A DNA stretch of 64,000 nucleotides from Hyaloraphidium curvatum SAG 235-1 (taxonomy: Eukaryota; Fungi; Monoblepharomycota), in assembly GCA_025558095.1 (NCBI GenBank), contig JAIVFI010000031.1, positions 508,810-572,809 on the forward strand, in the 5' to 3' direction. Below, piece after piece: positions 1-64,000 of the stretch; position 1 is the first letter of the stretch; each line of letters starts with the position of its first letter. The notes beneath the pieces were generated by a model. That model saw nothing but the letters and a program-made list of their open reading frames with translations. It searched no databases and had not been told where the DNA came from. A program made the position numbers and the translations under genes.

Positions 1-98
1 GGGAAGGGAGCGTTGAGTTGCTCGGTGCGTAATGTTCCGTTTTGCGCTCTCGTTCCCTTCTCACGCTTCTCGTTATTCTCCTTCACTGTACTTCGCAG

Positions 99-1311
99 CT
101 CAAGAACTCAGTCAGATCCGCCTGCGGCAACAGGAGATGCGCTTGAGCCCCGCTGTCGAAGGAATCGCGGTAGGCGATTCTGCTCGCGGCGACGATGGAA
201 GCGTGGAAAGGGCGGCCGCTTTCAGGCGTTGGCAGTTGAAGAAGGTAGCAACCGCGGCATCTTCTGGTGTCGGAGAAGCTAAAACTTTTGCCTTTTACAG
301 ATCGGCGAGCGCACGCAACAGCGTTGTGCGAGGCTTGTCACTGCTTACTACGCTTCGCTCCGCTCTGGCGCTCCAATCAAGCTCGACGACCTCACCTTCG
401 AATCGGGACCACCGAGCCCGGGCATGGGCCTGCTCAGCCCCGGTCCGCGCCTCGGGGACTTCGTGGACTACATGGGACAAGCCGCCAAGACGGACGAGGT
501 CGCTGGCGGCAAGCAAGTGGCGTTTCATGAGGCCGGGCCCGACATACTGCCTGTTCTGCCGAACTATTGGGTCATGGGCGAGGACGAGATGCCGCCAAAC
601 TTTCCCCAGCGCCCGGAGGAAGAGGGGATGGCGGGGACCGCAATGAAGCTCCCGCACCCGAGCCCCGGATCCGAAATCTCGACGGGCTCATCGGGCGCGT
701 CTTCTTCTCCCGCAATCTCGGCAGCTGCCTCGTCGGACCGCGAGATGCCGCCTCCCCCGCCTGCGAAAGACCCCCGATCGCCGATCACGGTCAAGCGCCT
801 CTCGGAACTCCTCTTCAGAAGCTCCCCTGCAGCGAGCAGCAAGTCGGTTGGCTTCCCATCTGCAGAGGCCGAGGATGTTGCAGCGAGCAAGCCCAAGCGC
901 CGTCCCCCGCCGCGATCGGAAGCCTTCAGCGCGTTGCTCCGCTCCCTGTCGAACCCGGCGCCTTCGCTGCCGAGCCCGGGCACCCTCATTGCGACCGCCA
1001 AGACTCCGTCTGCGTCCGAGCTCCCGGCTCTCGCAGGGCAAGTCGGGCGGCTGCATGCGGAGCGGCGCGGGGAGATGGGCATGCGCACGCCTTTCGTCGA
1101 CATGTCGAAGGCCACCGAAGACGAGGAAGAGGATGAGGAGCAGACTGGCGGAGAAGAGAGGGCGAAGAGCGAGCGTGGGCGACCTGGATTCCCTGGTGCG
1201 GGGGGGCGGGCTGTCGGTGAAAGGGTCAAAGTGGAGAGGGGAGGCCTGAGGGCTGGAGCGAAGGCGCTTTTCGGGCTCGGAGGCGGCGGCAAGAAGGGTG
1301 CGGGAAAGTGA
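99..1311 (+). CDS. 3' part of a hypothetical protein (5' end outside window); exons 99-244 and 301-1311
   Basis: Intron 245-300 (GTAGCA...TTTACAG, phase 0) joins the 32..646 frame to the 424..1311 frame. A further acceptor (CGCAG) ends at 98. The product is low-complexity and S/P-rich. Confidence 0.55.
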
Positions 1312-1818
1312 AAATGGGTGTCTTTTGGTTATGATCGTTCTACTTTCTTTCGCGACGGAGTTGCTGGTGTACGTCTGTCTGTAGCCTTCTCTCCTTCCCA
1401 TCGATCGCGCCCGCCAATCTTAGCTCGTTTGATCGCAATGCAAAGTGAAATGCAAAGAGAGTCTGCTCATTACCATGGGACATGAGCACGGGATGCTGTT
1501 AACCGCACAGTTGTTCCGGAGGCTCGCGCAGAGTACGGCGGGGCTTGGTCGGGGCACAGCGCCATTTCCCGAACGCAACGCCGCCGACGGATTGCCAGGC
1601 CGCGCGGTCTCGAAAGGCACGGAGATTGTGTCAGACAAGGCGCTCGGAAGTACTCCGGGCATCTGCTCTCGGCCGCTGCCGCACATCGAAGGTCGGCGGC
1701 GAGTTCCTGTCGACCCTGTGAATCACCCCCGGGGCCCGTGGGATCCCCATCGCCGTCGGAACTGCACTCCGGAGCACCTTTTCGGCATCTGTCTTGCTCG
1801 AACTTTATCGTCCGTGCC

Positions 1819-2723
1819 ATGGACTCCAGTTCCGGGCCGTGGGCGGCGACGGACCGCCCTCCCGTTTCCCGAAGGCCGCGCGCCCTCGGATCTATTCTCC
1901 CGGCCGCCAACGGCGCCGCGTTCCTCCTCGCCACGCTGTACATGCTCACGTCGGTGGCGGCGCAACCCATTTCGTCCCCCGAGGCGCCTGCAGCGACAAG
2001 CACCACTTCGACCTCGACCCTGCCGCCATCTCCGACGGCAACGCAGTCGCAAACGCCCATCCCGACCATGACGAGGACCTCTTTCGCTTGCAACACGATT
2101 TGTGGGTTTTCTTGTCCTTGTTGCGGGCTCATCGGGATACGCAGGCTCGTCCCGGATCTCGGGAAAGCTGCGATCCCATTGCGCCTTATCTTCGCCTGAT
2201 CTTTCGAGCTGACCTTCCTCCCTTCGCAGTCTGCGGCTACAGCATCTACTACTATCTGGTGTTCTTCCTCGTCTTCTTCTGCCTCTCCATCCCGTGCGGC
2301 CTCCTCGTGCGCCGGCGGGCCAACCAGCTCCAGCGCGAGGCGGCCGCCCGGCGCGAGGCCGAGCGGGCGAGCTACGCCGGTACCCAGGGATACTGGGAGC
2401 TCCAGCGCCGGGACGACGGCGCGGAGGAGCCGCTGCCGATGTACGTGGCCGAGGATCCCTGGAAGGCGCCGAACCCGGATGCGGGGAACGGCGCCCCCGT
2501 GGATCCGCCGCCGCCGGCGGATGCGGGCGGCGAGCAGCCGGGACAATCTTCTTCGACGGTGGGCGCGGATGTGCCGCCCCCGCCTGCGGACTATTCGGAC
2601 ATGATGAGGCGGCCCGCGGGTCCTTCGGTGGCTTTCCCGGCGCCCAGCGTGGTTAGCAGCGGGTCGCCGCCCGTCGGGCGGATAACGGTGCCCGATGCAC
2701 CTCCGCCGGCGTACACAGGATAG
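1819..2723 (+). CDS. Single-pass membrane protein with S/T-rich ectodomain and cytoplasmic PY motifs (Rcr1-like HECT-ligase adaptor)
   Basis: Intron 2102-2229 joins ORF 1738 to ORF 1794. Hydrophobic leader (FLLATLYMLTSVAAQ), Thr-rich stretch, TM (YYYLVFFLVFFCLSIPCGLLV) followed by RRR, then LPMY, PPADY and a terminal PPPAY. Confidence 0.65.
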
Positions 2724-3002
2724 CGGACGGACGATGGTGGAGCTGATGAAGCATGATTGTTCGATTATCACTCAATTTTGATCAAGGAATGGTGGTCAGG
2801 AAAGTGAAACTTGAGCTCCAGCCCGACCCGATATGTCCTTCCTGCAGAGGATCACGTTCGATCTCGGCCGTCCGTGCAGTGTTGCCGATCAGGAGGGGAT
2901 ACGCCGGCGCAGAGCTGCGCCCCGACTCATCAGGGTCGAAACAGTCGCGGTACCGAATCATGAGCGCCTGAGGGCTGAATGAGCAACAAACGGTCATTGT
3001 CG

Positions 3003-3845
3003 ATGCCATGCCGTAGCGGATACCGCGTCCGCCGGGGTTTACTGCCCTTGGCGCTTCTCCTGGTCGCCTTCATGCTCCCTGGAGCGTCTGCCTCTTTCCT
3101 GCTCCTCGTTCGCCAATGGGGCCCAACTTTCTGCTCAGGCACGCGGTGCAGCGTTGATCCTCCTTCCCGCTTCACGCTGCATGGTCTCTGGCCGCAGCGC
3201 GACGACGGGACGTATCCCAGTTTCTGCTCGAACGGAAAGTTCGACGCCAACGCGCTGCCGTCGAGCCTGAGGACCAGGATGTCGTGCGAGTGGCCCTCCT
3301 TTACCGGGACATCGGAATCGTTCTGGGGCCGGGAATGGAAGAAGCATGGGACGTGCGCGCCCGATCTGTTTGCTTCGGCTGAGGACTACTTTCGGAAGAC
3401 CCTCGAGTTGAACGCGGGCTACAGGGTCGAGGCGGCCCTCGAGCTGGCAAGCATTGAACCGGAAGGCTCCGTGTCTCGGGCAAAGCTCGCGGATGCCTTG
3501 GATGGCCGGTTCGGAGCCAAGAATGCTCTGAAGTGCCGAGGCAGGCAACTATCGGAGATTTGGACGTGTATCGACCCGGAGACGATGTCGGCCATGGACT
3601 GCCCGGCGGATATGCGGACGGGCTGTCCGTCGGAGGTCCGATTTCCTGACGGCGGTGAGACAGAGGAGGCGTGCGAGGTGTTTTTCGACGCGCCGACGGA
3701 AACGACTCGGACACCGGCCGCGACGCAAACGCAAACGCGGCCGATGCCGATTTCCCGGACGCCGACGGGCGACGTCGATCGGCTTGACGTGCCGGTCGCC
3801 CTGATGGCTGCTGGAACGCTGATGGCTGTTGGGCTCGCAGAATGA
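3003..3845 (+). CDS. Secreted ribonuclease T2 with Thr-rich linker and hydrophobic C-terminal tail
   Basis: CAS I FTLHGLWP and CAS II FWGREWKKHGTC, conserved Cys, and a signal peptide (LLPLALLLVAFMLPGASA). Confidence 0.93.
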   Translation: MPCRSGYRVRRGLLPLALLLVAFMLPGASASFLLLVRQWGPTFCSGTRCSVDPPSRFTLHGLWPQRDDGTYPSFCSNGKFDANALPSSLRTRMSCEWPSFTGTSESFWGREWKKHGTCAPDLFASAEDYFRKTLELNAGYRVEAALELASIEPEGSVSRAKLADALDGRFGAKNALKCRGRQLSEIWTCIDPETMSAMDCPADMRTGCPSEVRFPDGGETEEACEVFFDAPTETTRTPAATQTQTRPMPISRTPTGDVDRLDVPVALMAAGTLMAVGLAE

Positions 3846-4079
3846 TCCGCTCGATCGATGCTTCACCATTACCCTCGAGGCGACATCAATACCCTCCTTT
3901 AGTTTTGATTGCCTATGTACTGATCACTGATTCGTCATTATCGTTGGCAACTGGCAAGGATCTCGCTGGTCGTTGCGCAAGCCAGCAGCAATCGGGTGGA
4001 GCGGGGCCTGGGGCAACGTGTCGATCCTCCACCACTTTCGGCCACCCCGCACACCCCCGCGCCCGCCGCCGCCGCCGCC

Positions 4080-5441
4080 ATGTCCGCGCCGTCCGCCTCC
4101 GCCGCGTCCGCGCCGCCGCGCGCGCCGGTCTACGTGTTCGGCTTCGACGTCGCGCCGCACATCGAGAAGCTGCCGCCCGCGCTGCGGCCCGCCGCGCAGA
4201 CCGCGCTCACCGCGCAGTTCGCGTGGTTCGTCGGCCATCTGCTGACGGGTGCGTGGCCGAAGGCCCCCGCCCCCGCCCTCCGCGCCTGACACCCGCCATT
4301 TAAGTCGTGCAGACGCTGCTCTTCATCGTCTTCCGCCGCAACTCGCCGGCCGGCGCGAGCTCCTTCCGCTGGGCGCTGCTCGGCACCGTGCTGTCGTACG
4401 CCATCGTGCTCTACAAGGCCCACGTGAGCGGGTACATGCGCGGCCTGTCGCAGGGCAACGTGCGCGACGCCCGCCAGGTCTTCGAGGCCCTGGTCAAGGA
4501 TGAGAACGCCCAGTACGGAATGCTGGCCGTCGCGTGGCTCTGGAACCCGGCATACACGCGTGAGTATCGCATCGGAGTGCGAGTGGGCGGGGTTGGCGCC
4601 GGAGACGGCGGGCGCGATCCGTGGTACCGGGGCACGTGATCCCACCATCGGGGCCCTTTTCGGCGCGATTCGTTGCCGAGAGCTTGTTGCTTTCGGGCAT
4701 TCGTCCTTTCTGGGCGGGGAGCGCGGCGAGATCTTGGCAGATCCGTGGCCGCCGTGCGCGGAATCAACCCTTGAAGAGATTAATCGTCTCGGTGATTTTA
4801 CGGGCGTGGGAAGAAGGCACATGTGTCGCTTTCCTTCTTTCTGGATCTTGATCTTTGCCCCTTACACCACCTTTTCTTGGTTCTAACCATTTTCGTTCCT
4901 CTTCCCATGGCATCCTTATTTGCTCTCAACCTTCACGCTCTCGAACTCCGACCACCTAGCCCTCTTGATCCCCTACCTCACCTTCTCCCTCTTCCACGTG
5001 GCCACCTACACCCACAAGTCGCTGGTCAAGCTCCTCCCGGCCTCCCTGCACTCGCTCGCCCCCCCGCTCAAGTCGTTCGTCGACAACTACCAGCAGCCCG
5101 CGCTCAACTACGTCGCCTACTACGAGGCCGCGGTGCTCCCCCTCGCCCTGCTCATCGGCATCTTCCCGCGCTGGGTGCGCATCCTGTCCCCGCTGGTCTA
5201 CGGCCAGTTCCTCCTGCAGCGCTACCGCACCAGCGGCACCACCAAGCGCGCCTTCAGGAGCCTCAGGCTGACGGCGGACAAGTACCTGGACGTGCCGACG
5301 GTGCCGCAGGGCGCGAGGAACGCGTACCTGGCCGTCAGGAGCGCGCTCGAGAAGCTGGGCGGGCCGAGGGCCGCCGAGACGCCGCAGGGGGCGACGAGCG
5401 AGGGGCCTGCGGCCTCCGCGGGGGCGGACAAGTCGCAGTGA
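4080..5441 (+). CDS. POM33: TMEM33/Pom33/Per33 family ER/nuclear-pore membrane protein; introns 4249-4304 and 4560-4959
   Basis: Spliced product contains AWFVGHL, DENAQY, PYLTFSLFHVATY and YGQFLLQRY, typical of UPF0121/Pom33. Splice phases are consistent. Confidence 0.8.
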
Positions 5442-5678
5442 GCGGGGCCAAGCATCTTGGGGAATGGCTGTGGATCAAATGGATGTGCTGTAGACGTAGC
5501 ATCGAAGGTTCTTGCCTTGACAAGAGATGCCATCAAGTTCTCATCGTGCGACGGTAGCTTTGTCTATCCAATTCCAACCAAAACATGTCAGCTTCTATGT
5601 GGGGCAAGATTGTACCGATTCTGTCGTTTGGGAATGTCGTCGAGTCAATATGTACAACCGGACGAATCCGGTCCGGTA

Positions 5679-6737
5679 TCAGGCCGAGTACGCCGGAAGC
5701 CCGCTCAGGGTCTGGTCGCCGTCCAGCATGGCCACATCATACGTCGGAAGGCCGAACTCAGGGGTCGAGAATCCAAAGTCCATGTGCGCGTTCGCAATCT
5801 CCCACGTGAAGGGAAGGTGTCCGAAGTTGAACGCCAGGATTGCGCGCCCCGTTGCACCGCAGGCCACGTGCAGCTGCTTCGACATCAGCGGCGAGTACCT
5901 GCCGACGACCGCAGCATCCAGCGTCTGGGCGCGGCCGAATCCGTCGGCGGCGATGAGCACCCCCTCGCGCGTGAAAAAGACGCCGGCCGGGCAGCCGTTG
6001 GCGTCCAGCGATACGCCGCAGCCGATCGTCGCACCCGCCCTGCCCGGTGCGTACGGCGCGGACCACTTGGATCCGGAACCGTTGATGTGCAGGAAGCCGT
6101 CGTCGCCGGTGTGGGCGATGGAATTGACCTCGATGCCCGGCAGGCGCATGTACGGGTACGGCTTGGTGGCCAGGCCGACCGAAAGCCGAGTAAGAGGATG
6201 GATCTCGCAGATCGTCACCTCGTAATAGAAGAATCGCGGCTCGCCGGGAATCTTGAACATGGGCATCTCCGAAAGTACGGTCCAGGTGTCCCGCTCCCTT
6301 TCGGCCGTGCGCTGCACGAAGGGAAACCGCAAGATTTGATGCTTGTAGAAGCCCTCCGAACCAGGAGGAGCGTCCTCGTCCGGCCCGACGTGCATCACCA
6401 CGGGATCATGACGATTCTCCTGATCCCGCGGCGCAACGCCCTCGAACGACCACGCCGACCCGATGCTCGCGTCGTTCATGTTCGTGATTTTCGCCATCAC
6501 GACCGGTTCCAGGGGCCACGGCGCGCCGGCAGAATGCGGCGACGCGCCGTGTGAGGCGTAGAACATTCGTGCCGAGTCAATCGCGCGGCGCTCGGCGCGC
6601 TCGTCCAGCAGCACGAGCTCCCGCTCGCGGTCCGGGGGGGTCGTCGGCGACCGCGAGAGGCCCCTGGTCGGCGCGTTAACCGGCGGCGTCTTGACGCGTC
6701 CGAGGCTCGGCAGGCTGATGGTGCGGAAGAAGCTCAT
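5679..6737 (-). CDS. SPRY/B30.2-domain protein (Ssh4/Ear1-like)
   Basis: YYEVTI, SVGLATKPYPYMRLPG, SIAHTGDDG, TIGCGV, VFFTREG and FNFGHLPF, plus C-terminal LPTY and LPAY motifs. Confidence 0.8.
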   Translation of the reverse strand: MSFFRTISLPSLGRVKTPPVNAPTRGLSRSPTTPPDRERELVLLDERAERRAIDSARMFYASHGASPHSAGAPWPLEPVVMAKITNMNDASIGSAWSFEGVAPRDQENRHDPVVMHVGPDEDAPPGSEGFYKHQILRFPFVQRTAERERDTWTVLSEMPMFKIPGEPRFFYYEVTICEIHPLTRLSVGLATKPYPYMRLPGIEVNSIAHTGDDGFLHINGSGSKWSAPYAPGRAGATIGCGVSLDANGCPAGVFFTREGVLIAADGFGRAQTLDAAVVGRYSPLMSKQLHVACGATGRAILAFNFGHLPFTWEIANAHMDFGFSTPEFGLPTYDVAMLDGDQTLSGLPAYSA

Positions 6738-7049
6738 CGCGATTTCGGAGCCGCGCCGCGCGGAGCGCCCGCGGCAACCTGCTTCGCGAAGAATGAGGAA
6801 TATGGCGCACCGATAGCGGGCGGCTGAACTCACTCACCCCGTGGCAAACACATGACATGATCTCATCGCCGACGATTCACGGAGCAAGCCGGCAATGTCT
6901 TTCTCTTAAGAAAATCGCTTGGAGATCTTTGATTGTCTGCTGCGGCCTGTTTCTAGCCACCCGGTCACCCTACAGGGGAAAGCCTCAATTACTGTATCAC
7001 CATCGAAACAGTTCAAACACATCAATAGCTACATCGGATTAAGTCGAGC

Positions 7050-8477
7050 CTAAGGGGAGCCACGGGAGTCAGGCGACGCCGGTGTGCCGCTGAATGTCGC
7101 GGAAGAAGGCGAGCTCGTCAGCAGCTCATCCACCAGTTGAAGGAGCCGCTCGTGGCGGCCATACAGCTCCCTGTATGCCATCGCCAATGTTGCAGTGCCT
7201 TCCTCGAAGCTGATAGGGTCCGGAAGCTGCGCTGAATGTGGACCAAGCTCCCCATCCCTCCTCTTCTTCGTCGCCGGAACGAGCATGCCAGGAGAGATCG
7301 GAGAGCGTGGATGCTTCGAACCACATGCGGCAAGAGGCGCAGTGTCCACCGGCATTACTGCCGTCGTCGCGCCTGAAGGCGTTGGAGATGGCGGACCAAA
7401 CAGTTCGGGCTCGGGAAGACCGAGCGAACCAACGGCGATGTTAAGGCCATCCTGATACGCCGCCCTTTCGATATCCGACGGCTCTGAAAGCGTGTCTCTG
7501 GAAGACACTGGCGGTGTTTCAGCTCTCGGCCGCCGATTTTCAAGCTCCACGGTTACGTCCGATCGGTCCGTCTTTGTCTGCGCCGGAGGCTCCTCAGACG
7601 AATCGTGCCATTCGCCACCAGTCCGTTCGTCTTCGCCGTGCGACGAAGACGGTAATCCGGCAATAAGGCTAAAGTCCTTGAGTGGCACCGGGCCCGTGGT
7701 GTCCACAGTGACCTCGCGTAGAGGCGCTGCGGGTGCTGAAGACGGGTGGTGAAACCAACGCACCGCTGCCTCCCAAGATTCTCGGTACTCCTCGACCTCG
7801 TCGAGGTCCTCAAGTATAAAGTGTTCGCCGGGACCACACAAGGGCTCAAGGGTGAGGATGCGGGGGTCGATTGGATAGGCGGCCTGCAGTTTGGACGGAG
7901 CCTCGCTCTCCACCGATGGCAATAGCGTCGTACATCTAGCCAGGGTAGGAGGAGTCAGCACGGCAGGCTGTCGTAAACCTTTCTCGGCTCAGAAGTACCT
8001 CGTGTCCTTCTCCCTAACAAGGAGCTCCACCGTTATTCTGGGCTTTTCAGGGAGGTCCTCCACCTTTGTCACGACAGCAGGATAGAAGGCCTTGGTCCCT
8101 GTTTCCCCGGGGCGACGAACCATGTAGAAGAACTTCAGACTGTTGTCGCGAGCGAAAAGACGCTGAGCACGTCGATGCGCTGGCACAAGGAGGTCCAATG
8201 CGGTACGGTCCAAGCGTGTGAGTTGCTTGTCAGGTACAACGGGTTGGAGGAGGAAGGTGGAAGGGTGGGGGACCGCGAGGTGGTCCTCGTCGAACGGAAC
8301 TCGAATGGTTCGGGCGTGCCGGAAGAAGTACACGTTGGCGGCCTCGCCATTATCCAGGATCCGTTCCAGCACTCCGAACGAAGGGCCGAACTTGTCAACA
8401 CGCGCGATGACGATGTCGTTCGGCTTCAAGCCGGGTTCGGACCGCAAAGGGGCCGCCATCGGAAGGTCCGCGCACAC
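7050..8477 (-). CDS. Hypothetical protein, possibly with N-terminal PWWP/Tudor-like barrels; intron 7936-7998; true start uncertain
   Basis: A GT..AG intron with a GCTGAC branch joins ORF 7989..8477 in frame to ORF 7050..7961. LKPNDIVIARV...VYFF and FYPAVVTKV resemble royal-family motifs. Confidence 0.45.
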
Positions 8478-8651
8478 GAAACACGACTCAGAGCATCAGC
8501 CGGCGCGCACGTGACGTGAAACTGGGTTGGCGGTCAGGAGAGGCCCGGAAGCTCCGGCGATCCCCCTCTCGTCTTGTTTGTGATTGTTTGCTGACTGATC
8601 GGTCGGAGTTCAACGAACGACACTACGCTCCGGGAAACGCACAAAGCACGA

Positions 8652-9953
8652 ATGCCAGCCCAGTACACTTCTTGGGAGTCCTTCTTTGCGGCCTACCCGG
8701 GCGCGACCGAGCTCGAGCTGGGGCGCCACGCCGCGGCCTTCGACAACCCAGCGATCCTCCGGACTTACCTAGAGGCATTGGGGGATGACGGCGAGCTCTT
8801 AGTTCGCCAAGTCAGAGGACGTTACTACGATACAGTGGAGGAACTGGCCCTGGACCGGGACTCGGAGGCGTTCCTTCGGTGGTCGCACGAAAAGTTCGGG
8901 CCCGCGCGGGACATGACGAAGTTCTGCGTCGACGTCTTCCTCGCCGGCAAAGAGAGGATCCTGTCGTGGATCACTTCTGACGAAAATCTTAGGAGGCACC
9001 TTCTGCGCGGCATTGGGCCCGTCGATTTCCGTGCTGTAGCGGTCATGTTCTTCGACTGGCCAGCGGAACATGCCCAGGAAAAGGTGGTCCGTCTCCTGAA
9101 TCTCCTTCGGCCGGTTATCGCAGAGATTCCAGGATTCCCTCGCGAAGACGATTGGAGCTTCGTCGGCGACTTGGATCGGGAGAAGAGGCCGTTCGCTGTG
9201 CCGCTGTATCCGTTCGTCGCTGAACGGTATCCCTGGTTGGCCCGAACCTTTGCCGTGGATTGGGGCTTGGGACCCAACCTGCACCGGAAGCGCATTCTGG
9301 GTTACCTGTGCCTGCGAGCCTCCCAGTGGCGCTACGAGACCATCCCAATGGACTTTCTCTGCTGCCTGACAGCACCTTCGATGACGGCCCAGGATTCTCG
9401 CGCGATCATTGTCGAGTACGCTGCCGAGATTGTGCACAGATTCAAGGACGTTCGTTTCTGGAAGCATGCCCTGGACCACGGCTGCTTCTTTGGTGCCGAT
9501 CGAGACATCATTCGGGGCCTCCTTTCCTTCCGTGGTGATTTTGATCCGGCCTACGAAGATATCGAATACGCACGCCGAGCTAGCGAAAGCGTGCGCAGGA
9601 ACACGTACCGCTCGATCCGCATGCTGCTCGCGTCGGGCCGCGCCCCCATTCCCTCGCATCTCGCAGCTGCAATCAGTCTTGCCGAGGGCGACACCTCGAT
9701 CGCTCCGGGAGCCCCCTTGCAGGGAGCCAGGGGCTTCATCCGGCTGCTCTTGCACTTTGGTGCGGATTTCTTGACCCGGCCCGTCCGACGGGCGGTTCGC
9801 AGTGGTCCTCGTGGGACTGGGGGGAGGCTTGCAGAGGACGTGAAGGAGGTCAGGGCGTGGAGGCGCTGGGGCGAGACCGGTGTGCTGGGTGGGCTGCCGG
9901 CGGAGCTGGTGGAGGTCATTGCGCTGGAGCACTGGGAGGACTGCTGCGTTTAG
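8652..9953 (+). CDS. Intronless helical-repeat (ankyrin-like) protein with C-terminal F-box/SOCS-like motif
   Basis: 433-aa ATG ORF of normal protein composition, containing IRMLLASG and FIRLLLHFGAD, ending LPAELVEVIA. Confidence 0.55.
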   Translation: MPAQYTSWESFFAAYPGATELELGRHAAAFDNPAILRTYLEALGDDGELLVRQVRGRYYDTVEELALDRDSEAFLRWSHEKFGPARDMTKFCVDVFLAGKERILSWITSDENLRRHLLRGIGPVDFRAVAVMFFDWPAEHAQEKVVRLLNLLRPVIAEIPGFPREDDWSFVGDLDREKRPFAVPLYPFVAERYPWLARTFAVDWGLGPNLHRKRILGYLCLRASQWRYETIPMDFLCCLTAPSMTAQDSRAIIVEYAAEIVHRFKDVRFWKHALDHGCFFGADRDIIRGLLSFRGDFDPAYEDIEYARRASESVRRNTYRSIRMLLASGRAPIPSHLAAAISLAEGDTSIAPGAPLQGARGFIRLLLHFGADFLTRPVRRAVRSGPRGTGGRLAEDVKEVRAWRRWGETGVLGGLPAELVEVIALEHWEDCCV

Positions 9954-10241
9954 GGCTCATATGCGTGATCGCGATGACGCGGGGGCGCAGACAGGGAGAG
10001 GGAGGGACAACAATCAAACAACAGCGTTGGCGCTGGTCCATTTTCCGGCCGTCCCAGCCGTTGGAGCGGACCGACGACTTCTCGCGTCTGCTAGCAGTGT
10101 GACAAAAGCCGCCCGGGAACCGTCGGAACCGGCGGCGCGGCCCCGTTCGGGTCGCCTTCCCGCTTTTCCCCTTTCTGCGGGCCTCCCCCTCGAACCCTCC
10201 CAAACCTCCGCCGGAACCTCTCTCCCACCCCTCTTTCCAAA

Positions 10242-13233
10242 ATGGGCCGCTCGAAGAAGCACGCGAAGGGCCGTTTGGACCGGTACTACCACCTGGCCAA
10301 GGAGTCGGGCTACCGCGCCCGCTCGGCCTTCAAGCTGATCCAGCTCAACAAGAAGTACGGCTTCCTCCAGAATGCCCGCGTGCTCATCGACCTCTGTGCC
10401 GCGCCGGGCGGGTGGCTGCAGGTGGCGGAGAAGTACATGCCCGCGGCGACGCCCGACGGGCGGGGCGGGAGCGTGATCCTCGGCGTGGACCTCGAGAAGA
10501 TCAAGCCCGTGCCGAGGTGCAGGACGGCGGTGGAAGATATCACCAAGGAGAGCTGCAGGAAGTGGATCCGCGGGGAGCTCAAGGACTGGAAGGCCGACGT
10601 GTGGGTTTCTGGTTGGGCGGTCCTCCTTCCCGCGATCTTGCTGACCCGTCCCGGACAGCGTCCTCCACGATGGCGCCCCCAACGTCGGCACCTCGTGGAC
10701 CTCCGACGCCTACCAGCAATCCCTCCTCGTTCTCTCCGCCCTCTCCCTCGCCGTGGCCTTCCTGGCGCCCGGCGGCACCTTCGTCACCAAGGTCTTCCGC
10801 TCGCGCGACTACAATTCCCTCCTCTGGGTCTTCCACCAGCTCTTCGACCGCGTGGACGCCACCAAACCTGCCTCGTCGCGCAACGTCTCGGCCGAAATCT
10901 TCGTCGTCTGCCGCGGGTACAAGGCCCCCTCGCGGGTGGACCCGCGGCTGCTCGACTTCCGCCACGTGTTCAAGGAGCTCGACGACGACGAGGACGCGAC
11001 GCAGGAGGCCAAGGACGCCGAGAAGCGCACCATCAACTCGCTCGTCAAGCCCGAGGCCAAGACGCGGCACAGGGACGGGTACGCGACCGGGGACTACACG
11101 CTGCGCAAGGTCGGAACGGTGCGCGAGTTTTTGGCGAGCAAGGACCCCGTGGGGGTGCTGGCGTCGAGCACCGAGCTGGTTTTCGGGGCGGCGGAGGAGG
11201 CGGAGCGGAAAAAGGCCGAGAGCAGGGCGCGGGGCAAGCCCGCCGCCGCGCCCGAGGCGGAGGGGGACGACGAGGACGGGGAAGGCGCGGCGCCGATCCC
11301 CGAGCGCATGGTCGGCAAGCCCGCCGCGATCCCCGACGACGTCGACCTCTCGGAGCACGTGCCCGCCGAGGTCGCCGCGCTGCTCTCGGACCTGAGGGTG
11401 CTGGGCAAGGCCGAGTTCAGGCAGCTGCTGCGGTGGCGGGAGCAGGTCCGCAAGCGGCTCGGGCTGGAGCCGTCCAAGGCGAAATCTGCCAAGGCGGAGG
11501 ACGAGCAGGATGCGGAGGAGGATCCAGAGGACGCGCTGGCGGGGCAGATCGCGGAGCAGCAGCGCCTCGCCAAGCAGGAGCGCAGGCGGAGGCTTGAGAG
11601 GAGGAAGAGGGAGCTGATGCGGTTCAACCTGGGCATGTCGGCGCACGACGACATTGCGCAGGATGCCGAAGAGGGCCTGGGTTTCGACTGGGGCCGGGAT
11701 GCAGGGGACGAGGACGGGAAGGAGGGCGGTGACGAGGTGGCCGACGCCGACGGGAAGGACGACGGAGAAGAGGGAGACGAGGAAGTGCTCGACGACGAGG
11801 AGGAGGAGCAGGCTCGTCTCCGCGAGCTCGAGGAGGAGATGGACACCATGTTGGTCTGCCGGGTATCGGTGCCCGCCGTCTTCTGACTCCGTTTGTTCCA
11901 GGTACGACGTCTATCTCGAGCGGCAGCTCTCCAAGGACGCCAAGGCGCGCGCGCGCAAGCGGCTCGAGGAGGAGAAGAAGGGCCGCGATCCGGCGGCGGA
12001 GCCCTGGTTCGGCGTGGAGGAGGAGCTGCGGCGGATCGAGGAGAAAAAGGCGGAAGAGGGGCTGGGGTCGGATTCGGACTCGGATTCGGAGTCGGATGAG
12101 GACGAGGCCGACGGGGAGGGCGAGGAAGACGGCGAGGAAGGGGAAGGCTCGGGTTCGGAGGCCGGCGAGGACGCGGACGAAGAGGCCGGCCCCGACTCGC
12201 GGCGCGAGGACACCGCCGACGCGCGGCTCTCCCGCCGCGCGCGGCAGTTCTTCGACAACCCGCTGTTCAAGGACGTTCTGGGTGACCTCGAGGCCTCGCG
12301 GGCGGCCGAAGCCACTGCGGCCCCCGCGGGGAAGCGCGCGCGGGAAGCAGAGGCCGAGGCGCCCAAGAAGCGGCGCAAGGGGAAGGACACGGAGGTGGTC
12401 GGCGCCGCGGATCCGGAAGAGGATTCGGACGAGGAGTTCATCCGCGCGGCGAGGAAGAACCGCAAGGAGCTGCGGCGCGCCCGCAAGGCGGGTGAGGCGA
12501 CGGAGGAGGGCGACGAGGGCGGCAAGCAGACCTTCGAGACGGTGCCCGCGGAGCCGGATCCGGTGTTTGACGGCGAGAGCGGGGACGAGGACGCTCTTGC
12601 GACCGCCGAGGGCGTGACGGCCGCGCTGGCGCTGGTCAAGGGGGGCGCCAAGGCGCGGCGGGACCTGGTGGACGGGAGCTTCAACCGGTACGCGTTCAAC
12701 GACCCCAAGGGCTCGCTGCCGAGGTGGTTCGCCGACGATGAGGGCAAGCACAACAAGCCGCAGGCGCCCATCTCCAAGGAGGCGGTGCTTCTGATCCGCG
12801 AACGGGCGCGGCAGCTCGACGCGCGGCCGATCAAGAAGATCGCCGAGGCCAAGGGCCGCAAGAAGATGCGGGCGATGCGCAGGCTGCAGAAGCTCAACGC
12901 CGAGATCGGCAAGATCTGGGACGACGAGGATCCGGGGACGACCGAGATGCAGAAGCTGCGGACGATACAGAAGGTCGCGGCCAAGGCGGCCAAGGGCAAG
13001 GGGGGGCAGAGCAAGAAGGAGAAGCCGAAGCTGGTGGTGGCCAAGGGGACGGCCAAGGGGGTCCAGGGGCGGCCCAAGGGGGTCAAGGGGAGGTACAAGG
13101 TGGGTTGCAGGGTGGCCCGGTGGACTTGATCGGCGCTGATCCTCCCGGGCAGATGGTGGATGCGAGGATGAAGAAGGAGCTGCGCGCGCAGAAGCGCAAG
13201 GCCAAGGCGAGCAAGCCCAAGAGGCGGAAGTAG
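10242..13233 (+). CDS. SPB1: 27S pre-rRNA 2'-O-methyltransferase Spb1/FTSJ3; introns 10601-10658, 11850-11901 and 13100-13152
   Basis: [87 protein letters not shown] and [10 protein letters not shown]. Confidence 0.97.
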
Positions 13234-13986
13234 GGGACCCATCTGTTCGCTTGGAAGACAGAGTCGCCCCGGGCCCATCCCACTCGGAATCCGTCGCATC
13301 CCATCGCAATCCGCACGCATCCCGCGCGCAAACGAACGTACTGCATTCCTCGCCCGTCCGACCGGCCACGCTGTCGTATGGAGGCATCCGATCCCCGTGG
13401 CCACCGCAACGCCACCGCCCGCTAAGGCACCGAACGGAACGGCCGCTTTTCGAGGGCCGAGGAGCCGCCGGCCTTGCTTGTTGCGGCCCGCGGTCTGGGC
13501 GCAAAAGATTCGCTGGAATGAGTCAATGCCGCTCCCGCCCGCCTTGCTATCTGTTTTGGGGTCCGCTTCGGGTCGTGCCGCCGCCGCCGGGGAGCGCCAA
13601 GGCCCGCCTCCGACGCCGCATCCCGGGAAGCCCGGGGGCGGAGAAGCGTCATGCAATTGCCGCGGCGCGGATCCGATGGGTTCAGGGTCCCGGCGGGCTC
13701 GGAGTGACTAACGCTGAAGGGCCCATTCGGTGGGACGAGAGACGCGGGGCTGGACCCAAACGCCCGAAAAAATACCGGCCACCATCCGGTGCCCTCGCGC
13801 AGATCAGGGGCTGCTCGGAAGGAGGCGTGTGGAGAAGCCCGAGGGCGATTTTGGAGACGGGCTTGCGGGATTGATCCGTGCCGATCCGCGTCTCCATCCC
13901 AGCTCGTTTTGGCTTTCGCAGTTGCGGAGTTTTCCAGCCCGGAAGGTCGCGACTGCCCGACCCATCGCAGGAAGGGCACCGGGGCG

Positions 13987-16017
13987 ATGAGCCGCACGAC
14001 CGGCGCGCCCGCGGCACCATCGGGCGGGGCGAAATCGCGAACGATGGCGAGCCGCAGCCCCGGACGCCGGCGGTCGGCGGGGGACGCGGCCGAAGCCCGG
14101 GGCGTCCTGCCGGTACGGCCGCTGCGCCATGCGGGGTCGGCAGCCGACGCGCTGCCCGAGGGCCGCCTGGCCGCCGCGCCGCACGGGGCGCCCGCCGGGG
14201 GGCCGCACGGGCCGGGGCCGCCCCCGCTGCGCGTCCCGCCGGGGGCCGCGCCCGGCAGCTCCTCGCCCCCGCTGCCGTCGCCCGCGCCCTCGCCGGTCTT
14301 CGCCTCGCCTCGCGGGCGGCTCGCCCCCTCCGGCCCCCCCGCACCGGGCCCCGCCTCGCCCGTGCCGGTCTTCGTGGTGCGGCTGACGCCCCACGAGCTG
14401 GACCCGCCCGCCCTGGTCGGCCGCTGCCTGGACGCCTTCTGGACCACCGTGCACCCCGCCCTGCCCGCTGTGCACCGCCGCTCGTTCGGCGACGCCATGC
14501 ACGGCGCCGATCACAGGCTGTTCGGCCCGCGGACACCCACCGCGCTCGCGTACGCCATGGCCGCCAACGCCGTGCGCGCCGTGCCCGGCGTGCCGCCCGA
14601 GGACGTATCCCGCATCCAGCGGCACTACCTCGAGGGCGCAAAGGAGCGGCTGCTGGCGCGTTTCTTCCGCGCCCAGCCGCACGCCCGCCAGATGACCGAC
14701 CTCGAGTGCGCAGCCGCCATCCTCTTCATGTACCGCGCCCTGGTCGAAGAAAGCATGGCCGGCGAGGCCCTCGTGCTGTTGCAGCGCGGCGCCGAGGTGC
14801 TCGCCGAGGCGGCCGGTGCCAGCAACCCCGCCTCCCTGCTGTGCCCGCAGCGCGAGCCCGCCTCGGCGGTGCACTGGGTGCGCTCCGAGATGTTGCGCCG
14901 CCTGTGGATCGCCTACGCCAACCTCGACGCCGAGTGCGCCTACCTCTCGGGCCGCGAACTCCTCCGGGACTGGTTCGACCCCCGCATCGCCGTGCCCGTG
15001 GGCGAGCGCTTCTTCGACGCCGACGGCACTGAGGACGCCTTCCGGGCCGTCTTCCGCCCCCCGGACCGCCCCGAACAGACCGCCCTGGACCTCTCGGACG
15101 TCCCCCTGGAAACCGGCTCCTGCCGCGGCCTGGTCGAGGCCCTCGTCCCGCCGATCTTTTCCGGCCACGCCTCGCTCCTTGCCGCCCTGCACCTCCTCAC
15201 CTTCCTCCGCTCCCTCCGCCTGCGCATGCGCCGCCTGTGCGCCGCACACCCCCTTGACCCCGCCGCACTCGCAGCTCAACCGCCGGAGCTCGACTCCCGC
15301 CCGGAATCGGGGTACCGCCTCCTCTGCACCCTCGTTGACGTCCTCGCCAGCGAGCTCTCCGCGTTGCTCCCCGCCCCCGCCCCGCACGCCCTCTCATCGG
15401 GCGACCTCTCATCCGCCCTGCGCGCGCTGTCGCCGCACCTGGGCAGCGACCGCGCCGCCGTCTTTGCCGCAATGTACCTCCGCGCCCGCGTGCTCCCGAT
15501 CGAATCCTGGGCGCCATCCCCAACCTCCCCCGCCGACCCCGGCAGGGACTTCTTCGCCTCGCTCCCCTTCCTCCGCGGCCTCGAAGCCGCCATCTGCGCG
15601 CGCTCGCTTTTGGGGGCGCAGCTCCCCTGCGCGGACGTTTTCGCGGCCGTCGCGGCGGCGAGGGCGGGGGGGATGCACGCGGCTGTGGCCGCGAGGTTGG
15701 GGCCGCGGGCGGAGGGCGGGGGGGCGGGAGGGGATGCGGAGGGGGTGGCGGGGTGGTTGGAAGCCAAGGCCGAGGGGGCCGGGGCGCTCGGTGGGTTCCC
15801 AGCGTGCGCGATCGCGAGGTGATGGTGCTGATCTGTCCTTCGAGCAGTCAAGGACATCGCGGCGAGGTTCAGGCTGTTGGTCCAGCGCACGCTCGACGGC
15901 GGCGTCGGGGACGCGGAGACACCCGGTACCCTTGCCGACCCGCTGGACGGGGACGCGGGGGGGTTCAGGGGCGCGGTGATGGCGGCCGAGGGGTGGGCGG
16001 GGAGAGCGTTCGAGTGA
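13987..16017 (+). CDS. Fungal-specific transcription factor (Fungal_trans/MHR) domain protein; intron 15791-15847
   Basis: FWTTVHPALPAVHRRSF, LAYAMAANA and EMLRRLWIAYANLD match the middle homology region. The last exon restores frame to TGA at 16015. Confidence 0.7.
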
Positions 16018-16305
16018 TATCGTGGCGGGGGAGAGGGGGGTCGTGTCGATGTGCTTGCTTGAGCCATGTGTATGCTTGGTCTGCTCGGATGATGATTTGC
16101 TGCTTTCCATCGCTGGCGCCGGACACGTTGCGGGAGCAAGCCTGGGCTCGGTGACGCGTTGCCGTTCGAACATCCCCATTTCCCCGTCCAGCACACTCCT
16201 GCCCAACGCAATCGCTTTCCCCGCCCCTCCATCATTGCGTCCCCGGCCAACGGCGCGTCCGAGTCCCCGTCCCGAACCCCCTTCGACGTGTGCCCCACGC
16301 GTCCA

Positions 16306-16674
16306 TCAAGCCCTCCTGAACCCGTCCTCCAGAATGAAGAACTCGGCCCCCAGCGGCTCCAGCGCCTTCCTGACCTTCTCCACCTCCTTCTCCGGCCCGT
16401 GGACCTCCACGCGCGCGATGCTGGCGACCCCCAGCGCCCGCTGAAGGCACGAATCGACGTTGGTCAGGTGGGCGAGCAGCGCCTCGCCGGAATCGTAGCC
16501 CTCGCGGCAGTAGGCCGTGTTGCCCGAGTAGGAGAAGGCGTAGTGCGAGCAGCCGGGCTCGGTACGCGTGGCCTCGACGAAATCCACCGCGATGGCCTTG
16601 AAGTCGTCCAGCTTGCCGTCCGGCACGGTGAAGTACGGGTGCAGGGTGATGACGGCGTCCTTCGGCTGCGACAT
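16306..16674 (-). CDS. ABM/dimeric alpha-beta barrel (monooxygenase-like) small protein, bacterial type
   Basis: PYFTVPDGKLDDF, TRTEPGCSHYAF, CREGYDSGEALLAHL and VEVHGP; intronless, 122 aa. Confidence 0.8.
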   Translation of the reverse strand: MSQPKDAVITLHPYFTVPDGKLDDFKAIAVDFVEATRTEPGCSHYAFSYSGNTAYCREGYDSGEALLAHLTNVDSCLQRALGVASIARVEVHGPEKEVEKVRKALEPLGAEFFILEDGFRRA

Positions 16675-17409
16675 GGTGGGATTCGGAGGGTTTGGAGGCG
16701 CGATGGCGGCGCGGAACGCGCGAGACGTGTGGCAGATGGACGGGCGCCGAGCGGCACCACTGATCGGGCACTTCCCAGCCGAAGCTTGGTAAATGCTCGA
16801 CAGCGGACTCGTTTTCGGGCGTGGCCTCGGTCGGATGGACGCCTCCGAGCCTCGTCGGCTTGCCCCGAGTGCGCGGCCATCGCCATGGCACATCCTGTTC
16901 CTCCAAAGCGATGGGGTGCGTTCGTGGATGTGTTGGCGGATGCTGGATAAAGAATCCGATAAGTCATCTTAGTTTTCGTGTACACTCGTTGTGAAGGAGG
17001 GACACTGGGAAAAAAAAAGGGTGGCCCGGCGAGGATCGGGTTTGGTTGAGCTTTGGGAAAACTCGGATCCCCGCCAGATGAAGTACAGTCGTTGTTTCGG
17101 AGCATGTTGCACCGCTTGTTGAATCCAATGGCAGTCGTGCCCACACCATCTTGCCGGGAGCGCATGTGCCGCTGCGGGCTTCGGTGCGGACCCCCACTGT
17201 GTGGAGGCGGCAGGTGCAAGGGACGTCAGGGGAGCGAGGAAGAATGGAAGCTGTTGGCGATGCTCGGCTGGTGGATCGCCGTGCCCCCGTGGAGATGTTT
17301 TGGAAGCGTAAGGGAGCAAGAAACGCGTGCGGACCCGGTCAGCCAGCCGGACGGCGATCAGCTGCACCCACGAAGACCACGCCCATTGGGGCACATCGAA
17401 GAACCAACG

Positions 17410-18093
17410 ATGCCCCTCCCCGGCGTGCTGCCCGCGCTCCTCGCCCTCGCCTTTGTGGCACTCGCTGCCGCCGACTCGTCCGTCGCGCCCGTGCGCGTGG
17501 GCGCCGCCGAGCGCATCGTCGACTTTATCGCGCCGGCGCGGGACGGCTACTGCGGCGCCTTCGCGTTCGACGTGCCCGCCGGCGCCGCGCTGCGCATCCG
17601 GCTGAGCTGGACGCCGCCGTTCGCGGGCGCCGTCACGTTCGCCGACGCCGACGCCGTGCCGGTCGGCGCGACCCCGGCGAAAGTGACCTGCTACGCCCCG
17701 CCGTCGGTGCCCCAAGGCGGCGGCATCCAGACGCCCGAGCTCCCCGAAGAGCCCGTGAACGGGAGCAGCACCTCCTCGTTCGACGTCCGCATGCTCGTGG
17801 CCTGCTACGACCGGCCCGCGACCGTCTTCATTTCGTACGCGACGCGGTGGGCCGGGCCGGACCCCTCCCTGTTCAACGCTACGGAACCGCGCACGCTGAG
17901 CTTCAACCTCACCACGGATGCGCCCAGGGACCCCTGTCTGCCCGTGGTAAACGGCACGGCCTCGACCACCCGAACGGCATCGGCCACGGCGACGGCGACC
18001 ACCCCCAGGCCCGGCGCCGCCGGCGGGCTGCGCCGCTGCGCGTGGACCGTGGGTATCGGCGCCGCCGCCGCCGGCGCCGCATTGGCCTGGTGA
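17410..18093 (+). CDS. Secreted, possibly GPI-anchored protein of unknown function
   Basis: Signal peptide MPLPGVLPALLALAFVALAAA, Cys-containing beta-rich body, Thr-rich linker and hydrophobic C-terminus. Confidence 0.65.
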   Translation: MPLPGVLPALLALAFVALAAADSSVAPVRVGAAERIVDFIAPARDGYCGAFAFDVPAGAALRIRLSWTPPFAGAVTFADADAVPVGATPAKVTCYAPPSVPQGGGIQTPELPEEPVNGSSTSSFDVRMLVACYDRPATVFISYATRWAGPDPSLFNATEPRTLSFNLTTDAPRDPCLPVVNGTASTTRTASATATATTPRPGAAGGLRRCAWTVGIGAAAAGAALAW

Positions 18094-18382
18094 TTGGGAC
18101 GGAGGAGCAGATGCGCTCCGAAAAGGACTGGTTCGAGGCACAACTGGTGTCCGTTTCGCGGTTCGGATTCAGAATTCAGGCAATGTTTGCCAGGCTCGCT
18201 CGTCGATGTATTCGGATCGCATCAGCTCCCTCCTGGAGCAGCCTGGGAATCCGTTACGCCCGACTGCATGGTACGAGCCATCAAGCAGCGTGCCGTTCTT
18301 TGACCGTCCGTTGTCCTCCCTTTGTCCGATGATCCCGAACCTTGCCGTCCTCCGACCAATCACTCACGCATCACCGCGCAAG

Positions 18383-19021
18383 ATGGAACAAGCCCAGCTC
18401 CGCACCGCCCTCCTCCCTTTCCCCGCCGACGGCATCGTCCGCCCTTCCGTCGGCGGCACGCTCTTCGAATCCGCATCGGCCACGCTCCGCGGCGCAGAGT
18501 ACTTCGACGCCCTGGCCCGTGGGGGCCACCCGACCTCCTTCCTGCAAGACAGCGGCGCGTTCTTCGTCGATCGCGACCCCGATCTGTTCGCCAAGGTGCT
18601 CTCGTGGCTTCGCACAGGGAGGGTCGGCGACCTGGGCGACGGGGAAAGGAAGAGGCTGCGCGCCGGAGCCGAGTTCTACGGCGTGCCGGAGCTGGCCGAG
18701 CAGCTGCTGCCCAAGGCGCCCGCCGCGGTGCCCGTGCGGCGCCGCGAGGTCGCCGAAGCCGACGTCGAGGAGGATCTGCCGGGGATGCTCGGGAAACGGC
18801 TGGTCGGTCGCGGCGCAGTACAAGAGGAGGGTCGAAAGGTACCGCTGCCCGCGCGGGATCGGCGAGCACTCGTCGCCGGGCCGGTGCGGACGGGCGTGCG
18901 CGCATGCGGGCGGGGGAACCACGGCGGAGGAGCGCAGGGTGTTCGCGGTCGTCTACAGGGACAGGGAAAAGTCACCCGTCCAAACGTGGCTTTCGGGCCA
19001 TCGCTCGGACTGATGTTCTGA
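18383..19021 (+). CDS. KCTD-type BTB/POZ protein, probably frameshifted near 18795
   Basis: VGGTLF, FFVDRDPDLFAKVLSWLRTG and AEFYGVPEL. Protein-like sequence continues in the 18342..19013 frame after GGGAAAC. Confidence 0.7.
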   Translation: MEQAQLRTALLPFPADGIVRPSVGGTLFESASATLRGAEYFDALARGGHPTSFLQDSGAFFVDRDPDLFAKVLSWLRTGRVGDLGDGERKRLRAGAEFYGVPELAEQLLPKAPAAVPVRRREVAEADVEEDLPGMLGKRLVGRGAVQEEGRKVPLPARDRRALVAGPVRTGVRACGRGNHGGGAQGVRGRLQGQGKVTRPNVAFGPSLGLMF

Positions 19022-19100
19022 CTTCACTTTTTCACACGTCGTTGTACAAAGACGTTTTGGTATCGCATCAAGACCGTGCCGCAGCCGCCTCGCAGAAGCT

Positions 19101-20303
19101 TCACATCCCCCTCAGCACCGCCTCGAACCTTTCGATCACCTCCCCCACGGTCCACCTCCTCCCCGGGTCCCCCTCCCAGCACCCCGCCACTGCCTCCCAC
19201 ACCGCCTCGGGCACCCCGTCCGGCCTCGCGGGCCTGGTCCCCTGCGCCACCATCCTCGCGATCGCCCGCACCGAATGTCCTTCGAACGGGTACCTGCCCC
19301 CCGACAGCGCCTCGTAGCACGCCATCCCCAGCGCGTACACGTCCGACGCCGCGCTGGGCGGGCGCCCGGCGAGCACCTCGGGCGCGACGAACCCCGGGGT
19401 CCCTCGCGCGGCGGCGGACCGGTCCGCCGCCGCGTCCCGCGCCAGCCCGAGGTCGCCGAGCCGGCCGCGCCCGCGGACGACGAGCACGTTGGAGAGCTTG
19501 ACGTCGCCGTGGGCGAGTCCGAGGGCGTGCATGGATGCGAGGCCGCGGGCGGCATCGAGGAGGAGGGAGAGGGCGGGGGGGAGGGGCCAGTGCAGGGAGG
19601 AGAGGTGGTCCCGCAGGTTTCCCCCGTCCGCGAGCTCCGAGACGAGCATCGGGGGGTCGACGCAGACGGCGAGCAGGTCGAGGATGTGCTCGCTGCCGCG
19701 GGCGCGGGACCAGGTGGCCGCCTCGCGGGCCAGGCGGGGGGCGGGGACCAGCTTGGCGGCGGCGGGGCGGCCGCGGAGGGTGCAGGGGTGCACCGTGGCC
19801 GAGGAGCCGCGGCCGAGGATGCGGGCGGTGTCGACGACGATGTCGCAGGGGGGGACGAGGAGGGAGGGGGGCAGCGGGGGCGTCGAGGGCCGGGGGATGG
19901 CCGCGCGGTGCGGCGGGATGAGGGAGGCGAGGCTGCCTGCGCGCAGCACGGGCGCGAACGACGACGCCGCCGAGACGGACGTCATGCCGCGCTCGCCGAC
20001 GGTGCTCTCGCTGCCGCGGTCCCGCTGGCGGTGCAGCACGGCGAATCCGAGCGCGAGGCCCACGACGACCATGCCGCCCAGCACGCCGCCGACGATGGCG
20101 ACCAGCGGCAGCGAGTCCGGCGCCCGCGGGGGCGGCGCGGCGGCGGCGATCGTCGCGGAGGGCGTCGCGGAGGCCGGCGTCGCGACGAGCGGCACGGCGG
20201 CGGAGGGCGTCGGCCCGCCCGGCAGTCCGTCGCCCGCGGCGCCGCTCTCGGCCGCAGACGCCACGGCGACGAGCAGCAGGAGCGCCAGCGCCGCAAACAG
20301 CAT
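19101..20303 (-). CDS. Receptor-like transmembrane TKL-group protein kinase
   Basis: Signal peptide, short A/P/T ectodomain, TM (LVAIVGGVLGGMVVVGLALGFAVL), then GRGSSATV, AAK, HGDVKLSN, DLG, GTPGFVAPE and SDVYALG. Confidence 0.85.
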   Translation of the reverse strand: MLFAALALLLLVAVASAAESGAAGDGLPGGPTPSAAVPLVATPASATPSATIAAAAPPPRAPDSLPLVAIVGGVLGGMVVVGLALGFAVLHRQRDRGSESTVGERGMTSVSAASSFAPVLRAGSLASLIPPHRAAIPRPSTPPLPPSLLVPPCDIVVDTARILGRGSSATVHPCTLRGRPAAAKLVPAPRLAREAATWSRARGSEHILDLLAVCVDPPMLVSELADGGNLRDHLSSLHWPLPPALSLLLDAARGLASMHALGLAHGDVKLSNVLVVRGRGRLGDLGLARDAAADRSAAARGTPGFVAPEVLAGRPPSAASDVYALGMACYEALSGGRYPFEGHSVRAIARMVAQGTRPARPDGVPEAVWEAVAGCWEGDPGRRWTVGEVIERFEAVLRGM

Positions 20304-21420
20304 GGGATTGCCACGGAAGGGGGCGGAAGCGGCTCCGCAGCCCGCCTCCCGCCGGCCCCGCCGGCGGCCCCCCGTGCCGCGCAGAGCGGGTGCGCGCTCC
20401 AGCGGCCTCGCGGCGGCGCTCATGGCGGTGTCCTGGCAGGCCCAACGGCCGCCGAACCGCTGGGAGACGGCGGACAAGCCCGTGCGGAAGTCGAAGCCCG
20501 ATTGGTGTTGCGCCGGTCGCACGGGCCGGCGCCGATCCGGCCCCCGCCCGCGGGTCCCCCCGAAAGTTGGCGATCGTCCGAAAGTGGCGGGAACGGTTGC
20601 CAGGAGAATCTGCAAGACCGTCTATCTGCAGTGCCGATCCGTGGGCTGCGGACTTCGCGGACGCCGCCATCAAGCCTGTTCGTTTCCCAGCTGCCCTCGC
20701 ACGCTACATCCCGTCTGGGCTCCACATCCAATAAAGTGATGCCAAAGGAAAGTCATCGCGTCGCAGGCCAGCCCGAGCGGAAAAGACGATACGAAGCTCA
20801 CAAGCGCCGATTTCGTGCTCATTCGCCGCGGAAAGCCCATCGACTCAGCGAGCGCTGTGCTCTGTGCGCCATCAACAACAGTGACCGCGCTCTAACAGAC
20901 AGGCAGGGCATCTCCGCGTCCGCGGTGGCCCCCTTCGGATTGGGCGACCGCCTCGCGGCCAGGAAACGCCTCGCTCGGTGCTCCGCCCCGCCCCGGCCCG
21001 CCGCGCCCACCTGCACCTGCGGTGCCGGCGCTCCACTACCGCCCCATCGACCTCGGAAGAAGCGATGCCGAGCCGGGCGCGGACGAGGGGAAGATCGGAA
21101 CGGACCCGCCGGTGCGTCGTGCGTCGACGTCACCTCTGCGGATCTGGCTGTGCTTACCAACCCAATGGCCCACGGGGCACATTCTCCATTTCAAACCCGG
21201 CGCGTGCGGCTTCGGATGGCCGCAGTCGCCCGACGCAGTTCTCTTCTCGGGGTTGCGGGCTGTCGGGCGCTTTTTGGGAGATCTTGGGTGAGCACCCGAG
21301 TGAGACCCTTGAATTCCAGGATCGACAAGGGACGCTATATGTAGACCAGGGACGCTGGCCCGCACCCCCCAAACTCTTTCCCTGACTAACTAGCTCTCTC
21401 CATACATCTCTCCCGACCCG

Positions 21421-24017
21421 ATGACCCGACAATTACTCTTCCCCGCCGCGGCCTTTGTGGTCGCGCTCGCGGCCGCTGCGGCGCCGGCCGCAGGGCAGGC
21501 CCTGTTCGGCGTCCCACCTTTCGCCCCCGACGCGCCGCCCGGCGCCACGCCCGACCCGTGGACCTCGCAGCGCTTCTCGGCAACCGTCGACGCGGCGCTG
21601 CTCGGGGCCGCCGGCCCGCGCGAGATCGCGCTGGACATGTTCGGCCGGCGCGTGGTCGCCGTGAAGGACCGCTCCGAAACCGACGCGAGCACCGGCGCCG
21701 TCTCGTACTTCGGCACCGTCGCCGGGGAGCCCATGTCGTCGGTGGTCTTTGTGGCCGAGCAGGACGGCCGCGTGGCAGGCACCGTGCGCACGATGAACAA
21801 GTCCTACGCCGTGCTGCCCCAGGACTCGTCGATCCACTCGGTCGCCGAGCTGGACGTGCGCGCCTTTCCCGCCGAGGCGCACCCCCTCGTGCCGCAGGAA
21901 GACCTGCCGCCCGTCCCGGCCCGCTTCTGGACCGGGCGCCGGCTCTCCGCGCGCCAGGTCGCCACCATCGACGTGCTCGTGGTCTACACCCCGCAGGCCA
22001 GGGCGGCCGTGGGGGGCACCGCCAACATGGAGGCCCGGATCCGGCTGGCCGTGGCCGAGACCAACCAGGCCTACGCCAACTCCCGGATCAACATGGTCAT
22101 GCGGCTCGCGCACGCGGCCGAGATCGGCTACGGTTCGGGCGGGGACATGTACCAGGACCTGGACAGGCTCACGGCCACCTCGGACGGGTTCATGGATGAG
22201 GTGCACATCCTGCGGGACAACTACGGCGCCGACGTGGTGTCGCTCTGGGTCTCGGTCGGCTCGTACTGCGGCCTCGGTGCGTCCTTCGCCCTCCCCGCCT
22301 GCCCGCTGATCTCACCCGTCACCTCCCTCGCCCCGGCCCCAGGCTGGCTCATGGGGGCCCCCAGCCTCGGCTTCGCCAGCTACGCGTTCAACGTGGTGCA
22401 CTACTCGTGCGCCACGGGCTACTTCTCCTTCGGCCACGAGGTCGGGCACAACATGGGCGCCAACCACGACCGCGCAAACAGCGGCGGCGGCCAGTCGTAC
22501 CCGTACTCGTACGGGTACCAGGAGCCCACGGGGCTGTGGAGGACGATCATGGCGTACGATTGTCCGAAGGGGTGCGCGCGGCTGCAGTACTTTTCGAACC
22601 CGGCCGTGACCTACAACGGGCGCGCCATGGGGATCGACTCGACGCAGGCCAACGGGGCCGACAATGCGCGGACGTTCAACAACCACGCGCAGATCATGGC
22701 CGCCTGGCGCGCGGAGGTGACCAACCCGCGGACCTTTACGACGTGGACGGCCAAGACCACGACGTCGCGCACCCGCACGTCCTCGACGTCGCGCACCTTG
22801 ACAACGTCGACCACTAGGACGGCGTCGACGACCCTGACCACGGTTGGTCCCTCCGCGCTGCGTTCGTTGCTTCCCCGTAGTTAAATCCCCGCATCCAGAC
22901 CTCCCGCACGACCACCACCCTCTCCCCCAACGCCTTCACCCGCTGCGGCGGCTCCTTCCCCATCGAAGACCTCCTCTCCACCAACTCCTCCCTCATCTCC
23001 GACATCCCCACCTCCCTGACCCGCCTCGCGGTGCGGATCGACATGCAGCACACGTACCTCTCGGACATCGAGATCACCCTCGTCCGCGAATCCGACGGCC
23101 TCTCGGCGGTGCTGTACCAGTTTGCCGGCTGCGAGTTCACCGCCTACGAGGGCGCCTCCTTCTCCTTCGACGACGGCGAGCCCGCGCTCCTGGGCGACGC
23201 CTGCGACGGCGGCGGGTTCAGGCCCGCCGAGGGCTTCGCGAGGTTCCTGGGCGGGCCGGCGGGCGGGAAGTGGACGCTGTCGGTGCTGGACGGGTGGCAG
23301 GGGGAGACGGGACAGGTGTACGGGTGGTGCATCGAGGGGGAGGCGGCGCCGGCCTCGTCGACGGCGACCGCGACGACCGAGGCGCGGGCGAGCACCACCG
23401 GGACGGCGAGCACGACGCGGACGACGACGTCGCGGAGCACCTCGAGGACCGAGACCACGGTGGGTTGCATGCCTGCGGTGCCCGATCGCGCGGCTGACGA
23501 TGCCGGTTCCGCCTGCAGTCCAGGACGAGGACGACGTCGACGTCCCGCACCCGTACCACGACTACATCAAAGGTTGGCTTATTCCTCTTCAAGGCGCACG
23601 CTGCAGCCGCTTACCTGCCTTGCCGCCCGGCAGACGCGCACTACGACTACGTCGAACACCCGCACGACGACGACTTCGAAGACCCGCACGACGACGGACA
23701 CGAAGGTGGGCTTCCCGCTGCCAAAGTTTCTGCGAAGGCGCTCACCTTTCCGATCGCAGACGCGCACCTCGACGACGACGAAAACCGCCACCTCCAGCAC
23801 CACCCGCGTCGCGCGGACGACCAGCGCCCCCGCGCAGGACGGTTCGCGGCGCACGACCAGCAGGCCCGCCGCGCTACCTGCCAAGTCCACCACCCGCGGG
23901 CCGGCAGGGGACGCGGTCCGGAGGCCCACGACGCGGAGGGGGAGGAAGGCGACGACGAGGCGCAGGACCACGACGAGGAAGGCGAGGGGGAGGGTGGGGG
24001 CGTTCCAGTGGGGCTGA
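21421..24017 (+). CDS. Secreted reprolysin-like M12B zinc metalloprotease with proprotein-convertase P domain and Thr/Arg-rich tail (copy 1); introns 22277-22342, 22843-22898, 23460-23518, 23573-23633, 23706-23759
   Basis: Signal peptide, IDVLVVYT, YGADVV, HEVGHNMGANHD zinc motif, Met-turn RTIMAY, and P-domain HTYLSDIEITL...GKWTLSVLD. Confidence 0.9.
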
Positions 24018-24584
24018 TTGCACGGGCTGGATGGGGACGACGAGAGAGGAAGGGCCCGCATGGAAGGGGCGTGTATATTCTGGAAACGCTGAACATCTGG
24101 ACATCATCGCAGCGGTCACGGCTACCGGATTTCGCCGTGAGACGTGGACTCACCGCAGTAGTCGGGGCCCCGACGCCCCGATCGGCCACTGACTCGACAT
24201 CGCCGTCGTCCGCCGGCGACCCCGAGGGCTCACGTCCCCTCCTCACTCGGCCACAAGCATGGATTCTGAGGATTCTTGGGGCCGCATGGCGGGTCGATCG
24301 GGGTGGGTTGCTGCCGCGGCGGCCTGACGGACAGGCGGGCGTCCCGAATCGGGCTGTCTCCCACCGACGTCCCCGAAACGCCGCAGAACGCAGTCCGAGG
24401 GCGCCCACGCGGTCCCACAGCGGCGCTTCAATGCCATCCAGTGGCATCACTGCCCGCACCGGGGTCCCGATGCACGCCGTGCATCCCCGTCCCCGCGCAG
24501 ATCGCCAGGGTTCTTGGACCCAGAACCGAGTCAGCGCCCGCCCCTTAGCCGCTCCCCCTGCCACACCCCCCAAACGCAGTAGCC

Positions 24585-25040
24585 ATGCCCCCCGTCAAGC
24601 CGCACCCGCGCAGGGCGTCGCGGCCGTCGCCCTCTGCCTTGCCCGCCCGCGCCGGGGAGGCCCCCGTGGCGCCGAGACCGACGCCCGCCGCTCCGGCCAT
24701 CTGGGTCCTCCTGCCGCTCCCTCCCACGCCTCCGCCGACTACCGCCAACAAGGCGGCATTGCCACGAGCTCCGACGCCCCCGGGGGCGTCCGCCGCCCTC
24801 TTGCCGGCGCATGCCGCGCCACTCCCCGCCGACGGCGTGTTCCTCCCATCCCCCTGCGGCCCGGCGTCGCCGCTGCTTGCCGCTTCGGAGGGGGGCGCGG
24901 GGGACGGGTGGTCGTTGGCCTCCGAGGACGGTACTGGGGGAACGGAAGGGGAGAAAGGGGAGGAGGACAGGGAGGGGGAAGGGTGGGAAGGGTGGCCGTT
25001 TGGGGAGGGGGGGTTCGGGGAGGCGCTCGAGTGGGATTGA
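24585..25040 (+). CDS. Hypothetical Pro-rich protein with acidic/Trp-rich C-terminus
   Basis: ATG ORF in GCCATG context; low complexity, no recognisable domain. Confidence 0.35.
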   Translation: MPPVKPHPRRASRPSPSALPARAGEAPVAPRPTPAAPAIWVLLPLPPTPPPTTANKAALPRAPTPPGASAALLPAHAAPLPADGVFLPSPCGPASPLLAASEGGAGDGWSLASEDGTGGTEGEKGEEDREGEGWEGWPFGEGGFGEALEWD

Positions 25041-25462
25041 TGGCAAATGGAAGGGTCGGGATGGGCTCCAAAGGGCACTTATAAGCAGGCTTGATTGGGT
25101 CGGACGGTCGGCCAAAGCGGGTAGTTAGGGGACGTCCCCAAGGATACCATGAGTCACGTTTGACAAAACACAGTGTTACGCGCTGCAGGGGCGCATAGAT
25201 ACACAGTCCATCCATCAATGAGGGTTGCGATGCCGCAGTAGGTGGTTTTTCGCGGCGGTCCCGGACCGCCTGAACGCAAAACAGTCAGAAGAGTCACTCG
25301 TCCGACGAGGAGTCATTCGCCGACAGTAGGAAGTGTCATCCAGCCGCGTCCTTCCGGGCGACGCGGGGGCACAGAGATAGTCATAGGCAATAGAGCACGC
25401 GACAAGGGCTGCGGCGGAGGGCAGGAGGCAGGCGATGGGCGGCAACGGAGGCAGAGAGCCCA

Positions 25463-26029
25463 TCAAACCGAAGCGGCCTCGATGTCGAGGTACTCGTCGA
25501 ACGCCCACGGCGCATCGGCCTCGGGGGCAAACAGCGGCACCCCCCGCGCGTCCTCGACGTCCAGGGGCGACATCAGGTCCACGATCTCGGCGAACAGCGA
25601 GTCGCCCCTGACGGGGGTCCCCGAGGCCAGCAGTGGGGCATCGGCCCACAGGTCGTGCTCAAAGTCGGCCAGCGCCGAGGAGGGCGATGGAGGGACCTCC
25701 GACAGCGCGAGGTCGGGCAGGTCGATGTCCGACGTGGGAGAGCCCTGCGAAAGCGGGGTCCACACTGGCGCGGGCGGGTCGGGGTCCGCGGCCGCCGGGG
25801 CCGGCGGGGCCGTGCGGGGCGCCGCACCCGGCGCAGTCCACTCGGTGGTCGCGTCCCACAGCACCGCGCGCGTCGGAAACACGATGTTGGCGAGCGACGG
25901 CGAGCGGCCGGCGGGCGGCGGGCTCGATTGAGAGAGCGCGCGCGCGCGCCGCGGCGACGGCGGAGGGGCGCGCCCGCGGGCGGGCGACGACCGCATGCGG
26001 CGCGCGGGCGAGGGCGGCGAGCGGGCCAT
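25463..26029 (-). CDS. Hypothetical protein with basic SP-rich N-terminus and acidic-aromatic C-terminus
   Basis: ATG ORF in GCCATG context, ending WAFDEYLDIEAASV. Confidence 0.4.
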   Translation of the reverse strand: MARSPPSPARRMRSSPARGRAPPPSPRRARALSQSSPPPAGRSPSLANIVFPTRAVLWDATTEWTAPGAAPRTAPPAPAAADPDPPAPVWTPLSQGSPTSDIDLPDLALSEVPPSPSSALADFEHDLWADAPLLASGTPVRGDSLFAEIVDLMSPLDVEDARGVPLFAPEADAPWAFDEYLDIEAASV

Positions 26030-26811
26030 GGCTGCCGGAGGTGGGATGGGACGTCCCCGGTGAATGCGAGTTCGGAGGGAAGTGAGGGGCTGGTCCCTAG
26101 CTCGCCGACCATGTGCTTTCCACGCCGAAAGTTCGACCCCAATCACGCGGGCGCCGCCTCCGGACTCCCAAATAGAGCCTCCAGGCACGTTCCGCCGGCC
26201 GGATGGACACCTTCGGCGCCGCCCTGGCCCCGCCCCGGTCCCCGATTGCTCGTTTGTCTCCCCCGGCGCCTGAACTGGCCAGCGGCCTGGGCCCTACCAG
26301 CACAGCGATCGCGCTCCCCTGGAATCGCACGTATCTCCGTCCCCATCGCACACCGGGTCTCCGCACCAGCACATCGTGGGTATGCAAATCAGATCCAAGA
26401 TTCTCCGGTCACGGATGGCTCCCTGCGCCGGGGTTGAGTCCCCGCCTGGTTCGGAGACCGCCCCGCCGGCTTCCCGCCTCGCCGACCTGCCGCATTGCCG
26501 CTACTCTCTTCTGTTCCCCCGGCGACTCCTCCGGCACCCGACGACCCTCTCGGCCCTGCGCATCCGATGGCCGGCAAGGGGCCTGCGCCCCGCGGCAGAT
26601 AGACTTAGCGCGTTCGGGTCTTCCGGGACGCTCCGAAAGGCTGCGGCTGGCCGGCCGCCGGCCGGCCACCAAAAAGCCGCGCTCCGACGCTCCGACCGAT
26701 CGATCCGATGCGCGATGCGATGCCAAGTGCTCAGCATTTCCAGGGTATCCCTCACATGGGCCCGGATCCTCCGGCCCTCTAGCTCTCTCCCGCACCCATC
26801 CCGCCCCGCGC

Positions 26812-29552
26812 TCATCCCCACTGCAACGCCGCCACCCTCCTCCTCGCCCCCCGCGTCGTCGTCCTCCGCCTCGTCGTCTTCCTCCTCACCCGCCGCGTGG
26901 TAGCCCTGGCGTCCGCCGCCGGGGCACGCGTGGTCTTTTTTGCGGGGAGCACGGCGGCGCCCTTGCGCGTGGTGGCCTTGGACACGTCCCGCGCGGGGAC
27001 CGAGGTGGTCCAGCGGCCTTTGCGCGTGGTGCGCACGGTGGTCGTGCGGGTGGTGCGGGTGGTGCTGGTGGTTTTCGTCTGCGGATGGGAGGATGAACAT
27101 CGTTGAAGCCCGCACATGCATGGCAAAGCATACCTTCGTGTCCGTCGCGGTGCGGGTCTTCGTCGTCGTTTTCGTGCGGGTCTTGGTGTCCGTGGTCGTG
27201 CGCGTCTGCCGGACGGCAAGTTAGGTGAACGGCCGCCGCTGCGCGCCCCACGAAGAAGCCCACCTTTGTGTCCGTGGTCGTGCGCGTGTTGGAAGTCGTC
27301 GACGTCGTTTGCGTGCGAGTCTAAGGGGGGGGGGGGACGGGAATGGCACCGTCAGCTTGCGATCGGGCCCGTGGAACCAGACAACCAACCGCGGTCTCGG
27401 TCCTAGTGCGGCTCGCAGTCTCGGTCCTAGTGCGGCTCGCGGTCTCGGTTCTAGTGCGGCTCTGCGACGTCGTCGACGCCGTCTGCGTCGCCGATGCGGT
27501 CTCGGTGCTGCTCTGCGCCGGCGCTGTGGTGGTGGGCGCGGGCTGGGTCGTGCTCGCAGCCCGAACGGTCGTGCTCGCCGCCGGGACAGTCGTGCTCCTC
27601 GCAGGCGCCGTGGTGCTCTGCGCCGGCACCGTCGTGCTCTCGGCACCTCCGGCCGTCGACGTGGCCGGCGCCGCCTCGCCCACCATGCACCAGCCGAACA
27701 CGGTCCCCGTGTCCTGGCTCCACGAGTCCAGCACCGACAGTGTCCACCTCCCCGCGGCCGGGGCGCCCAGGAACCGCGACAGCGCGTCAAGCGGCTTGAA
27801 CACGGTGCCGGTGCAGCTCGTCCCCAGCGGTGCCGATGCCGCGTCGTCAAAGGCAAAGGTGACCCGGGTGGTGGCGTACGGGATGCACCCGGCGCTGCGG
27901 TACAGCACGGCGGCCAGGCCGTCCGAGGCGCGGGTGAGGGTGATGGTGAGGTCTGAGAGATACGTGTGCTGCATGTCGAGCTGGACCGAGAGGCGGGTGA
28001 GCGGGGAGGCGAGGTCCGCGTCGAGGGTGCTGTTGCGCGAGCCGAGGTCGACGATGGGGAAGGAGCCGCCGCAGCGGACGAAGCCGTTGGCGGGGATGGT
28101 GGTCGTCGTGCGCGAGGTCTGCATGCAGATGCGTTAGGAGGGGAGGCAAGGGGTCGCGGCGGGAGCGTACCGTGCTCCGGGTCGTCGAAGTCGTCCGGGT
28201 GCGCGAGGTCGTGGTCGTGGGGGTCTTTACCGTCCACGTCGTCACCGTCTGCGGGCTGGTCACTTCGGCACGCCACGCGGCCATGATCTGCGCGTGGTTG
28301 TTGAAGGTCCGCGCGACGTCGGCGCTGTTGGCGAGGGTCGAGTCCACGCCCATGGCGCGCCCGTTGTAGGTAACCTCGGGGTTGGAAAAGTACTGCAGCC
28401 GGGTGCACCCGTTGGGACAGTCGTACGCCATGATGGTCCTCCACAGGCCCGAGGGCTCCTGGTACCCGTACGAGTAGGGGTACGAGCCGCCGCCGCCGCC
28501 GCTGTTTGCGCGGTCGTGGTTGGCGCCCATGTTGTGGCCGATCTCGTGGCCGAAGGTGAAGTAGCCCGTGGCGCACGAGTAGTGCACGACGTTGAAGGCC
28601 CAGCCGGCAAAGTCCAGGCTCGGGGTGCCCATGAGCCAGCCTGCGGGAACGGAGAGGGTTAAGAGTTGGTGCATTTGCCAGCAGGTCCAGACGAACCGAT
28701 GCCGCAGTAGGCGCCGACCGAGGTCCACAGCGAGACGACGTCGGCGCCGTAGTTGTTGCGCAGGATGTGCACCTCGTCCATGTACCCGTCAGAGACGGCG
28801 GTGAGCCGGTCCAGGTCCTGACCCATGTCGTTGGCCACGTAATTTATCTCCTGCATGTACGCCAGCCGCATGACCATGTTGATGCGGGAGTTGGCGTAGG
28901 CCTGGTTGGTCTCGGCCACGGCCAGCCGGATCCGGGCCTCGATGTTGGCGGTGCCGCCGACCGCCATCCTGACCTGCGGGGTATACACGACGAGGATGTC
29001 TATGGTGGCGACCTGGCGCGCGGCCAGCCGGCGCTCGGTCCAGAAGCGCGCCGGGACTGGCGGCAAGTCCGCCTTCGGCACCTGAGGGTGCGCCTCGGCG
29101 GGGAAGGCGCGCACGTCGAGCTCGGCGACCGAGTGGATCGTGTCGTCCTGCGGCAGAACGGTGTACGACTTGTTCATCGTCCGCACGGTGCCCGCCACGC
29201 GGCCGTCCTGCTCGGCGACAAAGACCACCGATGACATCGGCTCCCCGGCGACGGTGCCGAAGTACGAGACGGCGCCGGTGCTCGGGTCGGTTTCGGAGCG
29301 GTCCTTCACCGCCACGACGCGGCGCCCGAACATGTCCAGCGCGATCTCGCGCGGGCCGGCCGCCCCGAGCAGCGCCGCGTCGACGGTTGCCGAGAAGCGC
29401 TGCGAGGTCCACGGATCGGGCCTGGCGCCGGGTGCGGGGTCGGGGGCGAAGGCCGGGACGCCAAAGAGCGCCTGCCCGGCTGCGGGCGCCGCCGCCGCCG
29501 CCGCGAGCGCGACCACGAAGGCCGCGACGGGGAAGAGTCTTTGTCGGGTCAT
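26812..29552 (-). CDS. Secreted M12B metalloprotease with P domain and Thr-rich tail (copy 2, inverted paralog of 21421..24017), multi-intron
   Basis: Near-identical N-terminal exon, HEIGHNMGANHD, RTIMAY, HTYLSDLTITL, GRWTLSVLD, and the same QWG* end. Confidence 0.9.
27391..27462 (-). repeat. 3 x 24-bp coding tandem repeat (SRTRTETA)
   Basis: GCGGTCTCGGTCCTAGTGCGGCTC repeated three times with one mismatch each in copies 2 and 3. Confidence 0.85.
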
Positions 29553-30135
29553 TGGAGGTTCAAGACAAGGTTCCGAAGGCGAAAAAGGTATCCCCTTGAC
29601 GGCAAGCACTGGTTCGTCAGCAGCCTTGACGGCTGGAGATGCCGCAGTTAGGGACTGGCTGTGCTCGAACCTTTGCTCGGAGGCCCCGCGTGCGGGGGTT
29701 TTTCGTGGAGCAGCCAACAGTGATGCTCAGTCTGGCTCCGGATCACCGGCAACCTGTCAGGTGTGGTCGTCGTGGCGCCGGGGTTGGTTTCGCGTCCCTG
29801 GGACGCTCGGTCCAGGCCGTAGGCGGTCCGCCGTTCCGATGCCGCCCGGCGCGCTCACTCAAAGAACTTACTCACATCGCCGCACTCAACCTTCTCAAAA
29901 GGTTTCACTGGGAGCATGATACGTAGCGGACCCGGCCGGACCTCGCCCGTGGGCATCCTCCGGTCTTGTGACGGCGCAAAAGGTCCAAAGGCAAGGTGAC
30001 GATCCGATGGAACGATTTCTTAGCGGTGGCGAACTGTCTGAATCGACCTTGTAGTATCGTAGCACGGCCTGACCGCCCTAGCACAATGTCCACGACCCGT
30101 TTGTCTGCCTGATTCAACCCGGTTGACCGTCCGAA

Positions 30136-31133
30136 TCACGCCCTCGACTCCCACGCCTTCCTCCAGAAAGACCTGCCACGCTCGGAACCGCCCTCGGCGA
30201 CAAACTCCTCGAGATTCTCCGCCTCCTTGATCGCTTCCCTGGCCAGCTTCGCCTCCTCCTTCCCGTGCGGCACGTGCGCGTTGAGCAGCTGCAGTGCGCG
30301 GACGGACTTGGGCACACCGAGGGCGATCAGCTCCGCCGGATCCCAGAAGTCGACCTCGAGCTCCTCGAAGGAAGAAAGAAGGAGGGGGGGGGGGAGAGGG
30401 AAGGGGGGGGGGGGGGGGGGGGGGGGGGCAGCGTGCTGACCTCGCTTTCCACGGAGCGGATGAGGGAGGCGAGGCGGGGGTAGGCGCCGATGTCGAAGCA
30501 TCCCAGGCCGTCACTTGCGAAGTGGACCTCGGCGAGGCAGGGGAGGCCTTCGATCTGCCTGAGCAAGGGGGCGACCTCCCGGGCGGCCTGGTCGCTCCTG
30601 TCGTCCCCGTAAGACATTTCAAACTTGATCTTGAGGTATTCGAGCGAAGCAGGGGGGTGGAGTGCACCGCACACTCGATCCCGGCCCGAGTCGATCGCCA
30701 CGTCGAGCACCTTGAGGTTGCCGAGCGCCCCGATCGCGCGCACCGCCCGCTCAACGAGCCCGTCTTTGCCCGAAAAGAACTCGATGGAAAGAGTCTCGAG
30801 GTTCTTGCAGCCCCCCAGGATCCGGACTTCGGCCTCAATGAGCTCGTAACCGCCGCCAACGCCCCGCAGCTCCTTGGTCGCCTCGAACTTGCCCAGCTCC
30901 AGCGCGTCGGCGCTCATGGCTTCGACCTTTTCCTTGGCCACTCTAAAGACGGTGTCGCTGCTTCCGAGGTCGATACGACGGTAAAGCTTTGGCACGACGG
31001 CGACCAGGAGGGCGCGGCAGCTGGACCCGAGGCGGAGCAGCGAGCCGAGCCGCTTCCTGGCCGCGAGGTGGTCGATGACCAGGTCGAAAGCGGTGAGCAT
31101 CGAGAAGGACATGGGCTGCTGGTGTTCGGCCAT
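30136..31133 (-). CDS. F-box-like / LRR-like protein; probable intron 30364-30440 spanning a poly-C tract
   Basis: LVIDHL...LLRLGSSCRALL...PKLYRRIDL is F-box-like. LRR-like CKNLETLSI, NLKVLDV and SLEYLKI follow. A phase-0 join ESE|ELEVDFW is possible. Confidence 0.55.
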
Positions 31134-31385
31134 CGTTGTGTGTGGATGGGTTGACATCGTGGCGATGGCGATAGCGGGGCTTCCCGCACGCAACCACACC
31201 ATGAAGTGCAGTCATGAAATCGGCCCTTGAACCTCTTCTAATCAAGTATCCTCTCACTCGGTGCTGCTTTCCCAAGAATAAGGAAGCTTGGCGGAATAGG
31301 AAGCGGAAGCGCAATGGCGAATATCGATGAATGCATTGCAAATGATCAGAGCAAACGAAATACAATTGAATGAACCCAGCGTCGT

Positions 31386-34300
31386 CTATGAAACCATCCT
31401 GTGCATCTTGAGCTTTAGCAGGCCGTAGTACACCAACCTCGTGGCCACCGTGATCGCCACTAGCACCCCCAGGTTGACCCCCAGGTTCACGTCGGCCAGG
31501 TCCAGCGTGTTCAGCACCTGCTCCCCCGTGGAGATGATGCAGGTGCCGTTGGGGTAGGCCTGATCGGGGGTGGGGGCGCAGGAGAAGGTGGCGCCGGTGA
31601 ACTCGAGGTTGGTGAGGACGGGGATGCCCCAGCGGAGGGGGCTTATGTACTGCGGGTCGAAAGGTCAGGGCCCCGTTGGGCGGGGTTGCGGGCGCGGAAC
31701 CCACGTTGATATAGTACAGGAAGGCGGGGATCGACTGCGCGCCGATACCGCTCATCATGATAAACACCGAGTTGATGGCCGAGGCGACGACCAGGCCCAG
31801 ACCGATGTCCTGCGGAGAAAACATCAGATCGGGCGGCGGTTCCCGGTTCCCGCACGCAAGCAACCCACGTCCACGAGGGTGAGGATCGACAGCCCGATGC
31901 TGGTCCCGCAGATGAGGAAGCACGTCGTCACGAGCAGGTTGGCCGCGAACGCCGCGCCGAACCCGATCTGCATCCCCGTCGCCGTGGTCCCGAGGAGCAC
32001 CCAGAGCAGCGCGCCGCCGACCATGAAGGGCAGCTGCACGACGAGCTGGGTGAAGGTGAAGGATTCGACGCTTGTGACGCCGTCGGCGTACTCCCGCGTG
32101 AAGAAGGCACGGTCGGGAGGGTAGTGCGCGGCTGAGCCGAGAAGGCCCATGAAAAGAAGGGAGGGAATGCTGAACGGAAAGTCAGTCTGGTGGAGAAAGC
32201 GCGAGCGTCGGAGACCTTACTTGAATAGCAGGCCCAGAGTCTGCAAGGCGGCAGGTAGGTGAGCGATTGCACAACCACACAGGACCCGAAGCACCAACGT
32301 TCTGCACCGATTCAAAGTTCGCGACACGGATCGAGTTCTGGTAGAAGACGAGGGTGACGAGGGCGAAGCCGCCCGGCATGACGAGAAAGTCGATCGGTTC
32401 GGCGGGTTTCCTGCGGAAGTTGCGCATCGTGCGGGCGTAGAGCACCGGCACGCTCTTGAAGAACGGCGTGCGGTGCTTGATCTCGGCCGTGTCGACGGCC
32501 TTCGCGCTCGCCGGCCCGTCCACCGCCGTTTCGGCAACGGAGCGGGCACCGAACGACTCGGCCGCCGCCACCCGGTACGACTCGACGATCCCCGCCACGC
32601 GGGCGCGGGACTCTGCCTCCGCGGCGTGGTTCCGCAGGTCCACGCTCGATAGGTCGATGACGTAGTCGGCGGGCTGGACGAACTCGGGGATGGAGAAGCC
32701 GAGGCGTTCGAAAAAGGGGACCATCTCAGTGCGGGGGCCGGCGTAGGCGACCTCGCCGCCGCGGGAGAGCAGGAGCACGTTGTCGAACTGGTTGAAGGCC
32801 TCGGGGCGCGAGGTCTGCTGCGAAGTGAGGATGACTGCGGGCATCGTCGATCATCAGTCACCGACGCCTCGAAGACATTCGCGAGGCGTCACCTGTCCTT
32901 CCAGTGTCGGCGATCTTGCGCAGCACGGTGATGACGGTCAAGGCTGCGGAGCTGTCCAAGCCCGTAGCCGGTTCGTCGAGGCAGAGCACTGCGACCTCCT
33001 CCTCCAGGATGCCCAGGGCAATGCAGACCCTCCGCTGCTCGCCGCCGCTGATCCCCTTGAGGTTCGCGTCGCCGACGAGGGTATTGGCGCAATCCGAGAG
33101 GCCGAGAGTGCGGATCACGTTCTCGATGCGCTCGCGGCGCTGCTCCTCCGTCATGTTGTACAGCCGTAACTTGGCCGAGAACATGAGGGTTTCGCGCACG
33201 GTGAGGGTCGGGTAGAGGTTGTCGTTCTCCTTGCGGACGTAGGATGCGTAGCGCACGACGACGCCCGAGCTCGGGTTGCGCACCGTGCCGAAGCTGACGT
33301 TGCCCGTGCGGGCGGTCTTGGTGGACAAGCTCGCGCCAGGCTTGACGTTGCATATCGCGTTGAGCACGCTCGTCTGTGGCGGCTAAGTTAGAGCCACGAG
33401 CGCTTGCGGCGGTCCGTGCAGCCGTACCTTTCCGCTGCCGCCAGAGCCCATAATCACGGTGATCTTGCCGGGCTCGAACGCCATGGTGATGCTCCGCAGG
33501 ATCTGCTTGCGCTGCGACTTGAGCGTTATCCCGACCGATTGCACCTCGAGCGCCAGGTTCTCGGCTAGAATGTGGACCTGGTGTTCCTCCGCCAGCGTGC
33601 GGTGGCCGAGGTCCGTGCCGATCTTGACCGCGACCTCCCCGTCGGCTGCAGCACCGTCCTCCCCTTCGAACCGCACCGCGTGCGTCTCGGCGGCAACGAC
33701 GCCCGCGGTCACGGGCTCCTTGGTGACAAGCAGCAGGGCGGCGCAGGCGGCCAAAACCCAACCAATGACGGAGGCCGCGCTGAGCCCGATGAGCGAGGCG
33801 AGGTTCGTGTTGGGGTCGAAGCCGAACTGCTGGATGATGATGTCGCCGCTGTATGCCGCGCACTGCGCGTTGCCCGGGGGGTAGGGGCAGTCCAGCATGC
33901 GCCCGCGGTACTGCGAGATGTACATCATCTGGTACGCGTAGTAGGTCGTGACGATGTATCGGGTCCAGGCAATCCAAACGGGCATGGTGGAGATAACCAT
34001 ATTGAAGCCCATGGCGTAGTTGGGGATCATGGCGAGCGAGTTGGCGGTCACGGACGCCGTGTTGAACTGCCGGGTGAGGGCGACGCACAGGAAGGCGATG
34101 CTCCAGTAGCCGAACACGGTGGAGACCTGCGCGGCAAAGGCCCTGGCACGCAATGTTCATCAGACCACCTGAGGCCCTCGGCAACAGCAACGAGAATAAC
34201 CAACCACCCAAATTGCCCTGCCCGGAGGCCAGCCATGGCGTACACCACACCCGAGTAGATCAACGGGCAGACGACGAAGAACGGAAGATGGCACAGCATG

Positions 34301-36019
34301 CGCGACACGACGTAGCTTCCGACCCCGACCACGCCGTCTACCCGCTCTGCGTCGAAAAGCTGCACGTCCTTGGAGAGAAGGTAGAGGAAGAGGATCATCT
34401 GGCGGGGAGCGGGGTGCATGAGAGCGTCAAACATGCACGAATTCGCGCACACGGCCGCACGAACCATCAGATAGCCCTGCCCCGAAACGCAAACAAGGAT
34501 CAGCGTCTGCATCGACCGCACGGATGCGAGGTCGTTGGGCAGCTGGAAGAATATGGCGCCGATGAAGAGTGCAAAGATGGCGGACTCGCCAAAGATGCCG
34601 AACAGGGAGCCCTTGTCTCTCCACGTGTTGCGGTATCCGCGCCGCGTCATGGTGCTCAGCTCGACGAGGAACCTCGCGGCGGGGTTGGAGGCCGGCACTT
34701 GCTGCTCCTGCATGGTGGACTCGCGGTCGGGATGGTCCGATTTGACGTTGGCAGGGATGGCGCCGGCGAGGTCCCGCGCGGCGCGCTCCTTCCACACCGC
34801 GGCGAGCATCTCGAGCCGCTTCTTGCTCGCCTCCTCCGCGGCGGGAGAGCTGTAGTCGACCGACGAGAGGTCCAGGATCCAGTCGGCAATGTTGGTCTCG
34901 GGGTCCATGCGGACGCCGAGGAGGTCCTCGAAGTAGGTCCTGACTTCGGAGGCGGGCTGCGGTGAACGAGATCGGGTCAGAGCGGGCCTAGGCTTGTTAT
35001 ATGCATTCAGGCTCACCCCAGAGTAGACCAGGTGACCGCCCTTGCAGAGCAGAATCAGGTTGTCGAAGAGTTCAAACGAGCTGTACCGCGGCTGGTGGAC
35101 CGAGAGGATCACGGTGCGCCCGTCGTTGGCGATCGTCTTGAGCGTCTGCACGACCGCGGAGGAAGTGAACTGCAGGCAGAACGGTGAGCCTAAGCCAAAT
35201 TGAGCGAAAAGCAAACGCTTTGCGCACCGAATCCAGACTGCTCGTGGGCTCGTCGAGCAGGAGGAGAGAAGGCGAGGAGAGCAGCTGGATCGCGATCGAA
35301 ACCAGGCGGCGCTCGCCCGACGAGCAGCCGCGGGAGGACGAGCTCGTCGACGAGGGGTTTCCGACCATCGTGTCGGCACACTCCTTCAGGTTGAGCTCCA
35401 AGATCACGTCCTCCACGAGCCTATGCTTCTCCGCCGTCGCCATGCCTGTCGGCAGCCTGAGCTCTGCGTTGTACCGCAGCGTCTCGCGCACGGTGAGATA
35501 CGGCAGCAGCGTATCCTCCTGCCTGACGTAGGCGCAGCGTCCCCCGCGGCCTTTCTTGCGGAGGGGGACCACGTCGACCCCGTTAAACAGGATCTGGCCC
35601 ACAGGCCGGGCGGACCCCGAGAGCCGCGCGGCGATGGCGTTCAGCAGCGTCGTCTTGCCCGCACCGCTCGACCCCATGATCGCGGTGACCTTGCCCGCGG
35701 GTATCGCGGCGCTGACGTTCCGGACGAGGCGCACGGAGTCCCCTGCCGGGGGTGAGGCGGAAGCGGCGCCTGCCTCGAGCTCCACGGCGTCCGCCGCCCC
35801 GGGGCCGGCGGGTTTGGCGGCCTTGGCCTTGCCGTCGAGGCCGAGCTTCTTGGCGATTGCATTCAGCGGGCCCGATTCCCGATCCACGTCCACGGAGAGG
35901 TCCGCAAGCACGACGGTGGTCGGCGCGACGCGGAACCGCGGCGGGGCGGCCTGGCCCGCGGGCACCGTGGTCGCGGAGGTTTCAGAGGGGCTGGGCGGCT
36001 CGTCCTCGGCAGCGGACAT
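31386..36019 (-). CDS. Full-size ABCG transporter (NBD-TMD-NBD-TMD, YOL075C-like), about 10 introns
   Basis: NBD1: GSSGAGKT, CSSGE, LLLLDEPT, SVHQP. NBD2: GSGGSGK, ISGGEQRR, CLDEPAT. Two ABC2-type TMDs. Stop at 31386 after RLVYYGLLKLKMHRMVS. Confidence 0.92.
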
Positions 36020-36799
36020 GGCCGCGATTCAACAGCGACGGATCGAAACGTTCGAGCGAACAATCGCAGGCGTCACGCGCTGCACAGCCCACCGAGTTTC
36101 GCCTATATTCTGGGCCGCCCGGTGAAGCAAGGGCCAACTACCTCTGGAGGCTACGAGAGCCCCGCGAAGTAGCTGAATTCAACTCTGCGTACTCTTGCAT
36201 GCCGAACGGGCTCGAAGGGTTCATGAAGCACTTGGAACGCAGTTCCGGCTTCGGCGGCTGATGCTGTTTGCGAGTTATTGCGTACGGCCATCGTATCCGC
36301 GATTGCCGGATACACGCGGCGAGCGTCAATTACTAATGGATTTGTATCGACAGGCGTTGTACTGCCGACGGGATCAGTGCGCGCCACGAATCCGGGCGAC
36401 CGTCTCCGGTCGCGTGCTGCACATGCCCTCGAGCGCACGGCCACCGAGATTACTCGGAATCTCGGTGGTAGGCAGCACATGACAGGGTATCCCATTGGTC
36501 GAGACGTTGTGCCGTTTTCGAGTCGCTAGTCGCGGCGGTGGGCAGCCAACGACACCGAGGCCCAACTTAGACGCGTGCATGCCAGAGGTTGGCCAGAAGC
36601 AACGGTCTCCCAGTGTGGATCAGCAGGAGCTGGATGGCCTTCTTTCCTCCCGCGTAGCAGAAGTGCGTGCGATCGTGTTCGCTCTGACGGGCTGCGGGCT
36701 CGAGCATCGAACCGTCCTTTCTGGTCCCCTGCCACAGCGGCCCTCTCGCCGTCTGATATCGGACGGAAAGTGCCCAGACACTTTTCTCCCCTTTTTTGC

Positions 36800-37693
36800 A
36801 TGGCATCCCCTGCGCGGACGTGCCTCTGCGGCCTCCCCTTGGGCGAGCCGCGGACCGTCGCCAAGAACGGACCGAACCACGGCCGAAAGTTCCTCGGCTG
36901 CCCGCGCTTCAACACGGACGAGCACGAGGCTCGCTGCAAGTTCTTCGAGTGGGTCGACGGCGCGTCCGGAGCCCCACCTTCGTCGCGCGGCAGCCAGCCC
37001 ACCCCCGCCGCGTCCCCCGCGGCCCGCTCCGACCCCGACGCGCCGGTCGCCTCCACCGCCCATAAGTTCTACCGTACTCCGTCGCTTCCTGTTCCGCAAG
37101 AGCCGACGCCGCACCGCACGCTGCCCCAAACCACGCTGCCGTCCTTCGGCGCGCGCCTGGCCGCCCTCTCGCCGCAGTCGCCGACCCCCGCCGCCGCCGA
37201 CCCGCCCGCCTCGCCCCTCGCGGACGACGCCTACCTGACCCCGCTGGACGCCGCGCCGCCGTGGACGGGGATACCGCCCCCCGCACCGAAGAAACGGCCG
37301 CGCGAGGTCGACCAGACCCCGGACGTGCGCCCGCGGAGGCTGTTCCCCGAGGCGTTCGCCGACGGCGCGGACGAGGAGCCGTCGAACAACCCCGTCAGCT
37401 CCACAGAGACTAAATGGGCCGACAGGGCCGGTGGGAGGGTCAAGGTGACCAACATTGGGGTACAGACGCCCCGCTCGTTCGCCCGCGCGGGCATGACCGC
37501 CGAGGACGCGGTGGCGGTGATCAGGGCCATGGAGCAGGAAGCGACGCGGAAGGAGCGGCAGCTCAAGGCCGCCAAGAAGCGAATCGACGCCCTGCTAAAA
37601 GACAGAAACGGGGGCGGATCGCTGGCGACAACGCAGACCGACAGCCCGGACCGCGATTTAGCAAAGTGGGACGTGTTCGGCTTCGGAAGCTGA
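36800..37693 (+). CDS. GRF zinc-finger protein with disordered middle and C-terminal coiled coil
   Basis: CLCG...TVAKNGPNHGRKFLGCPR...CKFFEWVD. Confidence 0.85.
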   Translation: MASPARTCLCGLPLGEPRTVAKNGPNHGRKFLGCPRFNTDEHEARCKFFEWVDGASGAPPSSRGSQPTPAASPAARSDPDAPVASTAHKFYRTPSLPVPQEPTPHRTLPQTTLPSFGARLAALSPQSPTPAAADPPASPLADDAYLTPLDAAPPWTGIPPPAPKKRPREVDQTPDVRPRRLFPEAFADGADEEPSNNPVSSTETKWADRAGGRVKVTNIGVQTPRSFARAGMTAEDAVAVIRAMEQEATRKERQLKAAKKRIDALLKDRNGGGSLATTQTDSPDRDLAKWDVFGFGS

Positions 37694-37812
37694 TGCCATC
37701 TACGTTGCACTTGAACGATGTTTTGATTTCCACAACCACTTGGAACGAATGACACTCTTGCTCCCGCGTTGGAACCCTGCCATAGCTGCCTCCTCCCCTA
37801 TCCGGTCCGACC

Positions 37813-39019
37813 TCACAGCTTGGCTGCCGCCTTGCCTTCCTCCATATCTTTCCGAACCAACCAACGGTACCCGCCCGGCACTCGGGGGTCGACGCTGCGG
37901 AGCGGGTTCATGCCATCCACGTTGCCGACTGCAATCCGGTTAGCCAAATGGCAGCGCTCAAGCAACGGATCGACTCACTGTTCGGCGGGTGAATCGAGCT
38001 GCAAACGACAACCACAATATCAAGCAAGCGGTAGTCTGTGGAATCGCGCGGACTCACTATCCTAACAACCCCTGCAGCCTCGGCGGCAGCCTCGCCGCCT
38101 GCGCCGGGCTCAGGCTCCCAAAGTTGTTCTCGATCGTCCGCACGTACGGCTCGCCGTAGTAGGCGATCGTGCCGAGCCGCGGGTTAGCCGAGTTGTTGGC
38201 CCCGCCGGCGTGCCAGACCGTCGAGACGAAGAGCGCGACACTTCCTTTCGGCATCACCAGGCGGACGACCTCGTCCCGCGCGGGGTCGGGAAACCGGTCG
38301 GGACCCCATTTGTGGCTGCCGGGGATCAGGTGCGTCGCGCCGTTTTCCTAAGACGCCGAAGCAACGTCAGGAGGACGGGAGGAAGGGGAGACGCGGGTGG
38401 GCGCACCAGGGTGAAGGCGTCCAACGCCCAGAAGGCGTTGACCCCCGTGTGCCGCCGCGGTCGGGGAACCATAAACCACCCGTCATCCGTGTGGTACGCC
38501 TGCGCATCCTCTCCAGGCTGTAACTCGATCGCCTGTAGCACCGGGGCCGTCACATCACCCCCCGCGGAACGCATCCCGGCGGCCCGACCCCACCTGGCAC
38601 AGCGACAGTAGGTAGTTCGGATGCAGCATGCAGTCCATGATCTTGATCACCCGCGGGTGTATCAGCAGCCGGTCCATCGCCGAGGTCTTGCCGACCAGCG
38701 CCTGCGTCCGCCTGCTTTTGAGCCCCTCGAACTTGTTCCTCCCCAGCGGCCTGTGCAGCTCCCTTATCGCCGCCGCGACCCCGTCCGCCTCCTCGGGTGA
38801 AATCACGTTCTTCAGAACAACGAAGCCGTCCCGCTCCAGGGCCTCGACGGCGGCCGCGGTCTCGGGGTCCGAGGGGCGCAGCGGGCTCTGCGAGCCGAAG
38901 GCGTCGCGGATGACGGGGTGCAGCGGGTTCAGGGCCGTGCGCTCGGAGGAGGCGTCGAGGGAGGAGCGGATGCGGTCGCGCGTGCGAGCGAACTCGGGGG
39001 CGTCGGCGTTGGCGGCCAT
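37813..39019 (-). CDS. Phytanoyl-CoA dioxygenase (PhyH) family Fe/2OG dioxygenase with PTS1; 4 introns including a ~20-nt microexon
   Basis: LERDGFVVL, HTD, ENGATHLIPGSH, VWHAGGAN and R. The spliced end reads YSIHPPN-IGNVDG...AAAKL*. Confidence 0.88.
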
Positions 39020-39282
39020 GGCGGGGCGGCCGGCGGTGCAGCGGGGTAGGGAGAGCGTTTTCGGCACGGTCGGCGCCTCGCAAATCGTCCGCCTCGGTCG
39101 GAAAGGCGCGGTGCGCGAGGGAGACAAGAGGTGTGGGAGGTGGCAAATGCCCCGGCGACGAGCTGAAGGAGATCGAACAACGGAAGAGGAGTTCGCTGCA
39201 CGACCATCGGCGAAAACGACGCAGAATCAAGATCAACGAGCCTACGACCATGCTACTAGCCCCAAAATCCGCATCCTGCTCC

Positions 39283-40078
39283 TCAGCCCTCGACGACGAA
39301 CCAATCCACTCCCACGACGCCCATCCCCTGCCCCTCTGCCCACCCCCACACGTCCCAGCGGCCCCTTCCGCCGGGTATCGCCTCCTCAGCCGTCCCTTCG
39401 AGCAATACGGCGACGTAGCGGTGCGCGCCGGTGCCCTTGGGGGGGGTCGGAGGCGCCCAGGGGGTCAGTTCGGCCGAGTGGTGCGAGGAGGAGGAACGGT
39501 GCAGGTTCGAGAGGACGAGGTGCCTCCATTGGGGGACGGGGGTGGAAGGAGGGTTGGGGTTGCGGCGCGGGGCATCTGGAAAGACAAGAGGATGAGGGCG
39601 GAATTTCGAGACTCGGGCAGGCGAGAGTGCTCACCGGGATCGACGAAGGCGAGCGTAAACCGCTTCTGGTCCTCGTCGGGCGAGCCGTAGTCCGGCTGCG
39701 CGAGGGTCCACGAGAAGTGCGGCATGTCGTGGCCATCTTGTTTCGGAGAAGAGATCAGCCAAGGGCCGCGAGACGTCGGGAAGCGGTTGCCAAGGACGGA
39801 CCTTCCCGTTGGACGCGGTTGCCGTCGCCCGCATAGTCGCCGTTGGCAAGCTTGATGCTCAGCTTGTACCGCAGGTCGACACGGTCCATGGCTCCGTACG
39901 GAATCACTTCAATCAAGAGGCACTTCAGCCTTCGTCGCTGCCGCGAGCCGGTTCGCCCACCGTCCGGGATGATCCCCGCGGCCTCGAGCTGCTTTGCCCG
40001 GTGCTCCCGGAACCCTTCGCCGCGCACGTTGGAGGCGAGCGACATCGCGATGACGAGGAGGGCGAGGATGGCAGACAT
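39283..40078 (-). CDS. Secreted phosphatidylethanolamine-binding protein (PEBP), multi-intron
   Basis: Signal peptide, FTLAFVDP|DAP, WRHLVLSNL, PPTPPKGTGAHRYVAVL, ending WFVVEG*. Confidence 0.82.
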
Positions 40079-40362
40079 TGCGGAGCAGAAGTTGCTGGCG
40101 TGTCGGCGGTGAATCATCGCGCGCCGAGCGCGGATTGCCGCGCCGCGGCGGCGGCCCGCGACGTCCCGGAACCGGAAAGCGAGGGCTCAAAATTGCTCCG
40201 CTCGAACGAGCCTTCCGGCGACTTCACGGCCGTTTTCGATGCGCGCCTTGGGGACCTCTCAGAGGCGCCCCGGCGCCGGCGACCGCGCGGTGCAACTCTC
40301 GCCGGCGCGTCTCCCACGTTCTTCTTTTCGCCGGAACCGTCTCCCACGATCTTGTCGCGTCG

Positions 40363-41226
40363 ATGGCCCCTCAAGTGACTGCGATTCCGCCGGGCGATGG
40401 CCGCTCCGTGCTGATTGTCACGGCGCACGCCGACGATGCGGCTCTCTTTCTGGGAGGCACCGTCGCGATGTGGGCGGTCCGGGGCTGGCGCGTCGTCCTC
40501 GTGCGCGTGACGGACGATCGCTGGGATTCCGTCGGCATCCCGGAGAAGGAGACGATCGAGGCGAACCGTCGCGAGTTTGAGGCGGCGGCCCGCGTCCTGG
40601 GTGTCGCCGAGACGGTGCACCTCGAGTACCCGACCGACACGCTCGGGGACGCGTCCGAGGTGCAGCTGCGGGAGAAGATCATCCGACTAGTGCGCACCCA
40701 CCGACCGTACGCGTTGGTCACGTTCGACCCGTACTCGCACTACGGGGAGGACAACTACGATCACAAGCTCGTCGCGGGCGCGACGGACGAGGCCTTCTGG
40801 ACGAGCCAGTTCGACAAGCACCACCCGGAGCATCATGAGCAGGGGCTCAAGCCTCATGGCTGCTTCGAACGCTGGTATTTCGGACGGAGGGTGACGGAGA
40901 TTACCGACGTGATCGACATTTCGGAAACACTGGACCGCAAAGTCGAGGCGGCGAAATGCCACCGAACCCCTATGCGCAATTTCGTGAACCAGCTGCGGCT
41001 ACAGGCCGACACGGGCGGATGGGACGTTCCCCTGTTGGACGAGGCCATGAAGGACGACGAAAAGCTGGACGCGCTGGTCGGGATGCTGTTCAGGGCCGGC
41101 AGCGAAAGAACGGGAGCCAAGTACGAGCTGCCGGCGGCCGAGGAGTTTCGGGTGGTTCGATTTGGAGGGCTACAAGGTCTGCTCGACATGTTCGGCGTAA
41201 AGCGTGCACAACAAGATCGTGTGTAG
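40363..41226 (+). CDS. PIG-L/LmbE-family zinc deacetylase, bacterial type, intronless
   Basis: VLIVTAHADD, GGT, E..AA..LGV, LVTFDP, NYDHK, DISETLDRKVEAAKCH and AEEF. Confidence 0.88.
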   Translation: MAPQVTAIPPGDGRSVLIVTAHADDAALFLGGTVAMWAVRGWRVVLVRVTDDRWDSVGIPEKETIEANRREFEAAARVLGVAETVHLEYPTDTLGDASEVQLREKIIRLVRTHRPYALVTFDPYSHYGEDNYDHKLVAGATDEAFWTSQFDKHHPEHHEQGLKPHGCFERWYFGRRVTEITDVIDISETLDRKVEAAKCHRTPMRNFVNQLRLQADTGGWDVPLLDEAMKDDEKLDALVGMLFRAGSERTGAKYELPAAEEFRVVRFGGLQGLLDMFGVKRAQQDRV

Positions 41227-41258
41227 CGACGAGAGACATAGATAAACGATTTGGTGAA

Positions 41259-43206
41259 CTAGTAGTGCTCCCACCATCCCTCCCACGGGTGCGAGATCCT
41301 GTACCCGCCGCGCCCGTCGATGACGCCCATGTCGTCTAAGTCCGCCACCAGCTCGGCTGCCTCCGCGGGCGTCGCCGCCGCGCGGTAGTCCCTGGCCGTG
41401 CCCTCCTCGAAATGGCGGTGCTCGAACCACTGGATGCCCCGCAGCAGCGGCATCTTCTTGAAAGTCTCGGGGTTGTACACCTGCCGCCGCCACAGGTGCA
41501 TCAGCTGGCCCCGGTTGGGACCCGTGGCATTGGCGGCGGTGAAGTAGGCGGCCGAGGTCTCGAACACGAAGAGGGGAAGGTTCTCGCGCTCGGCGAGCTG
41601 GTAGATCCCGTGGCCGTTGGTCCCGTAGGTACCCAGCAGGGCATCCGCGAAGCGCGTTGGCGGCGGAACCTCGTTGACGCCCCACGGAAACTCGATGCCG
41701 TAGAAGTACAGCGAGATCCCGATCCAATCCACGTACTCGCGCCCCGGGAAGTAGGGCGTGTACGGGTTGTCCGTCGGATCCAACACCCCGTTGCCGTTGG
41801 TGTCCAGGAGCGGGTCGTAGGCGAGCGCGTCGCTCCAGTAGACATTGGCGCTGTTGAGCAAGAGGGCGACCGCGGTCTGTTTGGTGCGCCTCTTTATGGC
41901 GAGCGAGGTTGCCCGGAAGAAGGCCGTGTAGTTGGCAGGCTGGTGGCCATACTTATACCCTGGACGGATGTCAGCATGCTCCAGTGGCAGAGCTGGACAG
42001 AAACTCACAGAAGCCGTTCGGCTCGTGCCCGAGGGTAACGACCACGCCGACGCCACGAAGATTGACCTGCCGCATGCACTCAGCCAGGCCCTCCATCGCA
42101 TACGGCGTCACCCTCGCCAGCCCCTCGGCGGGATCGCCCGGGCTCGCGGGTTCGTTGGGCATGGCAAAGAGGTTGAAGATCGGCGGATCCGTGGCGTTCA
42201 CCTCCAGCAGCTGCGATGCCCACTGGTGGATGAGGTCCGCGCGGGGAAACCCGCGTCCAAAGACAATGTACGAGTTCCAGAGCGTCGGGACGACATTGCC
42301 GGCCAGCTTCTCGACGTAGCCTTTTGGCGTTTCCTCCATCCAGTCGATTGAGGCGCCGTAGTGGAACTTGCCGGCCCCGGGATCGAACAACGTGAGGCCC
42401 CTGGGCGGATCCGACGTACAGTTGGCGAGCGGGGAACCCAAAAGCACGACGTCCTTGATGTAAACCTCAGCGTTGGGCGGGAAGCCTTCAAAGGCGATGT
42501 GGGAGAGCCTGGGGTGGTAGTTGTCGTCGCCGTAGATCTTTCCGAGGTCCACGTAGACATTCTCCGTGAAGAGCGTCGACGTGGTCGCCGTTTCCGAGAT
42601 GTTCGGGTTGACGCCGACGAATGTCGTCTCGCCGTGACGGACCGGATACCAATAACTTATGCCCGGTGCCGGCGGCGACGTGGAGTTGTCCGACGAAGCA
42701 TTGACCGAGGACGGGCAGTTCCCCGTCAAGAAGCTAACGCCGTAGTTGACGTTCCAGGTGGTCGTGATTGTGAAGGCGAGCGCGGAGAAGTTCCGCATCG
42801 GGATTCGGCAGTTGAGTGGCGTCAGGAACCACGCCTTGCCTCCCGCAGTCTTGGGTTCAAGCTTCAACGCCCTCGAGGCGCCCGCAAGGTGATAGGTGCC
42901 GGCCACGGCGTCGTCCGCGGGCGCCGACGCCAGCCTCATGTCCGAACCGTCGCGGGAATAGACCCACGGCAACCCAAGGCGGTTGGTGACCTGGGAAGGC
43001 GAATCCGATCCCGGCGACGAGGGAGGGGCGTAGTCCGGGAAGCTATCGAGGATGAAGTCGCGGCAAGGCGCGGCGGCCACGAGCGAGAACCCTGCGGCAG
43101 CGAGGGACGCGACCGCGACAGCGGCGAGCGTCACGCGGGCCAGTGTCCGAGCCTTGGCCGACGACAGCGCAGGCTGTGGTCCTCGCCGACCCCGGCTGGA
43201 GCGCAT
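41259..43206 (-). CDS. GH26-like glycoside hydrolase with N-terminal signal/anchor and accessory domain; intron 41960-42008
   Basis: GHEPNGFW (acid/base), YFPGREYVDWIGISLY, PLFVFETSA (nucleophile) and IQWF. Confidence 0.8.
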
Positions 43207-43857
43207 CGTGGCCTATAAACGCCGCTATGGGCCCCCGGGACGCTGTCCGGATTTGTCGAGTCTAGTGTGGCTGGTTGACTTCGTTGCCGACCCGGAATGG
43301 CAAGAAGAGACGATACCTACTCGACAGTTCGCTACGACGCAAAGCGCCAAATTCATCAGATTGCTGCTTTCATTGTTAAGATGCGAGCCCCGGCACTTGA
43401 ACCACGATTGTGGGAGAGACTCTAAGGTCTCATCCTCCTGTCTTCGGCTCGGACTCCGCCAGACAAACGCTAGATAAGAGACGGATGGATGTGCTCCTTG
43501 TCGACCTTATGCTTTTCCGAGAGCTTTGCTGGCCGGAAGCTCCTGCTTGCGATCGCTCAATAGCTACGATCTCGGCTGATGCACGGACGGTCCTGTCCGC
43601 TTCGGCGCAAGAATCTGGCCACTCGTGATCCGGGTACCTCGCTCAGAGAGTTCGCTTTCCAGTGCAAGCCGTAGAGATCCCTCTGCGATATGAGAAAGGG
43701 GTTGGCGGGAGACAGGTTCAATTGAAACAGGAGCCCGTTGCATCTCGTCCGCCTCCTCGCCGCTGTCCCCGGGCAACGCGAGAACTCACGTCACTCTCCA
43801 CGCGAAAGAAGCGACGGAACACGTGAAGCCGGACCGCCTGCAGCAACGTGACCAGCG

Positions 43858-45354
43858 ATGGTGTTCTCGCCGGCGGAGCAGCTCTCGCTCTTCCCGGCTC
43901 TGGGGCAGCCTGTGCCCGACGCGGCGCCATGGCTCTGCGCCTCGCGTGCCGAGCGGGACGCGGCCGAGGCCGGACGCACGGCCCGGCCGCTGACGGTTCG
44001 AGGGCTGCGCGCCGCACTGGACGTTGTTCCCCCGCTCGGCACGCTGTTAGCGCTCGCCGAGGCGCTCCGCGATGCGGTCGGACGGCTGGCGGTGCGGCTC
44101 TTTGCCTACGACGTATTTCAGCTGGCCGTGTTTGCGTTCCTGTGGGCGTACGGCTTGCCGCTGTTCGGAGCCCGCAACCTGGCCGCCGCACAGGCCGCGC
44201 ATGTAATCAGGGTGGCCGGCTGGACTTTACCTATGTTTACCGTGGGCGTCCGCATGTGGTCCTTGCGCGACGCGACGGGGCACGCCGGAGAGCCGACAGT
44301 CGACGGCCACGGCTATGCTGGGCTTGCCAGATATGTTCAACTGACAGGACTGGATCGAGGCACATCAGGAGCCAAGGACGACCCGGAGAGTTCTGCTGGG
44401 CAAGCAGGCGCCTTGCTTGAGCACGACCCGGCAGACGACCTCTGCCCATGCCCAGTCTGCGCTCGCAGTCTGCTCGGGCGAAGCCGGACTTTCCTTCTGG
44501 GGCTTCTGGCCATAAACTTCCCATTGCTATCATTTGCTTACGTCCTCGCGGTGCTTTGGACGCCAGCAGTTACACTAGCTCCATCAGTGTGGGCTTCCGC
44601 GTGGTCGATTGGCCTGTGCGCGGTCTGTGCGGCCATGATCTTTCTACTTCTCGAGATGCAGATTCCCGTAGCATCCGCCGGCGTCCGCAACGTCAATACC
44701 TTGGATCTCGAGCTCCGCCTTCGGCACCGCGCCGTCACAATCGCCCTGGACGACCTGCATTCCCGGCTCGCCCTCGCCGCATCTGTCGAGCCTGAGTCGG
44801 AACCCATCCTCCCACGCATCGACGAGGAGCCGTACGTGTCGCTGCACGGCCAGCTACTGTCGTCCTGGCGCACCGGCGCTGCCGACTTCTCTGCCCAAAA
44901 CCGCGTGCACCTATCCGCCCTCGGAACGGAAGCGTTGGCCGCCATCATCTGCGCCGCGGCTGGAACATGCATCCCAGCAACCTACGTCGCTGGAGCCGCC
45001 TTCTGCCTCTGGATGCTCGCCCTCGCCGCGTACGGGGTCGCCGCCCGCAACCAGCAGCCCGAACGCGCCGCGGCACAGTACCGCACCGTCGCGCAGGAGC
45101 TCCTCGTGCTCTCCGCCTCTGTCCCCGCCGGCCGCGAGCGTCTCCGTGGGCTACTCGCCGCGCACGGGGGCATGCTGGCCTCTTTTGCGGGGCAGGAGGG
45201 GGCCAGGGCGAGGTTCTTTGGCGCCCACGTGACGTTCGGGTCCCTCAGGGGCTTGTTGGTGGGCTGTTTCACCGTCTTGGCGGGCTTATGGACGCTGCTG
45301 CGGGCCGCGGGCGTCGGGTTGACGATGGATTTGGCATGTAGGGCGCCGAGCTGA
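43858..45354 (+). CDS. Intronless multi-pass membrane protein of unknown function
   Basis: 498-aa ATG ORF with about 7 hydrophobic segments and a CPCPVC motif. Confidence 0.65.
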   Translation: MVFSPAEQLSLFPALGQPVPDAAPWLCASRAERDAAEAGRTARPLTVRGLRAALDVVPPLGTLLALAEALRDAVGRLAVRLFAYDVFQLAVFAFLWAYGLPLFGARNLAAAQAAHVIRVAGWTLPMFTVGVRMWSLRDATGHAGEPTVDGHGYAGLARYVQLTGLDRGTSGAKDDPESSAGQAGALLEHDPADDLCPCPVCARSLLGRSRTFLLGLLAINFPLLSFAYVLAVLWTPAVTLAPSVWASAWSIGLCAVCAAMIFLLLEMQIPVASAGVRNVNTLDLELRLRHRAVTIALDDLHSRLALAASVEPESEPILPRIDEEPYVSLHGQLLSSWRTGAADFSAQNRVHLSALGTEALAAIICAAAGTCIPATYVAGAAFCLWMLALAAYGVAARNQQPERAAAQYRTVAQELLVLSASVPAGRERLRGLLAAHGGMLASFAGQEGARARFFGAHVTFGSLRGLLVGCFTVLAGLWTLLRAAGVGLTMDLACRAPS

Positions 45355-45529
45355 ACCACCTGACATGGTATGGCGAGCAGCCGGTGACATCCAGTCGATC
45401 TAAGCTCAGTCACCTTTCTTTTACGGCAGCTTTGGTGTGGGTCGGCCAAACGGCCAGTTGGTCCGACCCCGGCCCGACACGTTTCCCAAATTCTGACGCC
45501 CTCTGCGGCCATCGCAGCCCCGACGTCCA

Positions 45530-47831
45530 ATGGATCCGCCGTATGCTCTTTTTGACGCGTCTTCCGGGGCTGACGGCCCCCGGCACGGGTTGGCCGCGGC
45601 CATGCCGAACCCCGGCGAAGGCCTGGTTCCCGACCTCCTGCCTTCGTTGCCGGCGGTCTCGACGGTCCAGCCCGATCCCCACTTCCGGCGCTCGCAGAAT
45701 GGTTCCAGTCTGGCCATCAACATAGGGGAACAGGAGGAGCCGAACATCGCGAACGACGTGGTCCTGCGCACCGCCGACTCGGTCCCGGTGCTGAGGAAGC
45801 GCAAGCCTTCGCTGGTTCCCCCGGGGGGCCGCTCGGAGGACGAGGACTCCCCCCGGACGGCCTTACATTGCGCATTTGCAACGGAAGCGGGGAAGCCCGC
45901 CTCGCATTTGCAGGACCCAGGGACTCCCTCGCCCGAGGCGTCGGACTCGGACAGCTCGGACCCGGAAGCCGAGACCGCGCACGATCTGGCCCACCGCCCT
46001 CTCACTGCCGGTCCGAAGAGCACCTCCACAAGCAGGTCGGGCGGCTCTTTGGCTTCCACCGAGGGCGCCGTCCTTCGAGCGCACCGCTTCTTCCAGCGCC
46101 GCCTCGACTCCTTCCTCGCCAGCGACCTCTTTGCCAGACTCTACTCAATCTACTCGTCTGTGCGCGTGTGGGTTTGGCTGTGGACAACCCTACACCTCGC
46201 GGTTCTCTCCGGCACGCTAATCCTCCTTCGCTTCGGCATCGGCATCACCCTCCCCGGCCTCGGATCCTTCAACCTCCTCCACGCCGCCTTCGGATACATC
46301 GGCAAGCTGTCCTTTACCCTCGCCGCCCTCTCCTGCCGCGCGACCGCCCTCTCTCACACCTCCTTCGCCCTCGTCTCGCGCCGGACAGGCGTGCCCCTGT
46401 CCGAAGTCGCCCGCCCCGCGTGGTCCCTGGATCCCGACGCCGGCCGCACCCTCCGCAGGCTCTCTCTGGCGTCGGTGGTCCTCCTAGAGATCGCCCTGCT
46501 CGTGTTGTGCTATTTCCTTGAGTGGTTCCCGGCGGATTCACACTTGGGCCACTTTCCCTGCACAACGGCTTCTTACCCCGAAGCCCCGCAGTTCGAAGCG
46601 AGCCTGGGGGATTTCCTTCAGGGGTAGGTTAGCACTTTTGCTCCCCCAGAAAACGCCTCACGCTTCGCATCCCACAGCGACACGGACTTTGCGACGGTCT
46701 ACAACTACGAGCTTCCCCTGATCGATGGGGTAGCGGGGGCCTGGGGTAGCGGGGGCCTGGGCTGCATGGCCCCTTTCTGCGCCCTCCTCATCGTTTTCCG
46801 TCTCGGGGAGAGGGGTCGCCTACGCAGTCGGGGCGATCTGCACGGATCCCCGGCCCTCGGATGCGCCCCCTGGAAACGGGACAGAAGAGACCAGGTTCTG
46901 GATCACCAACTCCCAGGACTGGGGCTCAATCTTCGTCGCCGATGTCGGGATCAAGATGCCGGCCGGGTCGCACTCTGTTCTTGCATGGGAGGACCGGGTG
47001 ATCCTTCAAGCATGCCGCGTGACTATCGTCAGCGGCCGGGCCGAGTCGCTGACGTTTGCCTTTGTCGCCGACGAGTGGCAGATGGTCACGGGGGGGCAGA
47101 TGCGGGAGCTCCGGGTGGGCGAGATTGCCATGACGCAGCGGATGCCGCCTCGGGAGCAATTTGCGTTCACCGAGGTGGCCGCGGAGCTCAGCGCAACGCA
47201 CGTGGAGTGGTCCAACGTCACCGGGTGGATCGGCCGCGCCGTGCTCAACGTTTTTTCGAACGCGTCGTACGCTTCCACGCAAGGGGCAACCTTTTGCAAC
47301 GTCCTGCAGTGGGCGACGCTGCCGGACGGGCTCTATCACCCCGAACTCACCTTCCGCGGGATCACGGCGGCGGTGGCCGCCCTGGGACACTATGTGCTAA
47401 TGCAGTACGACGGCTCCGTCGTCGGGGAATGCGTTTATTTTGGCGCCGACGGGGAAGGCGTCGTGGAAGTGCCCGCCTGGATCGGAGGCGTCACGACCGC
47501 CACCGTGGTCCTTTGCATGGTGGTCAGCGCGGCACAGTTGTTCTGGTGGATGGTGAGCTCGCAGGGTGGGCCGAGGTACGACCGAGCAGCGAGGCTGCTT
47601 TCGAGCCCGCTCCGGCTTCTTTACGACGCAAGGGAGTGGGTGCCGCGGGGCATGTCGGAGCTGAAGGACGAGGGGGTCGGCGAGGTGAACCTGACGCGGC
47701 GCTTCGGCGAGATCTTTGTGCGCTTCGGCGAGGACCGTCGGGCGCGGGGTGAGGACATCGGGAGGCTCGTCCTGGACGAGCCTAGAAGGGTAGTCGGTAT
47801 CTCGACGAGGCGGAGCTACCGCAGCATGTAG
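45530..47831 (+). pseudogene. Large membrane protein gene (intron 46624-46677) frameshifted by a 16-bp tandem duplication
   Basis: TGGGGTAGCGGGGGCC occurs twice (46726-46757). Removing one copy makes exon 2 read open into ORF 46956..47831. Confidence 0.65.
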
Positions 47832-47995
47832 CGGCTCCGGCGGAGAAGTCCTGAGAATCATCTGCGCCGCATCCACTTGACTTCTCGCGAAAGGTAGCCG
47901 CTGTTTCGTCTTGGCCGGCCAAGTCGGTGATCCGCCTGCGAATCGCGAAACTCCGTCCTGCTGTCTCCCAGCTCACCTCGAGTCTCACCTCGAAA

Positions 47996-49083
47996 ATGCC
48001 GAACGCGCGCCGCGGTTCCGGCCCTGCGGCGCCGCTCGATGTGGTTCCCACGTCGCAGTCCGCGCTGCCGCTCTCCGACTACAGCCTGGGCACGCACGCC
48101 GGCTCCGGTCGGCTCAAGGGCAAGCGGGTGCTCATCGTGGGCGGCGGCCAGCGCAAGTCGGGGCCGGCGCCCGAGGTCAAGGACGCGGCCGGCAACGTGA
48201 TTCCGGTCATCGGCAACGGTCGGGCCGTCAGCCTGCTGGCCGCACGCGAGGGGGCGAGCGTGGCGGTCGCGGACAGGGACGCGTCGCTCGCAAAGGAGAC
48301 TGCGGATCTGTGCCAGCGCGAGCACGGCGCGTCAAATCAGTGGTAAGCTTCCTAGGTTCCCGTCAGAAGCTTCAGGCGCGCTTTGCTGACCTCGAACGCG
48401 TGCCAGGGGCTCGCGGCACGTGTCGATTCAGGTCGACGCGACGGATGAGCGCGAGGTGGAACGAATGCTCGCCGAAGCGGTGCAGAAGCTGGGCGGGAAG
48501 CTCGACGGCATCGTCTGCAACGTCGGCGCAGCGTGGGGCGGTGGCCTCGGCGGAACGAGCGTCGAGCTGTGGGAGCGAACCATGGCCACCAACCTCAAGT
48601 CGCATTTCCTCGTCTTGAAGCACTGCCGCAAGCATCTCAACTCCGACGCATCCATCATTCTGATCTCCTCGACTGCCGCCATCAGCCCCGGATCCGGGTA
48701 TCCCGCTTACCATGCCTCGAAGGCCGGCCTCAAAGGACTCCTGCTGCACGCTGCATCCGAGCTTTCCAACGCGGGGCTGAGGATCCGAGTCAATACGGTG
48801 TTGCCCGGCTTGATCGACACTCCCCTAGGGAGGGTCGGAAGCTCTGCTCGGCCGGAACGGGCTCGCACGGGCGTCCCCCTCGGACGCCAGGGCACCGGTT
48901 GGGACGTTGCGTGGGCCGTCTCGTGGCTCTTGTCGGGCGAGAGCAGCTACATCACCGGTTGGTCTGTCCGGTCGACTCCAACGCGCGCTCCTTACACTCC
49001 GGTGAAACTTCTCAGGCATCGAGCTCATCGTCGACGGCGGACTTTCGTCTATCGCACCTCGCGGAGTTCCCACGAAGCTCTGA
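47996..49083 (+). CDS. Short-chain dehydrogenase/reductase; introns 48343-48406 and 48958-49015
   Basis: RLKGKRVLIVGGG...IGNGRA, LDGIVCNVG, ISS, YHASK, IRVNTVLPG and SYITGIELIVDGG, ending TKL*. Confidence 0.9.
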
Positions 49084-49155
49084 TGAATGGTATCAGGAAG
49101 GCCTTCGGGCCTGTGGATCTGCATTTGTACATTCTTGACAAAAGTGATCTGAAAT

Positions 49156-50212
49156 TCATAGCTTCCCCCACTGCGCGATCGCCGTCGTCTTCCCCGTCCG
49201 GTGGTCGTAAACGTCCGTGCCTCGCGGAACAACCCTGATCGTTTGGCCTGCCATGGACTCGTCCTCAATGGCTCTGACCATCGCCTCGGTCACAGCGTCG
49301 ATAGTGACCATGTGCTTCTCCATCATCTTGGCGAAATCCGAGCCGAGGCCCCGAAGGAAGATGGGCGTCGGTGCGGCATTGGGGAGCACCACGTTCACGC
49401 GAACGGCAGGGGCCAGATCGCCCAGGCAACGCGTGAAATGGATCACGGCGGCCTTGCCAGAGGCGCTGAAGAGCATAGGGCTTCTTCAGCACCGGGCCGA
49501 GAAGAAAGCTCGAAAGCTACCCACTAAATCGGCTCCTTCTGCGGGATCAATCCGGCCATGCTGGCCGTGTTCACGACGACGAGCTTGGTGCCTCTCTTCT
49601 TTGCCTCGATGATGGCCAGTTCCGTCGCGTAAACCACGGCGTGGTAGTTGATCATGGTCATGCGGACAGCAGCGTCCGGTGAGACCGAGGTGTCCAGGTT
49701 GTCGACCGAGCGAGGCCAGCTGTCGTCGCCGATTCCGGCGTTCTGATTGAGATGAGAGCAACCGAGGAAGGTCAGCGCGTTAGGGATGAAATGGGAGACA
49801 GAACGGAAACAGAACCAACATTCACGAGAACCTGAGCCCGGAAACGTCCCAATATCGGGTACCGCAGGGAAGAGCGGTAAAGAAGAAAGCCGTCCATGAG
49901 CGATGTCGGTCGCTAGCGGCGGCGTGGAAGACCCACGTCGAGGCCGCCAAAGTCCCGAACAGTTCCGAGGACCATCTCCTTCACTTCATCCATTTTCGAG
50001 AGGTCCACCTTGCGGAAGTGGGCACTGCATCCCTGCTTCGACAGTTCCGCCGCGACGCCCTTCCCCAGCTCCTCCTGGACGTCCACGAGCACGAGCGACT
50101 TCGGACTCCGTTTCGCGAGCTTCCTCGCCAAATCGGCACCGAATCCTGAAGCTCCACCCGTCACGACTATGACCTTGCCGGCCACATCGTACTTCGATTT
50201 CAAGGAGGTCAT
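49156..50212 (-). CDS. Short-chain dehydrogenase/reductase (15-PGDH-like), multi-intron
   Basis: TGGASGFG, NAGI, NTASMAG, spliced YASGK catalytic motif and VRVNVVLP, ending GKL*. Confidence 0.88.
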
Positions 50213-50342
50213 GTCTGGAAGACGGGGGTGGTGTTTGGGAGGCAGCCGCTCGAAACTCGCCACCAAGGTGGAGCAATGAATGGAGATTGCAGAAGATTCA
50301 TCAAAGACTACAAGAGGGCTACTGAAGATGGTTTAAGAACGA

Positions 50343-51074
50343 TCACTCGAGGTCCTTGGCTTCCTCGGCGACCTCCTTGATGACTTCTTCCTGCAGTGCG
50401 AACAGATCATCAGCTTCCGGGGCACGATCGCTGCGACACAACGTACCCCGACGTCTTCGTCCCCCTCGTCTTCCTCCTGGTCGTCGAAAGGAGCGCCTTC
50501 GTCCTCCTCGCCGAGATCTTCTTCGCCCACGGCGATGTCGAAGGCGGCACCTTCTTTCGCGGCGCTCTGCCCGGCCACCTTCTCCGATCTGGCGCCGGAC
50601 GGCCCGCCGGCACGAGCATTCTTGGATCCACTCTTGCTTTTGCCTCCCTTCTTTCCTCCGGCACCGCCGGACTTGCCGCTGGCCTCGGGGTAGTTTTCCT
50701 CGCGTTCGACGGCCTCCTGCGTGATCTCGAGCGCCTTTCCGGTCCTCTTTTCGTGAATCTCCGAGGCCTGGAGGCGATGGAAGCCACGTTAAATCGTGAC
50801 GAGTGGACGCCATCCATGGGACGCGACCTTCTGCGCCGACTCCATGCGCGCCTCGATAGAGCGATCGCCACGGTGCGAGGCGGCGACGTATGACCTCTCG
50901 CGGTTCTCGTCCTTAGTCCTCTGAAGGCACGACGGCGTGCGGTGAGGCTGATGGCCGGATGGAAGGACTCCGCCGCGCCACCTCTTCGTTCCTTTTCCCC
51001 TCGGCCGTTGTCCCGCGCGCGACCGTGGAGGACTCGGGCCCGACTTCCTCGCCGTAAGCCTTCTCGCCGCTCAT
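50343..51074 (-). CDS. Small conserved fungal hypothetical protein, about 3 introns
   Basis: Spliced core RERSYVAASHRGDRSIEARMESAQK|ASEIHEKRTGKALEITQE resembles a motif I recall from uncharacterised fungal proteins. Acidic tail. Confidence 0.6.
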
Positions 51075-51745
51075 GTTTGCGTTGACGATGCTGCTGCTGC
51101 TGCTGTTGAGGGCCTGAGGGCGCGATGGATGTGTCCCGTGGTGGACCGATGACGGTGCGTGCAGTCAACATATTATGACCCTCGTCCCGACGCGACGCGG
51201 TCTCATCAGCCAGCTAGTGTAGTTCTAGTTTCGCTTGATCGTTGTTTCGGCTACTAAGATAGACTAGTGCCAGATTGGGAAGCGTGCGCGCTGGGCCTTT
51301 TCCCCGCGTCACCGACCTGCTGGAACGTGAGTGCTCCGCTGGCTGGTGCTTCCCGCCGCATCCAGGAACGCACTCCGTGCCAGCCAGCCCTCGAAGCTGC
51401 AAAGCACGACTAGTGATTCTCGTATACTGGAATGGGTTGATCGGGAGGCGTGATTTGCGTTTAGTGCGAGTTTCAGAATGAACGGGACTCTGTAGAAAAC
51501 CGCACCGTGCGGAAATGCGAACAAAACGGCGCGCAAGCTTCTGAGACGCGCACTCCCGCGTCCACACCCCACACTCCCACCCGAATTCCACACGCGCCAA
51601 CCGCGCGCCGTACTTGCCCGGTCGCCGGCGACATGCCTTAGAGTCATTGGTGAGAGATCTGGGCACGCTAGGTGGAGATCTACATGCGTTTTGCAGCGGG
51701 CCGGGGGTGGCTCACTTTTGTTCCACCTTCCACAGACGGTCCACG

Positions 51746-53270
51746 ATGGAAGGCCACTCTCCGGGCCCGCCCCCCGGTGGTGGAGGCCCGTCTGGCGTAA
51801 AATACTTCGGTCCCGACGACGACAAGACCTGTTCGACTTGCGGCAACGCGGGGCATGCCTCCTACTACTCGCCCTATTGCCCTCAGACGCGCAGCATCAA
51901 GGCGCGTGGGCGGGACCACGGCGACGAAGAGACTGGGGTGTTCAAATATCGGGACTTTGTCTGGCGTTGCAACTTCCAGAAGTTTTGCAAGAGCACCCCG
52001 GTCGCACAGGTGCTTCGCAACATGATGGTCGCCACTTCCCAAGCCCGGTTCGAGGCGACCCGTTTTCTCCAGCTCTTCCTTTCGCGCACCGTCGGCTCTG
52101 ATCTGATTCGACACCCGCTGAAGGACTCTTGCCTTACCAACCTCTTCAAGGCGTTCTACGCCCCGTCGGCAGACAGCTACGCCACCCCCCGGCGCTACCT
52201 TGCAGCCTTCCACCCGTCTGCCCCTGCCATCTTTGCGGAGCATTTCCTACCTCGGCACACGGCGGCTTCTTGGCCCGGAGACTCCAACGCGTGCCGAAAC
52301 CTCTCCGTCATCATCGTGCACAACGTGACCAGCTCTTTGCGCAGGCAGTATGCTGCTGCGTGGAAGAGGCACGTGCTTTACAACATCGGTGCCTGGACCG
52401 TTGGATGGCTGAAGGACATGCTTGCTGTTGAGCTCCGGGGCGTGTGGGAAGAGATGCCCGCATGGCAACGCACCAAGCTTGCCTGGTGCATCTACACGTA
52501 CGTCACCCTCGGTGAGACCGACGGCATGGACATCTCCAAGCGGAACAAGGCTGCCAAGAAGAAAAAGCGCAAGGCATCCGAGATGGAGGATGACAACGAA
52601 TACGACAACGAGCCGGCAGAGCTTAAGCCGTTCGAGCTGCCAGAGCTTCGCACGCGCACCTGGCCCAACGGGTGCTTTGAAGCAGCCTTACTTTACATCG
52701 AAGAGGTGCGCCATCGTCTGGGGCCGACCGACCGGGGCAAGAAGACGTCTGGAGGTATCATTGTCGGCAAACCCAACGACGCTTATCTGTGGCTTTCCAA
52801 CCACCTAAACTGGCTACGCTTCTTGGCCGGTTTACGCAACAGGGAAGATGATGAGCATCGCAAGTTTGCGCTCTGCCCGCTTTTCAACTGGAAGCGGGCC
52901 TTCTTCACCGTGGACACAACCCTGCTCTTTTCCATCCTGGACCACGTTCGCGCGCCCGTACTGGCCGAGAAGGGCGCCCCGCGTTCCCTGCCTGAGACAG
53001 CGGGCGCATTCACAACAGACAAAGCGGCTCGGGATGCATGGAACGAGCACCTGTTCCGACTGAGCCCGAACATGCATCGCAAGGAGCGCGCCAAGGTGCC
53101 CAGCAACGGCAGACCCAAACCGGCGTCCCGTGTACGGAAATGGGACTACTCCTACTCCTTTGCAACCGACTGTGAAGGCGTTTCGGTGCTGTGCGCCAAA
53201 CGCTACAGGGCAAAGACGAAGAAGGAGCGGGAGGAAGCCGAAAAGCAGAGGGATGAGATGGACGAGGAGG
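51746..53270 (+). pseudogene. Fanzor1-like (TnpB-related RNA-guided nuclease) gene, N-terminal part only, interrupted by an LTR at 53271
   Basis: N-terminal CSTCGNAGH...CP knuckle. KFALCPL...FFTVDT..L and YSFATDCEGVSV match Fanzor1 WED motifs (FxxxP...xxIDT, TDGxxVSV). The ORF is cut before the RuvC-I DP motif. Confidence 0.75.
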
Positions 53271-53746
53271 TGCGACGGTCCGGGTCGGAACCGGGCCTGA
53301 AGCTCTAACCCGGCGCGCGAATCCCGCTCGGCTCTTCGGGTCGGATAGGCCCTGAATATGAATAAGCGAACAGCGCTGAAGATACTTGACTGTAGCCGGG
53401 GGAAAGAGGTTACGGGATGTCTCCCGGGGTGCGTCCCAAGGGCTCTCAGAACGAGGATCCGGCCGGGCGGGGTTCCGCACGGTGGTCGAACGACACGGAG
53501 AGCACGTAGAGTCAACTGGCGATCAAGATTGTACTGTTACATGTCCCGCTCTTTATATATCCCAGGAGGGTGGCTGTGCCGAGTCACTTGCGAGTCGCTC
53601 GCGAGTCGCTCGCGAGTGACTCGCGAGTCACTCGCGAGTCGATCGCGAGTCGATCACGAGTCGATCGCGAGGACCGACGCCTCCACGCCTCCGAACCGAA
53701 AATGAAAATACCCTTGTCCGAATGTCAGACGTCCTGTACCTTCGCA
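53271..53746 (-). repeat. LTR (476 bp), 3' LTR of the minus-strand copy; PPT at 53747-53757
   Basis: Reverse complement of 59665-60140, with termini TGCGA...TCGCA. Confidence 0.92.
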
Positions 53747-54165
53747 CGCCCCCACCCAAAAGAAGGCGCCGCCCTCGGCGCCACGAAATCGAAGATCCTC
53801 CGCGGAGTGACGTCATGCTTGCAGTAGAAGATGTTGAAGGCCGAGGTGGAGACAACAGATGTTGGAGAGTGTAGGGCCGAAGGGTGGCTTAGGCGTCCTC
53901 AAAGTCGACGTCGGCGTCCGCCTCGTCGTCGCTCGGCGGCGGGGCGCGGAGCCGGCGGGTAAAGCCGAGAGCGAAGGCGGCATGCACGGCTGAGCCGTCC
54001 GCGGCCGAGGGGGTGTAGACCGGGGGCATGGTCGACTTGTAGGGAGCGGCCGGGATGTCGTCGTACAGGGCGGCCAAGAGGCCGTCGTCCTGCGAGACGA
54101 TGGAGGAGGCGTCGCTGCTGGACACGCTCTCGGGGCGAGGAGCTGGAGGTTGCATATCCCCAGCC

Positions 54166-55449
54166 TCATCGTCGGAGGTGACGAGGTCCTCGTCCTTGAC
54201 GCGGCCGACCGGCGTGGAGGTGACCTCTTTTGAGTGGGCGGCGGTTGGCATTCTTCTCCAACTCCCAGCACTCGTCCTGAGCATGCCCATCCATGCCACA
54301 GAGATGGCAGTGGCGAGGCTGGAAGCGCTTCTGGTCGCGGTACTCCGAGGTGAAGGGCCGGCGATCCTGGCGCTCCTGCTGCTGGCGGGGCCGATCGATC
54401 GGAGGAGGCCTCGCGGGGGGGTTCGACCTGGTCTCCGCGGCCTGAACCTGATGGCGAGGCGACGGCAGCAGCTTGGTGATGAGCTCCTTGATCTCGACGA
54501 GGTCGCTGTTCGGCCCCGAAGGCGGCAACGGCTGGCTCCGACGAGACTGGAAGGGGACGAAACGGCGCGGAGGCCGGAACGCAGACTCCCCCGGCGGTCC
54601 ACCGGTGGGCCTGCGCTCTCCCTTAGGCTCCAGCAGCTTTGTGAGAGCCTGCGTATGAGCCAGCAGCACTTCCGTCGTCGCCTTGTCGGTCGCCTTGGAG
54701 GAGCCCGAAGACGAGTGCTGGCCGACCAGAGCCGGAATCTCCGAAATCGAGTTCTGGCCCAGGAAACGGATGTCGCGCGGCTGCGCAGGGCCCGATGCTT
54801 GCATGACGGTGCGCATCTTCTCGATGACCTTGGTGACGGAAGTGCGGTTGATGAGGTGATCCCCGAGGAGCTCCAGCGCCTTCCCGCGTAGCTCCGGGCG
54901 CAGTCCGTAGAGCAGGTTCTGGCCGTACACGCTGTCTTGCACTTCCCTGGTAGGAAGCTGATCGCCGCAGTGCGAGAGGAAACGCGTCTCGGCCAGGGAT
55001 ACGCGGGCAACGAAGGCGTCGAGGGTCTCATCGTTGGTCATCTGAATCGTGTTGTAGTGCCGGCGATAATGCATCGATGCGTCCAGGCGGGCCTCTTGCT
55101 GCTCGAGCGTCGCCGTTACGCGGTCAAGAGCGTGCTGCTCCAGGTTGCCGACATTGACGAGGGTGTTGAGCACCGGGTGGAGTGCGTCGAGGGCTGCGCG
55201 GATGGGCATGACCGCGGAGAAGGCGGCCTGCTCGACCTTGTGCAAGTGGGCCGTCGTCTGGGAGTGTCTGACGTCGAGGTCGGCCCGGAGGTCGTCCAGC
55301 CGGGTCGAGAGGGAGGCAAGCGCCGACCGATAGTCCGGGGGTACGACGCCAGGCAACGCAGCGACGGGCGCAGTCGCCGGCGGCGGCGCCGTGGCCACAT
55401 GCGGCCGGCGGGGCCGCAGGTTGTGGCCGGCAGTCGTGGGGGTCGCCAT
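54166..55449 (-). CDS. Chimeric ORF: ORF3 N-terminus fused in frame to the Gag C-terminal half (including the CCHC knuckle)
   Basis: 55449-55084 is ORF3 sequence. 55083-54230 is the reverse complement of gag 61064-61917. Confidence 0.8.
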   Translation of the reverse strand: MATPTTAGHNLRPRRPHVATAPPPATAPVAALPGVVPPDYRSALASLSTRLDDLRADLDVRHSQTTAHLHKVEQAAFSAVMPIRAALDALHPVLNTLVNVGNLEQHALDRVTATLEQQEARLDASMHYRRHYNTIQMTNDETLDAFVARVSLAETRFLSHCGDQLPTREVQDSVYGQNLLYGLRPELRGKALELLGDHLINRTSVTKVIEKMRTVMQASGPAQPRDIRFLGQNSISEIPALVGQHSSSGSSKATDKATTEVLLAHTQALTKLLEPKGERRPTGGPPGESAFRPPRRFVPFQSRRSQPLPPSGPNSDLVEIKELITKLLPSPRHQVQAAETRSNPPARPPPIDRPRQQQERQDRRPFTSEYRDQKRFQPRHCHLCGMDGHAQDECWELEKNANRRPLKRGHLHAGRPRQGRGPRHLRR

Positions 55450-55817
55450 GGGAGACGGTAGCGGCGAGGTCGACGTTGGGTGCGTAGTCCGCGGCCGCGG
55501 CCTCCTGTGGTCCGCCGCTTATATGGTGCGAAGCGCAGGCAACTCGCGAGTGCATCGCAAGTCGCTCGCGAGTGACTTGCGAGCGACTCGCGAGTGACTC
55601 GCGAGTCACTTGCGAGTCAACCGCGAGCCAACCGCGAGTCAACCGCGAGTCAACTGCGAGTCGAGTCGACCGCGAGTTCGCCCGCACACCGGGTCACCAG
55701 TCCCCGCCACGGGGGACGGGGCGCGAGCGAGGGCCGTACGCCATTGCGTCGACGAAAGCGCTCGCGGGGGATCGCGACGTAGGGTCCAGAAGAGCTGGGG
55801 GGATCTCCGCGCCTGTC
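55450..55817. promoter_or_regulatory. Putative bidirectional internal promoter with 11-bp palindromic repeat array (about 55541-55678)
   Basis: About 12 units built on ACTCGCGAGT / ACCGCGAGT lie between divergent ATGs at 55449 (-) and 55818 (+). CATATAAG is on the minus strand about 70 bp upstream of ORF3. Confidence 0.6.
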
Positions 55818-56803
55818 ATGAGTGCGGAGCTGCCGAACGTCGTCCCGCCGAGTTCGTGGTTCGAGGTTCGGTTGCCGACCTTCGACGTCCTGCTGTGCAC
55901 CAAGGTAAGAGCGTAGCGGCGTGGTCCTCGAACGGGAGCTCAGCGCCGCGCCAGGAGGACGACGTGGTCGACTGCTTCCTGCAACTGGTGCGTCTGGCCG
56001 CCATGCGCGGGATGTTGCCGCTGGCCGAAGAGGCTGGGAACGTCGTTGTCGAGGTCCGAGTGCTCCGTCGGCTCGTCGCCGAGCTGCGCGAGGCCGGCGG
56101 GACCGCCAAGCTGCGCGAGGCTGGCGGGGCCAGAGGCAACGACCCGATCGCGGCCGCGGCCGCAACCCGGACCTCCGGCGTCTTCCTGCCGGCGATGTCG
56201 TCGAAGGGTGCGCCTTCCGTCGGCGAGGGCGAGTCGGCGGCGGACTCGAGGGAGGAGCTCGAGGCGGCCGACGAAGTCCCCGTGCTGTCAGTCACGCTTC
56301 ATGCGCCCTCTTGGGAGCTGGACCACTTAGGCGACTTCGAGGCCGCCACTGAACAAGGGAGCGCCTTCCAGACGGCCCAAACGGCAACTTCAGGTAAAGA
56401 CGAGGGGCATGTGGTGCAGCGCGGGGAGGCCCGGGAGCAGATTGCGCAGGTGAACGGCTCGACGGGAGTACGCCCCACAAGCGCTGATCGTCACTGAATG
56501 TGCCAGATGAAGAAGTCGTCGCCGGTCTGGGGCTTGAAGGCGGAACGGGTGACGAAGAAGGTCCCTGATGCCGTGCCGGCAGGCTCCTTCCTCCGATGGA
56601 AGATTGCCGGAACGTACGCCGGCGAACTGTACCGGAGCCCCACCAAGGGCGAAGTGGCGGTATGCTCGTTCCCGTGGTGCCATCTGGTAAAGCACAAGGC
56701 TAAGGGCCTCCTGGGCAATCTGAACACGCATTTTCAGTCCGGGTATCACAAGTTGGCGTTCGAGGGGGTCGAGGATAGGCTCGAGGTAGTACGTCGGGTT
56801 TGA
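55818..56803 (+). CDS. Antisense accessory gene of the retrotransposon; 3 exons (55818-55904, 55955-56449, 56507-56803), 292 aa, C-terminal C2H2/BED-like zinc finger
   Basis: Phase-0 introns GTAAGA..CCAG (50 bp) and GTGAAC..GCTGAT..CCAG (57 bp) link three ORF-track segments. The finger reads CSFPWC-x15-H-x5-H, with NLNTH. Confidence 0.65.
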
Positions 56804-56873
56804 GTCAGTGAAAAGCCGGGGATCGGAGCACAGAGATGGTAGTGCTGTGACCGGATAGACGTCGTTGGTGTTA

Positions 56874-58514
56874 CTAGCGACGCCGAGTCCGCATGCGCCT
56901 GGGGAGACCCGTCGGGAGCTGGAGACCAACGCGATCGGCATAGGCGCGGACGATCCCTATGGCGCCGTGCAACATGTCCAGAGGGAGCTTGGTCGTGCGA
57001 GCGAAGCCCCGCCACTTGACCTCGAACTTGAGTCCGTGACCCTGGCCCTCGTGGCCGACGATGTCCTCGACGGTGTACTCCTGCTCGTTCCCAAGCGCGT
57101 TCTCGACCTCGATTTCCTCTTCGAACTCGTTCACCGGTTCCGAGAGATCGAGCTCTTCACCGGCGGCGAGCTCCGGGGCGCGTGCGTTCCACGAGCGCGC
57201 GTTGAAGGTGGCCGACTCCCAAGGCTTGTAGCGCGCCAGCCGGTCCACATGCACAGTGGTGACGTGGTCGGTCTCGTAGACGTGTCTACACTTCCAGGTG
57301 AGCTCGGTGTGGCCTGACTCCTCGATGCGGTAGGGCCCAAGATAACGAGAGACGAACTTGCCCGGCTCGCCCTTGCGCGGTCGTTCTGGTCCCCAGATGA
57401 GCACGAGGTCGCCGGGGCGGAAGGTAATCGGAAGCCGGGTAGCGTTGGCCTTGGCGTTCCGAGTCTCCGCCGCTGCGGCCATCTTCTCGGCCACCAGGTC
57501 GTAGGCCGCACGAAGCTGCGCCACGAGCTCCACGACGTAGGTCCGCCGGCGCTCATCCTCTGTCTTCTTGTCCTCCTCGTCGCTGGCCCGCAGGTGCACT
57601 GGCTCGCGAATCTCGGTCTCGTCGTAAAGTAGGTCGAGCGGAATACGAGCATCCCGACCATGCATCAGAAAGAACGGAGTTTCGCCGGTCGTCGCGTGGA
57701 TGGAGGTCCGGAAGGCAAAGATGACCCCCACGATGTCCTCGTCCCATGTCTGGTAGTTCTTGGAGACCGCTGCGCTCAGGGCGTCGATGATCCACCGGTT
57801 CGGGCGCTCCGCGAGGGAAGCCCTGGGATGCCCAACCGTGACCAGGCCCCGGTTGATGCCGAGTAGCTTGAGCAGGTACTCCATGTAATGGTTGTCCAGG
57901 TTCGAGGCGTTGTCGTGGTGAATCCGCTTCGGAAGACCGTGCTCGAGAATCCATCGCGTATAGAGCAGCTTCGCCGTCGTCGGCCCAGAGAGGTCCGGAG
58001 TCGGATACGCCGCGACCCATTTAGTGAACGGATCGTAGACGACGAGAAGGTACTTGTTGCCGCGGGGCGTGGCCGGATTGATCTCGCCGATGTAGTCGAT
58101 GTAGATGTCCTCGTTGGGACCTGTGAGAGGAACCGATTTCAGTAAGCCCTGGTTCGATACCGAAGGCATCTTCCGGGTCATGCATGTAAGGCAGGCTCGC
58201 GTCCAGCGGCGAACGTCGTGCGCCATGCCGACCCAATATACGCGGCGCCGCAGATTGCTGTACGCCCGGTGTCGCCCGACGTGCCCGCTCAGGGGATCGT
58301 CGTGCGCACGTTGCAGGTAGGCCTCCCTCAGCTCGTGCGGTATCACGAGCTGGGTGACCGGGATACGACGGGTACCAGTCGCGAGTACATCGCGCCGGCA
58401 GAGCACGCCGTCCGTAGCGAGGAAGTACTGCTCGCCGTACTTCTTGCAGAATTTGGCCAGATTCACGTTGGGAGGGAGCTCCCCGTCTCGCACGAAGCGG
58501 ATCAGCGCGCTGGT
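56874..58514 (-). CDS. Pol 3' fragment: integrase (HHCC, DDE, GPY/F) plus chromodomain, 5'-truncated at an inversion junction
   Basis: AHDDPLSGHVG...CLTC, IDYIG, HDNAS, AERPNR, TGETPFFLMHGR, YLGPYRI and YTVEDIVGH...FEVKWRGF. Confidence 0.93.
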   Translation of the reverse strand, partial: TSALIRFVRDGELPPNVNLAKFCKKYGEQYFLATDGVLCRRDVLATGTRRIPVTQLVIPHELREAYLQRAHDDPLSGHVGRHRAYSNLRRRVYWVGMAHDVRRWTRACLTCMTRKMPSVSNQGLLKSVPLTGPNEDIYIDYIGEINPATPRGNKYLLVVYDPFTKWVAAYPTPDLSGPTTAKLLYTRWILEHGLPKRIHHDNASNLDNHYMEYLLKLLGINRGLVTVGHPRASLAERPNRWIIDALSAAVSKNYQTWDEDIVGVIFAFRTSIHATTGETPFFLMHGRDARIPLDLLYDETEIREPVHLRASDEEDKKTEDERRRTYVVELVAQLRAAYDLVAEKMAAAAETRNAKANATRLPITFRPGDLVLIWGPERPRKGEPGKFVSRYLGPYRIEESGHTELTWKCRHVYETDHVTTVHVDRLARYKPWESATFNARSWNARAPELAAGEELDLSEPVNEFEEEIEVENALGNEQEYTVEDIVGHEGQGHGLKFEVKWRGFARTTKLPLDMLHGAIGIVRAYADRVGLQLPTGLPRRMRTRRR

Positions 58515-59522
58515 CTCGACGCACTCCACCCGGTGCTCAACACCCTCGTCAATGTCGGCAACCTGGAGCAGCACGCTCTTGACCGCGTAACGGCGACGCT
58601 CGAGCAGCAAGAGGCCCGCCTGGACGCCCAGATCCGCCAGCAGCGTGACGAGCTCCAGGTGGTCCTCAGTGGCCGCCACCGCGAACTTGAGTTCGCCGTC
58701 ACCGCCTTGCGCCGGACCGACGACGCTCGTCTCGGTGCCATCGAGACGCAGCTCGACCGGCTTGCGTTGGTGCTCGAGGCTCAACGTCAGAACTTCAACG
58801 GCATTCTCCTGGTGGACGAAGCTACCATCGAGGAGTTGAGGGAGTTCGGCTCTTCCCTCGCCGGGCTGGTTGCTCAGACCGGGACCAACCTCGAAACCAC
58901 CATCGAGACCGTCGTCGAGACCAATCTCGCCCGTCACAACAATGGCCCCATGGCGGAGTTTGCGGCCGACCTCAAGAGCGTCCTGGCGGCCCATCTGCAG
59001 CGATTTGGGTCGGAGCAGCACAAGCAGCTCATGCTTTCAGCTCAAGACCACACCACGCTCCTCACGGCCGGCCTGAACGCGCAGCGCGAGCACTTCACCA
59101 AGACCGCCGACGAGCAACGGGCCCTCCTGCGTCGCTTCCTCGGCAATCAAGTGGCTCCCCTGGCGGGGCAAACGACGCCCGCCGTGGTCACCTCCACGCC
59201 GGTCGGCCGCGTCAAGGACGAGGACCTCGTCACCTCCGACGATGAGGCTGGGGATATGCAACCTCCAGCTCCTCGCCCCGAGAGCGTGTCCAGCAGCGAC
59301 GCCTCCTCCATCGTCTCGCAGGACGACGGCCTCTTGGCCGCCCTGTACGACGACATCCCGGCCGCTCCCTACAAGTCGACCATGCCCCCGGTCTACACCC
59401 CCTCGGCCGCGGACGGCTCAGCCGTGCATGCCGCCTTCGCTCTCGGCTTTACCCGCCGGCTCCGCGCCCCGCCGCCGAGCGACGACGAGGCGGACGCCGA
59501 CGTCGACTTTGAGGACGCCTAA
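58515..59522 (+). CDS. ORF3 of the retrotransposon (5'-truncated copy): coiled-coil protein with acidic tail, in env-like position
   Basis: Overlaps the N-terminal copy by 113 bp (55079-55191). Heptad-rich, no evident TM segment, and stops about 130 bp before the PPT. Confidence 0.75.
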   Translation, partial: LDALHPVLNTLVNVGNLEQHALDRVTATLEQQEARLDAQIRQQRDELQVVLSGRHRELEFAVTALRRTDDARLGAIETQLDRLALVLEAQRQNFNGILLVDEATIEELREFGSSLAGLVAQTGTNLETTIETVVETNLARHNNGPMAEFAADLKSVLAAHLQRFGSEQHKQLMLSAQDHTTLLTAGLNAQREHFTKTADEQRALLRRFLGNQVAPLAGQTTPAVVTSTPVGRVKDEDLVTSDDEAGDMQPPAPRPESVSSSDASSIVSQDDGLLAALYDDIPAAPYKSTMPPVYTPSAADGSAVHAAFALGFTRRLRAPPPSDDEADADVDFEDA

Positions 59523-59664
59523 GCCACCCTTCGGCCCTACACTCTCCAACATCTGTTGTCTCCACCTCGGCCTTCAACATCTTCTACTGCAAGCATGACG
59601 TCACTCCGCGGAGGATCTTCGATTTCGTGGCGCCGAGGGCGGCGCCTTCTTTTGGGTGGGGGCG

Positions 59665-60140
59665 TGCGAAGGTACAGGACGTCTGACATTCGGACAAGGG
59701 TATTTTCATTTTCGGTTCGGAGGCGTGGAGGCGTCGGTCCTCGCGATCGACTCGTGATCGACTCGCGATCGACTCGCGAGTGACTCGCGAGTCACTCGCG
59801 AGCGACTCGCGAGCGACTCGCAAGTGACTCGGCACAGCCACCCTCCTGGGATATATAAAGAGCGGGACATGTAACAGTACAATCTTGATCGCCAGTTGAC
59901 TCTACGTGCTCTCCGTGTCGTTCGACCACCGTGCGGAACCCCGCCCGGCCGGATCCTCGTTCTGAGAGCCCTTGGGACGCACCCCGGGAGACATCCCGTA
60001 ACCTCTTTCCCCCGGCTACAGTCAAGTATCTTCAGCGCTGTTCGCTTATTCATATTCAGGGCCTATCCGACCCGAAGAGCCGAGCGGGATTCGCGCGCCG
60101 GGTTAGAGCTTCAGGCCCGGTTCCGACCCGGACCGTCGCA
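59665..60140 (+). repeat. LTR (476 bp) with PPT upstream (59654-59664) and PBS downstream
   Basis: TGCGAAGGT...ACCGTCGCA inverted termini, repeat array at 59741-59831, and TATATAAA at 59852. Confidence 0.92.
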
Positions 60141-60141
60141 C

Positions 60142-60152
60142 TGGTCCGACCT
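60142..60152 (+). promoter_or_regulatory. Primer binding site, probably tRNA-Tyr
   Basis: TGGTCCGACCT lies 1 nt after the LTR CA. It is complementary to the AGGTCGGACCA 3' end that I recall for eukaryotic (plant-type) tRNA-Tyr. Confidence 0.7.
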
Positions 60153-60307
60153 CCGTGATCCTGCTCTCGGGTCTTCGACACCTCGTTCGACTTCAGTTTC
60201 GACTTCGATAATCCAAAAACAACTTCGCCTGGCACCGGCGCTTGTCGACTGCCACTCTTTTCTGTCAACCGTATTCCGTCAACCAAGTTCATTCCCCTTC
60301 GCCAAAC

Positions 60308-61963
60308 ATGGACCCCGTTCAAGAAGCCGCCCCTCAGCAGGAGGTTCAGCAGCCTCAGGAAGCTAACGATTTGCAGAACAACCCGCAGGCCCAGGCGATT
60401 ATCCAAGCTGCGCAGGCCGCGATCCAGCAAGTCGGCGCCGCCGCCAACGACGTCGCCCAACTCGCCGCCCAGCAAGCCGCCCAGCAAGCCGTCGCCGATC
60501 AGCTTGCCGCTCAGCTCGTGGCGCAACAGACCGCTCAGCAGTTGCCAGCTGCCCAAGTTCAACAGCAAGCCGCCGCCGAGCAGCTTGCAGCGCAGCAGCT
60601 CCAGCAGCTCGCCGCACAGCAGCAGGGTCAGCGGAGCGAGCAAGCCCCGGCTGTCAACGCTGCCGCCGCTGGTCTCCAGCCGCAGCAGTTCGTCGACGCC
60701 GTACGGGCCATCGTTGGCGCTCAGCCGCCGAACGATGGAAGCACCGGCCTCCCCCAGGCGGATCGCCAGGGCGGAGCCGCCAAGCTCCCGGCTCAGCTGC
60801 TGCCTGCTTCTGTTCAGCCCTTCGATCCCGCTACGCAGGACCCGGAAGACTTCTTCCGCGACCTCACTACGGTTCTCACGGCGTTCGGCTCCATCAACAA
60901 CCTCGTCAAGGTCTTCCCGGTCTTCCTTGGGCCTCTGCCGCGCGCAATGTGGCACAACATCACGCCGCAGAACCGCCCTCCGGACTATCCCGCGACGGCC
61001 ACCTATCCTCCGGTGACCCAGAACGATGTGCTTGCCTGGCTACGCTACCACTTCGAGCCCCGCGACGCATCGATGCATTATCGCCGGCACTACAACACGA
61101 TTCAGATGACCAACGATGAGACCCTCGACGCCTTCGTTGCCCGCGTATCCCTGGCCGAGACGCGTTTCCTCTCGCACTGCGGCGATCAGCTTCCTACCAG
61201 GGAAGTGCAAGACAGCGTGTACGGCCAGAACCTGCTCTACGGACTGCGCCCGGAGCTACGCGGGAAGGCGCTGGAGCTCCTCGGGGATCACCTCATCAAC
61301 CGCACTTCCGTCACCAAGGTCATCGAGAAGATGCGCACCGTCATGCAAGCATCGGGCCCTGCGCAGCCGCGCGACATCCGTTTCCTGGGCCAGAACTCGA
61401 TTTCGGAGATTCCGGCTCTGGTCGGCCAGCACTCGTCTTCGGGCTCCTCCAAGGCGACCGACAAGGCGACGACGGAAGTGCTGCTGGCTCATACGCAGGC
61501 TCTCACAAAGCTGCTGGAGCCTAAGGGAGAGCGCAGGCCCACCGGTGGACCGCCGGGGGAGTCTGCGTTCCGGCCTCCGCGCCGTTTCGTCCCCTTCCAG
61601 TCTCGTCGGAGCCAGCCGTTGCCGCCTTCGGGGCCGAACAGCGACCTCGTCGAGATCAAGGAGCTCATCACCAAGCTGCTGCCGTCGCCTCGCCATCAGG
61701 TTCAGGCCGCGGAGACCAGGTCGAACCCCCCCGCGAGGCCTCCTCCGATCGATCGGCCCCGCCAGCAGCAGGAGCGCCAGGATCGCCGGCCCTTCACCTC
61801 GGAGTACCGCGACCAGAAGCGCTTCCAGCCTCGCCACTGCCATCTCTGTGGCATGGATGGGCATGCTCAGGACGAGTGCTGGGAGTTGGAGAAGAATGCC
61901 AACCGCCGCCCACTCAACTGGAAGTCTCGCCTCGGCAACACCCCTTCGATGCCAAAAAACTAG
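60308..61963 (+). CDS. gag: Gag with Q/A-rich N-terminus, capsid-like region and CCHC zinc knuckle
   Basis: Follows the PBS. Contains IQMTNDETLDAFVARV (MHR-like) and CHLCGMDGHAQDEC. Confidence 0.9.
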   Translation: MDPVQEAAPQQEVQQPQEANDLQNNPQAQAIIQAAQAAIQQVGAAANDVAQLAAQQAAQQAVADQLAAQLVAQQTAQQLPAAQVQQQAAAEQLAAQQLQQLAAQQQGQRSEQAPAVNAAAAGLQPQQFVDAVRAIVGAQPPNDGSTGLPQADRQGGAAKLPAQLLPASVQPFDPATQDPEDFFRDLTTVLTAFGSINNLVKVFPVFLGPLPRAMWHNITPQNRPPDYPATATYPPVTQNDVLAWLRYHFEPRDASMHYRRHYNTIQMTNDETLDAFVARVSLAETRFLSHCGDQLPTREVQDSVYGQNLLYGLRPELRGKALELLGDHLINRTSVTKVIEKMRTVMQASGPAQPRDIRFLGQNSISEIPALVGQHSSSGSSKATDKATTEVLLAHTQALTKLLEPKGERRPTGGPPGESAFRPPRRFVPFQSRRSQPLPPSGPNSDLVEIKELITKLLPSPRHQVQAAETRSNPPARPPPIDRPRQQQERQDRRPFTSEYRDQKRFQPRHCHLCGMDGHAQDECWELEKNANRRPLNWKSRLGNTPSMPKN

Positions 61964-62001
61964 CTTTGCCCTCAGTGCCGCACGGCCATAGGGGGGCAGA
62001 G
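61954..62001 (+). other. -1 programmed ribosomal frameshift signal
   Basis: A_AAA_AAC in the gag frame directly before TAG, followed by a CTTTGCCCTC/GGGGGCAGAG stem. The -1 frame is the open pol frame. Confidence 0.8.
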
Positions 62002-64000
62002 ATCCAAGCTCTTGAACCACATGTGGAACCTCTTCCTGGAACTTCCCCGCTGCCGGACGGCACGGACCCTTCATCTCCTGGCGGATCGCCGGAGTTGTCG
62101 GATTCCGCGACCGATGAACCGACGGCGGAGGACCACGTTCATCATTGGCCCTTCGGGGGCACGGAGTACATCCTCTTCCTCGAGGCGGAGGCAGCTCGAC
62201 AGGCCGCCGTTCGTCAGCAGCGGGAGGCGCTCATGCCGATCGACGAGACCCTGGCCCCGCCGCCGGCAGCGGATTCGGCGTCGCCCGGCTCGGTCGAGGT
62301 CGTGGGAAACGGTGAACCGGCGGCACAGGATGCGGACGCGGGATCAGCGGATGCACCTATGCACGAGGGCCCGACCGTCCGCGCCGTTCCCGGACCTTTC
62401 GAAAGGCCCCCTCCTCCTTCCGCCTACGCACGACCACCGCTGCCTGGCCCTCGGCCTCGCCCGCGGCCACCTGCTCCGGTCGCCCCTCCGCCGGATCGCT
62501 GGACGTGGACTTCGCAAGTGCAGTTCCACTATCAGGCGGCACGCGTTTCGGCATGGGTCAACGGCGTGAATACCCCCGCGGCCCTCGTCGACTCCGGTGC
62601 CTCAGTGGTGGCGGTTCGGTCGTCCTTCTTCTGCCGGATCCACCCGTCGCCACCGATCAAACCATGGACACTCGGCACCCTCAGCACGGCCGCGGCCGGC
62701 GGAACCATGTGGGTCCGCGGAGTTGCTAAGATGGACATCCTGGTCGGGAATCAACACTGCGTCATGGACGTCGCCATCATGGACGGTCTCATGGACGACG
62801 TGATCCTCGGCACCCCTTGGCTCTCCGCCCTACGCGTTCAGATGGACTGGGAGACGCCGGTCCTCTATTTCAAGGACGATCCGGAGGGGGTCGTCGTGCC
62901 AATGCACATTGTTGCGCGACCGCTCTTCGGATCACACCTGGTCGCCCCGCTCCATTCAACCACCTCCATCACGGTCTACCCCAACGAGGACGTCTCGATC
63001 ACCGCTGAGCTGGCCCCGACGACTCCCTTGGCGACCGTCGTGGAGATGGACTTGACAGGGGTCATCGAGACGCCGAACACTTCGCCGTTCGATCGCCTCT
63101 TCATCATCCCGTCGGCGACGCCCGACAGAGACGGTCGGCTGCCGATTCTCATCCGCAACTACGGGACGACACCGGTCACGATCGGCCCGGGCACCCACCT
63201 CGGCCGCTTCCGCGTGCGGATTCCTGGATTTCTCGCTCCGGAACCGCCCACGTATCTGGCTCCCGCGCAGATCTCGATGCTGGAGCCCGAGCTGCCCCAC
63301 ACCGAACCGGCCGAATCCACGCTCACGGTCGAGGAGACCATCGATCTGTTCGCGGTGCCCTCGCCGGGATCGATTGGACCACCTCAGCCTCCCGGCGTGG
63401 AGCCTCCTCCGGTCGAGGCTATCGAGCTCAAGATGGACCAAACGATCCTGAGCGAGGGGGACAAACCTCGTTTCCATAAGCTCTGCGACCGCTACCGGGA
63501 CGTGTTTGGTCCTTGGATCGGCAAGCTGCGCAACCATCGCTTCCGGATCGACACGGGCGACCTCAAGCCGATCCACCAGATGCCGTACCGGACCCCGTTC
63601 CGGCTTCGCGGGGAAATGGACAAGATCATCGACGACCTGCTCGTGCAGGGCGTAGTCGTCCCCTCGCGAAGCCCCTGGGCCACGCCCTGCATCATGGTGC
63701 CAAAAGGGCACGGCTCGGGCGAATGGCGCCTGGTGATCGATTACCGGAAGCTCAACGCCGCCACCAAGCGCGACGTCTACCCGATGAAGAACCCAAGCGA
63801 CACTCTCGCTCTCCTCAGCGCGGCCAAGGTGTGGAGCGTTTGCGACATCCGCTCCGGCTTTTGGCACGTGGAGGTGGCCGACGAGGACAAGGAAAAGACG
63901 GCCTTCACGACGCACCGCGGTCTCTACCAGTGGGAGCGGATGGCCATGGGCTTTACCAACGCTCCTGCAACCTTTGCTCGGATCATGGACGAGCTCCTCG
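61960..64000 (+). CDS. pol: Pol (partial, runs off window): aspartic protease and reverse transcriptase
   Basis: Not in the ORF track because it has no stop in the window. Frame 1 reads ALVDSGA, VILGTPWL, SPWATP, WRLVIDYRKLN, DIRSGFW, KTAF and MAMGFTNAPATF. Confidence 0.95.

Follow-up and report, generated by a model that had tools for sequence, protein, structure and literature searches.

Divergent accessory genes around a spacer that repeats the LTR promoter layout in a Ty3/Gypsy retrotransposon of Hyaloraphidium curvatum

Between pol and the 3' LTR, a multi-copy Ty3/Gypsy element of the freshwater fungus Hyaloraphidium curvatum carries a sense gene, ORF3, and an antisense spliced zinc-finger gene, which diverge from a spacer containing the same 11-bp array, at nearly the same distance from a TATA box, as the LTR. 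All coordinates refer to the window, the whole 64,000-nucleotide stretch that was analysed. Our leading interpretation, put forward tentatively and at somewhat under even chances, is that the finger protein binds the CTCGC(GAG) arrays in the LTR and the spacer and activates both together. A sequence-only reading of the window had proposed such self-regulation, and the analysis partly supports it.

The element possesses TG...CA LTR ends, a primer binding site and a polypurine tract, and its coding order is that of Ty3/Gypsy, with a gag CCHC knuckle followed by protease and reverse transcriptase (RT) and with integrase at the end of pol. Since ORF3 and the polypurine tract (59654..59664, + strand, located by sequence) precede the LTR (59665..60140, +; 476 bp, TGCGA...TCGCA ends) and the primer binding site (60142..60159, +) follows it, this LTR is common to two tandem units. 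The reverse complement of the primer binding site reads as a tRNA 3' end, which by the identity rule is likely that of tRNA-Tyr. The 3' end of gag (60308..61963, +; 551 aa) is the slippery sequence A AAA AAC, with pol in the -1 frame; a hairpin after the slippery site was no better than in shuffles (79/200). The 5' part of pol, identified by Pfam as protease and the start of RT (61957..64000, +), runs off the window, and RNase H lies beyond it; contigs of sets X1 and X3 differ from 58521 on, in frame upstream of integrase. The integrase (56874..58514, -) has HHCC, DDE and GPY motifs and a weak chromodomain match (17.1 bits, below the cut-off of 25.1, over profile positions 1-27 of 53), and its relatives share at most 30% identity. 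When ranked by similarity to solved structures, without a tree, RT had Ty3-G as its best named match (E 1.5e-24; next chains 2.9e-23 or weaker) and integrase matched the Ty3 type at E 1.2e-19 and PFV at 1.3e-13. By sequence, pol is thus closest to Ty3 among solved structures. The element does not belong among the complex retroviruses, given this affinity of pol and an ORF3 devoid of Env features.

The copy in the window is rearranged, contrary to the collinear element first assumed: an inversion and an inserted piece of gag divide ORF3 in two. The inverted segment comprises integrase, the finger gene, the spacer and ORF3 codons 1-123; next come an 854-bp gag piece (54230..55083, -; identical to 61064-61917) and an inverted LTR. 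The latter belongs to an identical inverted copy of the ORF3 3' end, polypurine tract and LTR (53271..54225, -; LTR 53271-53746), whose end breaks into a resident gene, a junction spanned by an X1 contig. The rearrangement was read from the assembly, and an assembly error may underlie three junctions (58514-58521, 55079-55083 and 54225-54230), which do not figure in the read tables. The intact layout of integrase, finger gene, spacer and ORF3 is known from other copies, not from this one; the flank of another copy diverges at 59663 (X1). X3 contig depth (element 52-58, flank 4.4-4.6) points, roughly, to some dozen copies. The copies are near-identical, with a single listed substitution over 55405-56904; it falls within the array and was probably cross-laid from the LTR array.

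The finger gene comprises three exons, is antisense to the gag-pol of its unit and encodes 292 aa with a C2H2 finger. Exon 1 (55818..55904, +) is followed by exon 2 (55955..56449, +), which encodes a conserved short helix and then an acidic/hydrophobic stretch, and by exon 3 (56507..56803, +), which encodes a basic domain with the pattern C-x4-C-x16-H-x5-H. Among the donor and acceptor sites tried, only two exon combinations keep the frame open, and one of them, which removes 55905-55954 and 56450-56506, is exactly the splicing found in X1. The predicted antisense spliced gene with its ATG at 55818 is thus transcribed, and both introns are precisely removed. The X1 joints skip both introns at GT..AG on the + strand, whereas no splice joint at these introns occurred in X2, X3 or X4 contigs, and an X3 contig spans intron 2 unspliced. 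Since X1 alone skips GT..AG introns, it was taken as RNA, although no listed sample is recorded as RNA; the contigs are unstranded. Contig depth is one figure per contig, and expression was not ranked by it; in X1 the depths were 611 for ORF3-spacer, 198 for the finger gene, 131 for integrase and 38 for gag-pol. In X2 DNA contigs, by the same rough measure, depth was 34 over the finger gene and 39-43 over gag-pol. A wild run, X5, contained 201 nt identical to part of exon 3.

We found no Pfam family for the finger, and no relatives among 36 longer candidates or among 172 metagenome pattern matches. The paralog P0009 shares 45% identity over the finger domain (E 4e-11) and keeps the finger residues C, C, N, H, S and H; the N-terminal helix is common to both proteins (1/2000 shuffles) and the middle is not conserved (679/2000). 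P0010, the second of two matches in 1.84 billion representatives, is a repeat protein of bacteria and was set aside as a chance match. A structure model reached pLDDT 43 and gave no fold match. U1/JAZ-type RNA-binding fingers have the pattern C-x2-C-x12-H-x5-H; the H-x5-H spacing (with Ser) of the element finger also fits this type, and its remaining spacings do not. The nearest Atlas neighbours were BED-type clusters (0.92, 12% zf-BED; 0.90, Spin-doc), a lead that is weak because the recognition value, 2277, lies under the 2300 mark. Moreover, the finger departs from the BED signature C-x2-C ... H-x3-5-H/C (PMC7471704) in its C-x4-C cysteine pair, while its H-x5-H pair fits. Within residues 116-170, 17 tiles satisfied an acidic-activator rule; gag and ORF3 had no such tiles, and neither did P0009.

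ORF3 encodes a helical protein of 421 aa and lacks introns. Its codons 1-123 (55081..55449, -; the start of P0008) read into the gag insert in the window copy, and codons 87-421 plus the stop (58515..59522, +; the end of P0008) are continuous with the 5' part in contigs of X1 and X2. Three other annotated copies have an intact ORF3, as do reads. Both extra genes belong to the element family, as had been supposed. No Env features were detected (best 19-residue hydropathy 1.2, no Cys, no N-glycosylation site), nor any viral fold match among 352 rows. Among 7994 scored candidates ORF3 had only itself as a relative, and its best Atlas neighbour scored 0.79. A canonical heptad coiled coil was rejected, the helical period being 3.6-3.75 and not 3.5.

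The two genes diverge, from ATGs at 55449 and 55818, out of a 368-bp spacer (55450..55817), which is a candidate internal promoter and agrees with the roughly 370 bp first estimated. The spacer array (55542..55662) has 11 cores and the LTR array (59740..59831) has 9, both with an 11-bp period. The period of the proposed palindrome array held up; the perfect palindrome ACTCGCGAGT occurs in only two LTR and three spacer units. The array does lie just upstream of the LTR TATA box TATATAAA (59852..59859, +; TATAA at 59854), and the TATA-like box ascribed to ORF3 corresponds to a TATAA on its strand (55519..55523, -), 74 bp before the ATG. No such box was found on the finger-gene side of the spacer. 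Host bases 1-50000 contain no in-register run longer than 3 cores, against the 11 and 9 of the two arrays, and 1000 shuffles of each region never exceeded 3 either. The half-site CTCGC is nearly invariant (20, 20, 19, 20 and 18 of 20 units, letter by letter, counting units with at least 7 of 11 letters matching) and stays constant while the distal units drift differently in LTR and spacer. The last core precedes TATAA by 26 bp in the LTR and by 27 bp in the spacer, there on the ORF3 strand, and the last four cores stand at 59/48/37/26 and 60/49/38/27 bp; the spacer therefore repeats the LTR promoter layout. TATAA has eight listed places in the 64 kb, three of which are those of the LTR- and spacer-type arrays, and all 12 occurrences of CTCGCGAG in the window lie inside the three arrays. 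That the spacer is a decayed LTR was rejected, as the alignment is limited to the array.

Under the favoured self-transactivation, the spacer would act as a promoter, by way of its TATA box into ORF3 and, TATA-less, in the opposite direction into the finger gene. The transactivator would be the finger protein, its short helix serving for pairing and being followed by the acidic residues and the basic finger domain, and genomic RNA from the LTR and ORF3 would be switched on together in a positive loop. The protein could also work in trans, on copies whose own finger gene has been lost. Its antisense position would let the finger gene keep its introns through reverse transcription, while the sense ORF3 is intronless. 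ORF3 itself may be a soluble amphipathic-helix protein needed alongside particles, as scaffold or in counter-defence, and not an envelope. Element-encoded binders of tandem targets have precedents in VANC (PMC5735166) and Tas, and the human BED protein ZBED1 binds TGTCG(C/T)GA(C/T)A, whose core TCG(C/T)GA is also the core of the element array (PMC7471704). Points against this reading are the failure of Pfam to place the finger, its C-x4-C pair and RNA-type His spacing, the lack of activator tiles in P0009, the coverage of both arrays by RNA contigs and their folding as hairpins, and the missing TATA box on the finger-gene side. A fuller scheme appears doubtful, though worth stating: the LTR promoter core was duplicated into the 3' region, and an antisense, intron-bearing zinc-finger transactivator of an unlisted family binds an iteron-like array in both promoters, turning on genomic RNA together with a further accessory gene, so that the whole forms an independent foamy-virus-like circuit.

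The same geometry could be explained without an element-encoded binder, if the arrays are host transcription-factor sites used twice and the finger protein acts otherwise, in anti-silencing or control at the protein level. We regard this as unlikely, though it is the strongest of the alternatives. In vertebrates, a CGCG palindrome sharing an 8-bp core with the array drives bidirectional, copy-number-dependent and methyl-sensitive transcription through host factors, and the near-identical element TCTCGCGAGA supports two-way transcription in human cells without ZBED1 (PMC6192621); a host factor could therefore do the array's job. An RNA contig exists even for a deletion variant that lacks most of the finger gene, including the finger exon. 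The activator-like layout of the finger protein speaks against a host factor, as does the lack of CTCGCGAG in the host part of the window, a weak argument because only about two occurrences are expected there by composition.

An improbable alternative makes the arrays RNA hairpins and has the finger bind double-stranded RNA so as to export genomic RNA or shield it, like Rev or CERV. The H-x5-H spacing would suit such a protein, RNA contigs cover both arrays, and the arrays fold well (z -5.3 for the LTR and -6.2 for the spacer, 0/200 shuffles each); moreover, CERV of Cer1 offers a precedent for an LTR-retrotransposon export factor (PMC10309623). However, such folding is expected of any tandem of palindromes, and an RNA function needs neither equal array-to-TATA distances nor a period near one DNA helical turn. 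We consider it quite improbable that the finger is instead a repressor at the arrays, or that antisense RNA damps gag-pol in the manner of HBZ, possibly from a 3' LTR start, as copy-number control. X1 contigs at both introns are spliced antisense forms only, and one X1 contig extends from the LTR across ORF3 and the spacer as far as exon 2, as a 3' LTR start would also produce, but a two-gene contig is no proof of a single transcript. With the LTR array ending 20 bp short of the TATA box, a protein bound there could obstruct that box, and HBZ reduces sense expression (PMC10186651), whereas the acidic stretch suggests activation and the family is rich in near-identical copies. Very improbable is a captured passenger block with no role in the element cycle, which would suit the failure to find relatives outside Hyaloraphidium curvatum and the existence of the deletion variant, but not the array shared by block and LTR, the two intact frames with gene-like GC3 (0.82-0.87), the exact splicing, the diverged paralog that retains the finger or the identical stretch in the wild sample.

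Antisense accessory genes are already known. The finger gene is a transcribed antisense ORF between pol and the 3' LTR, as are the aORF-3Rs of maize Grande (gene23), rice RIRE2 and Silene Retand (PMC7264820), one deletion variant aside, and it agrees with them in slot, orientation, family-wide presence and transcription (PMC7264820, PMC8365987). Grande gene23 is driven by an upstream promoter of its own and its product is nuclear, and fungal Boty carries the antisense gene brtn in the same slot (PMC7264820, PMC8365987), so that fungal Ty3/Gypsy elements are not confined to gag-pol, as had been stated. Beyond these, the Hyaloraphidium element has a sense ORF3, a divergent arrangement and a spacer repeating the LTR array and TATA spacing, and its product is a C2H2 finger outside Pfam for which we found no homology. 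Foamy viruses likewise have a second promoter in their 3' part for accessory genes, and Tas binds elements in both promoters, as we propose for the finger protein; theirs, however, serves sense genes of an env-bearing retrovirus (PMC517496, PMC13220597, PMC8670036), whereas the element has no env, an antisense regulator and no sequence link to Tas. HTLV-1 HBZ is also spliced, antisense and likely a nuclear regulator, but is a bZIP protein that starts in the 3' LTR and represses through host partners, while the finger gene adjoins the internal array (PMC10186651). In VANDAL (VANC) and Spm (TnpA), too, a transposon's own protein acts on short motifs of its family, though these are plant DNA transposons with unrelated proteins (PMC5735166, bioRxiv 10.64898/2026.08.24.746577); VANC targets form tandem repeats, and the element array is CpG-dense (PMC5735166). 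In bdelloid LTR elements there are non-Env ORF3s, one type of them coiled-coil (CC) (PMC5408684), and these, like CERV of Cer1 (PMC10309623) and the Hyaloraphidium ORF3, are family-specific extra genes behind pol without Env ancestry; those genes are described as expressed from spliced messages, whereas Hyaloraphidium ORF3 has its own TATA box and array and no known relative. ZBED1/DREF and the vertebrate CGCG element, the latter active both ways and in tandem, share palindromic sites with a TCGCGA core with the array, but ZBED1/DREF are animal host factors, and the element finger matches neither C-x2-C nor Pfam zf-BED (PMC7471704, PMC6192621). Nothing describing a twin promoter between two accessory genes turned up in the main text of open-access papers, and this arrangement is apparently new.

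What antisense accessory genes do for LTR retrotransposons is still an open question (PMC7264820). Here a candidate target is visible, a short motif arrayed equidistant from two TATA boxes beside a transcribed finger gene. If self-transactivation is true, this would be a retrotransposon with a Tas-like DNA-binding regulator, the control logic of complex retroviruses would have arisen independently in an early-diverging fungus, and a small, orthogonal activator-operator pair would be gained. Scans for the array gave 12 viral loci and 19 from metagenomes, and tblastn matched none of them to the element. Eight of the 12 viral matches place the same 11-bp array inside phage replication-initiator genes, an unrelated setting in which the arrays are likely protein landing sites.

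Judged by its sequence, the element is a member of Ty3/Gypsy. Database proteins with sequence identical to parts of the window come from Hyaloraphidium curvatum, which belongs to the Monoblepharomycota fungi. Its LTR (59665-60140, plus strand) ends in TGCGA...TCGCA, with the PPT upstream and the PBS, which matches a tRNA 3' end, downstream; past the PBS lies gag, which has a CCHC knuckle, then a slippery heptamer, after which protease and RT are read in the -1 frame. By identity rule, the matching tRNA is presumably tRNA-Tyr. Ty3-G was the top named solved structure in similarity ranking for both RT and integrase, and the Pfam chromodomain profile scored under its cut-off on the integrase C-terminus. 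Sister families, about 85-90% alike (window 57804-57996 and 63780-63954), are present in two sequencing runs, X1 and X3; of the listed differences that were counted, third codon positions account for 12 of 13 within integrase and for 20 of 21 within RT.

The sequence-only reading had placed an antisense, spliced zinc-finger gene (ATG 55818, plus strand) after integrase, and this was borne out. Two exon combinations among the donor/acceptor pairs tried keep the frame open, and X1, taken as RNA, lacks 50 and 57 bases exactly at the introns of one of them, with GT..AG on the plus strand. The direction of splicing proves that the gene is transcribed opposite to gag-pol. The same joints were not seen in X2, X3 or X4; in a narrower alignment the intron interiors were covered by none of four X1 records, and intron 2 was spanned in X3. 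Since contigs lose rare forms, the X1 joints mean that spliced antisense RNA is present, not that the unspliced form is absent. The finger gene is genuine, and the feature as a whole is genuine and expressed. In a wild freshwater run, X5, one of four records is identical over 201 bases to exon 3 plus its 3' flank, the other three being short and dissimilar; in X4, from the same study, 5 of 14 records reach at least 99%, the near-identical pieces listed lying in gag and pol. A deletion variant in X1 and X3, seen in DNA and RNA contigs, fuses 56035-56037 to about 58075; it lacks the greater part of the finger gene together with half of integrase, retains the spacer and the ORF3 side, and is a candidate non-autonomous form.

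The finger product (292 aa) has a short N-terminal helix; its middle part is acidic (net -11), and its C-terminal domain, which is basic (+9), contains the motif C-x4-C-x16-H-x5-H. Its sole relative among 1.84 billion representatives is a paralog (P0009) on another contig of the same species; a second match was discarded as chance. Conservation between the two extends to the finger domain (matched by 0 of 2000 shuffles) and the N-terminal helix (by 1 of 2000) but not to the middle (by 679 of 2000). No match was found in Pfam, NCBIfam or PDB, and the model was poor (pLDDT 43), with no match in a fold search. Neighbours in the Atlas, a protein-cluster resource, include clusters of BED type (0.92 and 0.90), but the recognition value (2277) is slightly under the Atlas mark (2300), and the protein fails the BED C-x2-C signature as defined in the available part of PMC7471704.

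The layout proposed from integrase to the 3' LTR held only in part: ORF3 is intact in other copies, and the window copy is rearranged. Three segments are inverted exact copies (53270-54225 of 59186-60141, 54230-55083 of 61064-61917, and 55079-55191 of 58515-58627), and on the minus strand integrase is followed by the finger gene and the spacer, then by ORF3 codons 1-123, gag codons 253-537, ORF3 codons 311-421 and the LTR. A few letters are shared at two of the junctions (58515-58521, 7 nt; 55079-55083, 5 nt), and four extra letters are inserted at the third, a pattern that looks like template switching. Misassembly may be an alternative source. The protein across the first junction (P0001) and that of the interrupted flanking gene (P0007) are recorded on different contigs, of 206,727 and 572,809 bases, which hints that one junction is present twice in the assembly.

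The intact ORF3 protein (P0008; 421 aa, three accessions, all on one 816,567-base contig) begins at ATG 55449 on the minus strand, and its end matches 58515-59519; the two pieces are joined in contigs of X1 and X2, and ORF3 is covered by an RNA contig of X1, whose contigs are unstranded. The gene has no introns and a GC3 of 0.84-0.87, and a sequence scan of the protein found no signal peptide, membrane segment, Cys or glycosylation site. ORF3 is not Env. The predicted structure (pLDDT 53) consists of long helices between disordered termini, and the sequence has a hydrophobic period of 3.6-3.75 (reached in 7, 0 and 0 of 1000 shuffles). Protein, Atlas and viral-fold searches found no relatives; the Baculo_PEP_C profile scored below its cut-off. 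Non-Env ORF3s are described in rotifers (PMC5408684), and Cer1 carries CERV (PMC10309623), according to the sections available.

The spacer array does recur upstream of the LTR TATA, as had been claimed. In an 11-bp register, 11 cores lie in the spacer (55450-55817; array 55542-55662) and 9 in the LTR (59740-59831); neither host sequence nor shuffles gave more than 3. The CTCGC half-site is near-invariant across the 20 units, and the right half varies, though not in the same way in the two arrays. The last four cores stand 59, 48, 37 and 26 bp from the LTR TATAA and 60, 49, 38 and 27 bp from the spacer TATAA, itself 74 bp upstream of the ORF3 ATG; outside the array and TATA, spacer and LTR did not align. 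This geometric match is a new observation, and since the distances agree, the spacer is likely a second promoter, controlled as the LTR is. No element with such a twin-promoter layout turned up in searches of open-library papers, and the accessible part of the fungal survey PMC3248453 contains neither 'antisense' nor 'zinc finger'. Of eight changes to the CGCG core among the array units, six are C>T or G>A, which fits methyl-cytosine decay; CpG shows no overall depletion.

Tentatively, we favor the finger protein as an activator that would bind both the spacer and LTR arrays. It would thereby resemble foamy virus Tas, which acts on two promoters (PMC517496, PMC13220597, PMC8670036, in the portions available); within similar bounds, HTLV-1 HBZ (PMC10186651) serves as comparison for an antisense spliced gene, and VANC (PMC5735166) and TnpA (bioRxiv 10.64898/2026.08.24.746577) as element-encoded comparison proteins of DNA transposons. 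By analogy, the core in common with the ZBED1 site (PMC7471704, in part) hints at finger binding and is suggestive only, and the vertebrate CGCG element functions without ZBED1, according to the available part of PMC6192621. The element likely operates like a complex retrovirus, though it is not itself one. Use of the arrays by a host factor is rather unlikely. A strong RNA hairpin is predicted for both arrays, and the finger protein might bind such hairpins, which we regard as improbable. Opposite in regulatory sign, repression or antisense restraint is quite improbable, and that the accessory block here is a passenger is very unlikely. Antisense extra genes in the same slot occur in plants and Botrytis, with no known function given in the accessible parts of PMC7264820 and PMC8365987, the former crediting Grande gene23 with its own promoter.

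Prokaryotic elements carry the array repeat too: of 12 viral matches, 8 lie inside replication-initiator genes. In these phage genes (L001-L003, L006-L009 and L012) the 11-bp CTCGCGAG array sits near locus position 6001, 3201 or 3289, and several of 19 metagenome matches have frames similar in appearance to the phage initiator frames; the phage arrays are probably iterons at the origins of a single initiator group. None of the 31 array-bearing viral and metagenome loci gave a match to this retrotransposon, and we infer that the prokaryotic and retrotransposon repeats may have converged on a protein-binding array.

In the flanking host region, the inverted LTR disrupts a transcribed, spliced gene (51567-53317) with a 64-nt intron near 51670-51733 in an X1 contig; the remainder of the gene would stand past the element. 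It had no Pfam, NCBIfam or PDB match. Its N-terminus carries a Cys/His knuckle, and one of its motifs is reminiscent of the first stretch of RuvC in Fanzor/TnpB proteins. Elsewhere in the host region, a large inverted duplication (21418-23713 versus 27126-29555, 71-89% alike) possibly represents head-to-head paralogous genes.

What the first reader, a model, noticed from the sequence alone, without database searches (positions are those of the whole stretch)
55818..56803. Intron-containing antisense zinc-finger gene inside a retroelement
Three ORF-track pieces join through two host-sized phase-0 GT-AG introns into a 292-aa protein with an acidic middle and a terminal CxxxxC...H...H finger. Introns antisense to the genomic RNA would survive reverse transcription, which would explain their presence. 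The gene could be a captured host gene or a dedicated regulator or anti-silencing factor.
Basis: partly seen in the sequence, partly recalled or inferred. Interest (0 to 1): 0.8.

Follow-up and report, generated by a model that had tools for sequence, protein, structure and literature searches.

The report
Spliced antisense zinc-finger gene in retrotransposon
A fungal jumping gene carries, backwards between its polymerase gene and a second extra gene, an intact gene with two predicted introns that likely encodes a zinc-finger protein, which would regulate the element by binding repeat arrays seen in this window only at the element's own promoter-like sites.

Summary
The gene model holds: exons 55818-55904, 55955-56449, 56507-56803, two phase-0 GT-AG introns (50, 57 nt), 292 aa. 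A codon parser not trained on it returns exactly this model (0 of 200 shuffles reach its score). One homologue exists, a Hyaloraphidium curvatum protein (E 4e-11 on exon 3); it keeps all four Cys/His residues and aligns across intron 2. The window is very likely from that fungus. The gene lies antisense, 70 nt past the pol stop of a young, rearranged Ty3/Gypsy element, head-to-head with a second extra gene (421-aa ORF X). Between them is an 11-bp quasi-palindrome array found otherwise only in the LTR. The finger (C-x4-C-x16-H-x5-H) is BED-like but fails the strict BED spacing; fold prediction was uninformative. Best reading: an element-borne regulator that binds these arrays (about 0.4). Splicing, expression, presence in other copies and the homologue's context are untested. 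Antisense extra genes in this slot are known (Grande gene23, Retand, Boty brtn), and this scan noted spliced ones in other genomes. New here: the protein family, the host lineage, and the divergent two-gene cassette around an LTR-like array.

The parts
55818..55904 (+). ZnF gene exon 1 (29 aa, ATG at 55818)
   Evidence: weakest exon (codon score 1.8; weak homologue support)
55905..55954 (+). intron 1, 50 nt, phase 0, GT-AG (predicted)
55955..56449 (+). ZnF gene exon 2 (165 aa): amphipathic helix shared with the homologue (about 56045-56095), then acidic low-complexity middle
   Evidence: 17 of 1000 shuffles reach its score against the homologue
56450..56506 (+). intron 2, 57 nt, phase 0, GT-AG with a CTGAA branch-like motif (predicted)
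   Evidence: best of 19 alternatives; 7 of 15 identities in an ungapped window across the junction
56507..56803 (+). ZnF gene exon 3 (98 aa + stop): conserved domain of about 80 aa
   Evidence: 45% identity to KAI9034073.1, E 4.2e-11
56663..56749 (+). C-x4-C-x16-H-x5-H finger with Asn four residues before the first His
   Evidence: all four ligands and the Asn invariant in the homologue
55542..55662 (.). internal array of 11 copies of an 11-bp quasi-palindrome between the two divergent start codons (368 nt apart)
55518..55525 (-). TATA-like box for ORF X, about 17 nt from the array, same geometry as in the LTR
   Evidence: function inferred
55079..55449 (-). ORF X, 5' part (123 codons), element-sense second extra gene; fused here to a gag fragment
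58506..59522 (+). ORF X, middle and 3' part; overlaps the 5' part by 122 nt
   Evidence: both parts match the 421-aa annotated protein P0004 except at the rearrangement junction
56874..58505 (-). 3' end of pol: integrase zinc domain, core, chromodomain-like tail; stop 70 nt from the ZnF stop
   Evidence: (PF17921 3e-18, PF00665 4e-7, PF00385 0.005 below cut-off)
59650..59664 (+). polypurine tract
59665..60141 (+). LTR, 477 bp, TG...CA with terminal inverted repeat; 8.4-copy array 59740-59831 and TATA at 59852
60142..60160 (+). PBS-like sequence starting TGG directly after the LTR
   Evidence: cognate tRNA not identified (no tRNA in window)
60308..61963 (+). gag-like ORF (551 aa) with a Cys/His knuckle, ending on an A-AAA-AAC slippery site (61954-61960)
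   Evidence: no Pfam hit above cut-off
61964..64000 (+). pol 5' part in the -1 frame: protease and RT, running off the window
   Evidence: best PDB hit Ty3 RT, 2e-25
53270..54225 (-). inverted 100% copy of ORF X 3' end, PPT and LTR (LTR 53270-53746); left end of the insertion
54230..55083 (-). inverted 100% copy of gag middle (61064-61917) replacing the middle of ORF X

Best explanation
An intact three-exon gene model sits antisense between pol and a second extra gene of a Ty3/Gypsy retrotransposon; it is likely an accessory gene of the element, predicted to be spliced and to encode a zinc-finger protein that would bind the element's own 11-bp repeat arrays and so likely switch on its promoters. 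Shown: the exon model, its coding signal, one homologue with the same layout, the position in the element, and the arrays at the LTR and at the internal divergent site. Inferred steps: (1) the internal array is a two-way promoter driving ORF X in the element's sense and this gene antisense (0.7); (2) the introns persist because the genomic RNA carries them as the reverse complement, which the spliceosome ignores (0.9 if the gene travels with the element); (3) the C-terminal domain binds zinc (0.85) and reads DNA with its helix as BED fingers do (0.55); (4) the target is the quasi-palindromic array, with the conserved N-terminal helix as a dimer contact and the acidic middle as an activation or chromatin-opening surface (0.4), giving a feedback loop on LTR and internal promoter. 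Repression through the same sites is not excluded.
For: Gene reality: parser, 0 of 200 shuffles; homologue 31% over 239 aa, E 2e-23 pairwise. Inside the element: continuous sequence from integrase through the gene to ORF X, and ORF X runs on to PPT and LTR; 70 nt to the pol stop. Species-restricted family as expected of a mobile accessory gene. BED-like: atlas rows at 0.90-0.92 carry zf-BED (12% of members) or zf-C2H2_12 (84%); the homologue's nearest named clusters are also BED/C2H2_12 at 0.83 or less; Asn at His-4 matches Hermes N67/H71, whose helix contacts a quasi-palindrome of repeats (PMC10368747 passages). All 19 matches to the 11-mer lie in the three arrays; 0 of 100 shuffles reach 19. 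Plant precedent for own promoter and nuclear protein (PMC7264820).
Against: No RNA data. The protein is not among annotated proteins although ORF X is annotated in four places (0 of 10 exact look-ups), so either annotation missed it or other copies lack it. The homologue's genomic context is unknown. Strict BED spacing Cx2C is not met; no Pfam hit at E<=1 or 10; atlas recognition 2277 is below the 2300 mark, so those scores are weak, and the three best atlas rows have no family. The Hermes base-contacting Arg position holds Thr here and Gln in the homologue. No TATA was found for the antisense direction downstream of the array. Nothing links protein to array except proximity; tandem arrays in this region are common in Retand elements with unknown role.
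Confidence: 0.4

Rival explanations
1. Captured host gene riding as a passenger: the antisense strand of an intron-containing host gene (the KAI9034073.1 locus or a relative) was copied into the element, which keeps introns, and it has no role in the element.
For: Host-like intron sizes and density; a same-species homologue annotated once on a 1.6-Mb contig; antisense capture is the one RNA route that keeps introns (inference).
Against: Only 31% identity to the homologue yet an intact frame with invariant Cys/His residues; no orthologue in any other species; tight packing against pol and a shared array with ORF X.
Confidence: 0.2
2. Element accessory gene whose finger binds RNA rather than DNA (U1/matrin-like), protecting or exporting genomic RNA or damping RNAi against the double-stranded RNA that antisense transcription would create.
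For: H-x5-H spacing in both proteins, recalled as typical of matrin/U1/JAZ fingers; the mRNA is wholly antisense to the genomic RNA; weak fold rows include Pur/Whirly-type folds at Z 3.5 or less (not significant).
Against: Atlas neighbours are BED/C2H2_12, not matrin families; no Pfam hit; 16-18 residues between second Cys and first His.
Confidence: 0.15
3. Element accessory gene acting by another route: a brake on the element through protein contacts (as HBZ does for HTLV-1), or a cofactor for nuclear import or integration-site choice together with ORF X or the chromodomain.
For: Spliced antisense repressors are known in deltaretroviruses (PMC10186651 passages); import and other accessory roles are proposed for plant aORF-3R; divergent pairing with ORF X suggests co-expression.
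Against: No direct evidence; the acidic-plus-finger layout fits a DNA-binding factor at least as well.
Confidence: 0.18
4. One-off insertion or assembly product in this rearranged copy, or a chance exon chain.
For: The copy is heavily rearranged with 100% identical inverted blocks; only one copy of the gene was seen; it is unannotated.
Against: None of the three mapped junctions touches the gene or its flanks; coding signal and homologue exclude chance.
Confidence: 0.07

Closest known systems
aORF-3R class: maize Grande gene23, rice RIRE2, Silene Retand, bean PvRetro13 (PMC7264820, main text read; PMC11963269 passages and Discussion)
   Same: Antisense ORF between pol and 3' LTR of a Ty3/Gypsy element; internal promoter (Grande); tandem-repeat arrays in the same region (Retand); suspected nucleic-acid-binding regulator of unknown function.
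   Different: No TRP28 or SMC domain; fungal host; two predicted spliceosomal introns (the word intron does not occur in PMC11963269); paired head-to-head with a sense extra gene; the internal array shares its unit with the LTR array.
brtn of Boty/BcGypsy1 elements of Botrytis cinerea and Sclerotinia (Zhao et al. 2011, not held; seen only through passages of PMC8365987, PMC4227169, PMC7264820)
   Same: Fungal Ty3/Gypsy element with a chromodomain and an additional antisense gene that genome annotation missed.
   Different: No sequence link found; different fungal lineage; a C2H2/BED-like finger. That brtn itself is spliced is my recall and was not verified.
BED zinc finger of hAT transposases (Hermes, Tgf2; PMC10368747, PMC4890040 passages)
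   Same: CCHH ligands, His pair at the end of a predicted helix, Asn at His-4; a mobile element's protein reading short repeats of its own DNA (shown for Hermes, inferred here).
   Different: Cx4C instead of Cx2C; no transposase; no Pfam zf-BED hit; sits at the C-terminus of a stand-alone protein.
HTLV-1 HBZ (PMC10186651 passages)
   Same: Spliced antisense gene of a retroelement encoding a nuclear regulator of the element's LTR.
   Different: HBZ is a bZIP repressor driven from the 3' LTR; here an internal site and an unrelated finger protein.

Membership tests
Ty3/Gypsy LTR retrotransposon (chromodomain-bearing) | LTR with TG...CA ends, PBS after it, PPT before it | tested here: met
Ty3/Gypsy LTR retrotransposon (chromodomain-bearing) | protease-RT first, integrase last in pol; RT closest to Ty3 | tested here: met
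   RNase H and the RT-integrase join lie outside the window
Ty3/Gypsy LTR retrotransposon (chromodomain-bearing) | chromodomain at integrase C-terminus | tested here: inconclusive
   PF00385 E 0.005, 17.1 bits below cut-off 25.1; HP1 E 0.48
aORF-3R (antisense additional ORF) | antisense, between pol and 3' LTR | tested here: met
aORF-3R (antisense additional ORF) | present in most copies of the family | not testable with these tools
   no genome held; one copy seen
aORF-3R (antisense additional ORF) | transcribed from its own promoter; nuclear protein | not testable with these tools
   no RNA or localisation data
BED zinc finger | Cx2C cysteine pair | tested here: not met
   Cx4C in both proteins; definition from PMC4890040
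BED zinc finger | Hx3-5(H/C) pair after a long spacer | tested here: met
   x16/x18 then Hx5H
BED zinc finger | base-reading Asn four residues before the first His (Hermes N67) | tested here: met
BED zinc finger | Pfam zf-BED match | tested here: not met
   no family listed for exon 3, two sub-stretches or the homologue
BED zinc finger | beta-beta-alpha zinc fold | tested here: inconclusive
   model pLDDT 44.8, strands then a helix ending on the His region; fold searches uninformative
classical C2H2 finger | 12 residues between second Cys and first His (recalled) | tested here: not met
   16 and 18; KLF5 match only E 0.42
U1/matrin-type finger | Hx5H pair (recalled) and a Pfam match | tested here: inconclusive
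   spacing met; no Pfam match
Retand TRP28 antisense protein | PF04195 domain | tested here: not met
six-cysteine antisense proteins of filamentous-fungal chromoviruses (earlier scan notes) | six-Cys cluster plus coiled coil | tested here: not met
   exon 3 has two Cys and two His
env-like sense aORF (for ORF X) | transmembrane segment | tested here: not met
   highest 19-residue hydropathy 1.2

The most novel reading that the evidence does not exclude
A four-gene Ty3/Gypsy retrotransposon of an early-diverging fungus encodes its own sequence-specific transcription factor: a spliced, antisense, BED-like finger protein that binds palindromic arrays at both the LTR and an internal two-way promoter, closing a feedback loop like that of complex retroviruses, with sister families carrying diverged finger/array pairs.
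Probability: 0.3. Interest if true: 0.8.

Novelty: new variant of a known kind. Interest (0 to 1): 0.52.

Why it matters
The function of antisense extra genes and of the tandem arrays in the pol-to-3'LTR region is stated as unknown in PMC7264820 and PMC11963269. This element offers a small candidate DNA-binding domain and a short candidate site that recurs at both promoter-like positions, so one binding assay and one reporter assay could test whether an LTR retrotransposon encodes its own transcription factor. It also shows the intron strand rule inside one element and a gene that annotation did not capture.

Tried and rejected
No whole genome held, so copy number, other copies and the far end of the insertion were not examined. 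No read evidence was obtained. Pfam, PHROGs and PDB sequence searches gave nothing significant for the gene. Word-based protein searches: 0 of 36 candidates for exon 3 among longer proteins; only the known homologue among 3302 candidates. The second representative hit (P0002, bacterial Ig-repeat protein, E 4e-5) covers residues 13-52 only, not the finger, and was rejected. No related loci in metagenome contigs (0 of 168 and 0 of 172 pattern matches) or viral contigs (0 of 49). AlphaFold2 with two-sequence alignments failed: pLDDT 31.2 for the homologue, 44.8 for exon 3; Foldseek had no match at E<=0.001 and VIA-align no Z>=5 among 48,161 chains, with no zinc-finger entry recognisable by title in the 50 rows shown; with such a model this says nothing. 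Exact look-ups: 0 of 10 ORF variants and 0 of 3 window ORFs. The four-row alignment was misaligned and not used. The sigma-70 scan does not apply to this host. No complex prediction was run. Literature: searches listed no paper on this element or on Hyaloraphidium retrotransposons (20 of 55 rows seen, 15 of 22); one search found nothing on matrin spacing; REM1 of Chlamydomonas (recalled as having a reverse PHD ORF) was not confirmed; PMC9409477 and PMC9289625 passages added nothing. Supplements were not opened; those of PMC11963269 could hold spliced antisense ORFs.

Full report
Observation. The three exons and two phase-0 GT-AG introns are in the sequence and give 292 aa. GC at third codon positions is 0.90, 0.82 and 0.78 in the three exons, like the element's other genes (0.78-0.87). 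A simple parser trained on gag, pol, integrase, ORF X and seven Pfam-supported host cores returned the same start, stop and introns unprompted. Its score of 30.6 was reached by 0 of 200 shuffles and 0 of 13 antisense controls. The host cores came from a Pfam scan of 66 pieces, 64 of them picked from 299 by codon bias. Predicted host introns have a median of 59 nt, 21 of 31 within 46-64 nt, so 50 and 57 nt are host-sized.

Homologue. An index-free HMMER search of 1.84 billion representatives with exon 3 gave two hits. One is a bacterial repeat protein matching outside the finger and was rejected. The other, KAI9034073.1 of Hyaloraphidium curvatum (274 aa), aligns to the model over 239 aa at 31%. 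It shares an N-terminal amphipathic helix, the end of exon 2, and the whole exon-3 domain with both Cys, both His and the Asn before the first His. The modelled intron 2 scores best of 19 open-frame alternatives; intron 1 gets little help from the homologue. Exon 2 alone is only modestly significant (17 of 1000 shuffles). A second search found no further member.

Host and element. A search with ORF X returned an H. curvatum gene model that spans one of this window's own rearrangement junctions, so the window very likely comes from that species. Its cluster holds a 421-aa protein that matches the two window parts of ORF X and has three accessions, KAI9025608, 610 and 612, on one 817-kb contig. 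I infer a young family with a tandem array. The element is Ty3/Gypsy: 477-bp LTR with TG...CA ends, PPT, PBS-like site, gag, a -1 slippery site, protease and Ty3-like RT, and integrase with a weak chromodomain. The native order is inferred as LTR-gag-pol-[antisense ZnF]-array-ORF X-PPT-LTR. In the window it is scrambled into inverted blocks of 956 and 854 bp at 100% identity and 122 bp at 98%, joined by short microhomologies and one 4-nt filler. This looks like template switching in a tandem array, but mis-assembly is not excluded. None of the junctions touches the ZnF gene.

The cassette. The ZnF stop lies 70 nt from the pol stop; its ATG lies 368 nt from the ATG of ORF X, pointing the other way. 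Between them are 11 copies of an 11-bp unit that equals its reverse complement at 10 of 11 positions. The same unit forms 8.4 copies just upstream of the LTR TATA box, and a TATA-like box sits at a similar distance on the ORF X side of the internal array. All 19 window matches to the 11-mer at up to one mismatch fall in the three arrays; shuffles give 2.9 on average. ORF X has no transmembrane segment and only sub-threshold helical Pfam matches; its role is unknown.

Introns. The element's sense frames are open without introns over about 6.6 kb, where about 12.7 would be expected at the predicted host density (the parser did place optional introns in three of these four regions, partly because it must start at an ATG and end at a stop). 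The antisense gene needs two in 0.88 kb. This is what retrotransposition predicts: only introns on the genomic RNA's own strand are removed. It permits the introns but does not say whether they came with a captured gene or were gained later.

The finger. Spacing is C-x4-C-x16-H-x5-H (x18 in the homologue). BED is defined as Cx2CxnHx3-5(H/C) (PMC4890040 passages), so it is not a BED member by the strict test, and it has no Pfam hit. It resembles BED: atlas neighbours of both proteins are BED or C2H2_12 clusters (leads only, recognition 2277), and the Asn at His-4 corresponds to Hermes N67, which contacts a quasi-palindrome of subterminal repeats (PMC10368747 passages). Structure prediction was too poor to decide.

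Mechanism. I commit, at about 0.4, to an element-encoded DNA-binding regulator of the arrays, probably activating given the acidic middle. The gene's reality is about 0.9, splicing as modelled about 0.8, family-wide presence about 0.75; the array link rests on co-location and analogy only. Against it: the protein is absent from annotated proteins while ORF X is annotated four times, and the homologue's context is unknown. Rivals are passenger capture (0.2), another accessory role (0.18), RNA binding (0.15) and one-off or artefact (0.07).

Comparison. Antisense ORFs in this slot are an established class with unknown function, including fungal brtn (PMC7264820, parts 1-2 of 3 read; PMC11963269 passages and Discussion; PMC8365987 and PMC4227169 passages). 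Spliced antisense regulators are known from HTLV (PMC10186651 passages). Earlier notes of this scan describe spliced antisense genes in this slot in other genomes, and one raises a link to LTR repeats without showing it (unchecked, not counted as support); none matched this DNA. Five paper searches listed nothing on this element. Verdict: a real gene, a new variant of a known kind, distinctive for its protein family, its host lineage and the divergent cassette around an LTR-like array. Interest 0.52.

Noticed in passing
window 51749-53269 (+): A 507-codon ORF with an N-terminal Cys/His knuckle is cut by the element's inverted LTR end just after a motif I recall as Fanzor/TnpB-like; no Pfam, PHROGs or PDB support. 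The label is recall only.
   Followed up: partly
window 53270-64000: The composite insertion begins with an inverted LTR 3' end, so it starts with TG; if the far end is a normal 3' LTR, both ends would be U5 ends. Three internal junctions show microhomology or a 4-nt filler. Real rearrangement or mis-assembly is open.
   Followed up: partly
window 55079-55449 (-) and 58506-59522 (+): ORF X, a 421-aa intronless sense extra gene without a transmembrane segment or homologues outside this species; three identical annotated copies at alternate accessions on another contig suggest a tandem array of the element.
   Followed up: partly
window 58506-59522: The public gene model DFJ74DRAFT_747442 fuses antisense integrase codons to ORF X across a rearrangement junction and is probably an annotation artefact.
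   Followed up: partly
window 60142-60160: PBS-like sequence is not complementary to the LTR (no 7-mer match); I recall it as resembling a tRNA-Tyr 3' end, untested.
   Followed up: partly
window 21421-24161 (+) and 26605-29552 (-): Convergent pair of paralogous M12 metallopeptidase plus P-domain genes, 75-86% alike in DNA, with repetitive C-terminal parts.
   Followed up: no
window 47996-50212: Two convergent short-chain dehydrogenase genes directly left of the mobile-element cluster.
   Followed up: no
window 30384-30428: A 45-nt G-rich run, possibly a sequencing artefact.
   Followed up: no
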